From positions 1 to 64,000 of IMG/VR virus record IMGVR_UViG_2974629863_000001: a stretch of DNA of 64,000 nucleotides, one strand, 5' to 3'. This document shows, piece after piece, positions 1 to 64,000 of this stretch. The position numbers and the translations under genes are program-made. The number at the start of each line of letters is the position of its first letter. Positions within the stretch are counted from its first letter, which is position 1. The DNA comes from a virus. Taxonomy: Duplodnaviria > Caudoviricetes. The notes beneath the pieces are model-generated. The model was not told the origin of the DNA. It searched no databases and saw nothing but the letters and a program-made list of their open reading frames with translations.

Positions 1-330
1 GCAAATAGCATAAAATTCGGTAAAACACACAATTTGCAGTCAATTAAACGTCAAAAGACTGCATTTACCGACATATATACGTCAAACCAAGCAATAAACA
101 GGAAAGAACACACATTTAATGTGTTCCAACCAATCAATTGCTTATCTCAGAGACGTTTCACCACCCATTATTCGAGATGTAGTCTTCTACATTGCTTTCA
201 TCGCCCGCAAATTCAGGTGTGTTCTCTTCTATGCCGTTGTAGATCATTGTCTTTTCCTTTCACCCGGTTTAATAACAGTGAAACAATGGTGAGATAGGTA
301 CTCTGCAACCTATCCCCCACAATCAGACTG

Positions 331-1128
331 TTACTCTGCAGTCTTCTTAGTACGTGGCGCACGCTTTGCAACAGGCTTTACTGTCTCCGATGCTGTGTCG
401 TTCTTTGCCCGGTCCAACAGCTCGAGAAGTCGTTCATTCTCTGCCTTCTGTCGCATCAGTTCAGCTTCAGCTTCAGACAACTTGTTAGCAATTTCACGCT
501 TACTAACCGTAGAACTCTGCCAATCACCATTGTTGTAGTGGTAAGTGGTTTCACCTCGCACCATCTTGAAAGGTGCAACATCATCCAACAAGTTGGAATC
601 ATTTGCGGCTGTAATCACTTGTTCTGCAGTGATCCGGCCCTTAGTCACGCCTCGAGAGTCCTGAATCATCTTCCGGGTGATCGAGAACTCACGTGTTTCA
701 TCAGTGGTTGCTCCTTCTGCATCGAGCACGTGACCGTAGATCACCGCCATAACATCATCAGGCTTAGCTGCAACCTGTTCTGCAGGGACGTAGTTGGCAG
801 GAACAGGTTTGCCCTGATCGAACCAGACCTTACGGTTATCGAAAGTGTTCTCCAATTGCTGATCTTCCAACCAGGCAGAGTAGACACGCCGATCACCAAC
901 AGCGAACTTGTATGCCTCTGGCACTTTGATCTGTTCCGGTGTGATTGTGACGTCATACTGCGGTTGTCCTGCATTGAACCAATCAATGAGAACCTGATCA
1001 GCAATGCGCCCGCGTGTCTTCACATCAGGGTTGTTTTCCTGGTACCAAGCCTTTGCCATTGCAACATCTGCACGCTCAAACTCGATGCCGCCTGCAATGT
1101 AGCCCTTTACTTCTACTGCCTTTGCCAT
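331..1128 (-). CDS. Lsr2-like DNA-binding protein
   Basis: AKAWYQENNPDVKTRGRIADQVLIDW matches the Lsr2 C-terminal RGR AT-hook domain; second motif GVTKGRITAEQV; C-terminal coiled coil and basic tail. Start moved to ATG 1128 behind an AAGGA SD. Confidence 0.7.
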   Translation of the reverse strand: MAKAVEVKGYIAGGIEFERADVAMAKAWYQENNPDVKTRGRIADQVLIDWFNAGQPQYDVTITPEQIKVPEAYKFAVGDRRVYSAWLEDQQLENTFDNRKVWFDQGKPVPANYVPAEQVAAKPDDVMAVIYGHVLDAEGATTDETREFSITRKMIQDSRGVTKGRITAEQVITAANDSNLLDDVAPFKMVRGETTYHYNNGDWQSSTVSKREIANKLSEAEAELMRQKAENERLLELLDRAKNDTASETVKPVAKRAPRTKKTAE

Positions 1129-1244
1129 TGTCTTATCCTTTGTTTGTTGGGTTGTTTGAAACGTCAAGTAGTGAACTATCTAGGTTCACTAGGGAACAAC
1201 CACCCGAAGTGGATAGTTATTCCCCAACGAATCGAGATGTTTTC

Positions 1245-1457
1245 TCAGAGGGATTCAAAGTGGATTACTTCACCTATCTCCACCAACCCGCAGCAATCGC
1301 AAGACCAGTAACCACCCGGATCACGAGATTCACCTTGTGCGATCATTCCGACTGATTCCAACCAGGATGAAACGATTGCTTCTTCTGTCGGGTCCAAGTG
1401 TGAGGTATCGCCATTTACAGCGACAACAGTGCATGAATTGCAAAGTGTGTATTCCAT
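1245..1457 (-). CDS. small Cys-rich hypothetical protein
   Basis: ORF with CNSC and CDCCG motifs; GAAGG SD upstream. Confidence 0.55.
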   Translation of the reverse strand: MEYTLCNSCTVVAVNGDTSHLDPTEEAIVSSWLESVGMIAQGESRDPGGYWSCDCCGLVEIGEVIHFESL

Positions 1458-1550
1458 TGTCTTACCTTCTTCCAGCTAGTGAGCCTAGGAACAGCATTGA
1501 ACCTAGAGAGAGAATAAACAGGGTTGCCCAAACGCCTAATGGCAACATGA

Positions 1551-1841
1551 TCAGGCCTTAACGGAACCGTCAAAGTCGAAAGCACTGAAACCACCATCGT
1601 AGTAGCGCTCGATACGCTTTTCGATCTGGTGATCAGTCGGATGAGAAGTGATGAACTCGAGTCCGCAATCTTCCAACCATCCAAGTGCTTCTGTTCTCTG
1701 ATCTGAAGTAAGGAACCACTTATACCCGCTCGAGTTCTCGTGATTCTTCTCAGAGTGTCCTACGGGAAGGATGCAAGCACTTCTGGCACCACCCGGTTCA
1801 ACCTTGCAGAGTGTCTGATTGTGTTCACATGCAACGCACAT
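1551..1841 (-). CDS. hypothetical protein
   Basis: ORF with AAAGGA SD upstream, co-oriented with neighbours. Confidence 0.6.
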   Translation of the reverse strand: MCVACEHNQTLCKVEPGGARSACILPVGHSEKNHENSSGYKWFLTSDQRTEALGWLEDCGLEFITSHPTDHQIEKRIERYYDGGFSAFDFDGSVKA

Positions 1842-1882
1842 TTGTTCGATCCTTTTCTCGAGGGTTTAGAAGTATCTCTGAG

Positions 1883-1929
1883 TGTCCCTAAGTGGAATCG
1901 AACCACTTGAATCAGTACCAACTAGGGAC
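1883..1929 (-). ncRNA. tRNA-like minihelix lacking an anticodon arm
   Basis: Minus strand reads GTCCCTA-GTTGGTACTGATTCA-AGTGG-TTCGATT-CCACT-TAGGGAC-A: 7-bp acceptor stem, canonical T arm, D-loop-like TTGGT. Confidence 0.55.
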
Positions 1930-1937
1930 TATCCGAA

Positions 1938-2060
1938 CTAGAAGTAGAGAGAGTGCAACATCAGAAGCATTGAGACGATGGGTGAATCTTCTTCTACCCC
2001 GGTTGCTGTAAAGCCTAGGTAGTCACCAGTGAGAAGAATGTGAGCCAGTGCAGAGAACAT
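1938..2060 (-). CDS. 40-aa hypothetical protein (not in ORF track)
   Basis: MFSALAHILLTGDYLG...; same CAACAAACAAAGGAT leader as the Lsr2-like gene. Confidence 0.5.
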   Translation of the reverse strand: MFSALAHILLTGDYLGFTATGVEEDSPIVSMLLMLHSLYF

Positions 2061-2097
2061 ATTGTGATCCTTTGTTTGTTGTGGTTGGTGGTGTAGA

Positions 2098-2262
2098 TCA
2101 GTGGGGAAGTGTACCCCGGTTGTACCTCACACTGTTGTAGCGAAAGTGCAGGGCCAAATCATCGAGAGACTTGATCCCCGTATGTAGAACAGTGAGGGCA
2201 AGCTTAGAGTCACTAGCCTTTGCCAGAGAAACAGGTGCCTTCTTTGCCAGAGTTACAGTCAT
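2098..2262 (-). CDS. hypothetical protein
   Basis: MTVTLAKK start behind GAAAAGGA SD. Confidence 0.5.
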   Translation of the reverse strand: MTVTLAKKAPVSLAKASDSKLALTVLHTGIKSLDDLALHFRYNSVRYNRGTLPH

Positions 2263-2619
2263 TGTCTTTTCCTTTTCTGTTGGTGGGTCTAATTGACTGC
2301 AGGTATCTGTCACACACCTGCAGTCCCTTTAGATCAACCAGCATGTGTGCCGTTGTCTCCTTTGGGTTGATATTCCTTTGTCCCTCACCTTGCCTAAGTG
2401 AGTTGACTATCCGGTACGCGGTATCTCTACCTATGTGTAGCCCGGTATGTCTGCCCTGGTATCTCACCAGTACCTAGCTTCCCCTAGATGTTGTATCGGA
2501 TACGTCCGATAACCGTTGCTTGCAGATAATCCTTATCTGCTAGGTGCTTGCAAGCACTTGAATCACCTTCTCTCTCTCGACCGCTTTGAACTTGACCAAA
2601 CATTATCATGCTCATGCAG

Positions 2620-3210
2620 ACACGTATAAGGAACACACACATGCATATGTGCAGGTCACAGGCCTATCTAGAGCCATACATAGGCCTGCAATGGTGCCTA
2701 TAGCTGTACCATAACGGTATGGTAACAGTGTATCTATGCAGGTCACAGGCTTACGTGCATGTGCATGTATCTCATATGGTGGACATATACGATATATGTG
2801 TATGCATCACTCAATGCATAAGTGCTAGCAGAGTGCTTGCAATAGCTATCACTGCAGGTCACAGCTGTAAGTGTGAATCATGGTTACAGTGATGTGTTGC
2901 GTCACGTGACGTAATGATCTTGGACTGTATGTGTCGATCACATAGGCATTCGATTACAGACTGAATGATGATGCTGTATGCCATACATGCAGGTAGATCA
3001 TGCTGATGTGCTGGTGTGTGCAGTACTGCCCTATGCCTGCATCATGTGTGCATCATGGTGTGTCATGCATACGATCACATGCACTCAATACGTCACTGTG
3101 ACGTAAGTATGCGCTGATGGTGATCGTTGCTGATGTGTTGATCAGGTGAATCAGTCGACTCGATGCAGTCTCGAGGCTCATGTGCTCGATGTGTGCAACG
3201 TCACATGCAC
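2620..3210. repeat. non-coding palindrome-rich tract with TGCAGGTCACAG repeats
   Basis: No ORF of 60 aa or more; TGCAGGTCACAG at about 2650, 2737 and 2853; many ATGCAT/CATATG/CACGTG/TGCA palindromes. Confidence 0.7.
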
Positions 3211-3215
3211 AACCC

Positions 3216-3245
3216 TTGACACGTATGTGCGCACTAGTGTAGACT
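3216..3245 (+). promoter_or_regulatory. SigA-type promoter
   Basis: TTGACA-N18-TAGACT. Confidence 0.6.
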
Positions 3246-3251
3246 GAATTT

Positions 3252-3412
3252 GGCGCGGCCTGTATGATGAGTTACATTAAAGAAAATTATCAATTTTGAA
3301 TATATAACTTTTATATGTTAACAACGGTAACACTTAACATGCACGCGCCCCGAAGCTATCTATTTTAGATACAAAAATAGACCCTAATTAATTAGCAATT
3401 AGGGTCTATTTT
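3252..3412 (+). ncRNA. candidate structured small RNA
   Basis: Starts 7 nt after the -10; GGCGCG/CGCGCC, TGTATG/CATGCA and GTTAC/GTAAC nested pairings; ends at a terminator. Confidence 0.45.
3374..3412. terminator. bidirectional intrinsic terminator
   Basis: AAAATAGACCCTAATT-loop-AATTAGGGTCTATTTT, directly after the last gene of the leftward operon. Confidence 0.85.
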
Positions 3413-3592
3413 CTATAGATTATTGTTTTTGTGTGCGTTCAGGAATTGAACAAAGAAGTCTCGGTATTCGTGATTCCAAGATCGATCATTTTTCAAACTA
3501 GTGACTGCTATGATCAACCTATCATATTCTTCTTTGCTCAGAGTGATTTGGTAATCAGGCTCTACGACTGGAACAACTTCTTCAATTTTCAT
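3413..3592 (-). CDS. 59-aa protein, small paralog family (not in ORF track)
   Basis: MKIEEVVPVVEPDYQITLSKEEYDRL...; ATGA overlap with the upstream gene. Confidence 0.65.
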   Translation of the reverse strand: MKIEEVVPVVEPDYQITLSKEEYDRLIIAVTSLKNDRSWNHEYRDFFVQFLNAHKNNNL

Positions 3593-3756
3593 ACTAAGTC
3601 CTTAAAACTAATTAGCTCTAGACAGACATCTCGCTGCTGGTTACTCAGATGTTTCTTATCCCAAGAGTATTCACACAAATCTCTGAGTGCAATCCACTGC
3701 GAAGAAGTCATAGTAATAGTTACGTCAATTTCACGCGCTTGTGCAACAGCTTTCAT
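3589..3756 (-). CDS. small paralog family protein
   Basis: MKAVAQAREIDVTITMTSSQWIALRDL; 4-nt overlaps with both neighbours. Confidence 0.65.
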   Translation of the reverse strand: MKAVAQAREIDVTITMTSSQWIALRDLCEYSWDKKHLSNQQRDVCLELISFKDLV

Positions 3757-3923
3757 GGCAACAACTCGAAACTCAGAACTTCCTTGGCAAAATCGAGCGC
3801 CTCGGTATCCCATTCATCTGTATCTACATCAATGGTTTTACAAATATTTCTGAGTGTATTCCATTCCTTGTCATCAAAGAAAACAGTAATACTATATGCG
3901 GTTGGTTTAACAATACCTTTCAT
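3753..3923 (-). CDS. small paralog family protein
   Basis: YSITVFFDDKEWNTLRNI; ATGA overlaps. Confidence 0.65.
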   Translation of the reverse strand: MKGIVKPTAYSITVFFDDKEWNTLRNICKTIDVDTDEWDTEALDFAKEVLSFELLP

Positions 3924-4090
3924 CGAAAATTCCAATCCTTGAACACGTCATCCAATGCGCGCAGTACTTGTTCGGCAGGTTCCGACAAAGATCCATTACG
4001 CTTGCTTTCTTGCAAGACTAAATGTACTGCTTGAAGTTGCGCCTCGGTTAATTCGGGCTTGTAAATTTTCGTGACTTCAATATCGATCAC
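3920..4090 (-). CDS. 56-aa small paralog family protein (not in ORF track)
   Basis: GTG start, IYKPELTEAQLQAVHLVL; fills the gap with 4-nt overlaps. Confidence 0.6.
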   Translation of the reverse strand: MIDIEVTKIYKPELTEAQLQAVHLVLQESKRNGSLSEPAEQVLRALDDVFKDWNFR

Positions 4091-4275
4091 TTAAGTACCT
4101 CATTTACAATATCTTTAAGTCTTTGCTCTAGTGTAGTATAACTAATCTTCCTATTGGGAGACTCGCGGGATAGCTTCGAGCGAACTACAATAGCGTGTAG
4201 ATCGCCTAATTCATCTTCGGTAAAATCGATGCTAACCTTAATGTTTCTTTCTTCTGAGTATCGTAATTCGTTCAC
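4087..4275 (-). CDS. small paralog family protein
   Basis: IKVSIDFTEDELGDLHAIV. Confidence 0.65.
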   Translation of the reverse strand: MNELRYSEERNIKVSIDFTEDELGDLHAIVVRSKLSRESPNRKISYTTLEQRLKDIVNEVLK

Positions 4276-4565
4276 TTAAGAGCCTCATTTACAATTGTCT
4301 GTAGCTTGGCTACTAGATGATTCTGAGTAGCACCATACTTTTCATGCTGCTCGTACCAAACCTGTGCCCTATATAGAATGCTATTTAGTTCTGAAATATC
4401 TTCTTTATCTAGAACTAGTGAAAGTTGAACATCTTTTCTTAGGTCATGCTGCATTGTTTTTTCGCTTCCTAGGCACCAGCCTATTAGTTTTCCATTTACT
4501 GTAGATTCTGTGCAAGCGCCGCCGAACAGCGGTCCACGCCAGGGCGCATGATTGTGGACTACCAT
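4272..4565 (-). CDS. small paralog family protein (may start at 4454)
   Basis: VQLSLVLDKEDISELNSIL; C-terminus resembles that of 4087..4275. Confidence 0.6.
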   Translation of the reverse strand: MVVHNHAPWRGPLFGGACTESTVNGKLIGWCLGSEKTMQHDLRKDVQLSLVLDKEDISELNSILYRAQVWYEQHEKYGATQNHLVAKLQTIVNEALK

Positions 4566-4744
4566 GCGTCGATATTATCGGCAATTGTCTTACGAATTTC
4601 TGCGACTAATAGACGTTGTGGAGCGCCGATTAAGTCGCCAGCGCATGTGCTCTTACAGAGCCAATAATACAGTGCATGTAGTTCATTGTCATCTAGATCT
4701 AGCGTGAAATGAGTGGTAGTAATTTCTCTACTTTTGATCTGCAT
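4559..4744 (-). CDS. small paralog family protein
   Basis: HFTLDLDDNELHALYYWL; GAGGA SD. Confidence 0.65.
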   Translation of the reverse strand: MQIKSREITTTHFTLDLDDNELHALYYWLCKSTCAGDLIGAPQRLLVAEIRKTIADNIDAW

Positions 4745-4833
4745 GTGTATCCTCTTCTAGTAATTTGTAATACCAATCCACCTGAGACCCACCTAGTGTA
4801 CGTGATTGTATGAATGCATTATTCCAGCATTCT

Positions 4834-5022
4834 TCACAGGCTGGCATAACCGGCCGCTTTCTCGGTAACTTGAAGTAGATCATCTAGTAGTACTAGATGT
4901 GTATAGATGCCATTTACTTCTTCATCGTGCTTCGCACGCAAGAGTAAAGCATGTAGATGATCGATTTCGTTTCCGAAAAATTCGAGCGTTAAACGTGGTT
5001 CAATTTCAAATGTATCTTTCAT
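4834..5022 (-). CDS. small paralog family protein
   Basis: RLTLEFFGNEIDHLHALL; AAGGA SD. Confidence 0.65.
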   Translation of the reverse strand: MKDTFEIEPRLTLEFFGNEIDHLHALLLRAKHDEEVNGIYTHLVLLDDLLQVTEKAAGYASL

Positions 5023-5189
5023 GATTCCTTATTTCGATAGTAAAGCTCTGATATTAACTCAGAGATAAATTCACTTTGCGGATCATATGTACTGAAGTGT
5101 TCTTCTTTCCACGTATATAGTGCTTCCGCCAGGTAGGCGGTTTCTTTTGGACTTAGTGTCAAATTAGTATGACCGATATCTACCTTCAT
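5019..5189 (-). CDS. 56-aa small paralog family protein (not in ORF track)
   Basis: MKVDIGHTNLTLSPKETAYLAEAL; ATGA overlaps on both sides. Confidence 0.6.
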   Translation of the reverse strand: MKVDIGHTNLTLSPKETAYLAEALYTWKEEHFSTYDPQSEFISELISELYYRNKES

Positions 5190-5542
5190 CCTAACTCCAA
5201 TGCGTACAAATCAGCTTGGTACACAGCCTGTTCCCAACATTGGCCTGCGTCTTGTCGGCCCTGTACGTAGTCAATCCATTCCTGAGCATCTTTATCATCT
5301 GTCTCGCAAAGATTAGCTAAGACTGTATAGGCAGGTAGACCTTCTTGCTTAAGTAGCTTTTCCTTATCTACACCTAGATTTACTAAAGCCTGACCTACAA
5401 TACAACTGCCTACTAGTTGACCGTCCTGCTCATCTAGATACTGGCAGGAATCCAAGTGGCCGCCAGGAGGCATATATTGAAAATATGGTCTAGCTTTTGC
5501 TAGTCGCCTTACTTCTTCTTCTACTTCTGAAACCTTGATCAT
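5186..5542 (-). CDS. hypothetical protein, paralog of 6571..6969
   Basis: Shared C.Y, SCIVGQALxNLGV and WIDxVQxRQDxGxxW motifs. Confidence 0.75.
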   Translation of the reverse strand: MIKVSEVEEEVRRLAKARPYFQYMPPGGHLDSCQYLDEQDGQLVGSCIVGQALVNLGVDKEKLLKQEGLPAYTVLANLCETDDKDAQEWIDYVQGRQDAGQCWEQAVYQADLYALELG

Positions 5543-6084
5543 AATGCTCCATTCAGGTCTGAGCCATATATTTGTGACTTATACTTATTTGCGAATTCTA
5601 CAGTTGCTTTATCGTATGGCTTGACAAGGTTTTGTACGATACACTCTCTAGGAGTGTTAGTACTTTCCTTATCTTTATCATAGAACATGAATCCATTCTT
5701 TTGATACGCTTCGGCATATGTTCCATACCGACTATTGCCTGGTCTCTCCAAAGAAATGTTGAATTCAGTAAAGCACTCCGTGTCCGTTTGAGATACGATT
5801 TTAACCCTGAGTCGCTTCTCCGTTTCCTTGCCGAACTTTTCGTCGTAAGTTTCCCATTCAATGGTAGTTAGTGGAGGTCGCATTCGTACAATTAATGTCT
5901 CTGCAATAAGATCTGCGATGGAGAAGTTATGTCCGAAATTTTCGTATTTAAGAACAGCCAACTGCTCTTTGCTTATCCTTGGTTCGGCTCGACGCTTCTT
6001 CAAGAATTTCAATGGTGCAAATTTATAAACCGCCACCGCTGCGCCAAGAAGGAAAAATACTACAAAGATAATGAGTTCAATCAT
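5539..6084 (-). CDS. membrane-anchored hypothetical protein
   Basis: N-terminal hydrophobic helix. Confidence 0.7.
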   Translation of the reverse strand: MIELIIFVVFFLLGAAVAVYKFAPLKFLKKRRAEPRISKEQLAVLKYENFGHNFSIADLIAETLIVRMRPPLTTIEWETYDEKFGKETEKRLRVKIVSQTDTECFTEFNISLERPGNSRYGTYAEAYQKNGFMFYDKDKESTNTPRECIVQNLVKPYDKATVEFANKYKSQIYGSDLNGAL

Positions 6085-6271
6085 CGCTGAGTCGCTTCCT
6101 AAATGTAGGCTGAACCACCACCAACTTCTTTAGTACTTCAGATAAAGCTAATGCCTGAGAAGGAGTTAGATCAATCTCATCATCATCTTGCTTAAGTTCG
6201 ATCAGATCACCGGTGCAGGTAAATAGAATTGGACTTGAATTTTCGTCTTCAGGAATAGTTAGTTCAATCAT
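6077..6271 (-). CDS. hypothetical protein
   Basis: ORF in operon; IDLTPSQALAL echoes the small paralog motif. Confidence 0.65.
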   Translation of the reverse strand: MIELTIPEDENSSPILFTCTGDLIELKQDDDEIDLTPSQALALSEVLKKLVVVQPTFRKRLSDD

Positions 6272-6557
6272 TATTATTATTACTTTCTGAGTCTAGTGGT
6301 CGTTCATTCCAAGAGAATCCACATTGCGGACAAGTTCTCCTGATTACGTCAAAATTAATTGGTGTTGGTCTCGGCATTTCTGGGCACATGGCCCGAGAAA
6401 ATTCAGATACATAGTATCCGAAAGAATCTCTGTCATATCTAACTGTAATGTATTTGAAGTGACACTTTCTACAGATTGAATCTTTTGTGAAAAGCGTAGT
6501 CTTCATATAATTCAGTCGAGCTTTTTCTAGACCTTCTTCATAATTTTTCGGGTCCAT
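6264..6557 (-). CDS. putative zinc-ribbon protein
   Basis: CRKC ... CPQCG. Confidence 0.65.
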   Translation of the reverse strand: MDPKNYEEGLEKARLNYMKTTLFTKDSICRKCHFKYITVRYDRDSFGYYVSEFSRAMCPEMPRPTPINFDVIRRTCPQCGFSWNERPLDSESNNNND

Positions 6558-6570
6558 TGCTTACCTTCTC

Positions 6571-6969
6571 TTAAAGTGTGTATGAAACTTTAGCTAATGC
6601 ACGCTCATCGGCATAGTTAATAGCATCGGACCAAGTATTACCGGAGTCTTGTCGCACCTGGACCCGATCAATCCAAACTAGCGTGTTCATATGGAAATCA
6701 AGATCTTTATCCGAAAGCTGCAAAATTTCCTGAATAATTTTCGTTGAGGTCCAGTTCTCATACTTACTCAGGACTTCTAAAGGCACCCCGAGATTATTTA
6801 GTGCCTGTCCTACAATACAACTGGCCCTACCATCAAAGACATAGAGACAAGGAACTCCGCAGTTCAATCCCTCTACACCTGAGTCCCTCTTGTAATTGAA
6901 ATCAGGGTACTTGGTTGCTAGTCGTGTAATTTCCCAACGCACCTGCGCGGGTGTGAAGTTATAGTTCAT
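6571..6969 (-). CDS. hypothetical protein, paralog of 5186..5542
   Basis: SCIVGQALNNLGV ... WIDRVQVRQDSGNTW. Confidence 0.75.
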   Translation of the reverse strand: MNYNFTPAQVRWEITRLATKYPDFNYKRDSGVEGLNCGVPCLYVFDGRASCIVGQALNNLGVPLEVLSKYENWTSTKIIQEILQLSDKDLDFHMNTLVWIDRVQVRQDSGNTWSDAINYADERALAKVSYTL

Positions 6970-7474
6970 TAGTCCATGCCTTAAGTATTTGTTTGTGCTT
7001 CTCGATTAGTTCATCTAACGGATCTGCTTTAGGTTCTGGCTGTGGGTACTTTTCCGAGTACTCATCCATCAACCTCCAAAATGCGACTGATCTTTCGTCT
7101 TCTGCTAATCCATTTTTATACACGTGCTTTGCCAGAGGCTTCAGATCTTTTCTCACTTCGGCGGGTAGACGTAAGTAAACATTGATTCGCCTAGCTCCTA
7201 CATCGTTATACATAGAGTCTCGCTTGGAGAGGAAGACTCTAAAAATTATATGAGCAATGCTTAATAGCACTAGCGGAATAGATACAATAAAGAGCCAGCT
7301 AAAAGCTACCAATGAAAATAACAGAGTAGCTACTGAAACTACATACGTTGGAAACATAAATGCCATTGCAGCATCGGTATAGAGGTTCTGGATGAAACAG
7401 GCTTTGGGAATATAAAATGGGATTTTTGCAGCTAGTTTGTCATTCCCGTCTGCGTGTCCTAGGTAGAGCGGCAT
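6959..7474 (-). CDS. membrane protein
   Basis: Two adjacent hydrophobic segments; GAGGAG SD. Confidence 0.7.
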   Translation of the reverse strand: MPLYLGHADGNDKLAAKIPFYIPKACFIQNLYTDAAMAFMFPTYVVSVATLLFSLVAFSWLFIVSIPLVLLSIAHIIFRVFLSKRDSMYNDVGARRINVYLRLPAEVRKDLKPLAKHVYKNGLAEDERSVAFWRLMDEYSEKYPQPEPKADPLDELIEKHKQILKAWTNEL

Positions 7475-7510
7475 CGTGGCTCCTCGGTTGGTTGGCGTGT
7501 GGAATCCACC

Positions 7511-7735
7511 CTAGTCTAGAGTCGAGTCGTTGTCAAGCGTTACCAGAAACGGGCCATATTCCGCCAGAAAATCTCCGGCGATCCAGGTGTCATCTTCATC
7601 TAAATATTCATATACGTCAGGTTCATTGTAACTAAGCTTAAGATCTTCCTTGTTACCATTGATGAAACAAGAAAATGCAACATGGGGAGGAACTTCATCT
7701 AAGTCATAGTATAATTTTGTTTGTCTATCATTCAT
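7511..7735 (-). CDS. hypothetical protein
   Basis: Acidic ORF in the leftward operon. Confidence 0.6.
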   Translation of the reverse strand: MNDRQTKLYYDLDEVPPHVAFSCFINGNKEDLKLSYNEPDVYEYLDEDDTWIAGDFLAEYGPFLVTLDNDSTLD

Positions 7736-7864
7736 GGTTCTGCCTCGCGGTCGGAAGATCGGCTAGTAGATAGGCTACTCTTGTGATCTGATGATCAATA
7801 ACCTTCCAGTCCTGAGTACGATAACCAAGTTCTAGATTAACAAGGATTGTCCTGAGTTCATTGT

Positions 7865-8239
7865 TCATTGGAACCATCCATATCTGGCATTATTACTAAT
7901 GTTCTGTCGATAAGTTTCTTTAGCCAAAGCTAGTTCAGCTCTGAGTTGACGAATTGTTTGAGAAGCCTTGCCATATTGCTTACCTAAAGCAACATGATTT
8001 CTATCACGTTCTCGATATGCAATGCGAGAAATATTAGCTCTAGTCCAAGCTGTTTCATAGTATTGCTGATCTAAAAGAATCTTGACATACTCTAGATCTT
8101 CTTTCTTAGCTTTGTCATGTCCCATCCAAGTAATCGGAAGACCTAGTTCCTCTAGCCTGGCTAATCGAAGTGCTTCTGCTTTTTGATATTGCTCTTCATA
8201 GAAGGACATATCCCAATTAAAACTCTTACTGATTCCCAT
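7865..8239 (-). CDS. hypothetical protein
   Basis: Helical ORF with TAATG overlap. Confidence 0.65.
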   Translation of the reverse strand: MGISKSFNWDMSFYEEQYQKAEALRLARLEELGLPITWMGHDKAKKEDLEYVKILLDQQYYETAWTRANISRIAYRERDRNHVALGKQYGKASQTIRQLRAELALAKETYRQNISNNARYGWFQ

Positions 8240-8421
8240 TACTGCTTTCCTTTACACTCAGATAGACAGAATTCACAAACCATCCAGGGCCATTTAGTCA
8301 TGGGTGCTTCTCTGTCTACTACTGGTCCGGTCAATTCCCATCTAAATTCAATTCTTAGATAGCCTACGTTTCCACAAGCTGTGCATTGTACGTTAGAAAA
8401 GTCCATTTGTTCTAAGTTCAT
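8239..8421 (-). CDS. putative zinc-ribbon protein
   Basis: CTACG ... CEFC. Confidence 0.6.
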   Translation of the reverse strand: MNLEQMDFSNVQCTACGNVGYLRIEFRWELTGPVVDREAPMTKWPWMVCEFCLSECKGKQ

Positions 8422-8566
8422 TTTGGATTCCTTCTATGCCAATCACTAGCCTTCAGTTCACGAATCTTTTCTACGCATTCTTCTAGGCTCAATACTTTAG
8501 CTCCCCATGGATTGCCAAGTGCGTAGCCAATCTCCTGTTGCCACTCATAAGCTTCACGTTCAGTAA

Positions 8567-8770
8567 TCATTTGTCGCGCTCTTTCTTCAACACTTTAACC
8601 ATAGCGTCTAATTTCTGTGCAGTAGGTTGTGCTAATGTAATTCTGATTGCGTCTTGACGCCACATTTCTGCAGCTTCTGATTGTAGAAGATCAATGGCAT
8701 ACTGAATGCCTTCGTAATAACCTTCGGCTCGGCCTTGGTCTCTGCCTGCATCGTAATCATCGTAGAACAT
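8567..8770 (-). CDS. hypothetical protein
   Basis: YDAGRDQGRAEG motif similar to the neighbouring gene. Confidence 0.6.
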   Translation of the reverse strand: MFYDDYDAGRDQGRAEGYYEGIQYAIDLLQSEAAEMWRQDAIRITLAQPTAQKLDAMVKVLKKERDK

Positions 8771-8772
8771 TG

Positions 8773-8979
8773 CTACTTCTTCCAGAGTTCTAGGATTTCA
8801 TTGTTCAGCTTCTTAATTTCTTCAGCGAACTCAAAATCCTTTTCAGTCCAATATAAATCGCATCGTCTATTGCTCAAGATATTGGTTACTGCTGACAAGG
8901 CTTGATTGAACCCTTCGATTTCACCGTCTCTATATCCTTCGTCATGTACCGCCCAATATTCTTCTTCATTGTAGTACAT
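8773..8979 (-). CDS. hypothetical protein
   Basis: HDEGYRDGEIEG motif. Confidence 0.6.
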   Translation of the reverse strand: MYYNEEEYWAVHDEGYRDGEIEGFNQALSAVTNILSNRRCDLYWTEKDFEFAEEIKKLNNEILELWKK

Positions 8980-9643
8980 CTAATTTCCTAATCTCTCTGG
9001 CTATATATTCAGGTACCTTTAATGTAGGTTCGACTTCATAATCATGATAATTAACATGAACACCAGTTCTCAGGTAATAGGCTACTTCTTTGACTGCCCG
9101 CGTCCAATCGCCGCCAGATTTACGACCGCTAATTGCGCCAGGAATGTGTCTAAACCAAGAGCTAGGATCATTGACAGACATATTGACAGTGTATTTAGCT
9201 ACATTCGAAATAAACGGATTGGTATTGGCTGCAACAAAGTCACCAGGTGCAACAATTTGACGTGCCTTGTAGCCAATCCTACGCTGTCCCATTATTCCTG
9301 AGCCTAAGATCTTGTGACCAATTTGATAATCCTTTGGTGATCGCATAGGATCTGCAATATTGAATAGACCCTTGCAAAGAATATCTGGAAAATCTCGTAC
9401 AAAGTCTCCTGCAGCGTGAGCACCTTGTGAATATGCAACTATTACATAAGGTTCGTAGCTGTCGAAACACTCTTTAACTATGTTTGACTTGGTTACTTCT
9501 ACGGATTCTCGATATGACATTCCGTCACCGTACTTGGCGGGACTGGGAATCAAAACTGATTCATATTCGGGCAACAGTTCGTTGATTTCCTTGAAGATTC
9601 TCAATCCAGATTGCCAAGTCCCACATACGTAAAATACTTTCAC
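8966..9643 (-). CDS. cutinase/LysB-like serine hydrolase
   Basis: CGTW, nucleophile elbow VAYSQGA, IADPMR, GD and H..Y catalytic motifs. Confidence 0.75.
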   Translation of the reverse strand: MKVFYVCGTWQSGLRIFKEINELLPEYESVLIPSPAKYGDGMSYRESVEVTKSNIVKECFDSYEPYVIVAYSQGAHAAGDFVRDFPDILCKGLFNIADPMRSPKDYQIGHKILGSGIMGQRRIGYKARQIVAPGDFVAANTNPFISNVAKYTVNMSVNDPSSWFRHIPGAISGRKSGGDWTRAVKEVAYYLRTGVHVNYHDYEVEPTLKVPEYIAREIRKLDVLQ

Positions 9644-9834
9644 GCTTCAGATTCCCATCGTCGCCACAGTCGGTACTGAATTTGATATACAAACTTGTCA
9701 TACCAGCGAACAGGAGTAGGCTGAATCTCGAACCAACCTAATTTTAGGGCGAGAAGGTACATTCCACCATTGAGAATCATTCCAATTACAAATAGAACAA
9801 CCAATAGTAGAAGCACACTTAGAATGGTTAACAT
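9640..9834 (-). CDS. small membrane protein
   Basis: Long hydrophobic N-terminus. Confidence 0.6.
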   Translation of the reverse strand: MLTILSVLLLLVVLFVIGMILNGGMYLLALKLGWFEIQPTPVRWYDKFVYQIQYRLWRRWESEA

Positions 9835-10244
9835 TTTAGACTTACTCCGTCCGCGATTTGATATATAGGGCTAATGGATGATTGACTTTTCCAGTATTGA
9901 TTAACAGATTTATTGTTTCGGTAGTGTGAATTGCACCACCAGACGGGTCTTGTGTTGAATAATTCCTTCAAAGACCCGCCTGATTTAAGCATTCTTAATT
10001 CGCTTTTGTTTACCCCAGCAAAATAATAGTTCTCTACATGCTTATCAGCACACAATGGAGAAACATATTCTTCGACTAGGATTCCTATGAAATCCACCTT
10101 AACTTTTTCAAAACTACATAAAAATAATACTGGCTTTTCAACCGATAAAAAAACTTCACTTACTTGTATTGCTCCGAAATCAGGATGGTTCAGCATCTTC
10201 ATCAAACCATTTCTGGGCGGTGATCCATGTGTCTTGCTTTCCAA
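9828..10244 (-). CDS. hypothetical protein (true start probably near 10202)
   Basis: ORF in operon. Confidence 0.55.
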   Translation of the reverse strand: MESKTHGSPPRNGLMKMLNHPDFGAIQVSEVFLSVEKPVLFLCSFEKVKVDFIGILVEEYVSPLCADKHVENYYFAGVNKSELRMLKSGGSLKELFNTRPVWWCNSHYRNNKSVNQYWKSQSSISPIYQIADGVSLKC

Positions 10245-10455
10245 TCGTTAATCCGACTGTCTCAGGATCAACACATACTTGCTTATGGGCTTGGCCTTGT
10301 TTATTCACTTTCACCCGGTGCAGATCAAAATTGTTAGGTGTTGAGAACACATTCCCACATACTGAACATTCGGATGCTGGACTTCCGTGACCATTTAAAG
10401 CTGACTCTGGTAAACCCTCTCTACTCTTTCTAGCTGGAATTGGATAATCAGTCAT
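10180..10455 (-). CDS. FDxHR-type zinc-binding protein
   Basis: CSVCGNVFSTPNNFDLHR ... CVDP. Confidence 0.65.
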   Translation of the reverse strand: MTDYPIPARKSREGLPESALNGHGSPASECSVCGNVFSTPNNFDLHRVKVNKQGQAHKQVCVDPETVGLTIGKQDTWITAQKWFDEDAEPS

Positions 10456-10810
10456 TCAGATCTTCCGTCGTCATTAATCTGTCAAGATCCTTCAGAGTCT
10501 CATATTCAAACAACTGCTGTTCCGTTGGCTGAACTCTTTGGCCTGAATATGCCATTGCTAGACGGACAGACGATACATATCCGTTGTAAATCTGAATTAC
10601 AGCCTCATCGAAATCTTCTCCAACTACATCCGCTGGATCAATCTTATCTAGCTGGTTTAACGAATTCCAGAGACCAATAGCTTGTCCATAGTAAAATGCA
10701 GCTAAGATGTCGTTCTTAGCATTTTCATCTTCATTTCGTTTAACAAGTTCAACTGCCAATTGCGCGAATAAAACTTCGGGCCTAGGTAAGGAACTCTCTT
10801 GCTCTTCCAT
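10448..10810 (-). CDS. hypothetical protein
   Basis: AGGAG SD. Confidence 0.7.
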   Translation of the reverse strand: MEEQESSLPRPEVLFAQLAVELVKRNEDENAKNDILAAFYYGQAIGLWNSLNQLDKIDPADVVGEDFDEAVIQIYNGYVSSVRLAMAYSGQRVQPTEQQLFEYETLKDLDRLMTTEDLND

Positions 10811-10818
10811 TCTTACTC

Positions 10819-11088
10819 CTAAAAAATATTATTAGGATCAACAATATCCACTGTTGCTCCCTCTTTAAAGCTAAACTGCTCTGGTTCACCATACTCGTGA
10901 CCGATTCCAACTAAGTCTAGAACTGTTTCAGAACCATTGTAGTAAATTTGCCTAAGTTCTGCGGTAACTAAAATATCAATCTGTCCAAGCTTAGTTTTCC
11001 AAGGAAACCTAATATAGGTTCCAATGTCTTCCTTAATAAAACTATCGGCAGGAAATTCTGCGTCGATCTGGGGAGATAGTCGTGTCAT
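10819..11088 (-). CDS. hypothetical protein
   Basis: ATGA overlap, AAGGA SD. Confidence 0.65.
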   Translation of the reverse strand: MTRLSPQIDAEFPADSFIKEDIGTYIRFPWKTKLGQIDILVTAELRQIYYNGSETVLDLVGIGHEYGEPEQFSFKEGATVDIVDPNNIF

Positions 11089-11549
11089 TTGTTTCCTTCT
11101 AGGATTTGAAATTTAAGCCTTGTTTCCATTAGTAAAATACCTAATGCATTCAGACCTGGAATATCTTTATGCTTATTGCAAGTGCAAGATCCCCAAGTTT
11201 GATCATGCCAGAAGTTTCCTTCTACTAAATAAGCATCTTCAGTACTAAGAAGCTGATTGCGAACAGGTTCATAATAGAATTTATTCAACAGAATTCGCTT
11301 CATAGATTTAAATCGAACTGAATTATCCCAATCTGGCCTCAGAGTTACTTGCCGCCCGCGAGACTTAGCTTCTTTGGGCGTTTCGGCTGTATAGATCCAG
11401 TGCTTTTCATCTCTATCTAGAGTCTTTTCAGCATTAAACGCATGTTCGGCGGTGGGATAACAGACCCCATGTGTACCATCGGGAACAGGAGACTCATAGA
11501 AATTAGATAGAAAGTGATACTCTCCACTAAAGTCATCGATAATCTTCAT
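11085..11549 (-). CDS. NADAR (YbiA-like) family protein
   Basis: FLSNFY, PTAEHAF, RPDWD, LVEGNFWHDQTWG, GLNALGILLM. Confidence 0.9.
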   Translation of the reverse strand: MKIIDDFSGEYHFLSNFYESPVPDGTHGVCYPTAEHAFNAEKTLDRDEKHWIYTAETPKEAKSRGRQVTLRPDWDNSVRFKSMKRILLNKFYYEPVRNQLLSTEDAYLVEGNFWHDQTWGSCTCNKHKDIPGLNALGILLMETRLKFQILEGNK

Positions 11550-11679
11550 TATTCCTCTTCTTCATCTTTGTTCTTTGCATTTTCTTTCCACCATTGCTTC
11601 TGAGTCTTATTCCAGTCATGGTCTGAGAAATAAATATCGGACTGAACATGTTCATGTGAAAATAGATTCATGATAACTC

Positions 11680-11897
11680 CTAAAAGGTGCAGTAACAATC
11701 TCCGGTTAGACTTCTTTTTTCTCTACATACTGGACAAGTAGCACCAATCTTTGGAGCTGGCTTGCCTTTTCTACCGTATGGATGACCTTTCTTTGCCTTG
11801 GGTTTGTCTTCATCATCACCAAACACATCTTGATAATGTAGGTACTGATCCATATTCGAAAACATCGGCATCCTCGCTGGTAGTTGGTAGATTTCAT
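11680..11897 (-). CDS. small zinc-finger protein (start uncertain)
   Basis: CPVC...GDCYC in the 11680..11871 frame. Confidence 0.5.
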
Positions 11898-11958
11898 CCT
11901 ACACTAGGCGTGCGTGTGACCGCAAGTAACGGTAATCGAGTGCGCAATAATAGATTGT

Positions 11959-12567
11959 TTAGCCAAGTGGAGTTGCTGGGTCAACCCATTCGACTCTTAC
12001 TTGATCATCTGTCTCTGCTTCTAGAATGTCATGGATAACTGTTGGGCTAACATCAACAACTCTATGTCCAATTGATGGTCCTGCATCTGCTGGTCTAAGA
12101 ACTACAGTCTTACCAGTAGCAATTACAGTTACTCTTACTTTTCTAGTTGCTAGATACTTCTTTAGACGGAATTTTTCTTCGTCTGTCATGCCTGGAAGGT
12201 TGCCATTAGGCTTAAATGTCGTGGGATGCCAAGCTACATATCCCCAACGCATTGCACAGTAGTAAATATCAGTAGGTTTGTCGGCAGGCTCACCCGAAAC
12301 TCCCATATAACCACCCTTAGTGGAAGCATCTCCCGGAGTTGCAAAGTGAGAGATGCCTCCAACTAATTTGGTTGTACTAGTGAGTTGAAGTTCGTCTTTT
12401 GTTGGTGTGTATCCCTGTGGCTTGTCAACAACGGGAGGTTGACTTGGCGATGTCAACGCAATACCTTTGACTGCGTTGTAAAGCTCGGGCCAAACCCGCT
12501 GTAGATCATCCAACTTGCGAGGATCTTTGTTTTCCTTAAGTACGTTTTCAATCTCTTCTAGTGACAT
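11959..12567 (-). CDS. RlpA/double-psi beta-barrel-like protein (possible cell-wall-acting)
   Basis: YYCAMRW, KVRVTVIATGKTVVLRPADAGP, RVVDVSP; leaderless promoter TGATATAAT. Confidence 0.6.
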   Translation of the reverse strand: MSLEEIENVLKENKDPRKLDDLQRVWPELYNAVKGIALTSPSQPPVVDKPQGYTPTKDELQLTSTTKLVGGISHFATPGDASTKGGYMGVSGEPADKPTDIYYCAMRWGYVAWHPTTFKPNGNLPGMTDEEKFRLKKYLATRKVRVTVIATGKTVVLRPADAGPSIGHRVVDVSPTVIHDILEAETDDQVRVEWVDPATPLG

Positions 12568-12579
12568 AGGACTATTATA

Positions 12580-13518
12580 TCAGCTTAATAGTTCTTTTGC
12601 TTTTGCTAAATGTGCGCGAGCTGAATTATATGCACTTCGCTTTTTGGCGGCTGCTGAATAAGTAGGCTGAAAAATAGACATTTCCTTACTCAGAGAATCT
12701 AGAGTCTTAAGGATCTGTTTCTTCGTAGCAACATCTACTGATGTGTACTGCTCTAGAACCTTGTCAATCTGATCTTCGATTGACTTCTTGAATTCCGCCT
12801 TCTTTTTGGTCACAAATTCTAGGTCTCCTACTGCGCCGGAAGAGACAGAAACAGTAACCGTAGTATAAGAATGAACTGCATGGTTCAAATAAAACTCATA
12901 ACTACGACCGCTAGTATTTATCTTGAAGTTATTCAATCGATACTGACCAGTGTCACGCCAAAACTTAGTACCTTTTAGATGCTCATCGATTACTTTTACC
13001 ATCCAGTCTGAAGATGATTCAAAGTGACAATGGCCTAGGTAATTAGAATCAAGACTTCCAACAATGCGAATGTCTGGATCTTCCGGCTGATCCTGATAAT
13101 AGGAAACAGTGAAAGGAACTTCAGCCTTTACTTCTTCTTGTTTATGAACTGCAGACCACTTCTGCAGAAACTTCTTATATAGAAACTCATCTTCGACATC
13201 TGCGAAATTCCAAGATCCGTCTGAAATCTGCATACCTTTATCAGTGAACTCTGATAGTAAGTTGTTATATTCTTCCAAAGAAACCTCTTCAGATGAATTC
13301 TTGTATCCAACATGCACATTTTCAGTAGTGATCTTATATAGCTTTGTTGGAAGATCTTGTAGAGTAATCTTGAATTCAGTAGTCCGATTACTAGTACCGC
13401 TATCATACTCGAACTCGTATAAGAAACGAGTCATTGAATAGTTTCGTACTTCTTTTGCAGTAAATAAGACAGTCTTGTCTTTAAAGACTACAAACTTATA
13501 CTCACTGGTTTCTACCAT
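12580..13518 (-). CDS. hypothetical protein
   Basis: 312-aa ORF, TAATG coupled. Confidence 0.75.
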   Translation of the reverse strand: MVETSEYKFVVFKDKTVLFTAKEVRNYSMTRFLYEFEYDSGTSNRTTEFKITLQDLPTKLYKITTENVHVGYKNSSEEVSLEEYNNLLSEFTDKGMQISDGSWNFADVEDEFLYKKFLQKWSAVHKQEEVKAEVPFTVSYYQDQPEDPDIRIVGSLDSNYLGHCHFESSSDWMVKVIDEHLKGTKFWRDTGQYRLNNFKINTSGRSYEFYLNHAVHSYTTVTVSVSSGAVGDLEFVTKKKAEFKKSIEDQIDKVLEQYTSVDVATKKQILKTLDSLSKEMSIFQPTYSAAAKKRSAYNSARAHLAKAKELLS

Positions 13519-14381
13519 TATTTAATATTCCATTCTTTTGTGATCCAAGCCTTGTATCTTGGTTCGAGTCGATTAATCCAATCTTCCGGCCATACGTCAC
13601 CTTCAAAAGCACCGATAAAACCACCTGTGATTGCTGCGATAGTATCAGAGTCACCAGCACAAGTAGCTGCCAAACCTAATCTAACTAGTGCCGGTGCCTT
13701 TAGACCTAGATAGTATAATGCTAAGGCTAGAGCTTCTTCTGCAATCCAACCTTCTCCAATATATTCACATTCAGTTTGGTATTGAAAGATCTCTGGATTA
13801 TCCCTGTACTCAATAGCTTTTCCGAGCGCTGCCTGAACTTCTGGATAATGTGCAGATGATACAAATGCCCGATCCAAAGCAGTCCTACTGTTTATCATTT
13901 TTAACTGACTTGAAACAACCATGTTGATTGCAATTACACAACTCCCGGTTGCCGAAGAATGCTTGTGCGTCAATTCACTTTGTGCTTTAGCTAGAGTATG
14001 TTTGTAACGCTTTTTGGTATAGGCGCAAGGAAAAACTCTCATGAGAGAACCATTCCCCTTGGAATCATTTTCAACAGGTTCATGCAATTCCAGACTGCGA
14101 ATTGATTCTAAGCAAGTGTCTCCTGGATACCTATCGTTATCTGGATCATGCAACCATTCGATAAACTTCTCTCTAATCTTAAAAACTCTAGCTTCAAATG
14201 GAGCTGGATGTTCTAAAGCGTCAGCTAAGTAAAGAGTCATTTGTGTATCATCTGTAACAATGAACTTCTCTGGTGGAGTTGGGTCGCCCCATAGGTAAAT
14301 CTCTTCTGCACTTAGAAACTCATTAGCATTTCCCCAAGCATCTCCAAAGGCAATTCCTTTGAGGCAACCTATCCAACTCAT
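13518..14381 (-). CDS. ADP-ribosylglycohydrolase (DraG/ARH family)
   Basis: GDAWG, TDDTQMT, GNGSLMR, GDSDTIAAITG. Confidence 0.92.
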   Translation of the reverse strand: MSWIGCLKGIAFGDAWGNANEFLSAEEIYLWGDPTPPEKFIVTDDTQMTLYLADALEHPAPFEARVFKIREKFIEWLHDPDNDRYPGDTCLESIRSLELHEPVENDSKGNGSLMRVFPCAYTKKRYKHTLAKAQSELTHKHSSATGSCVIAINMVVSSQLKMINSRTALDRAFVSSAHYPEVQAALGKAIEYRDNPEIFQYQTECEYIGEGWIAEEALALALYYLGLKAPALVRLGLAATCAGDSDTIAAITGGFIGAFEGDVWPEDWINRLEPRYKAWITKEWNIK

Positions 14382-15119
14382 TTAGTCCTCTTCATCTTCG
14401 TCATAGTTCTTAATGTCATCCCAAGCATCGTATGAAACGGGGAATGACTCTTTTACAATGTCCCGGATAGCCTGTGCGTATAGTTGAATTTCATACTGCG
14501 CATGTGAATCAAGTCGCTCTTCTAGAACGTGGAAAAGAGAATTAAGACTTGCAGTCCATACACAAGTAACATATAGACCATATGCGCCTAAGAACAACCG
14601 TGCTAGTTCCGGTGCTGCATCATCGGCCATTGCAGCGTTATACATTCCTTCACCCTGCGCGTAGTGCTTCAGAAGCTCATTGGTCCAGTAGGCTCCATCC
14701 TGTGAGTTCATAGGAGGTCCAGAGCCTTGCTTCTTATTCTCCGGTGCCGTTCGCCATTCATCTGCACCAGGAACATAGTACTCATTCTCATCAGTAATGT
14801 AACGACGAGAATTTTCATTCCAACCAAGCTGATCTTCAGTAAAGCTAGATCCAACTACGTACTTCCAAAGTTGGCGGGCGATCATAAGAGGCATCTTGAT
14901 TTCAAAGGTAATAGCATTGTGTCTAAAACAAGCCATTTCCTTATTGGTAATGAGATACTTCACAAGTCGTTCATTCTGTTCCTGAGTATATGCTTCGGGA
15001 GACTTCTTGAATGAAGTTCGAGCTGCACGTGCAGGTGTAATATCTGTTCCAAGTTTGTCGATAAAACCTACATAGCCTTTATCTAGAACTTCAATATATC
15101 CATTTGGTAATTCAGTCAT
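14382..15119 (-). CDS. thyX: flavin-dependent thymidylate synthase
   Basis: ARAARTS, WNENSRRY, ELARLFL, RLDSHAQYEI. Confidence 0.9.
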   Translation of the reverse strand: MTELPNGYIEVLDKGYVGFIDKLGTDITPARAARTSFKKSPEAYTQEQNERLVKYLITNKEMACFRHNAITFEIKMPLMIARQLWKYVVGSSFTEDQLGWNENSRRYITDENEYYVPGADEWRTAPENKKQGSGPPMNSQDGAYWTNELLKHYAQGEGMYNAAMADDAAPELARLFLGAYGLYVTCVWTASLNSLFHVLEERLDSHAQYEIQLYAQAIRDIVKESFPVSYDAWDDIKNYDEDEED

Positions 15120-15397
15120 AGTATAGTTTTCTTATTCTTTCTACGTATTCTTCTGTTGCCATAGGCTCTTCACGATATTCCGACTTGTTATGTTCTTCTT
15201 GCTGAATCTCTAGAACCATTCTTACAATGTCTAGAACCGGAACACTAAAGCTAGATGGATATCCGTCTTTCATGATCTTAGTTTTATACGCATAGGCTCT
15301 CTTGGCATATTCTTCGTCGGAAAACTCTCCATCTTCCCATTCCAGATGAGCGACCTTCTTCGACCAGTACCGAGAGTCACCTAGCTTATCAGCAATC

Positions 15398-16876
<1,479 letters not shown>

Positions 16877-17027
16877 ATACGCCAGCCTCTTGAATAAAGA
16901 ATGTCTTTAATGTCTTGTTTTAAATCTTTGTCGTCGTCACACAACTCTTTATAACTTGCTAATTCCATATACATGCGTTCTAATTCTTGTGATGTATGAA
17001 CTGCTAAGTTATGATTCATGGTATCTC

Positions 17028-17822
17028 CTATGATCTACTTCTAAATACAATTGTTTCAAACTCTACTGCTAGAGCTTCATCAATAGTTACATTTCGAAGT
17101 GACCCATCGTGATTTACCATTTGCAAATCGTGTGTCTTTAACACTTCGTTTAGCCATTCACGGTTATATTCGTCTCCGTGGCGAACCGGCACCCATTCTA
17201 CGAACCAAACATTATTGTTGAGCTTCTTTCGGAAGTTGTTTGATCCGTCCCAAACTTGTCTTTCGAAACCCTCTACGTCTACTTTGATGACTCGCTTATT
17301 TTTGATAAACGACCTCTTGTAAACTTCGTCTAGAGTGGTTACTTCTACTTCTATGAAATCATCTCCGGTTCCGTAGAGACTGTTCGCACCACTATGACCT
17401 TCGTGATTGTATAACTTTAAAGTCTCTTCTTTATCGCCAACAGCTTTTTCAACGATAAGTACATCTTCATAGCAATTATTAAGATCTATAGAACTTACGA
17501 TGTAATTAATTAATTCATCATTTGGCTCGAAGCATGTGACTTGTTTTCTACTAGTGGCTGCCATTAATGTGTAGTAGCCAACATTAGCTCCGATATCAAT
17601 AAATTCTACATCGCCAATGAGTTCATTAGAAATTGCTACAGCATTCCAAGCTTCCCAATTACCAGTTCGCTTAACTGGTTCTGTAAATGCAGTGTCATCT
17701 GGTTCACACTCAAGCCAGAAACTACTATGCATTCTCACTACCGGGTTTCCTCGATCATTGATGTAGTGATAGAGACCTGCCTTCGAAATAAGATCAAGTT
17801 CAGATCGTGATTGATACCACAT
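17028..17822 (-). CDS. FkbM-family SAM-dependent methyltransferase
   Basis: FIDIGANVGYYT, FEPN, IKVDVEGFE. Confidence 0.9.
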   Translation of the reverse strand: MWYQSRSELDLISKAGLYHYINDRGNPVVRMHSSFWLECEPDDTAFTEPVKRTGNWEAWNAVAISNELIGDVEFIDIGANVGYYTLMAATSRKQVTCFEPNDELINYIVSSIDLNNCYEDVLIVEKAVGDKEETLKLYNHEGHSGANSLYGTGDDFIEVEVTTLDEVYKRSFIKNKRVIKVDVEGFERQVWDGSNNFRKKLNNNVWFVEWVPVRHGDEYNREWLNEVLKTHDLQMVNHDGSLRNVTIDEALAVEFETIVFRSRS

Positions 17823-18320
17823 TTAGAAGCCTCCCGCTTCACATGAACTAGAGCCGGTGTCCGAAGATCCACAGTTTGGATCTGAGTTAGTAATGGCAGT
17901 ATATTGTGCTGGAATAGTAGTATCCGTAGAAAGCTTAGCTTCGTTTGAAACATTAGATTTACTTGAAGACTTAGGTTTACGAATAGAATCGGTGCCTTTC
18001 TTCAGTGCCGCTTCTGCCTTCTTAATATCGGATAAAACTTTAGAAGTAGGAGCTAGAAAATCTGCCTGATCCTTAATATGAACATTAACTCGTTCATTTG
18101 TATACTTAGTCTTCTGTTCAATAAGAAGGCGATTTTCTCCTTCAAGAAGAGCAATCCTATAGTCTTTTTCGGTACCTTTTTCCGTTAATGAAAGAATAGT
18201 ACGTCTCTGTACTTCATTAGCCTCTTTAAGCTGCCTAATTTCTTTCTTTCTGGCTGTAGTAACGAACAGGTCATTTATAATGTACCCCAGAAACGCTACA
18301 GCACATATAGCAAGTAACAT
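17823..18320 (-). CDS. membrane-anchored coiled-coil protein
   Basis: Hydrophobic MLLAICAVAF N-terminus behind GAGG SD. Confidence 0.65.
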   Translation of the reverse strand: MLLAICAVAFLGYIINDLFVTTARKKEIRQLKEANEVQRRTILSLTEKGTEKDYRIALLEGENRLLIEQKTKYTNERVNVHIKDQADFLAPTSKVLSDIKKAEAALKKGTDSIRKPKSSSKSNVSNEAKLSTDTTIPAQYTAITNSDPNCGSSDTGSSSCEAGGF

Positions 18321-18363
18321 TTTGCCTCTTTCACTTGATTGAGATTTCAGTCTACTACACACA

Positions 18364-18395
18364 ACCGCCCCGCGCTGGACGGCTACGGGGCGGAT
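18364..18395 (-). terminator. GC-rich hairpin, probable terminator
   Basis: CCGCCCCG ... CGGGGCGG downstream of the cutinase gene. Confidence 0.5.
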
Positions 18396-18418
18396 GGTGC
18401 ATAACTGTTTACATCAGT

Positions 18419-19369
18419 TTAAAACAGTCTCGGTAATACTGGCAGTGGTGGAGGTACAAATTCTAGAACTTCCTTAGGAAGGACGTTCTGTACTTCTACC
18501 GGGAGATAGTTTTTAACTGGTGTCGGAACATATGGGCCAGGATTAAGAACTTTAGCTACGTCATTAATATTGGGCAACGGTCCGTAGTTGATAGGCGGTA
18601 GTGATACTTGAGGAACAACCGGGGCGGGAAGAATAACCTGTGGAGGTAGTTCTTTAATTTGCGGTCCGTCTGGAATCAAAATTTCCTCTGTAACAGTAGG
18701 AGCAACTGGATTCGGAGCATAATTACCATGCTTTCCGAATAGATAACCAGCAACACCATCAATAAATCCAATCGGATTAGATCCAAAAGCTGGTAGATCA
18801 CAAATACCATCACCATCTCGACAAGTATCTCGAACTGGGATATTACCGTAACTACCATGTGGACCTGTCATTGAAGCACCTGGATATAAGCCGGAAAGAG
18901 TAGATTCTACTCCACCAACTCTTTTAGGATTAGCAATAACATCTGCTGATACATTGTAATCATAACCTTCTCGTGCCAGTCTAGTAACAGTATCATCTAC
19001 TACTCTAGCACCAGCACTATGACCAATCAAAATTGTCTGTGACTCAGGACAATTAACTTGGTTCCAGCGAACTTGGTCATACATCCTCTGAGAACCCATT
19101 TGCGTAGAAGCGTCATAAGAATAAGGGCCTAGCGGCCAAAACGATTGAGGATAATCAAGTGTTGAAACATGATATCCGGGTCGCCCTTCATAAACATCTG
19201 CCCACTTTTCAGCAATACTATTTGGTCCACTAGCACCGATTCCATTAGCTGCAATTACATATACTTCAGAGCAACTTGCTGGTTGAGCGCTAGCCGGGGA
19301 GCTAAGACCAATCATACCTGCGAGAGCAATACAAAACGCAAATACGATCCCCTTGATTTTATTAATCAT
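18419..19369 (-). CDS. secreted cutinase/PE-PPE-like hydrolase with Pro-rich tail
   Basis: Signal peptide, GHSAG elbow, CRDGDGIC, H..Y. Confidence 0.8.
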   Translation of the reverse strand: MINKIKGIVFAFCIALAGMIGLSSPASAQPASCSEVYVIAANGIGASGPNSIAEKWADVYEGRPGYHVSTLDYPQSFWPLGPYSYDASTQMGSQRMYDQVRWNQVNCPESQTILIGHSAGARVVDDTVTRLAREGYDYNVSADVIANPKRVGGVESTLSGLYPGASMTGPHGSYGNIPVRDTCRDGDGICDLPAFGSNPIGFIDGVAGYLFGKHGNYAPNPVAPTVTEEILIPDGPQIKELPPQVILPAPVVPQVSLPPINYGPLPNINDVAKVLNPGPYVPTPVKNYLPVEVQNVLPKEVLEFVPPPLPVLPRLF

Positions 19370-19381
19370 GATCTTTCCTTT

Positions 19382-19774
19382 CTACTCGTCGTCCTCATCG
19401 ATATCTAGATCAATCTCTAGGACTTCGCCCGCTGCATTTAGCATGACTCCATCTTTTTCAACCCAGGACGAACACTCTGGTGGCGGGTCACCTTCACCGG
19501 CCCAATAAAATTTTATAATCGCATTCTCGATTGGATATTCTGATTCCCAACCAAGTTGCTTTAAGGCGATAACCAAACTATTGGTTTCATTCAGCTCTAG
19601 TGCAACTTCCATTAGATCTTCGCAGTCGGAAAGTAACATTGAAAGATCGAATTCAGGATTAAAAGCTGAACCTCTTTGACCATAGTAGGATGGATTGTTT
19701 GCGTACTCTTCCAATACCTCATCTTCAATACTGGATAGTTCATCCCAGTCTATTGCATCATTATCATCACTCAT
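19382..19774 (-). CDS. acidic hypothetical protein
   Basis: MSDDND start behind AAGGA SD. Confidence 0.65.
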   Translation of the reverse strand: MSDDNDAIDWDELSSIEDEVLEEYANNPSYYGQRGSAFNPEFDLSMLLSDCEDLMEVALELNETNSLVIALKQLGWESEYPIENAIIKFYWAGEGDPPPECSSWVEKDGVMLNAAGEVLEIDLDIDEDDE

Positions 19775-20175
19775 TGAAGTTCCTTTTCTAGTAGCTTTTG
19801 ATTCAAATCTACTAGCCACATTTTACCATCGATATCCTTTTTGGATATGAGTCGTGGAGGTCCGAGTGGATAATGCTTTTTTATAGCTTGCTTAATCCTT
19901 TCATCTTTATCACAAAGTCCATCTAAGATTACTTGTGCTTCATAGGATATATTGCATCTACGATTTTCAATCCATGCTTTAGAACCGGCAGTGAAAGGCA
20001 TACACCATGTTTTATCTTGAGGAGACCACCAAGCTCTTTGTTTCTTTAATGATGCAATAGTACTAGTATTGTAATCAAATGATAAAGCAAACCAACACTT
20101 TCTTGAATATCTAACTTCTCCAGTTGCTTTATCTTTTCTTTGTTCTAACTTAGATCTAGTTACTATTCGTATCAT
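19771..20175 (-). CDS. hypothetical protein, HARP-like motif
   Basis: LSFDYN...LKK..AWWSPQDKTW resembles HARP-type domains. Confidence 0.55.
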   Translation of the reverse strand: MIRIVTRSKLEQRKDKATGEVRYSRKCWFALSFDYNTSTIASLKKQRAWWSPQDKTWCMPFTAGSKAWIENRRCNISYEAQVILDGLCDKDERIKQAIKKHYPLGPPRLISKKDIDGKMWLVDLNQKLLEKELQ

Positions 20176-20458
20176 CTTGTATCACACTTAATAAAGGTGG
20201 CTTCATGCCATGAGTTTTGAAAGAAGAATTAAACTTTGTGTAGAGCGTCAGATCGTCGTCTTGATCGGCTGGAAGAACTAGCTCTACGATGTCGATTCCG
20301 CTACTATCTCTAGACAACAGAGGCACTGGAAGACCTTCCCGTAGGCAGAATGCCTCTGCTATTTCCTGTGTTAATTCAGGGGGAGTTTCAAACTTTCTCA
20401 GAGGTGAATAGAGGAACAAATGCTTGCCTAAATCTGTCTTTAGATCGTCTATTCTCAA
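20156..20458 (-). CDS. hypothetical protein
   Basis: ORF in operon. Confidence 0.6.
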   Translation of the reverse strand: MRIDDLKTDLGKHLFLYSPLRKFETPPELTQEIAEAFCLREGLPVPLLSRDSSGIDIVELVLPADQDDDLTLYTKFNSSFKTHGMKPPLLSVIQDDTNSN

Positions 20459-20844
20459 AGTTCAAACACTCTCGTATGGATTTTAGCCTTACGGGCCATT
20501 TCGACAGTTTGCCAGGTTCCGGGGGATTCACCATCGGGAAAGGCTAGACAGAAATGAGCACCAGAATCAACCATCTGTTGATTACGAACTTTATATGCAT
20601 CGTCTCCATAAAGATCAAAGTTAGGAGGATACTTTTCTACAGCAATGCCATATTGACTAGCATATGTATTTGCGATTTGATCTACAGATATTCCATCTAG
20701 GTATCTGCTTGGGCAATCTCCATGAATAAATACATACTTGCTGTAGTTCTTATCGGTAATGCTGGACATAAAGTAATGAATAGTGCTCCAAACTAAGTCT
20801 TGACGACTGTGATCACCATGTCCAGTAAAAAGAATTCTAATCAT
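20455..20844 (-). CDS. SLOG/YspA-like (DprA-related) protein
   Basis: RILFTG, IHGDC, RNQQMVDSGA, SPGTWQTVEMA. Confidence 0.8.
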   Translation of the reverse strand: MIRILFTGHGDHSRQDLVWSTIHYFMSSITDKNYSKYVFIHGDCPSRYLDGISVDQIANTYASQYGIAVEKYPPNFDLYGDDAYKVRNQQMVDSGAHFCLAFPDGESPGTWQTVEMARKAKIHTRVFEL

Positions 20845-21092
20845 ATCTTTCCAATCAGATCAGCAACAATACTTCTCTTAGCTTTCTTCTTTGCAGAATT
20901 GCTATTAATTGCTCTTTCAAATTCTTGGGACTTATAAGAAGAACTATTAATTTTAAACTCAGAGGTAATGAGGTAAACGGGCCATTTGACCAATTTTACT
21001 CTCTGCTTACCAGCATCTACAGCAAAACCAATTTTAACAATATCTTCTATATTCTCTAGAATATCAGAAAATTTAAGTTCTTCTTTACTCAT
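20841..21092 (-). CDS. hypothetical protein
   Basis: First gene of the leftward arm, MSKEELKF. Confidence 0.6.
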   Translation of the reverse strand: MSKEELKFSDILENIEDIVKIGFAVDAGKQRVKLVKWPVYLITSEFKINSSSYKSQEFERAINSNSAKKKAKRSIVADLIGKI

Positions 21093-21175
21093 TGTTCTTC
21101 TTTCTAATCTGAGATTTAAACTCAGAAAAAGTAATAGTAGTTGCCGGGCGAAGCCCGGTGTATAGCCAATCAATT

Positions 21176-21305
21176 GTTGTACTTGTAAATACTTAAAAAA
21201 TAATAGAAGTAAGTACTTGTTATACTTGCTAGTACTTGTTTTTTATACTCTATGATTAGAAGTAATTACTTGTTTTACTTGTCTGTAGTTGTTTTTTCTT
21301 GTTTT
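21176..21305. repeat. AT-rich phased TACTTG repeats, candidate origin
   Basis: TACTTG at 21180, 21214, 21223, 21233, 21267, 21276; variants at 21190, 21286, 21296; located at the strand switch. Confidence 0.55.
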
Positions 21306-21721
21306 TATTAATTGATAGAAGAAAATTTCTTTTCTCTTTTGGAGCTACGCTCTTCCATTGTGGATACACTTAGGCCTAGATAGAAACAATTGCTTGCCGA
21401 CTGTCTTACTTTTGTAAAGGGCTTCTGGAAGCATCACCAACCGCGCTTGTCTTTACTTATTCCTTGTCTAGGGGAACCCACGTGCTTTGTACTAGGGCGT
21501 TTTGTCTAACTCAGATGAAAAGAAACTCCACCGGGAAACTCCATCCTATCAGATGAAGTGTGATGCCTACCAGTGGAGCTTCTTAGTCTATTATTTTGAA
21601 TTGGAATCTGCATTCGAGGTCATCACGTCCGAACAAAAACCATCCTACCACAGGCCGAAATTGTTGTCAAACCGACCGCCCGCGCCCCTTGACTCTGAGA
21701 TTGTAGTAGGATAGACGGACA

Positions 21722-22072
21722 ATGACAGACCAACCACGAAAGACAGGAACCTACGTATCGGGAAAATTCTTTAGCAGTGTCAAGTACGAAGCGGAGCGAC
21801 GTAACATCGACTTCGATCTTACCATAGACTTTTTGGACGGACTCATTAGAGGACAGAACCACAGATGCTATTATTCAAATTTACCTATAGATGCTAAGAC
21901 AAGGAACTCTATTACAGCAAGTCTTGATAGAGTAGACAGTTCGAAAGGATACACAACAGACAATGTACATTTTGTATACAAAGACGTGAACTTCATGAAG
22001 TGGACTTTACAAGAGTCTAAGTTTTTAGACTTGGTTGATAGAATTTATGAAAATAAGCATTCGAAAGTTTGA
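21722..22072 (+). CDS. HNH-like endonuclease
   Basis: AERRNIDFDLT, QNHRCYYS, SLDRVDSSKGYTTDNV...VNFMK. Confidence 0.75.
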   Translation: MTDQPRKTGTYVSGKFFSSVKYEAERRNIDFDLTIDFLDGLIRGQNHRCYYSNLPIDAKTRNSITASLDRVDSSKGYTTDNVHFVYKDVNFMKWTLQESKFLDLVDRIYENKHSKV

Positions 22073-22183
22073 TATAATCAGTAATTATGATAGCAACGCT
22101 ATTGACTTGGATTGCAATTGCGGTTGAAGCATTTTGCGGTATAATGGCAGGTCTACTATTAAAGAAAGTAACAGGAGAACACC

Positions 22184-22516
22184 TTGAAACTGCCACATGG
22201 ATACCTACAAACAATCTACTCTCCGAACGAGTGGTTGAATCTGATATACAAGACGGATTTGACACCATTGCACAAGTTAGTAGCGACGATAATAGCGAAG
22301 ACTTGCACTTATTCGAAACATCACCAACTCCAATTATCTAGCATTAGCTATTACACGATCAGTAGAATTATAAAGATGAATAGTACAGAAACCAGCCGGG
22401 TCATTCAGGAGTTGATTGACCTAGGCTGGTTGTTTGATGTAGAACTGAAGAACGGTGCATTGAAAGCATACGCACTGACGTTCAGTTTGATACCACTTGG
22501 AGAGATGAGAACATGA
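22184..22516 (+). CDS. winged helix-turn-helix DNA-binding protein
   Basis: ISYYTISRIIKMNSTETSRVIQELIDLGWL; TTG start with AGGAG SD and upstream TATAAT. Confidence 0.7.
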   Translation: MKLPHGYLQTIYSPNEWLNLIYKTDLTPLHKLVATIIAKTCTYSKHHQLQLSSISYYTISRIIKMNSTETSRVIQELIDLGWLFDVELKNGALKAYALTFSLIPLGEMRT

Positions 22517-22752
22517 GACCAGTAGCTAACAAAAAGGCATTACAAAGACCAACACCCTTGCCGCCAGAACTTGTAATTCAACGAGCAGGTAAATATTGGT
22601 TTTATTCCTATATTAGATACGATAATCATAAATATAAAGGCTGGTATAAACTTGGTTATGAGCGAGCTTATAAAAAGGGACAGAAAGAGTTGAGGAAATT
22701 CAACGAAAGATTAAGTTATCTAAGAGAGGTTAGAGTATTTAATGCGGATTAA
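22513..22752 (+). CDS. basic hypothetical protein
   Basis: ATGA overlap. Confidence 0.6.
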   Translation: MRPVANKKALQRPTPLPPELVIQRAGKYWFYSYIRYDNHKYKGWYKLGYERAYKKGQKELRKFNERLSYLREVRVFNAD

Positions 22753-23737
22753 CATTAATTCAGCCGTGGAACTGGATTATACAGAAGTAGGGTTTGGTCA
22801 TGCGATCAGTAACATCTATCAGTCATTGGCTAATTTAGGTCATACTGTATCTGTAAATGACAAAACAGCACCACTACAGTTTCATTGGATGCAACCAGAT
22901 CTTTGTCAGCCAATCGGTCATGCCTACAATATTCTCTACTTTCCTTGGGAATCTACTAAGCTCAGAACAGCTTGGAAAGATATGTGTAATCGTCCTCTGT
23001 TGGATGAAATCTGGACAACAACACCTTGGTGCCGGGACATTCTGGTGGCCGAGGGTATAGAGAAAAAAGAGCCAATCAAAGTATTTCAACATGGCATTTC
23101 CTCTGAGTGGAGTCCGAAGTATAGAACACGTAGAGGTCCATTGAAGTTCCTTATCGTAGATGCAGAAGCTAATCGTAAAGGTTGGCAAGAAGCATTTGAT
23201 GCATTCAGAACTGTGTTTCAAGATGATCCTACTAAAGCCACATTGACAATTAAAACAAGACAACATAGCAGAGTACGATGGTTCGATGAGATGAATAGAG
23301 TTCATTCACCACAAGAACTAGCAAATGTAAATGTTGTTGTAGGTAGAATCTCTAATGAAGAGATGGTTCAGATGTATCAGAATCATGATGTATTCCTTGG
23401 ACCTAGTTATGGTGAAGGCTTCGGCTTTCTTCCGTTTCAGATGCTTGCAACTGGTGGACCTACAATCTGTACTAGAGAGTGGGCACCGTATGCTCACTAC
23501 CTGGGTGATCTAGCTCTCGATTCTACCTACGGCGAGACAAAATGGCAAGGGGAGCATCCTGGGCTAGTTTGCTACCCAGATCAGAGGCATTTAGAGGAAC
23601 TAATTAGGTTCGTGTACGATGACTTCGAGAACCAGGCAGATCAATTTTTCTCACGAAGCTTTGATCTACATGCTGAATATGACTGGAATAAGTTGACAAA
23701 AAATGCGTTCGAAAATGTCGTATCCCGCTTCGAGTGA
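22742..23737 (+). CDS. GT-B (family 4-like) glycosyltransferase
   Basis: NRKGW, PSYGEGFGFLPFQMLATGGPTI. Confidence 0.88.
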   Translation: MRININSAVELDYTEVGFGHAISNIYQSLANLGHTVSVNDKTAPLQFHWMQPDLCQPIGHAYNILYFPWESTKLRTAWKDMCNRPLLDEIWTTTPWCRDILVAEGIEKKEPIKVFQHGISSEWSPKYRTRRGPLKFLIVDAEANRKGWQEAFDAFRTVFQDDPTKATLTIKTRQHSRVRWFDEMNRVHSPQELANVNVVVGRISNEEMVQMYQNHDVFLGPSYGEGFGFLPFQMLATGGPTICTREWAPYAHYLGDLALDSTYGETKWQGEHPGLVCYPDQRHLEELIRFVYDDFENQADQFFSRSFDLHAEYDWNKLTKNAFENVVSRFE

Positions 23738-23809
23738 CCAGCGAGAACGCCAAAAGTCTGCTACAATAGATAAACCAAATAAAGAATAACAAGACCTGTA
23801 AAAGGTTGG

Positions 23810-23852
23810 TACTACACCATGTTTGGCAATATGCATGGTGTGGTATTTTTTT
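23810..23852 (+). terminator. terminator-like hairpin in the nrdB leader
   Basis: TACTACACCATG...CATGGTGTGGTA followed by T7; extended -10 TGCTACAAT at 23759. Confidence 0.6.
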
Positions 23853-23885
23853 AACCCTAAAACAGGAGAAAGAGGCGAAAAGTAA

Positions 23886-24866
23886 GTGATCGACACCACA
23901 AACACCAGGATTAGACAAGCTAAAGAAGCATATGTATTTGACTACCCTATCTTCGATGAACTAGCAGAGAAGCAACGTAGTATCTTTTGGACAGCTACAG
24001 AAATTGGCGTTGAAAATGACAAGCAAGATTTCCTTGTAAACGTCACAAAGGCAGAACGAGAAGCTGTAAAGACTACACTTAAGCTATTCACGATCTATGA
24101 ACTAATTCTTGGTGGTGAAATCTGGGGTGATCGACTCTTTAAGGCTTTCCCGCGTCCAGAAACACAGATGATGTGTAATGCATTTAGCTTCATGGAACTT
24201 AATGCACATGCACCATTCTATGCAAAGCTTAATCAGGCTCTTATGATTGATACTGAAGACTTCTATCTGTCATATAAGAATGATCCTGTTCTAGCAGAAA
24301 GAATTAAGTTCGTACATGAGGCGGTAGAAGATGAGGATCTTCTGTATGCCATTGCAGTATTCACACTAATGGAAAACTGTGTTCTATACAGTTCATTTGC
24401 TTTCCTAAAGCACTTTCAGAGTGAAGGAAAGAACCTACTAAAGAATGTAGTTGCTGGTATTAACTTCTCAGCTAAAGATGAGAATCTACATGCCACCGGA
24501 GCAAGTTTCCTATTTAGAACAACGCTGAATGAAGCGGAAGCAAGTGAGTCAGACAAGAAAGATCTATTCGATAAGATCAAAGAAGTAGCACGAAATATTT
24601 ATGAGCACGAATCAAGAATTATCGATATGTTATTTGAACATGGGGATATTGAAGGTATCTCTAAAGAAGATTTGAATGCTTTTGTTAAGTCCCGCGTGAA
24701 CCTAACACTAGAAAATCTTGACATCGATCCAATTTTTGAAGTTAATGACAACCCAATTGCAGATTGGTTCTACGCCGGTATCTCAGGAACACAGTTTCAC
24801 GACTTCTTCCAGGTCACCGGAAATGAATACAACCGAGATTGGAATGAAGAGGAGTTTACGTTTTAA
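23886..24866 (+). CDS. nrdB: ribonucleotide reductase class Ia beta subunit
   Basis: FWTATE, ELNAH...Y, DENLH, HDFF diiron/tyrosyl motifs. Confidence 0.93.
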   Translation: MIDTTNTRIRQAKEAYVFDYPIFDELAEKQRSIFWTATEIGVENDKQDFLVNVTKAEREAVKTTLKLFTIYELILGGEIWGDRLFKAFPRPETQMMCNAFSFMELNAHAPFYAKLNQALMIDTEDFYLSYKNDPVLAERIKFVHEAVEDEDLLYAIAVFTLMENCVLYSSFAFLKHFQSEGKNLLKNVVAGINFSAKDENLHATGASFLFRTTLNEAEASESDKKDLFDKIKEVARNIYEHESRIIDMLFEHGDIEGISKEDLNAFVKSRVNLTLENLDIDPIFEVNDNPIADWFYAGISGTQFHDFFQVTGNEYNRDWNEEEFTF

Positions 24867-26561
24867 ATGGGACAATTATGGGAAGAGTTTTCAAAAGAAA
24901 GAAAGGCTTTACAGGCGGCAGGAGAGATCCCTTCCTTTATGGAGACAGCAGGATACTCTATGTTTGTAAAGAAGTATATCGAGCCGGGACAGTCAGTGAA
25001 AGACCGTTACCAGAAGATAGCAAAGACGGCAGGAGCAATTGCCTCTGAGTTATACGGTGAAAACAATTGGGAAGCAGAGTTCTTCAATATTATCTGGAAG
25101 GGTTGGCTAAGTCCATCTACACCTATTCTTGCTAACCTAGGCACTAATAGAGGAATGTCTGTTAGTTGTGAAGGTAGTCATGTTGGAGATTCAGTCTTCG
25201 ATTTCTACGACACACTAAAAGAGGCAGCAGTTCTAAGTCAGAATGGCTTTGGCACTTCAGCGTACATGGGAGCTATTCGCCCAAGAGGATCTAAGTTCTC
25301 AGACAACGGCAAGGCTAATGGCGTAGTTCCGATCTTCGAGAACTTTGTGGAAATGACTAATCAGATTTCACAAGGATCAAATCGTCGTGGCTCATGGGCC
25401 GGGTATCTAGAAGTAGATCACGATGACTTCGATGAGCTATGCGATAAGCTAGAGAAGGAGCCAGCTAATCTTAATATTGGTTGGATTATCACAGATGCAT
25501 TCAAGGAAAAACTTCTAGCTGGTGACAAGGACTCTCTACGTCGCTATCAGAAGATGCTCAAGACTAAGATGGTCACAGGCAAGGGATATCTTTGGTTCGT
25601 AGATGATGTAAACCGTCAGCAGACTCTTCCTTATAAGTTAAATGGTCTTAAGAACAAGGCGTCAAACCTTTGCTCGGAGATTACGCTATTTTCAGACGAA
25701 GAGCATTCATATACATGTGTTCTTAGTTCTCTAAACTTGAATTACTATGACGACTGGAAAGACACTAACACAGTGTTCTTAGCTACAGTCTTTCTAGATT
25801 GTGTTGCAGAGGATTTTCTTCGAAAGGCTCGCAATGTTCCTGGATTAGAGCGTGCAGTTCGATACACTGAAAAGGCACGTAGTCTTGGTCTTGGTGTTAT
25901 GGGATATCATAGCTATCTACAGAAGAATAATATTGCCTGGAAAGATGCAGGAGAAATTAACCAAGAAATCTTTTTTGATATTAGTTTTCAAGCACGAAGC
26001 GCCTCTAGATACATGGCTAAGCTTGCCGGTTCGCCAGAATGGTGCGAGGGAACTGGACTAAGAAACACTCACCTACAGGCAATTGCACCAACAATGTCTA
26101 CTGCATTAATCGTCGGTGGTACAAGTCAGGGTATTGAACCGTATATCGGTAATATCTGGAATCAGACCAGCGCAGCAGGAGAAATGGCACGTATCAATCC
26201 TAACTTGCTTGCAATTATGAAAGATCGTGGAGTTTACAATCAGGATACTATTGACTTTGTTATTGAAGACAATGGATCAGTACAGAATGTAGATTGGCTA
26301 GATGATCATGAAAAGGAAGTCTTTAAGACAGCCTATGAAATTGATCAGGAACTAATCGTTAAGCACGCTTCAGAGCGACAGCCTTATATCGATCAGGGAC
26401 AATCACTAAATCTACATTTTGACAACACACCACCTGGCGAAATATCCAGGATTCACAAAATAGCCATGTTAGACCCGAACATCAAAGGACTTTATTACCT
26501 AAGGTCACGAGCAGGAGCAAAGGGAAGCAATGGCAAGTCAGTAAGAAAGGAGACTTCATAA
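24867..26561 (+). CDS. nrdA: ribonucleotide reductase class Ia alpha subunit lacking the C-terminal cysteine pair
   Basis: SPSTP, VSC, SNLCSEI, APTMST, LYYLRS; no ATP cone; no Cys after YYLRS. Confidence 0.93.
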   Translation: MGQLWEEFSKERKALQAAGEIPSFMETAGYSMFVKKYIEPGQSVKDRYQKIAKTAGAIASELYGENNWEAEFFNIIWKGWLSPSTPILANLGTNRGMSVSCEGSHVGDSVFDFYDTLKEAAVLSQNGFGTSAYMGAIRPRGSKFSDNGKANGVVPIFENFVEMTNQISQGSNRRGSWAGYLEVDHDDFDELCDKLEKEPANLNIGWIITDAFKEKLLAGDKDSLRRYQKMLKTKMVTGKGYLWFVDDVNRQQTLPYKLNGLKNKASNLCSEITLFSDEEHSYTCVLSSLNLNYYDDWKDTNTVFLATVFLDCVAEDFLRKARNVPGLERAVRYTEKARSLGLGVMGYHSYLQKNNIAWKDAGEINQEIFFDISFQARSASRYMAKLAGSPEWCEGTGLRNTHLQAIAPTMSTALIVGGTSQGIEPYIGNIWNQTSAAGEMARINPNLLAIMKDRGVYNQDTIDFVIEDNGSVQNVDWLDDHEKEVFKTAYEIDQELIVKHASERQPYIDQGQSLNLHFDNTPPGEISRIHKIAMLDPNIKGLYYLRSRAGAKGSNGKSVRKETS

Positions 26562-26654
26562 ATGGATCTAGACAATCTTGAATTTGATTTTGATGAAGAT
26601 GCCGTTGCATGTGCAATCGCTAATGGCGATGACTGCACAGTGTGCGAGGGTTAA
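26562..26654 (+). CDS. 30-aa free-standing NrdA C-terminal redox-tail peptide (not in ORF track)
   Basis: MDLDNLEFDFDEDAVACAIANGDDCTVCEG; in frame directly after the nrdA TAA; AAGGAG SD; lies before the terminator. Confidence 0.8.
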   Translation: MDLDNLEFDFDEDAVACAIANGDDCTVCEG

Positions 26655-26670
26655 ATAAATAGAAAACATG

Positions 26671-26705
26671 ACTAGCCACCTTCCCTAGATGGGACGGTGG
26701 CTAGT
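26671..26705 (+). terminator. hairpin ending the nrd operon
   Basis: ACTAGCCACC...GGTGGCTAGT. Confidence 0.7.
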
Positions 26706-26728
26706 TCTATATGTGTTAAAATAAATAT

Positions 26729-27547
26729 ATGACATTCAACGAGAACGCAAAGCCTAAGAAAAAAAGAGTTATCTGGAAGCGCGCATTAATTGCAGCAGCA
26801 GTTGTTATCGGTGTAGGAGTCCCGGCAACGCTAGAACTAAACAACGACTCAGTAGAAACATGTACGGTGGAGCAAGCCAATACAAGTACAGATTGCAGAA
26901 TTGAATTTACTGCATCAAGTCTAGATACTGTATGGTCACAGGTTCTCAAAGAAAATACCGGAGTTGCTTACACGTCTCCGACAGTAACAGTATTCGACGG
27001 ATCGGTAAGCACAGCTTGCGGAACAGGAACTACCAAAAATGGTGCTTTCTATTGTTCATATGATCAAACTGTTTATATCGATACCAAGTTCTTCGATCAA
27101 CTCACACAATGGGGATCTTCAGTTGGTCCACTAGCTCAGGAATATGTATTAGCTCACGAGTTCGGCCACCACATTCAGAATCAGCTAGGAGTTCTTCAGC
27201 GAGGATTCTCAAATAGTCGTGGTGATGGATCTATGCCAGTTAGAACAGAACTACAGGCAGATTGTTATGCAGGAGTCTGGGCTACTAAATCAGATGAGGT
27301 AAATACCGAGTCAGGGGCACCGGGAGTTAACCAGATTTCCCCACAGCAGCTCACAGACGCTCTCACGGCGGCAGAGGCAGTAGGAGATGACAATATCCAA
27401 ACGCACAGGGGAGAACAAGTGAATGCACAGAAATGGGCACATGGTTCTTCTGAGCAACGACAAGCTTGGTTCTTAAGAGGATATACTTCAGGCAATATGA
27501 ATCAGTGTGATACATATAACATTGAGGACATCAATATACCAAAGTAG
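26729..27547 (+). CDS. neutral zinc metallopeptidase (YpfJ-like), membrane-anchored
   Basis: AFYC, AHEFGHH, ELQADCYAG, HGSSEQR. Confidence 0.88.
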   Translation: MTFNENAKPKKKRVIWKRALIAAAVVIGVGVPATLELNNDSVETCTVEQANTSTDCRIEFTASSLDTVWSQVLKENTGVAYTSPTVTVFDGSVSTACGTGTTKNGAFYCSYDQTVYIDTKFFDQLTQWGSSVGPLAQEYVLAHEFGHHIQNQLGVLQRGFSNSRGDGSMPVRTELQADCYAGVWATKSDEVNTESGAPGVNQISPQQLTDALTAAEAVGDDNIQTHRGEQVNAQKWAHGSSEQRQAWFLRGYTSGNMNQCDTYNIEDINIPK

Positions 27548-27566
27548 TAGTGTATAATTATTTCTT

Positions 27567-28139
27567 ATGGAAAATGAATCAGCAGCATCGAGATTTACGC
27601 GCAAATGGACCAGTATTAGAGATGATCGTAAGGTTCGTGGTTGGGATAGTAGACCAGCAGAAAGAAAAGATCGAGAGTTTGTTGACTCGACACCAGCAGT
27701 AGAACCAAGTGAAAGAGTAGCTTGGTCAGGATCTATGATAGTAAAACCATACGGATCTACAGTAGATCTTCCACTCATTACAGAAAATGTAAGTGGGTAT
27801 GACTTTGGAATCTTTAGTCCATTTATCTCTGTACCAGATTTGACACTAACAAATTGTTCCGTTCCGGGAATCATGCCACCTTATGCAACAGAAGAGCCAA
27901 CTAAGGCATATGTAGCAACACTTGTCAATTGCACAATTACAGGATTCTCGCTTTACGGTTGCACAGTAATTAACGGAAACTTTACAGAAGTAAATGCAAT
28001 TCTAAAGAATCTACATGACACTCAGCCAGAGATGTATACAAAGGATCTTGTCAAATCTCAACTAAACTCTATTCGTGAATTCCAAATGATAGAGGTTGGC
28101 GGTAACTTCTTAACTGAAGCAGATGTAGACTCCTGGTAA
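27567..28139 (+). CDS. hypothetical protein; N-terminus shared with 29579..29758
   Basis: RFTRKW...RKVRGWDSRPAER. Confidence 0.7.
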   Translation: MENESAASRFTRKWTSIRDDRKVRGWDSRPAERKDREFVDSTPAVEPSERVAWSGSMIVKPYGSTVDLPLITENVSGYDFGIFSPFISVPDLTLTNCSVPGIMPPYATEEPTKAYVATLVNCTITGFSLYGCTVINGNFTEVNAILKNLHDTQPEMYTKDLVKSQLNSIREFQMIEVGGNFLTEADVDSW

Positions 28140-28156
28140 TATGTTAGAATTGCTAT

Positions 28157-29557
28157 ATGTCTTATATAGAAATTTGGTCACCAAATAAAAATTCAGGTAC
28201 AGGTGGATTCAAGAAATCTATTATTGTTATCCACACGTCGGAACCAGGTCCGTATGCACCTGGTAGAAATCCAGGAACCGCAGCTAATCTAGGTAGATAC
28301 CTACAGAGCGCGAGCGTACAAGCAAGTTACCATATGATCGTTGATCCTAATGGTGATAAATGCAGATGCCTATCTAATGCAGATAGAGCTTGGGCAGCAG
28401 GCCCGATTGCTAATAATGAAGGATTCCATATCTGTGCAGTAGGTTGGGCAGCGTGGTCACGTCAAGAGTGGCTATCTATGCCTAAGATGCTAGACGGAAT
28501 GGCAGAAGAAATTGCTCTATGGTGTAAGGCAGAAGGAATCCCAGCACAATATGTTGTGGCTAAGGATCTGCCTAATGACATCTGGGGTATTACAACTCAT
28601 CTTCAGACAGCATTAGCTTGGAGACAAACAGATCATAGTGATCCAGGTCCAAACTTCCCGATTGATGTTTTGATTGAAAAGGTTAAAGCATATATGGGTG
28701 GAAGTGTTATTGCACCTGTTGAAAAGGAAACAGCTATTCAGGCTAAGCGCAGAATTGCAGATTGGCTGGGTAAGCGTGTTATTGATGCAGAGGAATTCCC
28801 AACGCCAGACGGTATCGGTAGATTCTGTGATTACGAAAACGGAATGATCTACTGGACACCAGCAACAGGCGCACAGGCAATGTCTAATGAAATGGTCGAT
28901 AAGTACGCAACAGTTGGCTACGAAAAGAGTTTCCTTGGATACCCTATCAATGACGTACACGATCTGCCAGATAAGGCCGGAAGAGCGCAAGCGTTCCAGA
29001 ATGGATCTATCTATTGGTCTGAGAAAACAAAAGCTCAGATTGTAAACGGAGTTATTGGAAACAAATGGGCTGCATCAGGTTGGGAAAAGGGAGAGCTAGG
29101 ATTCCCAACAACAGATGAAATCAAACTGCCAGACGGTGTAGGTATTATTCAGGTATTCGAAAAAGCACATATCTACTACACACCAGCAAGTGGAGCAGGA
29201 ATCATCAAGGGTCTTATTTGGGACGAGTTCACTAAGCAGAACTTCGAAAAGGGCTTAGGATATCCTCTTACAGATGAGATTGCTACTGCAAATAACTCAG
29301 GTGTATTCCAGAAGTTTGATTTTGCTCAGGTCTACTACAAGTGGGGAGATGCTAGAGCCTACTCTATCTTCAACGACATTCTAGATATTTATGCTAGATT
29401 CGGATACGAGACAGGTCGTCTAGGATACCCAACTTCTAATAGAACTCTAGTGGAAAAAACGAAGTGGCTTCAGAAATTCCAGGGTGGATCTATTCAAGTA
29501 GACACTAGTACTAAAGAAGTAGTACTAATTATTGAAGGAGAGTCCATTTCTGTATAA
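28157..29557 (+). CDS. endolysin: amidase-2 domain plus LGFP repeats
   Basis: VIHTSE, ASYH, HSDPGPNFP; repeated LGYP/LGFP motifs. Confidence 0.92.
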   Translation: MSYIEIWSPNKNSGTGGFKKSIIVIHTSEPGPYAPGRNPGTAANLGRYLQSASVQASYHMIVDPNGDKCRCLSNADRAWAAGPIANNEGFHICAVGWAAWSRQEWLSMPKMLDGMAEEIALWCKAEGIPAQYVVAKDLPNDIWGITTHLQTALAWRQTDHSDPGPNFPIDVLIEKVKAYMGGSVIAPVEKETAIQAKRRIADWLGKRVIDAEEFPTPDGIGRFCDYENGMIYWTPATGAQAMSNEMVDKYATVGYEKSFLGYPINDVHDLPDKAGRAQAFQNGSIYWSEKTKAQIVNGVIGNKWAASGWEKGELGFPTTDEIKLPDGVGIIQVFEKAHIYYTPASGAGIIKGLIWDEFTKQNFEKGLGYPLTDEIATANNSGVFQKFDFAQVYYKWGDARAYSIFNDILDIYARFGYETGRLGYPTSNRTLVEKTKWLQKFQGGSIQVDTSTKEVVLIIEGESISV

Positions 29558-29578
29558 TTAATGTTATAATTAATTATT

Positions 29579-29758
29579 ATGGAAACCGCCCAAGAAAGAT
29601 TTGAAAGAGCATGGGGTCATGTTAGCGTAGAAAGAAAACTTCGAGGATGGGATAGCCAGCCGGAAGAAAGACGGAAGCGTAGATACTCTCCTCATATTGA
29701 TTCAGAAGAGACGGTTACAAACATCTATTCCGAATTATATGAGGAGGTATACGAATAA
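29579..29758 (+). CDS. 59-aa putative adaptor with Tyr-rich tail (not in ORF track)
   Basis: METAQERFERAWGHVSVERKLRGWDSQPEER...NIYSELYEEVYE; TAATG-coupled to the next gene. Confidence 0.75.
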   Translation: METAQERFERAWGHVSVERKLRGWDSQPEERRKRRYSPHIDSEETVTNIYSELYEEVYE

Positions 29759-30153
29759 TGAGCCTAGAAGATATTAATAATCTGCCGAATGAAATTCCGG
29801 CAAAGCATGAAGGCCACAGGACAGACCACGAGATTATTCACGCTGGTCTAAAAGCCATTGTAGAAGAATTGGCTAATAAGCAATCAAAAGATCTTGAATT
29901 ATACAATATGGACGGTGAAGTAGACACTACAGTTCCATTAGGAGAATTTGTCAATGGGCTGTATTTTGCTATGCTCTATTCTCCAAATATTCAGGTGGAA
30001 ATACCTGGCTATTCTCGATATATTGATCGAGACTATGTAATCGTAGAAGAATTACCAGCTAATCCACGCATTGGAGCCATGTATTTACTTCGTGCTCCAG
30101 ATGGATCTATCACTTGGCATCTGCCAGAAATGTTTCCACCGGAGAATGTGTAA
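29758..30153 (+). CDS. putative virion protein with His-rich N-terminal module
   Basis: MSLEDINNLP...GHRTDHEIIHAGLK. Confidence 0.7.
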   Translation: MSLEDINNLPNEIPAKHEGHRTDHEIIHAGLKAIVEELANKQSKDLELYNMDGEVDTTVPLGEFVNGLYFAMLYSPNIQVEIPGYSRYIDRDYVIVEELPANPRIGAMYLLRAPDGSITWHLPEMFPPENV

Positions 30154-30596
30154 TGCAAAAATTAAAGAGCATATTCTCGCTAGAAGTAGACGATTTAGAA
30201 TTTACAACAGACTTAACTCAATTCGAACTTAAGTCAGATGAAGCTGACCAAGATGCTATGACATTTCTCGATTACAACTCGGGAGTCAATAGAGCCTGGA
30301 CCTTAACAGTTACATCGGCATTCGACGGTGGCTCAGTAGGATCACTTCATAGTTATCTATGGGATCATTCAGGGTCTACAACTCAATTCAAACTACAGCC
30401 TATCTCTGGGGCAGCTTCATTGTCTAAACCACAGTACATAGGAGATATACGAATCCCGTATAAGCCAGACTTAGTTGTAGAAGCAGGATCAGAATCAACA
30501 TTCGAATATGAATTCGAAGTAATCGGGCAACCGGTTAAGGTCGTAGACGGAGATACTCTAAACTTATATCTCCCACTCTATGATAGTTTTTATTAA
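30153..30596 (+). CDS. tail-tube paralog with Tyr-rich C-terminal extension
   Basis: SDEADQDAMTF, NRAWTLTVT, GSLHSYLWD, ESTFEYEFE shared with 42792..43208; ends NLYLPLYDSFY. Confidence 0.85.
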   Translation: MQKLKSIFSLEVDDLEFTTDLTQFELKSDEADQDAMTFLDYNSGVNRAWTLTVTSAFDGGSVGSLHSYLWDHSGSTTQFKLQPISGAASLSKPQYIGDIRIPYKPDLVVEAGSESTFEYEFEVIGQPVKVVDGDTLNLYLPLYDSFY

Positions 30597-30616
30597 AAAG
30601 AAAAGGAGTTGTAAAA

Positions 30617-32164
30617 ATGAGTTTAGATGACATTGATAATTTGCCCATTAGTATTTCTACTGGCAGATCAGGTCACACAGAAGATCACCAGACCATTCAC
30701 AAAGGTCTAAAGGATATTAAGAACTTGGTTCAAGATACAGGCATTAAAGCTGTCTATGGACCAAGATGGGTTTTTGACGGTGACTCAATTACTATTAACG
30801 GTATTGCTACCACAGAAACCACACAGGATAGAGGCGCATCGTGGACTACCGAATTAGCTAGACAGTCTTTCGGACGAATTAAGTTAATTTACAATGCAGC
30901 TATCTCAGGACAGAGAACAGACCAGGCATTAGCTCGATTTGATGCATACGTTGCTCCACAAGATCCAGATGTCGTTTTCCTTACGGCAGGTACCAATGAC
31001 GTTGGCGCAGCACGTGATATGTCAGCTTGGTTGGCAGACGTAGAAGCGTACAGGCTCAAGTGTGTAGCTATTGGAGCTAAGTTAATCGTAGGGTCTATTT
31101 GGCCTTCGGATAACAACAACCCGGCAGGCCGAAGTGCAATTTCTAGAACTTGGAATAACGCACTATACGCATGGGCAGAATCACACAATGTGCAATATGT
31201 ACCTTGGGAGAGACTAGCAAATCCAACAACCGGAGGTTGGCCTACAGGATGGTCTTCAGATGGATTGCACCCGACCTTACTAGATGGGTATACAACTATT
31301 GGTAAATTCGCTTGGGATTTCCTAGAACCTAGAACAGGATCACCTACAGTACGTAGAGCAATTTCTAACGGAGCGGATGCCATTCCTAACGGATTTTTCA
31401 CGGCGGGGTCAAATGTCCCTACTCCTACTCTGAGTGCAGGAACACCTACTACAGGAACAGGAACATTACCAGCAGGAGCATATTCATATAAGTTCACTTC
31501 TAGAACATATTGGGGAGAATCAATTCCGTCAGCAGCTCAGTCAGTAACATTGTCAGACGTTGGACAGATCACTATTCCTTATGCAACAGCAACAGGAGCA
31601 AGAGGATTCAGAGTATATAGAAAGGGACCATCCGATTCAGATTGGAAGTACCTCACATATATCTCAAGTGCTCTATCAGGTTCATTCATTGATAATGGTA
31701 GCTTCACAGCAGGTGCTAATATCTCAGGAGTTGCAACAGGCTTCATTCCAACAGGATTGACAGTTGGTAGTGCCACTCTTAAGAATCTAGGACAGGCATT
31801 CTTCACAGAGCCAGGAGTTCGAGGAAATATCTTTAGACTATATCCTTATGAAACCGGAACAGGTGCTCCGAATGATCACTTCGCTATTGCAGTGACACCA
31901 GGAGAGGTTTATGAGGTAAGTGCTCTAATTAGAACCAATGGAAATGCTGAAGGTGCTATTGTTGCACGATTCAGAGATGCTACTACTAACTTTGCTCAGA
32001 GTGTTGTCGCAAAGGGACGTTTAGTTAATTCATTTGGTCTAGCACATGCTAAGTTCACGATTCCAGCAGGAACAATTACGCTTAGACTCAGCTTCGAATT
32101 AACAGCAAGCTCCGATGGTGGATATTTAGATGTAGCAGAAGTTTCCGTCACCAAAGTAACCTAA
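30617..32164 (+). CDS. SGNH/GDSL hydrolase-containing putative virion appendage
   Basis: His-rich N-module; GDSIT, GTND, DGLHP; beta-sandwich-like C-terminal half. Confidence 0.8.
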   Translation: MSLDDIDNLPISISTGRSGHTEDHQTIHKGLKDIKNLVQDTGIKAVYGPRWVFDGDSITINGIATTETTQDRGASWTTELARQSFGRIKLIYNAAISGQRTDQALARFDAYVAPQDPDVVFLTAGTNDVGAARDMSAWLADVEAYRLKCVAIGAKLIVGSIWPSDNNNPAGRSAISRTWNNALYAWAESHNVQYVPWERLANPTTGGWPTGWSSDGLHPTLLDGYTTIGKFAWDFLEPRTGSPTVRRAISNGADAIPNGFFTAGSNVPTPTLSAGTPTTGTGTLPAGAYSYKFTSRTYWGESIPSAAQSVTLSDVGQITIPYATATGARGFRVYRKGPSDSDWKYLTYISSALSGSFIDNGSFTAGANISGVATGFIPTGLTVGSATLKNLGQAFFTEPGVRGNIFRLYPYETGTGAPNDHFAIAVTPGEVYEVSALIRTNGNAEGAIVARFRDATTNFAQSVVAKGRLVNSFGLAHAKFTIPAGTITLRLSFELTASSDGGYLDVAEVSVTKVT

Positions 32165-32183
32165 AATGTGGTAGAATGAATTT

Positions 32184-32331
32184 GTTCGAGAGAACACTTA
32201 CGGGTCTTGGTATGACTCAGCAGATTGATATCTGTTATACCATCTCGTGCAGGCTATACGGGTCAAGTTCCACGTATAGATGTGAATTTCGCTGCCTTAG
32301 GTAATGCAAAAGCCCCGGAAACGGGGTTTTT
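32184..32331 (+). ncRNA. candidate structured non-coding RNA
   Basis: Own extended -10 (TGGTAGAAT, 32169-77), four hairpins including a GAGA tetraloop, and a GAAA-capped terminator. Confidence 0.6.
32308..32331 (+). terminator. intrinsic terminator
   Basis: AAAAGCCCCG-GAAA-CGGGGTTTTT. Confidence 0.85.
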
Positions 32332-32355
32332 GTGTATCTGTGGTAAAATGGCTAT

Positions 32356-32802
32356 ATGCTCACCAATCCCAAACTAAAGTCCGTATTCAGCCTTTACGTC
32401 GATGATATCGATTTCGTAGCAGATGTATCTTCATTCGTTTTGAAGTCAGATAAGTTGGATGCAAAGCAAATTACGTTCGGCAAATACACACAGGGCATGG
32501 ACGTTAAGTGGACTTTAGGACTTAAGGGTTTATTCGATGGTGGTAGCGCAGGTTCGTTGCATGATTACTTATGGAATAACGCAGGACGAACAGTAACATT
32601 CATTCTTAAGCCTTTTCAAGGGTTCGATCCAAACACTAAGCGTTATTACACAGGACAAGTAAGAATTCCTTATCGTCCAGACATTAGCGTTAAGGCTGGA
32701 CAGTATTCTACATTCGATTATGAATTCAAAGTCGTAGGTCATCCGTCAAGAGGCGATCAGCCTAATGGATTCATGACTACAGGCTACTATGATTCATATT
32801 AA
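32356..32802 (+). CDS. second tail-tube paralog with Tyr-rich C-terminal extension
   Basis: KLKSVF, GSLHDYLWNNAG, YTGQVRIPYRPDI; ends GFMTTGYYDSY. Confidence 0.85.
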   Translation: MLTNPKLKSVFSLYVDDIDFVADVSSFVLKSDKLDAKQITFGKYTQGMDVKWTLGLKGLFDGGSAGSLHDYLWNNAGRTVTFILKPFQGFDPNTKRYYTGQVRIPYRPDISVKAGQYSTFDYEFKVVGHPSRGDQPNGFMTTGYYDSY

Positions 32803-32820
32803 GTCTGTTATAATGATATA

Positions 32821-34239
32821 ATGGCCCTCTCAGATATTGATCTTTTACCAAACACACCAGTACATGAAGGTGATGCAAACCACGACGGACTGCATGATCT
32901 TATTCATACTGGTATTAAGAGTCTAAAAACATTTATTACAGACTTAGTAGCGATCAATCTTAGAAAGACCACAGATCAAACTATTACAGGCATAAAGACA
33001 TTTGATTCTAGTCCTGTTATTCCTACAGACGTGCCAATTGCCGGAACAGCAGTAGTTAATAAGACATATGTAGAATCTAAGCTCAATCCTAAGAATACAA
33101 AGATTGATGCAGCTACACCAAACCCTACGACTAAATACTATCGTGGAGATAAGACTTGGGATGTCTTAGATAAGACTAAGATCCAATTACCGAACGCAGA
33201 AAACACAGCCGACACTGCAAAGCCTGTTACAGATGCTCTACAAACTGCACTTAACGACAAGCAGAATAATATTACTGCAGCAGACTCTACTTATTTCTAT
33301 CGCGGTGATAAGAACTGGGTATTCCTAGATAAAGATGCAGCAGGGCTGGATCAGCTAAACAATACTTCGGATGCTAATAAGCCTATCTCGAATCTAACTC
33401 AGACAGCTTTGAATGATACTCTGGATGATACAGACTCACTAAAGACTTCTGGAAATCAAACTATTGGTGGCATCAAACTATTCACTTCCGTTCCGAAACT
33501 AATCGGTACGTCTACAGTGGGGTACGTTTGGACTGCTACAAATGCAGACGGTACAGGTGCTTGGCAGGTAAAGGGAACTCCTATTACTACAGCCGACTGG
33601 GACATTATTTCTAGCAAGCCTACAACCTATCCACCAACTATCGGAACCTCAGGATCTACAGCCGCAGCAGGCAATCACACGCACGTGCTAGGAGACTTCG
33701 GACTCGATCAGCTCAACAACACATCAGACCTAGCAAAGCCTATTTCTAATGCTACTCAGGCAGCTCTAAATCTAAAAGCACCTAAGAGTCGCACGCTTGC
33801 CAACGGAACTGGAATTACGGGCGGTGGAGATTTAACGGAAGACAGAACTTTATCTCTGAGCAATAATGGAGTAAACGTAGACGAACTAGATATCATTTCT
33901 AGAAGAGAAGGTATTGCTTACGTAGTAACATTCAATACTAGAAAGGTAGGACTAGGAGACTACACAATGGGAATTCAAGTTCCTTATAAGTGCAATGTTG
34001 TTTCTGTTAAGTATAGAATGGGAACAGCAGATGCTTCTGGTACTACAACAGCAGAACTTAGAAAGAATGGTACAACAGTCTCAGGAACATCTCTAACAGC
34101 AACAACATCTCCTACCCCAACAACAGGAGCTTGGCCTTTTGCTAAAGATGATATTCTTACTGTTTATGTATCTGCAATTGGCACCGGACCAGGCAAGAGA
34201 CTTACTGCAGATATTATTCTAGAAAAAGTAAAAGAATAA
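32821..34239 (+). CDS. tail fiber/minor tail protein
   Basis: His-rich N-module; QTITGIKTF, YYRGDKTW and NTSDANKPIS repeats. Confidence 0.8.
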   Translation: MALSDIDLLPNTPVHEGDANHDGLHDLIHTGIKSLKTFITDLVAINLRKTTDQTITGIKTFDSSPVIPTDVPIAGTAVVNKTYVESKLNPKNTKIDAATPNPTTKYYRGDKTWDVLDKTKIQLPNAENTADTAKPVTDALQTALNDKQNNITAADSTYFYRGDKNWVFLDKDAAGLDQLNNTSDANKPISNLTQTALNDTLDDTDSLKTSGNQTIGGIKLFTSVPKLIGTSTVGYVWTATNADGTGAWQVKGTPITTADWDIISSKPTTYPPTIGTSGSTAAAGNHTHVLGDFGLDQLNNTSDLAKPISNATQAALNLKAPKSRTLANGTGITGGGDLTEDRTLSLSNNGVNVDELDIISRREGIAYVVTFNTRKVGLGDYTMGIQVPYKCNVVSVKYRMGTADASGTTTAELRKNGTTVSGTSLTATTSPTPTTGAWPFAKDDILTVYVSAIGTGPGKRLTADIILEKVKE

Positions 34240-34257
34240 TGTTACAATATAGGTACT

Positions 34258-35649
34258 ATGCCCTTATCAGATGTCGATCTATTACCCAATGATGTAAATC
34301 CAGGTTCTCCGAACCACACTAATCATCATGATGTGATCCATGCTGCACTTAAGGAACTAAAGACACTTTCTCAGACAGCAGACACCGATGGTGTAAAGCT
34401 AACTGGTGCTCAGACTATCTCAGGAATCAAAACATTCTCTGCTAGTCCTCTTGTACCTAATCCTACTGCAGCTACACATGCAGCTAATAAGCAATGGACA
34501 GATTCATTAGCCGCTACTTACGAACCTAATATTCCACTAGGAACAACTTCTCAGTATTGGCGTGGAGATAAGACTTGGGTTGCTCTAACTAAGGCAGCAG
34601 CAGGTCTAGGAAACGTAGATAATACTTCAGACGCCAACAAGCCTATTTCTACATTGCAGGCATCAGCATTAGCAGGTAAAGAACCTCTAATCTCAACTGG
34701 CACTATAGCTCAGTATTATCGTGGAGATAAAACTTGGGCCACTCTAAACAGGGCTGCAGTGGGTCTCGGAAACGTAGACAATACAGCCGATTTAGCGAAA
34801 CCTATTTCTACTGCTACTCAAACAGCACTAGATCTAAAGGCACCTAAGTCAGATGCAGTAACACTTACAACAGCTCAGTCTATTTCTGGCGTAAAGACAT
34901 TTACAGCAAGTCCTAAGATGGGTGGCACTGCAACAGTTGGTTGGGTCTGGACAGCTACAACTTCCGATGGTCAAGGATCTTGGCAGCTATTAGGTGTTCC
35001 CGCTGATTCTATGGACTGGGCAAATATTATCAATAAGCCAACTACATTTGCACCAATTATCGGTACTGGTGCAAGTCAGGCAGCAGCAGGTAACCACACT
35101 CACACAAAGGCCTCTATCGGTCTTGGAAATGTTGACAACACCAGCGATGCTAACAAGCCTATTTCAACCCTTACACAGGCCGAGCTAGATACAAAGCTCA
35201 CTTCTGCAAGAGCAGTGAACACAGGAACAGGACTAACGGGTGGTGGAGACCTTTCAACCAACCGGACTATTTCTATTGCGTCTGGTGGTGTCGGACTGAC
35301 ACAGCTTGCTTCAGAAGTTAAGCGTGAAGGATTCCCATTCCCTCAGACTATGGGTAAGCGTGCAGTTGGATACGGTGAATTCATCGATGGTATTTCTATT
35401 CCTTATGCATTTACTATTACATCGGTTAAATACCGTATGGGAACAGCGGACGCTTCAGGCACAACTACTTGTGAACTCAGAAAGAATGGCATAACAGTGT
35501 CGGGTACATCAGGGACAGCAGCACTTAACCCTACAGCAGTAACAGGATCTTGGTCATTCGCTAAGGATGACATCTTAACGGTTTACACATCGGCAATCGG
35601 AACAACGCCGGGTGAAAGATTAGTCGCAGACATTATAGGAACGAAATAA
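34258..35649 (+). CDS. tail fiber/minor tail protein, paralog of 32821..34239
   Basis: Same N-module and repeats; shared SVKYRMGTADASGTTTxELRKNG C-terminal domain. Confidence 0.8.
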   Translation: MPLSDVDLLPNDVNPGSPNHTNHHDVIHAALKELKTLSQTADTDGVKLTGAQTISGIKTFSASPLVPNPTAATHAANKQWTDSLAATYEPNIPLGTTSQYWRGDKTWVALTKAAAGLGNVDNTSDANKPISTLQASALAGKEPLISTGTIAQYYRGDKTWATLNRAAVGLGNVDNTADLAKPISTATQTALDLKAPKSDAVTLTTAQSISGVKTFTASPKMGGTATVGWVWTATTSDGQGSWQLLGVPADSMDWANIINKPTTFAPIIGTGASQAAAGNHTHTKASIGLGNVDNTSDANKPISTLTQAELDTKLTSARAVNTGTGLTGGGDLSTNRTISIASGGVGLTQLASEVKREGFPFPQTMGKRAVGYGEFIDGISIPYAFTITSVKYRMGTADASGTTTCELRKNGITVSGTSGTAALNPTAVTGSWSFAKDDILTVYTSAIGTTPGERLVADIIGTK

Positions 35650-36672
35650 ATGATTATAGTAAGACCAATGGCAAAGGTTAGTAGTGCCGCTGAGATTCTA
35701 GGAGTAACCACAGCAGGAACAGGAGGAGCAACAAGTTTAGCAGTTACTCTTCCAGATATTCCAGTTGGTGAAACATGGATTCTAATGGTAGGCGCAGGTT
35801 TCAATACCATGAACACTCCTTCTGGATGGAATTTAATTTATTCTCACACATCTGTAACGACTAGAACATATTTCTTTTCTAGAGTAAGACAATCTGGAGA
35901 TACTACAGCTTTGACAATGACATTTGGAGCTACTATTCCAGTTGCAGTAAGAGCTTATGGCATTGGAAATTGTGGACTCATTAGAGCAAATGGCAATGCA
36001 AGTGGTAGTCAGGTAACAGTTCACCCCGCTCCATCTATTGCAGCAACTATGGCAGGATCATTGACCTTTAGATTTGCATACAATCAATCAACAAGCGCAA
36101 CTAGAGCCTACACTTGGGATTCAGGCCCTACTACTGTAAATCCAGACTTTGTAATCACTGGCACTGGCATTATGGGATCTGTAGAACACGTTTCGCAGGG
36201 ACCAGAGCTGTATCCTATTTTGAATGCAACACACGCAACAGCTATTTCATATTCAGTTGGATCTATTTCAATAAGTCCTAAATTAGATCAGGGTATTCCT
36301 AGCACTCAGAGGGGAACACTAACTGCAAACCAAACAACTACTGTTGGATCATATGCTGAACTTGGACCACTAACAGCCGGAACAAATGCAACTGTTTCTG
36401 GAAATGCTCTTGTATTAAATGGCACAGGTAATGCTACTTTGACTGTAAGCACAAGCAAGCAGGGTGGATTTGGTAACCTAACAATTAGAGCTAAGGTAAA
36501 TGGAGCTATAGTAGCAGAAGGAACAGCTTCCAGTTCAGGTGTATTTAGTGCATCTGTTACTTCAGGTTTTGAAGCTGGGTCACTTCTAACCATAGAAGCA
36601 ATGGCAACTACAGCTACTTCTAGTGCCAATGTTCTTACGACTTCTACGTATATTGAAATTGTTCCTATTTAG
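35650..36672 (+). CDS. putative receptor-binding/minor tail protein
   Basis: Thr/Ser/Gly-rich beta protein abutting the fiber gene. Confidence 0.6.
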   Translation: MIIVRPMAKVSSAAEILGVTTAGTGGATSLAVTLPDIPVGETWILMVGAGFNTMNTPSGWNLIYSHTSVTTRTYFFSRVRQSGDTTALTMTFGATIPVAVRAYGIGNCGLIRANGNASGSQVTVHPAPSIAATMAGSLTFRFAYNQSTSATRAYTWDSGPTTVNPDFVITGTGIMGSVEHVSQGPELYPILNATHATAISYSVGSISISPKLDQGIPSTQRGTLTANQTTTVGSYAELGPLTAGTNATVSGNALVLNGTGNATLTVSTSKQGGFGNLTIRAKVNGAIVAEGTASSSGVFSASVTSGFEAGSLLTIEAMATTATSSANVLTTSTYIEIVPI

Positions 36673-36708
36673 AGATTTTCAATCATTTTAGTATGTTATA
36701 ATTGCTAA

Positions 36709-37008
36709 ATGAACGAAATTAATCCAAATAGTGCAAAAAAGCCCAGAATTTCAGTAGTCTCAGAAACAGATCTAGGTGTTTATGCCTGGCAACAGCCAAA
36801 CGGTAAGATACTTGGAAGTACTGACGGAGATATGTTAAATGTTCCCGGTAGGCGAGGAGACCTACTAGCAATTGCAGAAATTACTAGAGCAGCTAAATAT
36901 TGGGGATACCCAGAAGGTAAGCCGGTATTCTTAGAGGGTCAGTATAGATGTACTGAAGGGGAATATCAGGAAATGATTAGAGAAAGGCTGGAAGATGAAT
37001 CATGGTAA
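36709..37008 (+). CDS. hypothetical protein upstream of portal
   Basis: Leaderless promoter; overlaps the portal start. Confidence 0.7.
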   Translation: MNEINPNSAKKPRISVVSETDLGVYAWQQPNGKILGSTDGDMLNVPGRRGDLLAIAEITRAAKYWGYPEGKPVFLEGQYRCTEGEYQEMIRERLEDESW

Positions 37009-38570
37009 ACGACGAACTAGAGTTAATGGGCGATGTTTCATTCGGCCCAAGATGGGAGAAAGTAACTAGTTCTTCGGAGGATTCTTTTTCAAAGATCTAC
37101 AAGACTTCAGATGAGCACGCTCCATCAGCAGTAAAGGCATTAGTTAAAGGTTTCAAGTCTGAAGATGGAAAGGCTAGATCTAAGCAGTATGAAGATAAGT
37201 CAGTAAGTCTTTACAATGCAGCAGAATGTGTTGTTCCGCCTTACAACATGCATTACTTAGCTAAGCTTTATGATGCATCTTCATTCCACGCTACAGCAGT
37301 TGACGCAAAGATTGATAACACAGTTGGCCTAGGCTACCGATGGGATCACTCATACCTTGCAAAAGAACTACGTGAAAAAGCGGAGTCAAGTAAGACTGCA
37401 GATAAGCTTAGAAAAGTAGATGCCAAACTAGAAGCACTTAAGCGACAGCTACAAGCCAGGTTAGATGGATTCAACAATCTAGATGAGTTTGATGAGATTC
37501 TAGTTAAGGTTCTTAAGGATCGTCACTGCACCGGAAACGGTTACTTTGAAGTTGGACGAACCACCGAAGGCGATATTAAATACCTAGGTCACATTCCATC
37601 AAAGGATGTTCGTATTCGTAGAGCGCGTGATGGTTTCGTGCAGACAGTCAACAATGAGAATATCTTTTTCCGTAATTTTGGAGATAGAGAAACAGAGAAT
37701 CCTTTCTTAGATGATGACAATCCAAACGAACTAATTCACATCAAGTTCTACTCACCTGTTGATGATTACTACGGAGTCCCAGAGATTATCTCAGCAGCTC
37801 AGGCTCTTGCAGGTATCGAGTTCTCTCAGAGATTCAATATTGATTACTTCGAGAACAAGGCTGTGCCACGTTACATCATCAAGACCAAGGGAATTAAGCT
37901 ATCGCCAGATCAGCAGAAGGAACTACTTAAGTTCTTCGAAACAAACACTAAGGGCGTTTCACACAGAACAGTTATGGTTCCTCTACCAGCAGGTCAGGAT
38001 AAGGATATCGATTTCCACGCGGTAGAGACAGGTAGACAGGATGCATCCTTCACTGAATACATCAAACTAAACCTACAATTAATCCTGAGTCGTCACAGAG
38101 TGCCACAGGGTCGAGTTGGTATGACATCAGCAGCTACATCAGCAGCAGAGTCAGCAGCTACAGAGAAGACATTCAAGGAAACAGTTTGTAGACCAGAACA
38201 GCGTCTTCTAGAGAAGAAGCTAAACAAGGTCTTTAAAGAAATTACAGATCTATTTGAATTTAAGCTGAATGAATTCACTCTTACAGATGAAGATCAGCAG
38301 TCACAGATTCATGAGCGTTACCTACGTTGGGGTGTCGAAGTTCCTGATGAGGTTAGAACTGAACTAGGTAAGCCACCGCGTGCAGATGGTAAGGGTGGAG
38401 AACCTGTTGATACCAAGACAGTAGGTTTAGCTCAAAAGCAAGCGGAAGAAAAGGCACAAGCATATGAAACTAGAACTAGAGACCAGAATAGAAACGCTAA
38501 TAAACCAGATTCTGCAAGTAATTCATCAACAAGAAGAACTCAGGGATCAGGAGCAAACCCAAACACATAA
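37002..38570 (+). CDS. portal protein
   Basis: GNGYFEV, YYGVPE, YFENKAVPRY, DASF, HRVP; position before protease and capsid. Confidence 0.9.
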   Translation: MVNDELELMGDVSFGPRWEKVTSSSEDSFSKIYKTSDEHAPSAVKALVKGFKSEDGKARSKQYEDKSVSLYNAAECVVPPYNMHYLAKLYDASSFHATAVDAKIDNTVGLGYRWDHSYLAKELREKAESSKTADKLRKVDAKLEALKRQLQARLDGFNNLDEFDEILVKVLKDRHCTGNGYFEVGRTTEGDIKYLGHIPSKDVRIRRARDGFVQTVNNENIFFRNFGDRETENPFLDDDNPNELIHIKFYSPVDDYYGVPEIISAAQALAGIEFSQRFNIDYFENKAVPRYIIKTKGIKLSPDQQKELLKFFETNTKGVSHRTVMVPLPAGQDKDIDFHAVETGRQDASFTEYIKLNLQLILSRHRVPQGRVGMTSAATSAAESAATEKTFKETVCRPEQRLLEKKLNKVFKEITDLFEFKLNEFTLTDEDQQSQIHERYLRWGVEVPDEVRTELGKPPRADGKGGEPVDTKTVGLAQKQAEEKAQAYETRTRDQNRNANKPDSASNSSTRRTQGSGANPNT

Positions 38571-38578
38571 AAGTTAAT

Positions 38579-38607
38579 TTGACAAAATAAACAATTGAAG
38601 TTATACT
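38579..38607 (+). promoter_or_regulatory. SigA-type promoter
   Basis: TTGACA-N17-TATACT. Confidence 0.7.
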
Positions 38608-38616
38608 AACAACACG

Positions 38617-39924
38617 ATGAAAGATTTCCAAAAGCTTTTATGGAGCCGTAACGGTAGCCAAGTTGATATTAGTTTAAATCTACAAAAGATAGATGCAACT
38701 AATAGGGTTATCGTAGGCTTTGCCACTTTGGATAATGTTGACTTTGCCGATGACATTGTTCCCCTAGATGCTGCGCTTAAGGCGTTCGAATCATTTAGGG
38801 GCAATGTCAGATTCCAACACGATGCTAAAAAGCCTGTAGGCCGAGTTATCGATTTTGCACCATCGTCTTTTTATGATGAGAAGACAAAAGAAACACACCA
38901 GGGCATTCAAGTCGCTGTGCGTATTTCCGATGGGGCAGAAGACGTTTGGAAGATGTGCCTTGATGAGACTCTTTCGGGTTTTAGTATTGGTGGGTCTGTT
39001 AAAAAGGCCAAAAAGGTTTGGTCCACTGAACTTAAGAAGAATATTCAGGTAATCGAAGAATTCATGCTTACAGAGCTATCAGTTGTTGATAGTCCTATGA
39101 ACGGATTAGCTAATATTATTGCAATTCATAAATCCTTAGACTATGGTACTATAGAAAAAGATTATGACAGCTTTAATCTATTCTGGTGTGGGTTCGATAG
39201 AATCGCTTCACAAGCACATGGACAAGAATCAAATTGTCCTCAGTGTGGAGAGGCAATGGCTAATATGGGACATACCGAGAAGAACGCTGACATTGCAAAA
39301 CAACTTGAAAAAGTTTTTTCAAATGAAACGGAGGGAGGTCAACCCAATATGGATAAATCAACAGAAGATATTACAGTAGAAAAGAACATTGACGGAGAAG
39401 ACGAAGTAGCATCAGTAGATGAAGTTGCTGTCGAGGAAGTCGAACCAGAAGTAACCGAAGATGAGGTTGTTGAAGAAGACGCAGAGGACGAAACGGAAGA
39501 CGAGACCGATAAGGTCGAAGATGAAGTAGAAGCTGAAGTTGTCGCTGAAGAGCCGGAAGTTGAGAAATCAGCGGATGCAACAGCAGAACTAGCAGAACTA
39601 GTTAAGGCATTACAAAATACTCTGTCAGAGAAGAACGACGGGATCGCTAAGAGTCATGATGAACTCAAAGAAGAATTCGCACGTATCTCCGATGAGATGA
39701 CTAAGAAGCTAGAAGGTATCTCAGAGAACTACGGAACTCTAGAAAAGAGTTTAGAGGATCTTAAGTCTGAGCTAAAGAAAACTGAAGATGGTCTTGGTGA
39801 TGTTACCAAGCGACTAGATAGCGTAGTGGAGTCTACGGCATTCAAAAAGTCACTTGATAGCTCCAACAGATCAGAGCCAAAAGAAGACGGCTCAGCACTA
39901 TTTCACAAAGTCTTCACGCTTTAA
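38617..39924 (+). CDS. HK97-type prohead protease fused to a zinc ribbon and scaffold-like tail
   Basis: VRFQH, GFSIGG, ELSVVDSP; CxxD..CPQC; acidic linker and coiled coil. Confidence 0.85.
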   Translation: MKDFQKLLWSRNGSQVDISLNLQKIDATNRVIVGFATLDNVDFADDIVPLDAALKAFESFRGNVRFQHDAKKPVGRVIDFAPSSFYDEKTKETHQGIQVAVRISDGAEDVWKMCLDETLSGFSIGGSVKKAKKVWSTELKKNIQVIEEFMLTELSVVDSPMNGLANIIAIHKSLDYGTIEKDYDSFNLFWCGFDRIASQAHGQESNCPQCGEAMANMGHTEKNADIAKQLEKVFSNETEGGQPNMDKSTEDITVEKNIDGEDEVASVDEVAVEEVEPEVTEDEVVEEDAEDETEDETDKVEDEVEAEVVAEEPEVEKSADATAELAELVKALQNTLSEKNDGIAKSHDELKEEFARISDEMTKKLEGISENYGTLEKSLEDLKSELKKTEDGLGDVTKRLDSVVESTAFKKSLDSSNRSEPKEDGSALFHKVFTL

Positions 39925-39957
39925 AAATAAAACTATTAACGAAAGGAGCAATACAAT

Positions 39958-40977
39958 ATGAGTGATTCCACTATTCAAAAAGTGATCGAAACCTCAACCG
40001 TTGGTGATACACCAGGCGACGGGTTTCTTAAAATCGAGCAGGCTAATGTTTTCATTGACCACATGTTCGATGCTTCTGTCCTCTGGCATGAGGCAGAAAA
40101 GCGTAAGATGAATGCATCTTATGCGGAATGGCCTAGCATGAAGGTTGGCGCTAGACTAGTTCGTAAGGCAACGGAGGGCTATGATACAGGTATCAACGCA
40201 AGTGCTGCGTTCACCAAGGTTTCAATTAGCACCACAAAGCTCCGTCTAGACTGGGAACTAACAACCGAGTCTCTAGAAGATAACATCGAGGGCGTAGATC
40301 TTGATACGCACCTACTTCGTCTATTCTCAAACGCTCTAACGAACGATATTGAAGATATTACGATTAACGGTGACCTCGCATCTTCAGACGACTGCCTAAA
40401 GGCATTCGATGGTTGGCACAAGAAGGCTCTTGCAGGTGGACACGTCCGCTCTGCTAATGATCTAACTACACCGCCAGCACAGCTAGGTAGAGAGCACTTC
40501 AACCAGGCTATCAAGGCTATTCCACGTAAGTACCAGATGCGTAAGGGCGACCTACGTTTCTACGGTTCTACTAATCTAATTCAGGATTACCTATACAGCC
40601 AGTCTGAAATGGGCATCGTTCCTAATGAGATTATCGCAAGTGAAGGAAACCTACGCAAGTACCCAGTTCCATCCGGTCCTGCAGGTTATAATTCACGTAT
40701 CGCACCATTCGGTGTGCCTCTAATCGAGGTTCCGATGTTCGATACTGGTTTCAATGAGCTTAACGCTTCTACAGGTTCAGGCACCAATGACACCACTTCT
40801 TACCTAGAACTAACTTACGCTAAGAACCGCATCGTTGGTATCCAGCGTGATATTCAGGTTTACCGTGAATTCATCAACAAGAAGGACTCAGTTGAGTACA
40901 CAGTCTTCGTCCGCGTCGGCTGCGCTTGGCAGGATCTTGACGCTGTTGTTACAGTCACAGACATTCCTGTTGTCTAA
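39958..40977 (+). CDS. major capsid protein
   Basis: LRLDWELTTESLEDNIEG, INGD; strong SD; followed by a terminator. Confidence 0.88.
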   Translation: MSDSTIQKVIETSTVGDTPGDGFLKIEQANVFIDHMFDASVLWHEAEKRKMNASYAEWPSMKVGARLVRKATEGYDTGINASAAFTKVSISTTKLRLDWELTTESLEDNIEGVDLDTHLLRLFSNALTNDIEDITINGDLASSDDCLKAFDGWHKKALAGGHVRSANDLTTPPAQLGREHFNQAIKAIPRKYQMRKGDLRFYGSTNLIQDYLYSQSEMGIVPNEIIASEGNLRKYPVPSGPAGYNSRIAPFGVPLIEVPMFDTGFNELNASTGSGTNDTTSYLELTYAKNRIVGIQRDIQVYREFINKKDSVEYTVFVRVGCAWQDLDAVVTVTDIPVV

Positions 40978-40991
40978 GTAGAATTAAGATT

Positions 40992-41020
40992 AAGACCCTC
41001 ACTTCGGTGGGGGTCTTTTT
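40992..41020 (+). terminator. intrinsic terminator
   Basis: AAGACCCTCAC-TTCG-GTGGGGGTCTTTTT. Confidence 0.9.
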
Positions 41021-41043
41021 CGTTTATATGGTAAAATGATGAA

Positions 41044-41427
41044 ATGGAAACATTCAAGCCATTAACATCTAGAAACAAAGAAGAACTTATCGCATTACAC
41101 GGAGAGCTTAATCTTCAGTTGCCGGATGATCCGAAGCCAACAAATGCGGACTTAATAACTAACCTAAAAAACAAGGGAGTAACAAATCAAAAACTTAAGG
41201 CTTTAAATAAGAAGCGAGAATCAGAGAATTCTCCGAAATCAATAGTAAATAGTCAAGTGGTGGTCGCAATGGACCGAGCAAATGCAAGCTTCACATTTGG
41301 TAAGCACACCTTTTCCAGGCACAGAAAATATGTACCGATGCCGGAAGTAGAGGCTAATGAACTGATTTCACGATACGATGGATTTAGAAAAGCATCGAGA
41401 GAAGAGGTTGAAAATTACTACAAATGA
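41044..41427 (+). CDS. hypothetical head-associated protein
   Basis: Position after capsid; helical N-terminus. Confidence 0.65.
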   Translation: METFKPLTSRNKEELIALHGELNLQLPDDPKPTNADLITNLKNKGVTNQKLKALNKKRESENSPKSIVNSQVVVAMDRANASFTFGKHTFSRHRKYVPMPEVEANELISRYDGFRKASREEVENYYK

Positions 41428-42350
41428 AAGAATTATACAGTAACGACACAAACGTAATTGACATCTATACATCTGCAAGAGGTAAGCCGGTAGAACCACT
41501 AGCCTTACCAACTGCAAAGCTGTATGTGTCTGCTACGAAACAGTTTCCACTAACGGGGACTATTTTAGCGGTCGTTCAGAAGAAGGATGAAGAAGACGCA
41601 CCAATAGTAGGTCAATATGAGACTATTGTTCCTCAACAGGCAGTAGCTCAGCGTAGATATGCACGAGTAGTCATTTCCTATGAACTGCCGGATCATGGAG
41701 TGATAGAACAAGAGACTATCTATGAACCAACACGTAGACTAATGGCATTTGAAGAGCTAAACGATATCCTAGGAGCAGATGCTCATGGGGAGTCACATGC
41801 ACTTAACTACAAAGAGTATGACTTGCTAGAAACGATTACTAGAAAGATCATTGAGTCATATATTGATCAGAAGTTTACGCTATGGCTAGGAACGCGGGAG
41901 GTTTACGCGGGTGAGACGTATGTAGGACTACCTCAGCATATGGAATATCTTCTGAGTGTAACAAGGGACGATCAATTTGTTCCTACAGAAGCTCTAGCAG
42001 GATCTAGCTACAAGTTGGCAGAATCAGGATTATCGATTTCAAACAAGTCATCAATTCCTGTTCCTAACTTCTTGAATCAGAGAACAAAGATCAATGTTAC
42101 TCACTACATTAATGGTCTATGGGGCTACAAGTCGATTCCATCTGAAGTAACTCAGGCATTCCTAGAAGTATTTCACATCGTAAATACTGACACGATCGAT
42201 GATCGTAGAAACTATCTTTCTACATCTACAAATGATGGTGGCAATCTTATGAGACGATTTAACTGGATGAGTTACACAGATAGTACAGGTAACCCGATAG
42301 CAGATGAGCTTCTAAATCCGTTTAGAATCTACAATGTGAACGTAGTATAA
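41424..42350 (+). CDS. head-to-tail adaptor
   Basis: IIESYIDQKF, GLWGYKSIPSEV, TGNPIADELL. Confidence 0.7.
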   Translation: MKELYSNDTNVIDIYTSARGKPVEPLALPTAKLYVSATKQFPLTGTILAVVQKKDEEDAPIVGQYETIVPQQAVAQRRYARVVISYELPDHGVIEQETIYEPTRRLMAFEELNDILGADAHGESHALNYKEYDLLETITRKIIESYIDQKFTLWLGTREVYAGETYVGLPQHMEYLLSVTRDDQFVPTEALAGSSYKLAESGLSISNKSSIPVPNFLNQRTKINVTHYINGLWGYKSIPSEVTQAFLEVFHIVNTDTIDDRRNYLSTSTNDGGNLMRRFNWMSYTDSTGNPIADELLNPFRIYNVNVV

Positions 42351-42372
42351 TTTATATGCTATAATAACCATT

Positions 42373-42786
42373 ATGGTATTAATGAATGACAATGTTCCGG
42401 TTGGTCGTTTGCGTGAAGCACGTAAGCTGATTAAGGAAGCATTGGAAGATTCGGGCATTAAAGCTGTTGATTATAATGAATCGAATATAATTCCTCCGGT
42501 AGCCATAATCGTTCCGAATGAAGAATATATTTTGCAACCGGGCAAAACACAAAAGCTAAATGAAGAGATGAACGTAGGTCTGTCAATTCTTTTAGTTGCT
42601 AGCCGTGGACTAGAGCCTAAGAACGGTGATGAATTAGATGATTTGATTCAGACTGCCTATGTCATTCTAGGTAAGTTCTTGGATATAGATACAGCATCTG
42701 GCCCTGGTCAGGTGAGCATTAAGAACAATAAGTACTTAGGTTCTGTAATGCAAGTGCAGTACCAAATAAAATTAGGAGGAGAATAA
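42373..42786 (+). CDS. tail terminator-like protein
   Basis: Size, PPVAII motif and position before the tail tube gene. Confidence 0.6.
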   Translation: MVLMNDNVPVGRLREARKLIKEALEDSGIKAVDYNESNIIPPVAIIVPNEEYILQPGKTQKLNEEMNVGLSILLVASRGLEPKNGDELDDLIQTAYVILGKFLDIDTASGPGQVSIKNNKYLGSVMQVQYQIKLGGE

Positions 42787-42791
42787 ACAAA

Positions 42792-43208
42792 ATGGCTTTA
42801 ACAAATGGAAAACTTAAGAGTATTTTCGCGCTCAAGGTGGGTGCAGTTGACTACACCGGCGACGTTACTCAGTTCGAAGTTACTTCAGACGAAGCTGATC
42901 AGGATGCTATGACTTTCGCAGAATACAACGCGGGTACAAACCGTGCTTGGACTCTAACAGTTACAGCAGCTTGGGATGGTGGTTCACAGGGTTCGCTTCA
43001 CGCTTACCTATGGGATAATGCCGGAACTACAGCAGACTTTGATATTCAGCCTGTTGGTGGAGTAGTTTCCGCCACCAAGCCAAAGTATACAGGTCAAGTT
43101 CGTCTACCCCAGCGCCCAGACATCAACGTCGAAGCTGGTAACGAATCAACATTCGAGTACGAGTTCGAAATCATTGGCGAACCTAATAAGGTTACGTCCG
43201 CGACCTAA
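42792..43208 (+). CDS. major tail (tube) protein
   Basis: Strong AGGAGG SD; canonical position before chaperone and tape measure. Confidence 0.8.
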   Translation: MALTNGKLKSIFALKVGAVDYTGDVTQFEVTSDEADQDAMTFAEYNAGTNRAWTLTVTAAWDGGSQGSLHAYLWDNAGTTADFDIQPVGGVVSATKPKYTGQVRLPQRPDINVEAGNESTFEYEFEIIGEPNKVTSAT

Positions 43209-43224
43209 GATTGGTCGATCTTAA

Positions 43225-43629
43225 ATGATTAAGGTTCGAATAAAGGTAGATAAGGCCGACCTCATCTCAAGACTAGAGAAATTTAGCGCAGAGATGAAGG
43301 TCGGTCTTTTACCAGCTTGGCAGAGAATTGGGCGCAGACTGCATCAAGCTGAAATAAGCATGGCACCAGTTGATACGGGTAACCTTAGAAACAGTATCGA
43401 AACAACAGCATATGTAATGGGCGTTAAATCCAAATCAGATGCTATAGATCCACGCAATGGCTACAATTATGCTAGAATACAACATGATGGTGGTTATGCA
43501 GAAGGTTGGGCTGGACCCCACATTATTGCCGGAAAGTTCTACATGGATATTCCTTTATTAAGGACAGACGCCGGTGAAGAGTTAGAATATGAGATAGACA
43601 AGATTATCGCAAGATGCGGTTTAAACTAA
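43225..43629 (+). CDS. HK97 gp10-like tail completion protein
   Basis: APVDTGNLRNSI ... YARIQHDG. Confidence 0.75.
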   Translation: MIKVRIKVDKADLISRLEKFSAEMKVGLLPAWQRIGRRLHQAEISMAPVDTGNLRNSIETTAYVMGVKSKSDAIDPRNGYNYARIQHDGGYAEGWAGPHIIAGKFYMDIPLLRTDAGEELEYEIDKIIARCGLN

Positions 43630-43647
43630 TAGGAGATTAAAGAAAAC

Positions 43648-43932
43648 ATGGCAGTAAAGAAGACAAAAGACGATGAAGATTTCACTTACGCAGAGCTAGT
43701 CGAGTATGAAGATCTTGCAGGCGAACCACTAGATGCACTTAATGATTCTGAGCGTCCTCGCCTAAAGAAGATTGCTTACCTAGGTTGGATTCGCGCAAAG
43801 CGTTCAAATCCGGGTGTTAAGTTCCAGGAGTACATCAATGAAACTCCTGCAGAGAAAATCATGAAGGATGCTTTCGGAGAGCAGACTGAAGAAAAAAAAG
43901 AGAGTACGAACTCCGACAAAACCGAGCAGTAA
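43648..43932 (+). CDS. tail assembly chaperone (short form)
   Basis: Position; slippery GAAAAAAAAG at 43891-43900. Confidence 0.8.
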   Translation: MAVKKTKDDEDFTYAELVEYEDLAGEPLDALNDSERPRLKKIAYLGWIRAKRSNPGVKFQEYINETPAEKIMKDAFGEQTEEKKESTNSDKTEQ

Positions 43933-44057
43933 GAAAAGCTAGGTTCTGTATATTTACAGGAGTTCAACCCTCAGAGTATGAAAAGATGACTCTAAGGGAA
44001 CAATCTGCTTTCGTTGAGGCAGCAGAAGAAAAATATAAACCAAAAAAAGGTAAGTAA
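43648..44057 (+). CDS. tail assembly chaperone, -1 frameshift long form
   Basis: -1 frame reads REYELRQNRAVRKARFCIFTGVQPSEYEKMTLREQSAF to TAA 44057. Confidence 0.75.
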
Positions 44058-44076
44058 AGAAGGGGTTGTTTTTTAA

Positions 44077-47000
44077 GTGTCGAATACAGTAAAAGTCGAA
44101 ATCCAGGGATCGGAGAGTGTATCTGATGCCGTGGATAAGGCTATTGCTAAACTTCAGCAGCTTAAAGACAGAAACATTGACATCAATGTTGATACCGACA
44201 AAGCTGAACGTAAGATTGACGATCTAGAAAAGAAGATCAAAGCTCTTCGTGATGGTAATGTCGATATTGACATTGATGTTGATACTTCTAAGGCAGATAC
44301 TAAGATTGATAAGCTACAGGCTAAGCTTGTAGCTCTATCAGACGGTACAGCTAAAGTTGATGTCGATACAAAGGCAGCACGAGATAAGCTTACATATCTA
44401 AATGCACGTATTTCAGCGTTAAGCGAGAATACTCCAAGTATTGATGTTGATACTACCAAGGCACGTGCAAAGCTAACGTACCTACATGGTAGATTAAAAG
44501 CACTAGGTGATGAAAAGGTCAGCATTGATGTTGACACAGAGAAGGCCCGCGATAAGATTAGGTATCTTCACAATCGTATGGCCGAACTTGGCGATAAGAG
44601 AATCGGTGTTGATATTGACACTGAAAAAGCTCGTGACAAGATCCGTTACCTAAAGAATAGCTTCAAAGAACTAACAGATGCTAATGTAGCCATTGATGTA
44701 GATAACTCAATGGCACTAGCCAAGATTGCTGCAGTTCAAACAGCTCTAGATTCACTCACTGATCGTACAATCAACATTGACGTTAATGATGAGGCAGTCG
44801 GGCGGGCGGTAAGGAATTCAAGAGGTAGAAACACTACTAGAACTGACTCTGAGTTCGTAACAAGAGAACTGCAAAGAGCTAGGGACAATGGTCTAGATGT
44901 AGACGTAAATGCAAACTTCGATGATTACGATCAAGAAGTAAAGAAGCGTCAGAAGACAACAATCAAGTATGAAGTAGATACTACTTCACTTCGAGACGTA
45001 TTCGACTCAGACAAGTACAAGATAGGAACCGTCTACAAGAAGGACGGAGAAATCATTGAACTTGAAGCTAATGTTGATCTTGATGATATCAAAAATCTAG
45101 ATGCTGAAGTAAATAGACTAAATAACAAGAGAATCAAGTTCAATGTAGAAACTACATTCGATGAAGACGGAGAAGCCCTAGAGCGTTGGGTTGCCGTTGG
45201 TCGCCACAGAATGCGCATCGCTGTAGATACTGAAATTGATGATGATCACGTTCTGGCATTGGCTCGCGGCATTCAGGAGCGTCAATTCGTTGTGCATGGT
45301 CAAATTGACGAAAGAGTCTCTGAATTCATGCGTAGACTTGATAACAATCCAAATAAGCGTATTAGATACACTATCGAAACAAGAGATTTCGATGGTCAGC
45401 TTATGCATGTTCTTAGAGAAGATAACAAAGTCATCAAGATCATTCCGAACACGGATGCATTCGAGCGTGACCTTGCGGATATTGAAAAGAACAGAACCAT
45501 TCGATATGACATTGAAAGAAATGATATCGATGGTGAAATTAGAGACTTCTTAAATATTGGTGATAGAACAATTGACGTTGATGTTGACGTTCACGATGCA
45601 GAAGCGGTAGCTAAATTAGCACTTCTAACTCGTCGTAGAACAGCAGATGTTGACGTTGATGTTGATCGCAATGGGAGATTAAGTAACTCACTAAGAAACA
45701 TTAATACTGGTTTCGGAACGATGGGTAGACTTGCTGGACGAGTAACTAGTGCCTTCGCAGGTATGACCACTCGTATTCCTGTTCTTGGTGGTTTATTCAA
45801 GTCACTCAATATGGCTAATAGCGGTCTTGGTGATATGGCTGCAAATGGTGGAAAGATTGCTGGCATTGCTGGTCCTATTGGACAGGCTGCAATTGCCGTT
45901 GGTGCAGCAGCTCTATCTATGCAGATCTTCTCAGCTGTAGGTGTCGCTGGTACTACAGCTCTAACAGGTGGTCTATATCTAACTATGGCTGCAATGGGTG
46001 CTGTGTCAGGTGTAGCTTCAGCATTAGCAGGTGTTGTCGGTGGTGGTCTCGCAGCAGGATTTATTTACTTTGCTTCTAAGGCTCCAGAGGTTAGCGCAGC
46101 GTTCGATGATCTTGGAAATCACGTTACTTCAGTAATGGAAGATATTTCTTCTGTCGTTGCACCTTCGCTTACTAGAGCTGCCGGAATGATGTCATCTTCA
46201 TTCGATATGATGCGTCCAAGCTTAGAGCGAATGGCTACAGGAACTTCTAAGCTTGTTGATAATCTATCAGGCAAATTACCCGCAGTTGCTCAGGCTCTTG
46301 GCCCTGCCCTAGAACAGGCATTTAGAGCAGGCTCAAAGCATCTAAGTGTCATTGGAGACGCACTACCAGGCATCATTACTGGTTTCGGTAACTTCATGGA
46401 TAAGCTTGGTTCAGTAGAAGTTGTTAAGGCAGCTACTAGCGTATGGAATGCACTTCCAGGAATTATTGAAGGAACCGGAACAGCAATTGAAAAAGTCGCT
46501 GCCGGTTACAATAACCTACGTGAGTTCTTTAGCTCTTCAGATCTAGCTCCACTAAAAGAAGGATGGGCAGCTCTTAAGGATACTATTGGTAATATCAACT
46601 GGACTCCATTAATTAATGGCACCAAGGATGCTATGAATGCTCTTGGTGGCTTCATGGAATCTATCGATGGTGAAAATGTCGAACAGATGTTTACCGGCAT
46701 TGTCAATGGTGTCGAAGGTCTTACTTCCGCTGCAGAAAAACTTAATCTAGACGGATTCCTTGCAGGACTGTCACAGGTGTTCGGTGCATTCGGTAAGATT
46801 ACAGACGGTATGGCGTCAATTGCCAAACCAGCACTTGACGGGCTAAATTGGATCGGTGACAAGGTTGCAGGTCTATTTGGTGCGGACCCAATTAAGATTC
46901 CTACCGATGTTGATCTAACAAAGGCACAGGGAAAGATTAATGAAATTAAGAATATGGACATTGCGCCTATTCTTATTAAACTTAAGATTGAAGAGCTAAA

Positions 47001-50000
47001 CGAAGCGGACAATCCAACTCGTAAGCCAATGAACTTCCCAGTTGTTCCAGAAGTAAAGCCGGGTTCATTTAGTTCACTACTAGATTCTCTAAAGCAGGAT
47101 ACTATTCCTGTTAATGTAGATCCGAAAATGAATGATATTTCAAATCTACAGTCAAGTCTAACTGGTCTAAATCTAACTTCAGATGTCATCCCTAAGCTTA
47201 AGAATGCTACGAGTCTTCAGCAGGTTGCAGACGCAATTCGCCTAGAGATTCCAATGAATCCTAAGCTTCAGAATAATGCCGATGTTCAGTCTCTACTAGA
47301 TTCCATCGATGCAATTCTCAAGGTTAAGCCAGATTTCGAGGGAGGAATCGGTGAGCTACAAGCATTACTAATGGCTCAGGATCTAGTAGCAAAGGCAAGA
47401 GCAGAACTAGAAAACCCAGAAAGCATCGCAGATGCACTAGCTACCCTAGACAATATCCTCAAGGTTACCCCTGAGCTTTCTGAAGTTGGTTCGATTCAGG
47501 AACTTCTTACAGGTATTAAGACATTCCTTAATGTCACTCCTCAAATGAGAGATACTGGTGCGCTTCAGTCTGCTATTGAAGGTATTACTACTACAATTAA
47601 GCCAGACATTAGTATTGATGAAGGCATTGGAAAGATCAAGGATGCTCTCAGTAAGATTAATCTAGAGGTTAATCCTGAACTGGCTGACTTTAAGGCAGAT
47701 CTAGAAGGACAACTTGCCGCACTAGAAGGAATTATGAAGGTTCGCCCTGAACTAAATGGCGATTCTTCTATTCAGTCGGCGCTTGCAGCTCTAAATTCAT
47801 GGGTTCGAGTAACTCCTAGACTTGATGATGCAGATTCTATTAGTAATCTAATCAGTATGCTAGAAGCTGTAATTAATGTTAATCCTGAACTTAATGCAGG
47901 TGGCGTTGGAGCTATTCTAGATATCCTTAGAGGAATGAATGCAGAGTTCCCAGTAACTCCGAACCTGCAACAGCCTCCTGTGATGCCAGGTCTAGATGTG
48001 ACTCTAAATCCAACAGTTCCGCAGAGTCCTATTGCTGTGCCTGGTGTTGTAGATCCCCTCAATCCTCCTAAGGGTGGACTTGGAGATGTATTCAGAATCC
48101 CCGGAACGGTTGATCCTCTAAATGTTCCTAAAACAACATCGCCGTTAGAGGTTCCAGGATCTATTACTCCTTTACAGCTACCTTCAGGTATTCCTGGATT
48201 TAATGTTCCTATTAAGGGAACTCTAGATGTAGATGGAATCGCTAGAAGTCTCGAGAATGTAACACCTTCAATCGGTGTTCTTCCTACGATTACTAATGGT
48301 TCTCAGATTCTAGATCAGCTAAATAGCATGAATGCTCAGATTGAAGCAGGAGTGACTATTAAGGATACTGGAAGCGTACTTGACACTCTAAATAATCTAG
48401 AGGCTACTGTCAAGGCTAATCCTGAAATGGGAAATGCCGATGCAATCATTGCGGCGATTGCAGCTATTAGAGCAATCTTGAAGCCAGACGTTGAACCTAA
48501 ATTCGATGGAATTATGGGCAAGGTCCCAGATCTACCAGCAATTGATCAGCCTGTTAAATTAAAGAAAGATCTTTCGGAAGCGCAGACCGCTCTACCTCCA
48601 ATCGTTCAAGAGGTTATTGTTCGACGCAAGGCAGAGCCAAGTGTTGCAGCTAATCTACAGACGATTGAAACAAAGACTGTAAGATTAATTCCAGATACTT
48701 CAGCTCTACAGGCAATCACGATTCCACCGATTACTGTTCAAGTAACCGTGGCGTCCAATGCTGCCGAAATTCAGGGTCTCATTTCTATGATTCCTCTAAG
48801 CATTACGACTCAGCATACAGTTCAGTCTAATGCAGCAGCAGTAGCCGGATCTATTCAGCAGATTCCTCTATCAATGAATACACAGCACACAGTGTCTTCA
48901 AACGTAGCGGATATTGATGCACAGGTTCGTTCTATTCCTGCAACAATGCTTACAGAGCACACTACAACTACAAATACACAAGCTACGATCGATCTAGTGA
49001 ACTCAATTCCAAAGAGTTCACAGACTGATCACACAGTCAACACAAACGTGGATTCAGCTCTATCACGCATCCGCTCACTAAGTGGACAGAACACATCATC
49101 AACACACACAGTTAATGTCGTTGTTAATGGTGGTGGCGGTCTACCAGGTGGAGCAAGTATTTCTGCATTCTCCGGTATGGCTGGAATTGGTGCTGCACCT
49201 ATGGGTATGATGGGCGCAGCTTCAGACGGTTCTTCACTATTCGGAGCAGCGGGAGCTACTGGCGGACTAAGCAATAACTTCAAGTTCTCACAGAAGACAG
49301 GGGGATCACTACTTAAGGTGGCTACCATTGTTAAGGGTGGAATTGTTAAGGCTTGGGAAGATGTTGGATCATCTGGCGGTAAGTCATTCATGGAAGGCCT
49401 ATCAGAATCACTAGATGCTATTTCTAAGATCATCAATGAGGTTGTCAATATCGGCAACAGCATTAAGGAACTTATGGAAGCTCTCAATCCAAAGCCGGAA
49501 GGTCTAGAGAACGCTGCAAAGGATATTGCAGATGCATCTAAGGATATTGATAAGAACCTATCCAATACTGCAGATTCAGTCAAGACGAACTCAGAAGCAA
49601 TTAACAAGGCTGTGCAGTTCAATCCAGACGTACAGGGTCTTCAGAATATTTGGGGTCAGGTTGGTCAGAAGATCGAGGGTGCATTCTCTAAGGGTATTGG
49701 TTCAGCTCAGAACACAATTGGTACTGCATTCTCTGAGATTCAGGCAACGCTATCTAAGCCTTTCCAGAACCTACCAGAAATCAATCTAGATCAGATTGTA
49801 AAGGGAGACTTCTCAAGTATCTTTGCTGGTATTGAACAGAAGAAGGCAGAATTTACACAGGCATTCGAGTCAGCTAAGCAAACAGCTCTTAACGCGGTGC
49901 CTGGACTTAACGATGCCTTTAATCAGGTTGGTAGAGATATCGGAGCAGCATTCGGTTGGGGTGTAGATGAATCTATCGCCAACATGAGAGCTAAGAACCC

Positions 50001-51495
50001 TGAAATCTCATCAGTTCTAGACACTTTCACAGCTAATGCAACTGGAATCCAGACAGCTTGGCAGAATGCCGGAACACAGATCGGTACTGCATTCCAGACA
50101 GGTGTAGATCAGACCAAGGCTCTTGTTACTTCTAAGATTCAAGAAGTCAAGGGTATAATTGATGCACCTATTGCAGCACAGCCACAAATTGATATGCCTG
50201 CAGTTCTCGGAGGAAACTTCGATTCAGTTCTAGCAGCAATCAATGTTAAGAAGACTGAATTCGAGCAGGCCTTTACAGGTATTGGCAACATTGCTACTAC
50301 TACAGGTCCACAGATCCAGGCTAATTGGTCCCAGATGGGTACATCAATGGGGCAGTCATTTACTGGTGCTCTAGATCAGTCTAAGGCTCTAATGCAGCAA
50401 GCTGTAGATGCAGCTAAGCAACAGCTAGAGCTTCCACAGACATTCACACCGAATGTTCAGGCTCTTCCACAGGCAATGGATCAGAACCTTAATGGTCTTG
50501 TTTCATCTATCGAACAGAAGAAGCCAGAAGTTGACGCAGCGATGCAGCAGCTTACTCAGGGTGCAGCTACATCTATTCCACCTACGACAAGCAAGCACAA
50601 CATTGAAAGCAACATTGCAGAAGTTACAGCTCAGATCAATTCTCTAAACGGAATGGTTACAAGCTCAACTCACATGATCAATGTTGTTACAATGGGTGGC
50701 GGTGGAATCGCTGGTATTGCTGGTATTGCAGGAATCGGCGCAGCCGGAATGTCTGGTGCCGCGCCTATTATGGGAATGGCAGGAGCAGCAGGAGAAGGTG
50801 AGGGATTAACTGGTGCTCTAGGTGCTGGTGGAATGACTTCAGATTTCCGCTACACAAATGGTTCCGGTGGATCACTACTACAGATTTCTAACCTTGTTAA
50901 GAATGGAATTATCCAAGCTTGGGAAGGCCTCGGAGAAGAAGTAGGAACTTCATTCTCCAATGGAATCAGCAACTCTCAGGTTCTAGTTGTAGACGCTATC
51001 GGTGATATTGTCGGTCTAGCTGGCAAGACAATTACTGTTAAGCAACTAGTTGATGTTGAAGGAACTGTAGTCGGATCTATTGTTGAAGTTGGTGACACAA
51101 TCTCAGCCATTACAGGTGTTACAAGTTCAGTTGGTAATCTAGAATCAGTTCTAGGTTCTGTTGGAAACGTAATCAGCTCTGTAGGTGGATTCGGTGGTGC
51201 TCTTGGTGTTCTAGGTCCAATCGGACAGATCATTAGTTCACTAGGAACTCTATTCGGACTATTTGGAGGTTGGTTCGGTCAGCATAAGGGTGGAGCTTAT
51301 GTTTCATCTGGTTCACTAAATGAATCAGGTCAAATGGTTCACTACAACACTCAGCAGACTGTTAATAATCACTTCGATGGTGGATTACTCGGTGACCCAG
51401 AGCGTCAGGCTAAGAAGGTGCTAGATGTGCTAGAATTAGCCGGTAGTTCTAGAAGAGCTAACGCAGTACTAGGAAACGGAGAGTTATCAGTTTAA
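44077..51495 (+). CDS. tape measure protein
   Basis: 2472 aa, repetitive, hydrophobic Ala/Gly segment, follows the chaperone. Confidence 0.9.
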   Translation: MSNTVKVEIQGSESVSDAVDKAIAKLQQLKDRNIDINVDTDKAERKIDDLEKKIKALRDGNVDIDIDVDTSKADTKIDKLQAKLVALSDGTAKVDVDTKAARDKLTYLNARISALSENTPSIDVDTTKARAKLTYLHGRLKALGDEKVSIDVDTEKARDKIRYLHNRMAELGDKRIGVDIDTEKARDKIRYLKNSFKELTDANVAIDVDNSMALAKIAAVQTALDSLTDRTINIDVNDEAVGRAVRNSRGRNTTRTDSEFVTRELQRARDNGLDVDVNANFDDYDQEVKKRQKTTIKYEVDTTSLRDVFDSDKYKIGTVYKKDGEIIELEANVDLDDIKNLDAEVNRLNNKRIKFNVETTFDEDGEALERWVAVGRHRMRIAVDTEIDDDHVLALARGIQERQFVVHGQIDERVSEFMRRLDNNPNKRIRYTIETRDFDGQLMHVLREDNKVIKIIPNTDAFERDLADIEKNRTIRYDIERNDIDGEIRDFLNIGDRTIDVDVDVHDAEAVAKLALLTRRRTADVDVDVDRNGRLSNSLRNINTGFGTMGRLAGRVTSAFAGMTTRIPVLGGLFKSLNMANSGLGDMAANGGKIAGIAGPIGQAAIAVGAAALSMQIFSAVGVAGTTALTGGLYLTMAAMGAVSGVASALAGVVGGGLAAGFIYFASKAPEVSAAFDDLGNHVTSVMEDISSVVAPSLTRAAGMMSSSFDMMRPSLERMATGTSKLVDNLSGKLPAVAQALGPALEQAFRAGSKHLSVIGDALPGIITGFGNFMDKLGSVEVVKAATSVWNALPGIIEGTGTAIEKVAAGYNNLREFFSSSDLAPLKEGWAALKDTIGNINWTPLINGTKDAMNALGGFMESIDGENVEQMFTGIVNGVEGLTSAAEKLNLDGFLAGLSQVFGAFGKITDGMASIAKPALDGLNWIGDKVAGLFGADPIKIPTDVDLTKAQGKINEIKNMDIAPILIKLKIEELNEADNPTRKPMNFPVVPEVKPGSFSSLLDSLKQDTIPVNVDPKMNDISNLQSSLTGLNLTSDVIPKLKNATSLQQVADAIRLEIPMNPKLQNNADVQSLLDSIDAILKVKPDFEGGIGELQALLMAQDLVAKARAELENPESIADALATLDNILKVTPELSEVGSIQELLTGIKTFLNVTPQMRDTGALQSAIEGITTTIKPDISIDEGIGKIKDALSKINLEVNPELADFKADLEGQLAALEGIMKVRPELNGDSSIQSALAALNSWVRVTPRLDDADSISNLISMLEAVINVNPELNAGGVGAILDILRGMNAEFPVTPNLQQPPVMPGLDVTLNPTVPQSPIAVPGVVDPLNPPKGGLGDVFRIPGTVDPLNVPKTTSPLEVPGSITPLQLPSGIPGFNVPIKGTLDVDGIARSLENVTPSIGVLPTITNGSQILDQLNSMNAQIEAGVTIKDTGSVLDTLNNLEATVKANPEMGNADAIIAAIAAIRAILKPDVEPKFDGIMGKVPDLPAIDQPVKLKKDLSEAQTALPPIVQEVIVRRKAEPSVAANLQTIETKTVRLIPDTSALQAITIPPITVQVTVASNAAEIQGLISMIPLSITTQHTVQSNAAAVAGSIQQIPLSMNTQHTVSSNVADIDAQVRSIPATMLTEHTTTTNTQATIDLVNSIPKSSQTDHTVNTNVDSALSRIRSLSGQNTSSTHTVNVVVNGGGGLPGGASISAFSGMAGIGAAPMGMMGAASDGSSLFGAAGATGGLSNNFKFSQKTGGSLLKVATIVKGGIVKAWEDVGSSGGKSFMEGLSESLDAISKIINEVVNIGNSIKELMEALNPKPEGLENAAKDIADASKDIDKNLSNTADSVKTNSEAINKAVQFNPDVQGLQNIWGQVGQKIEGAFSKGIGSAQNTIGTAFSEIQATLSKPFQNLPEINLDQIVKGDFSSIFAGIEQKKAEFTQAFESAKQTALNAVPGLNDAFNQVGRDIGAAFGWGVDESIANMRAKNPEISSVLDTFTANATGIQTAWQNAGTQIGTAFQTGVDQTKALVTSKIQEVKGIIDAPIAAQPQIDMPAVLGGNFDSVLAAINVKKTEFEQAFTGIGNIATTTGPQIQANWSQMGTSMGQSFTGALDQSKALMQQAVDAAKQQLELPQTFTPNVQALPQAMDQNLNGLVSSIEQKKPEVDAAMQQLTQGAATSIPPTTSKHNIESNIAEVTAQINSLNGMVTSSTHMINVVTMGGGGIAGIAGIAGIGAAGMSGAAPIMGMAGAAGEGEGLTGALGAGGMTSDFRYTNGSGGSLLQISNLVKNGIIQAWEGLGEEVGTSFSNGISNSQVLVVDAIGDIVGLAGKTITVKQLVDVEGTVVGSIVEVGDTISAITGVTSSVGNLESVLGSVGNVISSVGGFGGALGVLGPIGQIISSLGTLFGLFGGWFGQHKGGAYVSSGSLNESGQMVHYNTQQTVNNHFDGGLLGDPERQAKKVLDVLELAGSSRRANAVLGNGELSV

Positions 51496-54176
51496 TGTAT
51501 GACAAGATAGATACAGGTGACATTACACTTCAAGTCGAGTCAACAAGAGAAAACCGAGAAGCAACGGATGCCTTTGGGAATAGTTCAATAGCTATCTCCC
51601 AGGGCGCATTCGACAGAGGTCTAAGCCAGGATGGTGTCTCTTACACTGAGATGCGAATGAATAAGAACGGTGACGTTTATAATATTTATGACTTCACCGA
51701 CATCACTGGATGGGTTTCCGATGCTGGTTATCCTGGAACAGTTATTACCAATAATGGCTTGGTCATTCAGCAGTCCGCACAGGTGGTGCTAGAATTCAAA
51801 GGCGCATTCGGTAATGGATTCTTCTCGTCTCGTGTTAACTCATATGTGAGAATTTTAGTAAATGGCAGCGTTGTTAAGACAGCTTCAGGTAATGCTAACT
51901 TAGGCATTTACCATGTTCTCTTTCTAAAGGCAGGCGATGTTGTTAAGATTCAGGCTAGATGTACTAACTACTGGTTTGACGCATCTAGACTTCGTGGTGG
52001 ACGAGATACTTACTTAAAGGTTCGTTTGAATAAGCCTGGTGAATTCGACTTCGAAGGTGACCTAGCTTGGCCGGAAAACTCTGGTTTTGCTTATGTTGGT
52101 AACAACAAATGGGTTGTTGCTCCAAGAGCTAAGAAGGGTAAGAATCCAATTGTCTCAGCAGAAGACGGAGGACCAGATTCATACGGATATTCATATGAAG
52201 GATACACCGTTGGACCTGTTATCGCTCAGTCAAAGGTTCCTTGGCCTGTTAAGGGTGGACAAACAGTAAACTTTAGTGGTCAGTTCATATCTTTGGGTAA
52301 TCCCAGAGAGAAGTCAGATTTCTCAGGTGACACACTAGTTCTTTACAGATTCAGTCTTTGGGGATCTGGCGTTACTACTGACGAATACGGCACAGAAACA
52401 GAAAACAAAATTGAATTGATGTATTACCAGGCGAGCAACAGCACATCTGGAACTACAAACTACAATATTTCTGGCATTCCATCTGCTACAGTACCCGAAG
52501 GAATTACTCATCTGTACTTTACAGTGTCATGTGTATATCAGGCAGACGGAACCTATGGAACTATCAACTTCGAGGTTCTAGAAGGATCAATGGTCGTTTC
52601 CAAAGCGTCATACTTCGGAGCTTCTGTTGTTAACCCAATTCAGGTTATCATCAATCAGCCTTCCAGCATACAGCCTGTGTATACGCATCCTCTTTCTAAG
52701 ACAGGTGTTGCTTTTAAGAATCCTGGTGGGTTCCTAAATGTATATGAGAATGCACAGCTTACATTCTTTGGTGCGCCAGATGCGCCTACAACAGTACAAG
52801 CCTATAACTACACTCCTGGTGGAGGAACTGGTTCATGGATTGGTACTTACTCAGCGGCAGCAAATGAAAGAAAGACTGTATCTATTACGCCCGGAACGCC
52901 GGGAGGGACAGTGCAGCTACTAGTAATATCAGGAACTACGTATGTAGAGAAGCTAGTTAACTCTGAGTCGGATACACTTAATTCAACTACAGATCAGTTA
53001 AGAAAACTAACATTCGTAGATATTGAAGATGATGCAAGTAGAATCTCTATTCTAAAAGAAGAGGGAGATAAGTCTACAGGAACGATTGACTTTGCTACTG
53101 CAACATTAGACCCAGCAGTATCGCCACTTCTAAAGCCGGGTAAGATCGTTAGAGTTCTAGGTCGTCACTATGGAAATGGTAATACTACCAAGCCTGCAGG
53201 ATGGACTGGACCAGCATTGTACTCAACTATATTTACTGGCAAGGTAAAGAGAGTTACAAGTGGTTATTCTTATGAAGATGATCCAGTTGTTCAAATTACT
53301 CTATATGACGTTTATGATTCACTTCAGACTATTAAAACAGAGTTTGCCTCTGATCAGATGGTCAAATATGGAGCATGGTTTAACCGTGTTGGATCTAGTG
53401 TCATATATAACGATATTGATTGGGCTGGATCAGCTAAGGATGAGTCTACTGTTCCTAATAAGTTCGTATATGAACCTAGTGCATGGGGAAATATCAGTCT
53501 AGCCGACTCTGTTTCTATGACTAGAAATGCTAATAAATGGTGGGTTATTGTAGATAGATTTAACAAGATGAGAATTATGACTTCTCTTAATCCAACCAAG
53601 AAGTACACTCTTACAGATGGTACTGTTGCCGGTGATCTGAATTATGGTAGATTCTCTAGAGGATCAGACACAGATTCAGTAATCAATAAGGTCAATGTTC
53701 AAGAGTATGTTCTAGACATTAAGGATCTTAAAGGAAGAACTCTTGCTGCATCTTCAGAACCACCAGCGGATCTAGACTTTGTTAGATCAAAGCAACAGAC
53801 TGCTACCTTCTCTAATAAGACAAGTGTGAACTCATATGGAGAGTTCTCCAAGTCTTTTGACGTTGTTAGAGGCAATGGTAACTACTTGGATCTTTCAAGC
53901 GGTTATACCGGAGCTAACTTCAAGTCTTGGGCAGAAGCAATCCTTGCAGAAAGATCTGAACCTACCATCAATATTTCAGAGTTGAATGTTCCAATTAAAA
54001 ACAGTAACGATATTCGAAAGATTTCTGAACTAGAAATTCTAGACAAGGTTGACATTGTATACAAGGGAGTTACTCAAACTTCTAGAGTCAGGGAGATTGA
54101 ACACACGATTATTCCTGGCAGATGGTATACAGAAATACGCTTTGACTCCAAGGGCGATATGACCTACTGGGGCTAG
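51495..54176 (+). CDS. minor tail (tip/hub) protein
   Basis: TAATG-coupled to the tape measure gene; IFTGKV and IEHTI..GRW motifs. Confidence 0.75.
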   Translation: MYDKIDTGDITLQVESTRENREATDAFGNSSIAISQGAFDRGLSQDGVSYTEMRMNKNGDVYNIYDFTDITGWVSDAGYPGTVITNNGLVIQQSAQVVLEFKGAFGNGFFSSRVNSYVRILVNGSVVKTASGNANLGIYHVLFLKAGDVVKIQARCTNYWFDASRLRGGRDTYLKVRLNKPGEFDFEGDLAWPENSGFAYVGNNKWVVAPRAKKGKNPIVSAEDGGPDSYGYSYEGYTVGPVIAQSKVPWPVKGGQTVNFSGQFISLGNPREKSDFSGDTLVLYRFSLWGSGVTTDEYGTETENKIELMYYQASNSTSGTTNYNISGIPSATVPEGITHLYFTVSCVYQADGTYGTINFEVLEGSMVVSKASYFGASVVNPIQVIINQPSSIQPVYTHPLSKTGVAFKNPGGFLNVYENAQLTFFGAPDAPTTVQAYNYTPGGGTGSWIGTYSAAANERKTVSITPGTPGGTVQLLVISGTTYVEKLVNSESDTLNSTTDQLRKLTFVDIEDDASRISILKEEGDKSTGTIDFATATLDPAVSPLLKPGKIVRVLGRHYGNGNTTKPAGWTGPALYSTIFTGKVKRVTSGYSYEDDPVVQITLYDVYDSLQTIKTEFASDQMVKYGAWFNRVGSSVIYNDIDWAGSAKDESTVPNKFVYEPSAWGNISLADSVSMTRNANKWWVIVDRFNKMRIMTSLNPTKKYTLTDGTVAGDLNYGRFSRGSDTDSVINKVNVQEYVLDIKDLKGRTLAASSEPPADLDFVRSKQQTATFSNKTSVNSYGEFSKSFDVVRGNGNYLDLSSGYTGANFKSWAEAILAERSEPTINISELNVPIKNSNDIRKISELEILDKVDIVYKGVTQTSRVREIEHTIIPGRWYTEIRFDSKGDMTYWG

Positions 54177-54193
54177 CGTGCTAGACTAGTCGA

Positions 54194-54541
54194 ATGAAAT
54201 ATCCCACAGGCGTTTTTATCGAACACGACGGTTCAATCTATAGAGTCTCAGGCAATAAGTTGTACCCTCTGCTATCGTGGAGGGCAACTTTGTCTTGGCA
54301 TCAGCCGATTATCCCAGCAGAATACATCTTTGATTATGAGCGATCAGAAGCAAGACTTGGATTCAGGCCTACTTCGATCTTAGAGTCATGTGTAGATGGA
54401 AGATTCTACTTCATTGATGGTTTTCAGAAGAGACTCATCACCACTCCCGACTTCTGGGATTTAGGTTTTAATAAGTTTGAAAAGTTTGTAGTATCACAAG
54501 AAGAATTAGATTTCCATAAAGACGGAGAACCAATTGAGTAA
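54194..54541 (+). CDS. hypothetical protein with an internal two-fold repeat
   Basis: GSIYRVSGNK / GRFYFIDGFQKR. Confidence 0.7.
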   Translation: MKYPTGVFIEHDGSIYRVSGNKLYPLLSWRATLSWHQPIIPAEYIFDYERSEARLGFRPTSILESCVDGRFYFIDGFQKRLITTPDFWDLGFNKFEKFVVSQEELDFHKDGEPIE

Positions 54542-55328
54542 TGATTTAAAATGGATGCTGTCATCAGATCAGCACATTCCTTATCACGACCCTAGATATA
54601 TTGATTTATGGTTTCAAGTAATGAAGTGGTTTAGACCAGATGCAATTGATTATCTAGGTGATACCTCAGATCAAGATTGTTTCAGTAAGTATTCAATCGG
54701 AACATCTCAGGAATTCCTTAACCAGGTTGCAAAGCCGGTGTCGGAAAAGATTACACCATTCATTATGGAACAGGAACGACCAGTAGCAGAATTCTATGAG
54801 CAAACACGTAAGATGCGAAAGAACGCAGACATCTTCATTGCCCTAGGTAATCACTGCGTACGTGTATTTGACTATGTAGACCGTAAAATGCCGGATGAGG
54901 CAAAGGCTATTACTCCTGAGTCGCTATGGAAACTAGATAGCTTAGGTATTAATTACATTCACTATGCAGATCTACCTAAGAAGCGATATGGAGATATTCA
55001 CGTACATCATGGTAATGCAATCTCACAACATGCCGGTGAATCAGTAAGAAAAGATGTAGAGAACTTCGGAGTAAGTATAATTCGTGGTCATAGTCATAGA
55101 GCAGGAACATTCTACAAGACGTATGAGCTAAAGAATGAAACGCTTCGTGGTTATGAGATTGGACACTCAACAGATATTAAGTCATCTGGAATGTCCTATT
55201 CAAATCTACATAACTGGCAAGCAGGATTTGCAGTTGCACACGTAGTAGATGGCTATCCTCACGTTCAGTTCATTGAAATGACACCGGATTATACTTGCGT
55301 TGTGGATGGACGTACGTTTAAGGCATGA
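54534..55328 (+). CDS. calcineurin-like metallophosphoesterase
   Basis: SDQH, GD, GNH, HG, GHSH. Confidence 0.88.
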   Translation: MSNDLKWMLSSDQHIPYHDPRYIDLWFQVMKWFRPDAIDYLGDTSDQDCFSKYSIGTSQEFLNQVAKPVSEKITPFIMEQERPVAEFYEQTRKMRKNADIFIALGNHCVRVFDYVDRKMPDEAKAITPESLWKLDSLGINYIHYADLPKKRYGDIHVHHGNAISQHAGESVRKDVENFGVSIIRGHSHRAGTFYKTYELKNETLRGYEIGHSTDIKSSGMSYSNLHNWQAGFAVAHVVDGYPHVQFIEMTPDYTCVVDGRTFKA

Positions 55329-56137
55329 TAACAAATCAATGTGATGTATATGTAATTAATCAAGGATTCGTCGCATTGGAAGATCTGTCACCAGGGATGA
55401 TGGTGTATACTTTGGACTCGCTACGAGTTGAACCGGAACCGATCAAGTCAGTTAGATCAGAATTCATCCAACAGAAGATCAATGTAATTGACTCCGGTCA
55501 ACACAACGTAGATAGCACAAATAACACCCTACATCTGTACCACAGCGAAATAAATGGTTCAAAGTACCTTTCCTTCAACCATATAGATTCGCACGTTAGA
55601 AGTAAATCCACAGATCCAAAAAAGTACAATCCTGTTCTAGCTTGGCCTTACTTTCAAGATAAGCGAAACTGTTCAGACTTGGACTTGGAGTATGTTGCTA
55701 GATCCATAGTCTCTAGACATGTGGACTACAAATCCATCCAAACTATTATTGACCGATGCACCGGCGACGATGCCCTGGTCCTGGTCGATATGCTAGAATT
55801 TTGGTGTTCGGATAACCCTGGTCGAGGGTCGTTCGGGCGTGTCAGTGTCAAGTCTAGATTACATACGATTGAAAGTCAATGGTTACTTGATGAACTGTGT
55901 AAAACAGCAGCTCTAGCAGGGTTCACATCACATACAGCTAAGTTCAATGAACGTGAGTTTGCTTGGCGTGTGTACTATGAACCAATGCCTGTTGCAGGCT
56001 CAAGACCAAAGACAGAAAAGTTTAAGCAAAGATACTTCGTGGGTAATGTGTACCAAGTAGAAACTCTAAATAATAGACCAGTCTTAGGAAGATCTAAGAA
56101 CAGAACAATATATCTTCCCACTTCTCAAAGGATGTAA
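55325..56137 (+). CDS. free-standing degenerate intein-like (Hint) protein
   Basis: GFVALEDLSPGMMVYTLD (block A/N2-like), YFVGNVYQVETLNN (block F-like), LAGLIDADG-remnant core; no terminal Cys/Asn. Confidence 0.55.
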   Translation: MITNQCDVYVINQGFVALEDLSPGMMVYTLDSLRVEPEPIKSVRSEFIQQKINVIDSGQHNVDSTNNTLHLYHSEINGSKYLSFNHIDSHVRSKSTDPKKYNPVLAWPYFQDKRNCSDLDLEYVARSIVSRHVDYKSIQTIIDRCTGDDALVLVDMLEFWCSDNPGRGSFGRVSVKSRLHTIESQWLLDELCKTAALAGFTSHTAKFNEREFAWRVYYEPMPVAGSRPKTEKFKQRYFVGNVYQVETLNNRPVLGRSKNRTIYLPTSQRM

Positions 56138-56138
56138 C

Positions 56139-56528
56139 ATGAATGATTATTACAGAAGTCTTGCACAAGTTCTTATGACTCGTGGAAGTCTTGTAAAGGG
56201 TAAATCTTATTACGGTGGATTCAATAACTATGAAGATTCTATTTACAAACATGCAAATGTTGAACGACACGAGTACGGATTCTACAAAGACCTAAAAGGC
56301 AGCCAACCTAAATGCGGATCTTGGAAGTCACTTACAGACATAGATGAGCAATCTTCTTATGTTTTCGCAGGAACCTTCGTTGACTCAGAAGAAGCGTATT
56401 ACGTTCAAGGCCTTCTTAGCTGCAACTGCGGGGAGATAGAAGAAGCCAACCTAGTCTACGATGGAACTATGTCTGAGTTAATCCAGTATGTAGTAGGAGA
56501 AGCACCAAAGATTAATTACCTAGCTTAG
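56139..56528 (+). CDS. hypothetical protein
   Basis: ORF with CNCG motif. Confidence 0.65.
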   Translation: MNDYYRSLAQVLMTRGSLVKGKSYYGGFNNYEDSIYKHANVERHEYGFYKDLKGSQPKCGSWKSLTDIDEQSSYVFAGTFVDSEEAYYVQGLLSCNCGEIEEANLVYDGTMSELIQYVVGEAPKINYLA

Positions 56529-56580
56529 TGCTATAATGGGTGTATGTAGGAGACTACAAATACATTCATTAGGAGAAAAC

Positions 56581-56874
56581 ATGTTAGCTATTCTAGTATT
56601 CGTTGCAGCCGTTCTGGTTGTAATCGCAACGTCCGTACTAAAGACTGTTGATATGTCTAAGAATCAGAAGAACGCTATTGCTACGGTTGTTTCCGTAGTT
56701 GGTGGCGCAATTGCAGTTGTTGTTGAAAATGGTGGCTTCGATAATTTCCTATCCGCTGGCCTCATGGCAACGATTCTTATGGTATATGGTGCAGCTCAGC
56801 TAGTTTACAAGTTCCTACTTCCAGAGTCAGTTGAAGATAAACTCGCTCTCGATGTCGGCAATACTGTAAAATAG
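56581..56874 (+). CDS. holin-like membrane protein
   Basis: Three hydrophobic segments, AGGAG SD, charged C-terminus. Confidence 0.7.
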   Translation: MLAILVFVAAVLVVIATSVLKTVDMSKNQKNAIATVVSVVGGAIAVVVENGGFDNFLSAGLMATILMVYGAAQLVYKFLLPESVEDKLALDVGNTVK

Positions 56875-56929
56875 ATTATTTGGTATAATAAGATAGGCCC
56901 TTCGGGGTCTATACTTATTTGGAGATACA

Positions 56930-57418
56930 ATGGCAGTTAATAGACCGATTCCTACGCTTTTTTTTCTAAACGGTAATTTGCACCGACGAATCCGCGTGCT
57001 CGCCTCGGATGATTCTGTGGTAGCGTGGGACTACGCAAATGAGACACGCAAGCCTTACCCTAGATCAGAGGTAAGGAAATTATACAAAAAGGCCTTTACA
57101 ATTCCACAAGCTGCAAAATTGATCAATGTATCATCAGCTAGAGTAAGGGCAGTATATAAAAAACAACTCTGTACTCCTCCACAATGGACGTACGATTTAG
57201 CTAATTATCGTAGGCTAAAAGCCTATATCTGTGAAGACGATATGTTGGAATTGCGTCAAACACTATGGGATCTGTTACCTAAAAATAGGTTTGGAGAACC
57301 TAGCGATGACAGTATGACTAATGAAAAAGATTTGATTCACGCCATGATGTTAGGTGACGATAGAGAATTCGTTGTCATCAATGATGGAGAAGATTTTATA
57401 CGAATATTTAAGGCATAA
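56930..57418 (+). CDS. HTH DNA-binding protein
   Basis: FTIPQAAKLINVSSARVRAVY (MerR/Xis-like). Confidence 0.6.
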   Translation: MAVNRPIPTLFFLNGNLHRRIRVLASDDSVVAWDYANETRKPYPRSEVRKLYKKAFTIPQAAKLINVSSARVRAVYKKQLCTPPQWTYDLANYRRLKAYICEDDMLELRQTLWDLLPKNRFGEPSDDSMTNEKDLIHAMMLGDDREFVVINDGEDFIRIFKA

Positions 57419-57419
57419 T

Positions 57420-57713
57420 ATGGCATTTAAGAAATTTATTTCTAAGATTGAAGAAGAAGTTGAAGTTACAGATATTCTATTTCACGCAGTAGATGTTTTA
57501 GACGAAGCAATTACGATTGCGATTAAAAATCAAGACGCTGGGATGATTGATACTATTTATGATAAGTATCTTGAAGCCAGTGATAGGCTCATGGGAATTG
57601 CATTCGCTTCAGCGGGGCAAGATCAAGAAGATGAAGAAAACAGTGGGCCACCAAAGAAACAAAGAATAGGATTTTACAATGAGCCAAAACCCAACACGAT
57701 TAAGGGTAGTTAG
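57420..57713 (+). CDS. hypothetical protein
   Basis: ORF with KQRIGF motif. Confidence 0.6.
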   Translation: MAFKKFISKIEEEVEVTDILFHAVDVLDEAITIAIKNQDAGMIDTIYDKYLEASDRLMGIAFASAGQDQEDEENSGPPKKQRIGFYNEPKPNTIKGS

Positions 57714-57876
57714 ACGACAGACTGTTAATATGGGAGACTTCAACAGTGTCTCATTTGAAGTGTCAATCGAAGAAGATTTAGCCCCAAACCAGAAGAAGTC
57801 AGAAAAACTAGATGAACTCTGGGAGCAGACTAAACTATATATGAAGAAGAAATTCTTGGAGGAAGGACTAGCCTAA
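57679..57876 (+). CDS. hypothetical protein
   Basis: NMGDFNSVSFEV motif; operon position. Confidence 0.6.
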   Translation: MSQNPTRLRVVRRQTVNMGDFNSVSFEVSIEEDLAPNQKKSEKLDELWEQTKLYMKKKFLEEGLA

Positions 57877-58218
57877 ATGGCAGTAGATATGTCTTACGTA
57901 GTCACGATGATGGACTTCTTTATTAAGACTCAGAAGAGTCACGGAAAAGAACGAGACCTATCGGACCTACGTCAAAATCAGTGGGATATGAGAACTGTCA
58001 TTCAAGACTTAGTTTATCATCACGAAAACATTGATGATGCAATTTCAGAACTGAAGAAGTTGATTTTGTTTTACATGAAACTCTCAGACAGTAAGACTAT
58101 CTCAGATTTCTTCAGAGAGTATCCATCATATTTAGATACAATGCGTGAGACGATTATTCAACGTCGCCAACGCAAGGCTTTATTAGAAAAAACAGTCGGT
58201 AAGGATAACAATCAGTGA
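57877..58218 (+). CDS. hypothetical protein
   Basis: Coupled to the helicase gene. Confidence 0.65.
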   Translation: MAVDMSYVVTMMDFFIKTQKSHGKERDLSDLRQNQWDMRTVIQDLVYHHENIDDAISELKKLILFYMKLSDSKTISDFFREYPSYLDTMRETIIQRRQRKALLEKTVGKDNNQ

Positions 58219-59495
58219 ATTATGAAGAACGAGTTATTAGTTCCCTAGTAAAACGGAAAGATATGGTTTCCGTTATGCATATGGATCTAGGTACTTTATT
58301 TACAAGCCATAAAGACATCTGGGACTTTGTGGAGACCTATTACCAGACAAATAAAGAAGTTGTTCCGGTTTCAGTTCTAAGTGAGCGGTTTCCCGACTTT
58401 GAATACGATGACAGTCTAGAAGGAACAACTAAACATTATGTAGCAGAAGCGTACGAACAGAAAGCTACAGCCGACCTCACTAGTGTTATCGCAGGTGCTA
58501 CAAAAGCACTCAAGAGCAAAAAGATTTCAGCATCAGACCTTCTAGATCACTTCCAGAAGCGAGTAGCCGAAATTAAGCAAGAGGCTGGTATGTCTCGATC
58601 AGTTGATATTCGAGATTACAAGGATGCATCAAAGCACTATGAACGCATCCGTGAATTATCAGAACTTCATGGTGGCTCACCGGGTATTCGATTCGGCTTT
58701 GATTATATGGATCAGCGGTACCCAACAGGTATGGCAGCAGGACACTTCATGGTTCTCATGGGATACTCAGGTCTAGGTAAGACTTGGTTCGGAATCAAGC
58801 TTATGATTAATGCTTGGCTTCAGGGTTACTCACCTATGATTATCAACCTCGAAATGTCGGCGGAAGAGCTAAGGGATCGAGTCTACTTCTTAATCTCTGA
58901 GTATACAATGAATGATCTAGTCCAAGCATCTGTAGATGTAAATAACTTCGAAGCATGGGCAGAAGAGTTCATGAAGGACAAGCCCGAATTTAATCTCATC
59001 AGCCAAGAGGGATTCGGAGACTTCACGGTTGATATGGTTCAGGCAAAGATTGAACAGTACCAGCCAGATGTTCTTATGCTAGACTACCTAAGTCTATTTA
59101 CAGACCGAGGTCGTTCAAATGATGAGCGCATTCGAACAAAGAAGACTGCACGTGAACTAAAGCAGTTGGCTCAGGGATCTAAGGTTCCTATTCTAACTAT
59201 TACCGCAGTTACGGGTAAGGACAAGAAAGACCGTATTAATCCTCCCGACGTTGCACAGGTTGCATTCTCATCAGAGATTGAATATGCAGCGAACCTTGCA
59301 TTCGCAGTTCACACACATAGGAATCCTGTAACTCAGGAATCACTCAATACAGAGATTGTTGCACGTAAAAATAGGCACGGCGAACTCTTTAGTTTCTTAA
59401 TTAAGATGGACCTAGATAATGGTATAATCGAGGAGATTAAAGAGGAAGATCAGGTCATGCCAGAAGATGATTTAGAATTCCTCGATGCTGACTAA
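58215..59495 (+). CDS. dnaB: DnaB-like replicative helicase
   Basis: GYSGLGKT, NLEMS, LDYL, RKNRHG. Confidence 0.92.
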   Translation: MNYEERVISSLVKRKDMVSVMHMDLGTLFTSHKDIWDFVETYYQTNKEVVPVSVLSERFPDFEYDDSLEGTTKHYVAEAYEQKATADLTSVIAGATKALKSKKISASDLLDHFQKRVAEIKQEAGMSRSVDIRDYKDASKHYERIRELSELHGGSPGIRFGFDYMDQRYPTGMAAGHFMVLMGYSGLGKTWFGIKLMINAWLQGYSPMIINLEMSAEELRDRVYFLISEYTMNDLVQASVDVNNFEAWAEEFMKDKPEFNLISQEGFGDFTVDMVQAKIEQYQPDVLMLDYLSLFTDRGRSNDERIRTKKTARELKQLAQGSKVPILTITAVTGKDKKDRINPPDVAQVAFSSEIEYAANLAFAVHTHRNPVTQESLNTEIVARKNRHGELFSFLIKMDLDNGIIEEIKEEDQVMPEDDLEFLDAD

Positions 59496-59512
59496 AGATT
59501 AGAGGAAAAATA

Positions 59513-59791
59513 GTGCATGAAGAGATAAAAAGTTTCACACACGAAGGCATCATTGCCGACGACAAATATTTCATTAGGGTAAAAGATAATATGCAACGTG
59601 TGTTGGAAGACTCGATGAGAATCGAAGGTTTTGTACCTGTAATTGATATGGACGTAGGTTGGTCAACTCAATTACGAGATGAAGATCGTGGTTATGCTTT
59701 TAAAATCACCATGTACGGAGTATTTGTAGGCGAGGACAAGGATTGCGAAAAAATAGCTTATTCGGGTGGAAAGATTATTCAGATCAAATAA
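59513..59791 (+). CDS. hypothetical protein
   Basis: GAGG SD; between helicase and primase. Confidence 0.65.
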   Translation: MHEEIKSFTHEGIIADDKYFIRVKDNMQRVLEDSMRIEGFVPVIDMDVGWSTQLRDEDRGYAFKITMYGVFVGEDKDCEKIAYSGGKIIQIK

Positions 59792-60729
59792 GTGTCGAAG
59801 ATCTATACACTATCCTAGAAGAAATAGGCATCGAGACTGCATCAGAAACAGATACTCACATATTAGTATATTGTCCCTTTCATAATAACCGGCACTCCCC
59901 AGCAGCAACAGTTTCCAAGCAAAATGGATTCGTGTACTGTTGGGGAGCTGGTTGTAACACTCGAATGAACTTACAAGAGATTGTTCAAGAGATTAAGGAA
60001 TGGGATCGCGGTAGAGCTATGCGCTTTATCGAAAAACATGCTACTAGTGATCCTGTTGAACAACTGATTAAAGAACTTGAAGCTAATCATGAAGAGATGC
60101 CAGAGTTTGATTACAAACTAATGGAAAGATTTCAGGACGAGTTTCAACATTCATCTAAAGCCAAGAACTATATTCTAGGTCGTGGTATGAATGAGTTTTC
60201 GATGAAAACATTTAATTTCGGTTATGACCCAGGGCGAGGCATGGTCCTCACACCGATGCACGACAAAGATGCTAGACTTATAGGCGTAATCGGGAGAACG
60301 ATTGCCGGTGAGAAGAGATTCAAGAACTCAAAAGATCTACCATCTAGGAAAACACTTTTCAATTATCACAGAGCGAGAAAAACAGGCTCTGACACATTAA
60401 TCATTGTAGAATCAAACTTCGATTGCATTAGAGCGCATCAGTCTGGTTATCCAAACACAGTAGCAACTCTATCGGGAGCATTCTCAGATTACCATCTAAC
60501 TCAGGTGAGTAGAAGCTTTTCTAAGGTGATCTTAGCGGTTGATATTGATGGTCCAGGAGAAGCCTTCGCAGGTAGAATATCTAAGAAGTGCAGATCGGCC
60601 GGAATGCAGGTAAACAGAATCCAGTACACTTTATCTGAGCGTTTACCACATGATGCCAAGGACTTAAGTGATTGCACAGACGATGAAATAGCACAAGCAA
60701 TCAAACGATCAGAAATATACGTCGATTAA
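59743..60729 (+). CDS. dnaG: DNA primase
   Basis: CPFH zinc finger, IIVESNFD and DIDGPG TOPRIM motifs. Confidence 0.9.
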   Translation: MRKNSLFGWKDYSDQISVEDLYTILEEIGIETASETDTHILVYCPFHNNRHSPAATVSKQNGFVYCWGAGCNTRMNLQEIVQEIKEWDRGRAMRFIEKHATSDPVEQLIKELEANHEEMPEFDYKLMERFQDEFQHSSKAKNYILGRGMNEFSMKTFNFGYDPGRGMVLTPMHDKDARLIGVIGRTIAGEKRFKNSKDLPSRKTLFNYHRARKTGSDTLIIVESNFDCIRAHQSGYPNTVATLSGAFSDYHLTQVSRSFSKVILAVDIDGPGEAFAGRISKKCRSAGMQVNRIQYTLSERLPHDAKDLSDCTDDEIAQAIKRSEIYVD

Positions 60730-60789
60730 TGGTATAATTGATACATGCTTTAGAGCAGAATAAAGAAAAATAGGAGAAAAAGAAAACAA

Positions 60790-61506
60790 ATGGCAATTAC
60801 AGATCTAAAAGAACTACGCAAGGCAAAAGAAGCAAAAGCAGCAAAAGACGAACTTCGCAATCGTCCAAAGGCGAATTGGTTCTCACTTAAGAATGGTGAG
60901 CAGAAAAAGGTTCAGTTCCTCAATGAGCTAACCAAAGAGGCAGAAAATTACAAGCCAGAATACGGCACTTTCTATGCACCTGTTGTCCATAATGCTCATG
61001 GTCCAGAAGGATTCAAGGTCAAGGCTCTTGACACGATGGAATCAGAGGGTAAAGACTACGCACAGGAAATGTATGAGGCAAACCGTCAGGAAACAGGCTG
61101 GAAGCCTAAGACAGATTTCTACATTAACGTAGCAACTGCAGGTGATGATGGAAAGATCGAAGCACAGATTCTTTCACGAAATCTATACTCAAGTTTCGTA
61201 GACGATCTAGCAGATATTTACGATGATTCAGACGGCGTTGGTATTACCGGCAAGACGTTTATTATCAAGCGTACAGGTGAAGGTCCACAGACAGTTTACG
61301 GTATTCGTCCATCAAAGGATGAGATTGATATCGGAGATGTTGTTCCGTGGGATCTAGAAGAGTACGCAGTTCGCAAGGTTCCTTACGCAGAGCAGAAGGA
61401 ATTCTACGGACGTTACTACGTACCAGAGCGCGGATTTGAAGATGAAGATGAGGGAGATTCTTCACCAGATTCAACTACATCAGCTAAAGAAGAACTAGAC
61501 TGGTAA
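60790..61506 (+). CDS. single-stranded DNA-binding protein (gp32-like)
   Basis: IKRTGEGPQTVY, acidic C-terminal tail ending in W. Confidence 0.75.
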   Translation: MAITDLKELRKAKEAKAAKDELRNRPKANWFSLKNGEQKKVQFLNELTKEAENYKPEYGTFYAPVVHNAHGPEGFKVKALDTMESEGKDYAQEMYEANRQETGWKPKTDFYINVATAGDDGKIEAQILSRNLYSSFVDDLADIYDDSDGVGITGKTFIIKRTGEGPQTVYGIRPSKDEIDIGDVVPWDLEEYAVRKVPYAEQKEFYGRYYVPERGFEDEDEGDSSPDSTTSAKEELDW

Positions 61507-61524
61507 GAAGTATTTAAGCTAGAC

Positions 61525-61554
61525 GGGAGGGTTGGTAAAAACACCAACCCTCCC
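61525..61554 (+). terminator. hairpin after ssb
   Basis: GGGAGGGTTGGT-loop-ACCAACCCTCCC. Confidence 0.65.
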
Positions 61555-61575
61555 TTAGGCATTATTGGAGAGAAT

Positions 61576-62493
61576 ATGACATTCATCGATTACGCAGAAC
61601 TACACATGCATACAGATTTCAGTTTGCTAGACGGAACTTCCGATTCACGACAGTATTGCAGTCGCGCTCAGGAATTAGGAATCGAGACGCTAGCCATTAC
61701 AGATCATTCAACTTGCGCAGGACACCGAAACCATCTAAAGACTTGCGATGAGTTCAACATCAAGGCAATTCTAGGTTGTGAAATTCACTTCACAGAAGAT
61801 CGTTTTGACAAGCGATCAAAGGCCAAGCGTCAAGATGGTGAAGAAACAGAACTCTACTACCATATGATTGTCCTAGCTAAGAATGACAATGGCTTGAAGA
61901 ATCTATATGCTATGGAGCGAGCAGCATGGCTAGAAGGATTCTATTCAAAGCCACGTGTTGACTTCGAACTTCTAGAGCAGTATCACGAAGACTTGATTAT
62001 TACAACGGCATGTGTTTCAGGACCGATTTCTCGTAATATCATCAATGAAAAAGAAGAAACCGCTTTGAAGTGGTTGTACCGACTCAAAGATGTATTCAAG
62101 GATGATCTATACATGGAACTACAGGATCACAATGAAGCGATTGCGCCGGGTCTGAATAAGAAGCTTATTGAAATGGCAGATAGAGAACAAGTAAAGATCA
62201 TTGCTACTAGGGATTGCCACCACGCAGATCCAGACAAGCTATGGCTACAAGAGGCAGCACTTATTCTAAATACAAAGCCCAAGTTTAACAAGGACTTTGA
62301 TCGTAGTAAAATGGCAACGATGGAATTACTAGAGAAGTTCAATTACCTCTACCCTGAGCGAAAGATGACTTTCGAAACAGCAGAGGTACATCTAGCAGCA
62401 GCAGAATTTACAAATCAGAAGTTCCTAGCTCAGAATATTGATCGACCAGACTTATTTTCAAATACAATCGAGATTGCGGATAAAATTGGCTAA
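61576..62493 (+). CDS. dnaE: DNA polymerase III alpha, N-terminal PHP part
   Basis: LHMHTDFSLLDG, AITDH, KPRVD, TRDCH; stops after NTIEIADKIG. Confidence 0.9.
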   Translation: MTFIDYAELHMHTDFSLLDGTSDSRQYCSRAQELGIETLAITDHSTCAGHRNHLKTCDEFNIKAILGCEIHFTEDRFDKRSKAKRQDGEETELYYHMIVLAKNDNGLKNLYAMERAAWLEGFYSKPRVDFELLEQYHEDLIITTACVSGPISRNIINEKEETALKWLYRLKDVFKDDLYMELQDHNEAIAPGLNKKLIEMADREQVKIIATRDCHHADPDKLWLQEAALILNTKPKFNKDFDRSKMATMELLEKFNYLYPERKMTFETAEVHLAAAEFTNQKFLAQNIDRPDLFSNTIEIADKIG

Positions 62494-64000
62494 GGTAAAG
62501 CAGGCGTATACACTATACAAGAATCTAGAAACTCTGCCGGAACCAGAAGGCAAGGATATTGAAGGTCTTCTACGTGAGATTTGCAAGCGTGGAATGACCA
62601 AGCGAAAGCTGGACGGCAAGCAAGAGTATGAAGATCAGCTAGAAGAAGAACTAGAACTAATCCTTCGTAAGAAGTTTGGCGTCTACTTCATTATTCTTTG
62701 GGATATTCTACGATACGCACGTAGGGAAGGAATTCCTATTGGTGCTGGTCGTGGTTCAGCAGCAGGTTCATTAGTCTGTTATGTAATGGAAATTACGGAA
62801 GTTGATCCACTAGAGCACAATCTACTATTCTGGCGATTTCTCAGTGAAGAGCGTGACGGATACCCAGACGTTGACGTTGATATTGCACACCGTTACCGCA
62901 GTAAGCTAAAGCGTTACGTAGAGGACAAGTACGGAAGCGAAAATGTAGCTTCTATTACGACATTCTCGTACTACTCTGCCAAGTCAGCTATCAAGGCAGC
63001 TTGTCGCATCATGAAGGTTCCTTTCTCAGAGTCAAACGCTTTGGTGAAGAATATCGAAACGATGGATGATTTTCGCAAGGAACGCTATCGAGAATTCCAT
63101 ACTAAATACCCAGAGGTCTATAAGATCGCTAAGGGTCTAGAGGGCATGATCGAGAAGGCTGGATACCACGCAGCAGCCACGATTATTACCAAGCAAAAGC
63201 TCACAGATCTTACGTCGATTGAATCACGCGCAGTTAAGGGTGAAGAATTCCGTCAGCCTACTATTGCACTTACGAAAGACGATGCAGAAGAGCTAGGATT
63301 TATTAAGTACGACTTCCTAGGACTTGTCAACCTAACAGTGGTAGACGACTGTGTAAAGATGATTCGTAAGAACTACGGTCGTATCATTGACCCACTTAAG
63401 ATTCGTCCAGATGATGACAAAGTGTTTAAGATGATTTCCGATGGTCACACGCTAGGTGTATTCCAGGCAGAGGCATCAGCTTCTACCAAGGTAATTAAAG
63501 AGATGGGTATCGAGAACTTTGGCGATCTAGTGGCTTCTAACGCGCTGGTTAGGCCGGGAGCGTGGAAGGCCTTCGGTAAAGACTATATTGCCCGTAAGAA
63601 GGGATATAAGAAGGTCACATTCCCTACACCTGAGTCAGAAGAATACCTGAAGGATACATATGGTTTCTACTTGTTTCAGGAACAGACAATGCTTATCTGT
63701 ACTGATATTGCAGGTCTATCCAAGACGGACGCAGATAAGATCCGTAAGCTAACTGCACACAAAGAAGATCCGATTACACTTGCACCATTCAAAGAAGCAT
63801 TCCTTAATGGCGCACGTAAGAAGGTCAGTCAGGAACAGGCAGAAAAGCTTTGGGCCGACATCGAACTCACAGCAGAATACTCGTTTAACAAGTGCCTTGC
63901 AGAAGATACGCTAGTAGATATTATGATTGACGACGACGAGTCGGATGAACTAAGTTATGAGACCTGCACTCTTGAACAGGTTTATAATCTTTTTTCAGAC
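62486..64000 (+). CDS. dnaE: DNA polymerase III alpha, catalytic part (+1 frame, runs off window, not in ORF track)
   Basis: GAGRGSAAGSLV, PDVDVD, KYDFLGL, GVFQ, EYSFNK; probable TTG start at 62486. Confidence 0.88.
   Translation, partial: MAKVKQAYTLYKNLETLPEPEGKDIEGLLREICKRGMTKRKLDGKQEYEDQLEEELELILRKKFGVYFIILWDILRYARREGIPIGAGRGSAAGSLVCYVMEITEVDPLEHNLLFWRFLSEERDGYPDVDVDIAHRYRSKLKRYVEDKYGSENVASITTFSYYSAKSAIKAACRIMKVPFSESNALVKNIETMDDFRKERYREFHTKYPEVYKIAKGLEGMIEKAGYHAAATIITKQKLTDLTSIESRAVKGEEFRQPTIALTKDDAEELGFIKYDFLGLVNLTVVDDCVKMIRKNYGRIIDPLKIRPDDDKVFKMISDGHTLGVFQAEASASTKVIKEMGIENFGDLVASNALVRPGAWKAFGKDYIARKKGYKKVTFPTPESEEYLKDTYGFYLFQEQTMLICTDIAGLSKTDADKIRKLTAHKEDPITLAPFKEAFLNGARKKVSQEQAEKLWADIELTAEYSFNKCLAEDTLVDIMIDDDESDELSYETCTLEQVYNLFSD
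63893..64000 (+). mobile_element. intein N-terminus in DnaE (partial)
   Basis: Conserved FNK(S/A)H motif is interrupted: FNK|CLAEDTLVDI matches intein block A. Confidence 0.8.

Follow-up and report, generated by a model that had tools for sequence, protein, structure and literature searches.

Organization of the nrdB–nrdA locus

According to the RNR literature cited here, class I and class II enzymes have their C-terminal cysteine tail on the catalytic subunit itself. The tail, which has been described as disordered (PMC9669993), passes electrons to the active-site disulfide and is in turn recharged by a redoxin (PMC9669993, PMC4520616). The locus analysed here raises the question of where this tail has gone when nrdA ends without it and a 30-residue open reading frame carrying a C-x-x-C pair follows immediately. 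The window, a 64,000-nucleotide stretch of DNA from a Rhodococcus phage, contains the following features.

23886..24866, plus strand: nrdB, radical-generating beta subunit, 326 aa, class Id-like
24867..26561, plus strand: nrdA, catalytic alpha subunit, 564 aa, without ATP-cone and without C-terminal Cys pair
26547..26552, plus strand: AAGGAG Shine-Dalgarno motif of the micro-ORF, within the last nrdA codons, with the ATG 9 nt downstream
26562..26654, plus strand: micro-ORF, 30 aa plus stop, putative detached NrdA redox tail
26671..26705, plus strand: strong stem-loop at the 3' end of the nrdB–nrdA–micro-ORF unit

The layout described in the original prediction was recovered in full. NrdA ends in LYYLRS plus 17 residues, with no Cys past the YY motif; its TAA (26559–26561) immediately adjoins the ATG of the micro-ORF (26562–26564) in the same frame, and the micro-ORF has its own Shine-Dalgarno motif. 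The same TAAATG stop–start arrangement forms the nrdB/nrdA junction. The operon terminator that had been placed downstream would correspond to the stem-loop, which folds at −28.9 kcal/mol (z = −7.1), a value equalled by 0 of 200 shuffled sequences. Although a simple terminator scan did not call it, owing to its long loop and weak T-run, the hairpin is likely the terminator of the three-gene unit, and the alignment placed a hairpin at the equivalent position in phages Peregrin, Grayson, Trina and NiceHouse. A thioredoxin-like C-G-P-C protein of 87 aa is encoded elsewhere in the phage genome.

Class assignment and catalytic residues

NrdA matched the Pfam families of the RNR barrel (PF02867, 2.5e-77) and the all-alpha N-terminal domain (PF00317, 2.9e-07), and its closest solved structures were the class Id alpha subunits 6DQX and 6DQW (E ~1e-108). 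Against the NCBIfam equivalog TIGR02510 ("NrdE-prime") it scored 584.3 bits, short of the 602.25 cut-off, a shortfall that may partly come from the missing tail. The protein has the minimal architecture of NrdAi, with 564 aa, no ATP-cone and a beta–alpha gene order; NrdAi proteins have a median length of 564 aa and the same usual order (Burnim et al.). NrdB matched PF00268 (1.3e-45), was closest to the class Id beta subunits 6SF4, 5OLK and 6CWO, and has a normal acidic/aromatic C-terminal tail. The enzyme is a class Id-like RNR (NrdAi), and the sequence similarity of NrdB to class Id beta subunits makes an Mn2(IV/III) cofactor a candidate for it.

Across 66 sequences, C101, N267, C269, E271, C284, Y543 and Y544 of NrdA were invariant or nearly so, the N267-x-C269-x-E271 motif and the Y543–Y544 pair being intact. 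We take C101 and C284, from established knowledge rather than a structural alignment, to be the equivalents of E. coli C225 and C462. No catalytic Cys, Asn, Glu or Tyr has been lost, and a dithiol reductant is therefore still needed. After the YY motif, the polypeptide continues only as a short basic stub, and no Cys follows this motif in the NrdA of the window or in any of the 87 members of its clade. A search for hints of a docking site found eight clade-specific NrdA positions (144, 146, 147, 151, 172, 281, 289 and 416).

Sequence features of the micro-ORF peptide

The peptide ends in C-T-V-C-E-G, with C25 and C28 forming the C-x-x-C pair and a third cysteine, C17, lying 8 residues upstream. 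Its N-terminal half is acidic-aromatic, its C-terminal half reads C-A-I-x-N-G-x-x-C-x-x-C-E-G, and it lacks both Lys and Arg. When 15 peptides were aligned, the final Cys was invariant, the two upstream Cys were at least 90% conserved, and the terminal C-x-x-C-E-G was the most conserved part. The acidic-aromatic motif was also conserved, as D-x-L-x-W/F-D-x-W/F (D-x-L-x-W-D-D-W in one form). It lies 13–16 residues (median 14) before the C-x-x-C pair in 36 peptides, and the YY motif of fused relatives lies 14–15 residues from theirs in 32 proteins; this equal spacing may be coincidence. A simple two-Cys shuttle does not explain C17 and its I-E-N-G motif, which might instead serve to bind metal or have some other role, and this part of the motif is missing from the fused sister clade.

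Searches of Pfam and NCBIfam returned no family for the peptide, and the ESM Atlas gave only unnamed clusters, all below 0.9. A short product with an acidic, leader-like N-terminus, a Cys-rich C-terminus and no Pfam or NCBIfam family could also be an unrelated small peptide that happens to lie behind nrdA, such as a RiPP precursor. No conserved modifying enzyme adjoins it, however; it is preceded by nrdA and followed by lysin genes or others with no relation to it. Its strict linkage to tail-less NrdA and an ending identical to that of fused RNR tails likewise speak against such an origin, which we regard as extremely improbable.

Conservation of the split in phages and actinobacteria

The relatives examined comprised phages Peregrin, Grayson, Trina and NiceHouse, nine metagenomic contigs, and Nocardioides, Marmoricola and Phycicoccus genomes. 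A micro-ORF was present at 15 of 15 loci encoding a tail-less NrdA, and a GGAG-type motif stood at the matching position in most of the other loci when the upstream 20 nt were inspected. Conservation of the stop and ribosome-binding site in relatives, proposed as a check in the original prediction, was thus largely borne out. The arrangement had been treated there as a peculiarity of one phage; it instead marks a whole clade of phages and actinobacteria. Across this clade the peptides are 26–45 residues long.

Spacing between the two genes varied from −4 to +136 nt, and all three relative frames occurred. In Peregrin and Grayson the two genes overlap by 1 nt (TAATG), so that the micro-ORF is in a different frame from nrdA; NiceHouse has TAA, 3 nt and then ATG, and Trina has a 22-nt spacer with a second stop. 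In the four cellular actinobacterial genomes the gap to the ATG was 4–47 nt. Nine more phage-like loci (L049–L057) extended the range, most of them with GGAG upstream. The L055 peptide, in which the script found no C-x-x-C, ends in C-x-x-x-C-E-G when read by hand. At least one of the micro-ORFs, Trina gp060, has been annotated in the wrong frame.

These junctions bear directly on whether the TAA is read through, or otherwise recoded, to give a normal fused NrdA, the separate ORF being only apparent. The micro-ORF does share the nrdA frame in the window, NiceHouse, L049, L051, L054 and L039. In Peregrin, Grayson, Trina, L037, L038, L040, L050, L052, L053, L056 and L057, however, it is out of frame with nrdA, is cut off from it by more than one stop, or starts 136 nt further on. 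Since all three frames are used, no single frame-preserving readthrough restores the fusion; each locus has its own start codon, most have GGAG, and no single recoding rule fits them all. Readthrough is accordingly very unlikely.

A tblastn search of phages with the 30-aa peptide returned only Grayson and Peregrin, at E ~1–2, because the query was too short and was partly filtered; a profile search was therefore used. The profile gave exactly one match per genome in three actinobacterial genomes, with 61–66 bits and E ~1e-16 to 1e-17. These scores, together with a micro-ORF behind every tail-less NrdA examined, are far beyond chance. In a phylum sample, 2 of 401 genomes matched, namely the centre genome itself and L046, which has a fused tail; in a family sample the single match among 301 genomes was the centre genome itself. 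The micro-ORF thus appears sporadic in the cellular genomes sampled, which do not prove its absence elsewhere.

Evidence for a separately translated gene

A comparison of the window micro-ORF with that of Peregrin gave 14.2 synonymous differences over 16.3 sites and 5.8 non-synonymous differences over 70.7 sites. Synonymous sites are saturated and dN is ~0.09; the micro-ORF is under purifying selection. In three independent environmental assemblies (DNA runs), contigs crossed the TAA–ATG junction unchanged. All six SNPs within the micro-ORF (6/6) were third-position and synonymous, as judged by reading the codons by hand.

The TAA could in principle have arisen by a single-base change, whether through faulty sequencing or assembly or through a recent mutation that inactivated the tail and left it pseudogenised. 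The stop at 26559–26561 had been singled out for checking in this regard. Contigs from three independent studies carry the identical TAA–ATG, the split is common to more than 14 diverged loci and to 87 NrdA sequences of one clade, and the micro-ORF is under selection; the probability we give to an error or pseudogene is vanishingly small, and the comparative data refute it. The original prediction, that this is a real separate gene rather than a point error, holds on the same evidence of 15 split loci, a single clade and purifying selection. We conclude that 26562–26654 is probably a genuine gene, translated on its own, which encodes the C-terminal redox tail of a class I (Id-like, NrdAi) alpha subunit.

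Origin of the peptide from a fused tail

None of the ~85 closest NrdA homologues (59–93% identity) has a Cys after the YY motif. The next clade has a fused end, S-K-D-E-C-x-x-C-E-G, with the same terminal motif as the peptide, and the tail is fused in all 31 of the more distant viral homologues. In a maximum-likelihood tree the 87 tail-less NrdA rows formed a single clade (SH-aLRT 100) nested among fused-tail relatives. Tail loss mapped to one change, a result that none of 500 shuffles matched. The three-Cys motif C-x-I-E-N-G-x-x-C-x-x-C was also found as the fused end of other, longer NrdAs, L046 and L047, whose tails read C-S-I-E-N-G-P-D-C-x-x-C.

Homology of the peptide to fused class I tails is supported by these alignments. 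By tree and alignment, an ancestral nrdA with a fused C-x-x-C-E-G tail is shown to have split once, and the putative tail gene has since been kept, with its own ribosome-binding site, beside a tail-less, otherwise intact nrdA. The split arrangement, as identified from sequence, is found in large actinobacteriophages and in some Nocardioidaceae/Intrasporangiaceae-type genomes. The idea that the alpha redox tail had become a separate gene, put forward from the window alone, fits both the single tail-less clade and the homology to fused tails.

Proposed function of the detached tail

After each turnover, the C101–C284 active-site disulfide of NrdA would be reduced by the C25/C28 pair of the peptide, and the oxidised peptide would then be re-reduced by a thioredoxin-type protein. 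Candidate reductants include the 87-aa C-G-P-C protein of the phage and host redoxins. A free 30-mer would not have the high local concentration that a tether provides, so that efficient turnover would be expected to need docking affinity. The D-x-L-x-W/F-D-x-W/F motif probably docks the peptide on NrdA, making it a small non-covalent subunit and not a free solute. In taking the peptide to be diffusible and its reductant coupling to be separately tunable, the original prediction went further than the sequence evidence; the conserved acidic-aromatic N-terminus points more to a docked subunit than to a free cofactor. No redoxin gene conserved downstream of the micro-ORF was recognised in the four cellular loci, in which spurious ORFs are many because of high G+C, and a 119-aa Cys-rich ORF after the L037 peptide had no Pfam match.

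A conserved, tail-derived gene might nevertheless have a main job other than electron shuttling. It could encode an Sml1-like regulator or competitive inhibitor, a three-Cys metal-binding or assembly factor, or a redoxin-recruiting adaptor, the NrdA disulfide being reduced directly by thioredoxin, mycoredoxin or a small thiol. The peptide has three conserved Cys, not two, and its acidic-aromatic N-terminus loosely resembles the alpha-binding C-terminal tail of NrdB, so that competition for alpha would be possible. Class II enzymes without C-terminal Cys, moreover, may use small-molecule reductants directly (Burnim et al.). Against this, the most conserved part of the peptide, C-x-x-C-E-G, exactly matches the end of the sister clade's fused tail. 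In addition, the peptide is present wherever NrdA lacks its own tail and, in our sample, only there, as would be expected of a replacement for the lost part more than of a new function. A non-shuttle role is on balance unlikely.

A more far-reaching reading, to which we give moderate confidence, is a three-chain class I RNR. A 26–45-residue peptide would dock non-covalently on alpha through a W-D-D-W-type motif and act as a dedicated, exchangeable dithiol carrier from thioredoxin to the active site. Such an arrangement would have arisen once, been kept over deep divergence, and be common to phages and actinobacterial chromosomes.

Comparison with known RNR systems

The E. coli NrdA tail carries C754/C759, and the eukaryotic R1 tail a CX2C motif. 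The peptide shares its terminal motif with the covalent tails of its nearest fused relatives and its three-Cys motif with those of other NrdAs; peptide and covalent tail are both acidic, match no family and have the same presumed role. Unlike the covalent tail, the peptide lies off the alpha chain, with its own start codon and ribosome-binding site, and the conserved acidic-aromatic motif at its N-terminus is an addition not seen in fused tails.

The closest precedent, by analogy, is the split class II enzyme NrdJa/NrdJb of Pseudomonas aeruginosa and other Proteobacteria (Crona et al. 2015, PMC4520616). There, the redox Cys that serve NrdJa reside on NrdJb, which mediates efficient reductive dithiol exchange, and both proteins are needed in vivo (PMC4520616). 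In both systems the catalytic chain has no redox Cys of its own, and these come, or here would come, from a second product of the operon. NrdJa/NrdJb is a B12-dependent class II enzyme, whereas the present one is class I (Id-like), with nrdB directly upstream and class I (Id) enzymes as its closest structures. The detached part also differs from NrdJb in being a peptide of 26–45 residues (30 aa in the window) with no recognisable domain and no Pfam or NCBIfam match. The phage/actinobacterial split is independent in origin from NrdJa/NrdJb.

Two other rearrangements are comparable. The class I NrdA of Aeromonas phage Aeh1 (Crona et al. 2011, PMC3045599) is made in two pieces that must reassemble, its body being cut by a homing-endonuclease insertion into two large halves; in the present case the break separates just the flexible tail and is free of mobile elements. 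In the class Id RNR of Facklamia ignava (Rozman Grinberg et al. 2018, PMC6187632), a glutaredoxin is fused to NrdB. This too rearranges the reductant pathway within the same subclass (NrdAi/NrdBi), but it is the opposite move, a redoxin being fused onto the enzyme there and the enzyme's own tail being detached here. No published detached redox tail was found in the literature for a class I (oxygen-dependent) RNR.

Implications

The findings point to a whole class I clade, spanning phages and free-living actinobacteria, in which the tail would be a separate micro-protein. For annotation, this means that tail-less NrdAs are not to be considered defective, and that "hypothetical" ORFs of 30–45 aa gain a likely function. 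A tail peptide that can be synthesised would provide a clean system for asking by what route the tail gets to the active site and from which redoxin it is recharged; if the tail is indeed a free peptide, its entry into the active site could be captured for direct study. For small-protein biology, the locus would clearly exemplify how gene fission can give rise to a functional micro-protein.

Organization of the nrdB–nrdA–micro-ORF region

The virus record is 134,973 bp long and bears direct terminal repeats; the window covers its left 64 kb. In GenBank, the Rhodococcus phages Grayson (NrdA 98% identical) and Peregrin (93%), of the genus Weaselvirus, are closest to it, followed by Trina (64%) and NiceHouse (61%), of Trinavirus. 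The genes and signals considered here are as follows.

23886–24866, + strand: nrdB, radical subunit gene, joined to nrdA by TAAATG
24867–26561, + strand: nrdA, 564 aa
26547–26552, + strand: AAGGAG, Shine–Dalgarno-type, 9 nt upstream of the micro-ORF ATG
26559–26561, + strand: TAA stop of nrdA
26562–26654, + strand: micro-ORF, 30 codons, its ATG directly after the nrdA stop and in the same frame
26671–26705: strong stem-loop downstream of the micro-ORF (−28.9 kcal/mol, z = −7.1)

NrdA ends approximately 20 residues past the conserved YY motif, and that stretch contains no cysteine. The micro-ORF product carries C-x-x-C-E-G at its C terminus and a third cysteine eight residues ahead of the pair. 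All elements of the original prediction (tail-less NrdA, TAA–ATG junction, AAGGAG, micro-ORF, and hairpin) were present in the window, as was the TAAATG that it had noted between nrdB and nrdA.

RNR barrel and N-terminal domains were detected in NrdA. The closest solved structures were class Id α subunits for NrdA (6DQX and 6DQW) and class Id β subunits for NrdB (6SF4, 5OLK, and 6CWO); the NCBIfam NrdE-prime score of NrdA was 584 bits against a cut-off of 602. Length (564 aa), lack of an ATP-cone, and β–α gene order agree with the NrdAi clade of Burnim et al. Given the invariance of the catalytic cysteines, Asn, and Glu and of the YY pair in the alignment, NrdA is intact, and its active-site disulfide still forms and needs reduction in every cycle.

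The gene order from glycosyltransferase to lysin A around nrdB, nrdA, and the peptide is kept in many phage-like metagenomic contigs; the window (22742–29557) and contigs L051, L052, L055, and L056 have in common glycosyltransferase, (small ORF or HNH), nrdB, nrdA, tail peptide, and lysin A. Between peptide and lysin A, the window, Peregrin, and Grayson carry a PF04228 zinc metallopeptidase-family gene (26729–27547) and a 190-aa ORF. Sequence varies in the terminator region, with conserved coding sequence on either side: in one environmental strain (run X6), 80 other letters replace the 73 nt from the micro-ORF stop to the next gene (26655–26727), and Grayson likewise has an insertion between micro-ORF and next gene.

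Conservation of the separate reading frame

A sequencing error at the nrdA stop was addressed using independent assemblies. The junction (26556–26571) was unchanged in contigs from three independent DNA studies, with TAA–ATG and no sense codon at 26559. Within the micro-ORF these contigs differed at six positions (26591, 26600, 26603, 26609, 26618, and 26621), all of them third positions and synonymous in the micro-ORF frame when codons were read by hand. Comparison of the micro-ORF in the window with that of Peregrin gave a dN of 0.09, with saturation at synonymous sites (14.2 differences across 16.3 sites). The peptide is encoded by a separate gene under purifying selection.

Conservation of the stop and ribosome-binding site in related phages, proposed as a check in the original prediction, was borne out: a small ORF follows nrdA in all four GenBank relatives, and GGAG precedes the peptide ORF in most of 15 loci. 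The junctions themselves differ. Peregrin and Grayson have a 1-nt overlap (TAATG), which places the micro-ORF in another frame; NiceHouse has TAA, 3 nt, and ATG; and Trina has a 22-nt spacer with a second stop inside. In Trina (NC_042040.1), the annotated gp060 (YP_009615079.1, L003:3362–3451) is in the wrong frame; the true tail peptide (28 aa, with C-x-x-C-E-G at its end) is read in a different frame, from a start 4 nt upstream (L003:3358–3444, NC_042040.1 ∼26719–26805).

Four actinobacterial genomes (Nocardioides sp. YR527, N. bruguierae, a Marmoricola MAG, and Phycicoccus avicenniae) also encode a tail-less NrdA followed by an ORF of 37–43 aa, with its ATG 4–47 nt downstream in various frames. 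Nine more phage-like loci have the same pairing: viral contig L049 and eight contigs with diverse NrdAs (L050–L057). The L055 peptide, in which the script found no C-x-x-C, was read by hand and ends in C-x-x-x-C-E-G; in L053, nrdA and the downstream peptide ORF are 136 nt apart, with an extra 45-aa ORF in between. Joining of NrdA and peptide by readthrough or frameshifting, and an assembly error as the origin of the split, were both rejected, because over 15 loci the gap ranges from −4 to +136 nt with all three relative frames represented; these arrangements cannot all be explained by one rule of frame-preserving readthrough or frameshifting, and an error cannot be common to so many loci.

Several of these loci hold further ORFs. 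Those of 76, 45, 218, and 40 aa (L053:2774–3004, L053:4758–4895, L056:2348–3004, and L054:2895–3017) occupy either the nrdB–nrdA interval or the one from nrdA to the tail peptide, with no Pfam match on record. In Nocardioides sp. YR527, a Cys-rich 119-aa ORF (L037:5831–6190) starts 12 nt past the tail peptide, with C-x-x-C-C-C close to its N terminus and C-x-x-x-C further on; it had no Pfam match and no recognized counterpart in the other three cellular loci. The longest NrdB frame there (L037:2706–3983, 425 aa) has ∼100 residues before the Pfam domain, a part without any family match, which may reflect either a start codon called too far upstream in high-G+C DNA or an N-terminal extension.

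Distribution and origin of the detached tail

The best 120 NrdA homologues from 5.8 billion proteins were compared. Every one of the ∼85 closest (59–93% identity) terminates in a short, basic, cysteine-free stub, whereas the next group ends in S-K-D-E-C-x-x-C-E-G; more distant viral homologues (35–52% identity) were fused in 31 of 31 cases. A maximum-likelihood tree of 124 sequences places the 87 tail-less rows in a single clade (SH-aLRT 100), for which one change of tail state is enough; 0 of 500 label shuffles did equally well. This clade is nested among fused ones, and the tail is fused in five distant outgroups as well; one fission event in an ancestor with a fused tail is the simplest reading of the tree. 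Cellular tail-less NrdAs fall in a 53-row subclade with many metagenome rows, nested among phage-like contig rows. Eight NrdA positions distinguish the tail-less clade from 32 fused relatives, four of them in one loop (F144, D146, N147, and N151); at position 416, Val is present in 99% of tail-less sequences and Cys in 32 of 32 fused ones.

A peptide profile searched against 1.84 billion proteins returned 26 representatives at E ≤ 0.001, ∼20 of them free-standing proteins of 29–52 aa with the identical motif; public records annotate the representatives as "hypothetical protein" throughout. The tail peptide is rare among sampled actinobacterial genomes, with 2 matches in a phylum-level sample of 401 and 1 in a family-level sample of 301, each count including the centre genome.

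The last six residues of the peptide are those of the fused tail in the sister clade. Its C-terminal half, C-x-I-E-N-G-x-x-C-x-x-C, is also present in fused form at the C terminus of longer NrdAs, one from an actinobacterial genome (L046) and one viral, of 787 aa (L047); eukaryotic R1 tails carry a similar motif. Because, in the loci sampled, the peptide occurs wherever NrdA lacks a tail and nowhere else, it is homologous to the missing tail and complements that part. With the split kept over 15 loci, a single tail-less clade, and the sister-clade match, the separate RNR tail gene originally proposed is supported, and we are nearly certain that the micro-ORF is a real gene and constitutes the detached tail.

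Proposed mechanism

No description of a class I RNR tail as a separate gene was found in the open-access text searched. Functionally, the closest known counterpart is NrdJa/NrdJb of P. aeruginosa, in which NrdJb (229 aa) provides redox cysteines for NrdJa; neither part is dispensable, and with DTT NrdJa by itself is only poorly active (PMC4520616). That enzyme, however, is class II, and NrdJb is a folded multi-domain protein. In Aeromonas phage Aeh1, a mobile endonuclease interrupts the body of NrdA (PMC3045599).

The phage NrdA lacks a dithiol of its own yet retains the active-site pair. Peptide residues C25 and C28 would reduce the C101–C284 disulfide of NrdA, and the oxidized peptide would be recharged by a thioredoxin-type protein. 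No glutaredoxin-family match was found in the whole phage genome. An 87-aa thioredoxin-like protein with C-G-P-C (PF00085, 26 bits), encoded beyond the window at ∼96.5 kb (G000:C1 ∼96507–96770 of the whole genome record; L036:1468–1731), is a candidate reductant of the peptide.

The N-terminal half probably docks the peptide on NrdA. This half carries D-x-L-x-W/F-D-x-W/F and nearly no Lys or Arg; the peptide is acidic and the residual NrdA stub basic. The distance from the last aromatic of the motif to C-x-x-C (median 14, mostly 13–16, in 36 peptides) is close to that from YY to C-x-x-C in 32 fused relatives (14–15), a spacing that would fit an anchor near the exit of the α chain from the barrel. 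A docked redox shuttle is probably the best explanation for the peptide.

Follow-up and report, generated by a model that had tools for sequence, protein, structure and literature searches.

Aromatic tail peptides and an N-terminal histidine module as a predicted docking pair for tail appendages of Rhodococcus phages

In modular receptor-binding proteins, such as BppL of TP901-1, whose N-terminus is held by BppU, and the proteins of the T7 gp17 and P22 types, one N-terminal element is kept while the cargo is swapped. Several spikes per virion are displayed by phages with gp37-type adaptors, such as SP6/K1-5, or with branched tailspikes, such as CBA120/G7C, via adaptors that are encoded in adjacent genes and allow the exchange of cargo. 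Material can also be added to the tail surface after the tube fold, as in the Ig-like domain of lambda gpV, SPP1 gp17.1* and the carbohydrate-binding modules of lactococcal tube proteins; in lambda, the domain after the tube fold sits outside the tube (PMC12617516). Furthermore, accessory fibres are attached by collars, namely the N-terminal collar of lambda Stf at the gpV-gpM junction and the collars of T5 p132 and DT57C LtfC (PMC12617516). In mycobacteriophage Mysterious, the baseplate hub protein has a C-terminal 'anchor loop', with which it latches onto accessory proteins of the baseplate (PMC13252515).

The window analysed here is a stretch of 64,000 nucleotides from Rhodococcus phage Weasels2 (cluster CB), the whole genome of which comprises 135 kb. 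It encodes proteins that start with a histidine-bearing module, hereafter referred to as the N-module, and proteins that end in a short aromatic/acidic peptide predicted to hold them. This putative docking-pair system belongs with known modular fibre attachment, as a new form of it. As in the BppL, T7 gp17-type and P22-type proteins, one N-terminal element is joined to different cargo, but this element measures about 35 residues with an invariant H-x3-H-x3-H, and its proposed partner is a linear peptide of about 10 residues instead of a folded socket domain. The use of dedicated adaptors encoded alongside different cargo recalls SP6/K1-5 and CBA120/G7C. However, the present proteins have no homology to those adaptors in Pfam or PHROG, and the adaptors would be duplicates of the tube protein, a 59-aa protein or the tail tip, all bearing one portable terminal peptide. 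Our proposal would place accessory fibres on the outer face of the tube, close to the tip, and not on the hub, as do the collars of lambda Stf, T5 p132 and DT57C LtfC; yet those collars consist of 12 copies of a folded beta-domain around standard tube rings, whereas here a duplicated tube subunit would bear the docking site. Likewise, the additions in lambda gpV, SPP1 and the lactococcal phages are domains fused to the single tube protein, whereas here a short peptide is borne by a separate paralog, and separate genes encode the displayed proteins. The anchor loop of Mysterious resembles certain provirus tip proteins with the aromatic peptide at their end (see below), but the likeness does not extend to a demonstrated sequence relationship, and the loop, unlike the peptide, is not known to be a portable motif shared among carriers. 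The relevant features, in window coordinates, are the following:

27567-28139, + strand: RGWD-module protein, 190 aa; RGWD start of about 45 residues, then its own domain of about 140 aa, without aromatic tail
29579-29758, + strand: 59-aa mini-adaptor; N-terminal RGWD module and C-terminal aromatic/acidic peptide; phrog_20413, E 2e-30
29726-29755, + strand: aromatic/acidic peptide Y-S-E-L-Y-E-E-V-Y-E of the 59-aa mini-adaptor
29758-30153, + strand: 131-aa cargo; N-module and small C-terminal domain, from alignments
29758-29862, + strand: N-module of the 131-aa cargo, residues 1-35
30153-30596, + strand: tube paralog 1, 147 aa; phrog_4574; C-terminal extension ending Y-L-P-L-Y-D-S-F-Y (30567-30593)
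30617-32164, + strand: 515-aa cargo; N-module, SGNH/GDSL esterase and C-terminal domain
32356-32802, + strand: tube paralog 2, 148 aa; phrog_4574; C-terminal extension ...GDQPNGFMTTGYYDSY, tail at 32767-32799
32821-34239, + strand: fibre 1, 472 aa; fibre repeats after an N-module that has a one-residue insertion
34258-35649, + strand: fibre 2, 463 aa; fibre repeats after the N-module; lacks its own carrier gene upstream
42792-43208, + strand: canonical major tail (tube) protein, 138 aa; phrog_4574, E 9e-47; without aromatic tail
51495-54176, + strand: tail-tip protein, 893 aa; sole tail gene after the tape measure

The four cargo proteins, 29758, 30617, 32821 and 34258, open at residue 1 with M-x-L-x-D-[IV]-x-x-L-P…H-x3-H-x3-H-x-x-[LI]-K. 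In this module of about 35 residues, the M-x-L-x-D-[IV]-x-x-L-P lead-in is followed by three histidines at i, i+4 and i+8, which would lie where a predicted helix begins. A preliminary description of this DNA, made from the sequence alone, had noticed that four otherwise different proteins share an N-terminal module. The alignment confirmed this for all four, although the histidine spacing is better written H-x3-H-x3-H than in the form given there. Ten positions in 42 columns are invariant (M1, L3, D5, L9, P10, H20, H24, I27, H28 and K32), and no similarity was detected past the module. M1, L3, L9, P10 and the three histidines were unchanged over 19 diverse homologues, and in the whole 135-kb genome the module was present in these four proteins only. 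Neither a Pfam family nor a solved relative of the N-module was found.

Past the module, the 515-aa cargo was indeed the SGNH hydrolase it had been taken for: it matched Pfam PF13472 with 88.8 bits (E 8e-25) against a curated cut-off of 32.9, PF00657 with 35.3 bits against a cut-off of 23.6, and the esterase/lipase family phrog_19622. The block I G-D-S catalytic serine motif, F-D-G-D-S-I, is located near residue 55, within the Pfam match. The 131-aa cargo weakly matched phrog_32325, a tail protein, and both fibres matched tail-fibre and minor-tail PHROGs, including phrog_38418 and several tail-fibre PHROGs for fibre 1. Both fibres also show a weak BppL_N-like stretch after the N-module.

The genes upstream of 29758, 30617 and 32821 end in aromatic/acidic tails, as had been reported: ...IYSELYEEVYE in 29579, ...LYLPLYDSFY in 30153 and ...GFMTTGYYDSY in 32356. 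The general form of the peptide is Ar-x-[DE]-Φ-Ar-x-[DE]-x-Ar-COOH. The first two tails are of the Y-x3-Y-x3-Y type, and the third is a divergent variant (G-Y-Y-D-x-Y) that is off the consensus. The 135-kb genome as a whole has 1125 ORFs of 30 aa or more, two of which end in Y-x3-Y-x3-Y-(x)-COOH, both directly upstream of N-module genes, and at least three Tyr among the last 11 residues were seen in only seven ORFs of the genome, all three adaptors among them. The background of a loose version of the motif was 5 in about 1290 other ORFs (about 0.4%). ORF 3431-3853 of the same genome also fits the strict tail pattern. The tails were conserved equally to or more than the folded cores and were kept across homologues of 57-100% identity, while the linkers were variable; for tube paralog 2, the mean column identity over nine homologues was 0.86 in the tail versus 0.73 in the core. 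In all, the peptide occurs on six kinds of carrier and at both protein termini, the carriers including RGWD mini-proteins, the C-terminus of two types of tube paralog, the N-terminus of a third, and a provirus tail-tip protein. It thus shows the traits of a short linear motif, being terminal, coil in the model, conserved beside a variable linker, and portable.

For the 59-aa mini-adaptor, there was no Pfam match, phrog_20413, a family of unknown function, was the sole PHROG, and homology to chaperones of the Tfa or gp38 type was not found. Its RGWD module, RF-R-W...RK-RGWD--P-ER, is common to the 27567 protein by alignment, and residues 2-44 of the latter match phrog_20413 (E 9e-17). One-base TAATG overlaps join 29579, 29758 and 30153 and couple these three consecutive genes translationally.

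The other two adaptors had been described as paralogs of the tube protein, with the true tube protein lacking the tail, and both statements proved correct. The 30153 and 32356 proteins matched phrog_4574, a major tail protein family, with E values of 3e-42 and 2e-40, and were 63% and 50% identical, respectively, to the tube protein 42792, which stops 10-13 residues before their ends in the alignment. The 42792 gene is placed in the head-tail operon, ahead of the chaperones and the tape measure, and its product falls into the tail-less clade of the tube-homologue tree. Among the tube homologues, true tube proteins without a tail stand apart from three kinds that have one. One of these three carries Y-x3-Y-x3-Y at the N-terminus with a degenerate C-tail and nests within the C-tailed clade; in L016, the gene for such an N-terminally tagged paralog immediately precedes that of an N-module fibre. 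In addition, a metagenome clade of 147-aa tube paralogs ends in [YF]-x3-[YFI]-x3-[YF]. Tube paralog 1 is absent from Grayson and Peregrin. The AlphaFold2 (AF2) model of 32356 had the tube fold, a beta-sandwich with a flanking helix (pLDDT 75.6), with a Foldseek probability of 1.00 to the tube chains of lambda gpV, YDC107, 80alpha, NF5 and GTA at TM-scores of about 0.45-0.55. Residues 138-148, which form the tail, were modelled as coil with pLDDT below 50, as would be expected for a linear motif.

The preliminary description had made its proposal depend on the two motifs occurring together in other genomes, and they did so to a large extent. We examined cluster CB and CE phages, metagenomic relatives and small Rhodococcus proviruses, where the genomic context was seen for a minority of the metagenomic N-module matches, and of the 11 records that contain a carrier, 10 encode an N-module protein as well, usually in the adjacent gene. 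In provirus G004, the tip tail is present and no N-module protein was found within the 20-kb record. Y-x3-Y-x3-Y is the ending of every RGWD mini-protein homologue in Grayson, Peregrin, NiceHouse, Trina, L005 and L008. In the metagenome locus L008, the gene for an RGWD-like protein of 61 aa ending in Y-x3-Y-x3-Y-T overlaps that of an N-module spike. Only one tube gene is present in the cluster CE phages NiceHouse and Trina, where the peptide resides on RGWD mini-proteins and also on a protein of 45 aa encoded among the N-module spikes. The placement of the adaptor gene just upstream of its cargo holds in the window but not in all relatives, as the adaptor lies downstream in NiceHouse and the carrier about 14 kb from the fibre gene in the proviruses. 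Nor is a strict pairing of one adaptor with one cargo general, Grayson having two tails and four N-modules.

The small Rhodococcus proviruses have a single tube gene, a tip protein with the peptide, and an N-module fibre encoded in the same element. All 11 provirus tip homologues end in Ar-x-D-x-Ar-x-D-x-Ar, an extension of about 18 residues. By BLASTP, the Weasels2 tip 51495 was 32% identical to that of provirus P0113 (E 3e-127), with the alignment running to residue 892 of 893 in Weasels2 versus 933 of 951 in P0113; the Weasels2 tip thus ends about 18 residues before its provirus orthologues, just ahead of the aromatic peptide. The extension is missing from the tip orthologues in Weasels2, Grayson and G005, all of which have tube paralogs.

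Both motifs are real and conserved and make up a two-motif system. The best explanation, and in our judgment a probable one, is that the aromatic peptide and the N-module are a docking pair that fastens appendages to the tail, the binding itself being a prediction. The carriers would be parts of the tail or tethered to it: two duplicated tube subunits, presumably built into the tail tube, the 59-aa protein with the RGWD module as its own anchor, and, in proviruses, the tip. The cargo would be two fibres, the SGNH esterase and the small knob protein, and in relatives pectate-lyase-type spikes and other enzymes. The short, flexible peptide would fold on binding, probably into an amphipathic helix of two to three turns, and dock against the histidine-bearing, probably trimeric base of the cargo, which would thereby be held on tube-paralog rings, the mini-adaptor or the tip. 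We infer this contact, its geometry and its stoichiometry from the above comparisons. As a surrogate, AF2 was given the single chain that results when tube paralog 2 is read through into fibre 1, with which it is naturally in frame; no confident docking was obtained, and the N-module half had a pLDDT below 50.

Co-occurrence and adjacency fit direct and indirect links alike, and both motifs could conceivably be assembly signals that bind a shared third component, either a virion protein or an assembly factor, and not each other. The unequal counts of tails and modules and the lack of docking in the AF2 fusion are in agreement with this idea. However, no third protein family is common to all lineages with both motifs, and the genes flanking the pairs differ among CB phages, CE phages, proviruses and L006. 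Moreover, the motifs match each other in their i, i+4, i+8 periodicity and in charge, acidic-aromatic versus His/Lys, and we consider a shared third component unlikely. Alternatively, the N-module might contact the folded body of the tail protein, while the aromatic tail has another role, such as joining specialised subunits ring to ring or tube to tip, adhering to the host surface, or being a site of modification. The tube-like fold is kept in the paralogs, which could therefore form special rings, and C-terminal extensions of tube proteins serve decoration in other phages. These phages also encode a glycosyltransferase, and virion glycosylation has been suggested (PMC13313380). Yet mini-proteins without the tube fold and a tip protein bear the peptide too, and one paralog type has it N-terminally. 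Such a spread over different carriers is hard to square with a role in ring contacts, and the peptide always travels with N-module genes. O-glycosylated extensions are typically rich in Ser/Thr, whereas the tails are rich in Tyr, Phe and acidic residues. We regard such separate roles as unlikely.

Small genes beside fibre genes often encode assembly chaperones, and the tailed proteins might accordingly be helpers of fibre assembly, chaperone-like small proteins and tube-derived scaffolds, that are released once the N-module proteins they hold have folded or trimerised and are not part of the virion. The translational coupling of the genes is compatible with such a role, and PMC13313380 leaves open whether every paralog belongs to the virion. 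Against it, the provirus carrier is a tail-tip protein, a full-length homologue of the Weasels2 protein encoded directly after the tape measure; three kinds of tube paralog keep the fold and 50-60% identity to the polymerising subunit; and neither a Tfa-like nor any other chaperone family was matched in Pfam or PHROG. We regard helpers of this kind as unlikely as well. Finally, both motifs are short and ORF 3431-3853 fits the strict tail pattern as well, so that the pairing might reflect no more than Tyr-rich ends in an AT-rich phage next to a common fibre N-terminus. This coincidence is effectively refuted by the genome-wide counts, by the occurrence of the motif in every lineage examined when its background is 5 in about 1290 ORFs, and by the conservation of the tail across homologues, and the peptide has moved between termini and carriers.

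Rhodococcus phages of cluster CB have 'odd' extra genes for the major tail protein, which were left unexplained in the paper describing them. The docking-pair proposal provides a concrete, testable role for these genes, and it accounts for the position of the fibre and enzyme genes upstream of the portal gene instead of after the tape measure. If the contact is real, the attachment pair is portable and very small, with about 10 residues on one side and about 35 on the other, and it has already been transplanted between carriers and termini. This could help to explain how phages swap host-recognition parts and would offer a handle for placing new cargo on actinobacteriophage tails. More tentatively, and with somewhat less than even confidence, we suggest that the two motifs form a self-sufficient, transferable tag and socket that has moved among the tip, duplicated tube subunits (at either terminus) and free mini-adaptors, and that in CB phages tube-paralog rings display swappable fibres and cell-wall enzymes on the shaft, with the tip reduced to one protein. 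If true, this would be a new host-recognition architecture of siphophages and a natural docking pair for phage engineering.

The N-module defined here is a widespread N-terminal element of minor tail proteins in actinobacteriophages that had not been described before, and its distribution bears out the earlier suggestion that the cargo is interchangeable. The module is found on pectate-lyase-like spikes in Grayson (gp71) and Peregrin (gp69) and on spikes and hydrolases in cluster CE phages. Among 1.84 billion metagenome proteins, it starts about 60 clusters (50% identity), always from residues 1-5, and the cargo is of the typical receptor-binding or depolymerase kind, comprising fibres, pectate-lyase-type spikes, esterases and small knobs.

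The open reading frames and translations of the preliminary description were reproduced as described, and so was its claim that four cargo proteins of Rhodococcus phage Weasels2 (named here by gene start: 29758, 30617, 32821 and 34258) have a common N-terminus. Only the first ~35 residues are alike; in this His module, hereafter the N-module, ten positions are invariant across the four proteins (M1, L3, D5, L9, P10, H20, H24, I27, H28 and K32). A search of the whole genome (the virus record measures 134,973 bp) revealed no N-module outside these four genes. Family matches verified that 30617 is an SGNH/GDSL hydrolase, and 32821 and 34258, proposed to be fibres, indeed matched tail-fibre and minor-tail families.

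The carriers are proteins with an aromatic/acidic terminal peptide, the tail. Two of them had been described as tube paralogs, in agreement with our finding that 30153 and 32356 are 63% and 50% identical, respectively, to the canonical tube protein 42792, and that all three match phrog_4574. The tail is absent from 42792, as had been stated, 30153 and 32356 each being 10-13 C-terminal residues longer. The third carrier, the 59-aa mini-adaptor 29579, ends in ...Y-S-E-L-Y-E-E-V-Y-E, and its first 45 residues form an RGWD module common to the 190-aa protein 27567. One-base TAATG overlaps connect 29579, 29758 and 30153. Grayson and Peregrin (genus Weaselvirus) show 80% DNA identity to this region; the paper in which Weasels2 is the third cluster CB phage described remarks that, 'oddly', these two phages possess two related major tail subunit genes and Weasels2 three, and that many minor tail genes lie upstream of the portal gene (PMC13313380). 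Genome-wide, the strict tail pattern (Y-x3-Y-x3-Y) was found in 2 of 1125 ORFs, both immediately upstream of N-module genes. The sole other match to the strict aromatic pattern in the genome, a 140-aa ORF of the early arm (3431-3853) that ends in ...YLHQWFYKYF, has an unrelated context and is probably due to chance.

Extended -10-like boxes (TGnTATAAT/TGnTAAAAT) end 6-8 nt 5′ of the ATG of 29579, 32356, 32821 and gp52 of the cluster CE phage NiceHouse. This suggests late transcripts that are leaderless or near-leaderless. Between the esterase gene and the second tube paralog, at about 32308-32335, there is a hairpin with a T-run.

Extended -10-like boxes
29557-29578 (window), before 29579
32337-32355 (window), before 32356
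32803-32820 (window), before 32821
8960-9000 of locus L003, NiceHouse

The N-module is widespread at protein N-termini, where it is joined to exchanged cargo. In Grayson and Peregrin it precedes pectate-lyase-type motifs in proteins of 629 aa and 525 aa; in NiceHouse and Trina (CE) it starts a tailspike as well as a hydrolase or fibre. When a profile of the four window N-modules was run against 1.84 billion representative proteins (E ≤ 1e-3), 68 matches were obtained. In about 60 of them the module starts at residues 1-5 (protein lengths 58-782 aa); the others are multi-stretch His-rich matches. Cargo in the retrieved sequences comprises fibres, pectate-lyase-like spikes, SGNH esterases, beta-propeller-like domains and small knobs, and 19 diverse members retain M1, L3, L9, P10 and the three histidines. 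No Pfam family was found to cover the N-module, and sequence searches of the PDB returned no relative of the module or fibre and no solved structure with the module; a C2H2 zinc-finger helix (E 0.7) was dismissed as a weak, chance match. Of the additional searches, a metagenome scan with alignment A3 yielded one locus. Genome-contig profile scans with alignment A4 and with A1 (the four window N-modules), viral-contig scans with A3 and the metagenomic protein P0012, and tblastn of protein P0014 against phages gave no match, while viral-contig scans with A4 and A6 returned only the contig of locus L006, already found, and the CE phages, already known, respectively. A word-index search with 29579 matched itself alone. 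Among the metagenomic N-module and tube-paralog matches, three pairs of proteins have equally long longest contigs, which is suggestive (P0012/P0095, P0002/P0097 and P0092/P0100).

The tail is likewise a portable, conserved peptide. Alignment of all carriers gave the C-terminal consensus Ar-x-[DE]-Φ-Ar-x-[DE]-x-Ar (Ar = Y, F or W), and conservation of the tails equals or exceeds that of the folded cores (0.86 versus 0.73 for the 32356 type), with variable linkers.

Carriers of the aromatic tail
RGWD mini-proteins with the tail: CB phages, CE phages and the metagenomic relative L008
45-aa Trina protein with the tail: between two N-module genes
147-aa tube-paralog clade (30153-like): tail at the C-terminus
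148-149-aa tube-paralog clade (32356-like): tail variant G-[FY]-[ML]-[TI]-x-G-Y-Y-[DG]-x-Y
Third tube-paralog type, 164-174 aa: Y-x3-Y-x3-Y at the N-terminus, C-tail decayed
Tail-tip protein of small Rhodococcus proviruses: tail in 11/11 homologues, 57-100% identity

In L008 the tailed RGWD gene overlaps an N-module spike gene. The third tube-paralog type nests within the 32356-type clade of the tree, and in the IMG/VR contig L016 it is encoded immediately upstream of an N-module fibre, adjoining the portal gene. The pattern F-x3-F-x3-Y recurs at the end of the CE-phage capsid maturation protease/scaffold proteins (...FIGVFSGKYV and ...FQGLFSGDYGRE); the window protease (38617-39924) lacks it.

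CE protease/scaffold proteins ending in F-x3-F-x3-Y
L003, 16710-17855
L004, 16769-18082
L009, 10316-11422

The gene immediately following the tape measure (51495-54176) encodes an 893-aa protein that is homologous over its full length to the provirus tip proteins (E 3e-127). This protein ends about 18 residues earlier and lacks the aromatic peptide, and the tip orthologues of Grayson and of genome G005 are likewise shorter, without the peptide. From the comparison of tip carriers with these orthologues it follows that the tip carries the peptide when the tube gene is single, and that tube paralogs or mini-proteins carry it where the tip is without it. A ~125-residue domain near the tip-protein N-terminus (residues 53-176, window 51651-52022) is homologous to a free-standing 140-aa protein of L016 (2227-2649; 31% identity, E 2e-11), whose gene precedes those for the tube paralog and the fibre; by eye, a 159-aa protein after the fibre gene of the provirus locus L012 (401-880) resembles this domain, as does, weakly, the C-terminus of the window 340-aa protein (35650-36672; E 0.04). 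The tip gene is the single tail gene after the tape measure: judged from N-terminal sequences, the next ORFs (54194-57418) are not tail-like, and one has metallophosphoesterase-like motifs. All the genes for host recognition therefore lie upstream of the portal gene.

Co-occurrence of the two motifs in other genomes, which the preliminary description had set as a check, was observed: of the 11 records in which a carrier is encoded, 10 also encode an N-module protein. In the proviruses G001, G002 and G003 this is a fibre at the opposite end of the structural module. L006 at first counted as a case without a tailed neighbour, which was ruled out on a looser tail pattern: in the complete 45.8-kb provirus behind it, a 166-aa protein immediately upstream of the N-module gene ends in W-x3-F-x3-F-VDDH. 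The exception is G004, whose 20-kb record includes a tailed tip protein and an integrase but no fibre.

G001-G004 are small integrated elements, 18-20-kb IMG/VR records from Rhodococcus/Rhodococcoides fascians genomes (loci L012-L015, L018-L020 and L023-L024). Their structural genes form a full terminase-portal-capsid-tube-tape-measure-tip module related to that of the CB phages. An integrase was seen in the G004 record alone, and none of the listed ORFs is a replication or lysis gene. Such elements may represent satellites, defective prophages or GTA-like elements. In G002 and G003, Ser replaces the middle His of the N-module (H-x3-S-x3-H; L019 1501-1632, minus strand, and L020), the open frame before the module has no ATG, GTG or TTG start, and the tip tails read Y-x3-W-x3-W instead of Y-x3-Y-x3-Y. 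These few cases may reflect covariation of module and tail.

The reading we favour, and hold to be fairly probable, is that the tail peptide docks the N-module and would thereby fasten the cargo to rings of tube paralogs, to the RGWD mini-adaptor or to the tip. The tail has a hydrophobic pattern (positions 1, 4, 5, 8 and 9) of the short amphipathic helix type, with acidic residues at 3 and 7; the N-module has His at i, i+4 and i+8 and Lys just after, in what AF2 predicts with low confidence to be a helix start. This matched periodicity and complementary chemistry would fit a helix-helix contact. As a single-chain surrogate, the in-frame read-through of the second tube paralog and the first fibre (32356-33060, stop read as Gly) was folded. 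Its second half had no alignment depth because MAFFT did not place N-module homologues there, and this fibre half gave pLDDT <50 and a low-confidence helix at fibre residues 22-52; no sign of docking appeared, which we take as uninformative rather than as evidence against it. Tail and module might instead both bind a third partner, which we regard as unlikely; tail and module counts are unequal. A separate role for the tail seems a little less likely still. An association of tail and N-module by chance is extremely improbable; among the roughly 1290 other ORFs of these loci, 5 match the loose tail pattern.

The carriers could also be assembly helpers that are not part of the virion, to which we attach a small probability, slightly below that of a separate tail role.

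AlphaFold2, with a 21-sequence alignment, predicted a tube fold for 32356 (pLDDT 75.6), and Foldseek matched this model to the tube chains of lambda gpV, YDC107, 80alpha, NF5 and GTA with probability 1.00. Residues 138-148 were modelled as coil (pLDDT <50). Because in lambda the domain after the tube fold sits on the tube surface (PMC12617516), the C-terminal extension of 32356 would, by analogy, point outward.

Our literature search found no paper describing the N-module or the aromatic tail motif. Its way of working resembles that of other modular systems for fibre attachment, namely N-terminal anchors with exchangeable C-termini, adaptor-borne spikes, the side-fibre collars of lambda and T5, and the hub anchor loop of Mysterious. 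In contrast to these systems, the one described here features a portable terminal peptide of ~10 residues and duplicated tube subunits as its carriers.
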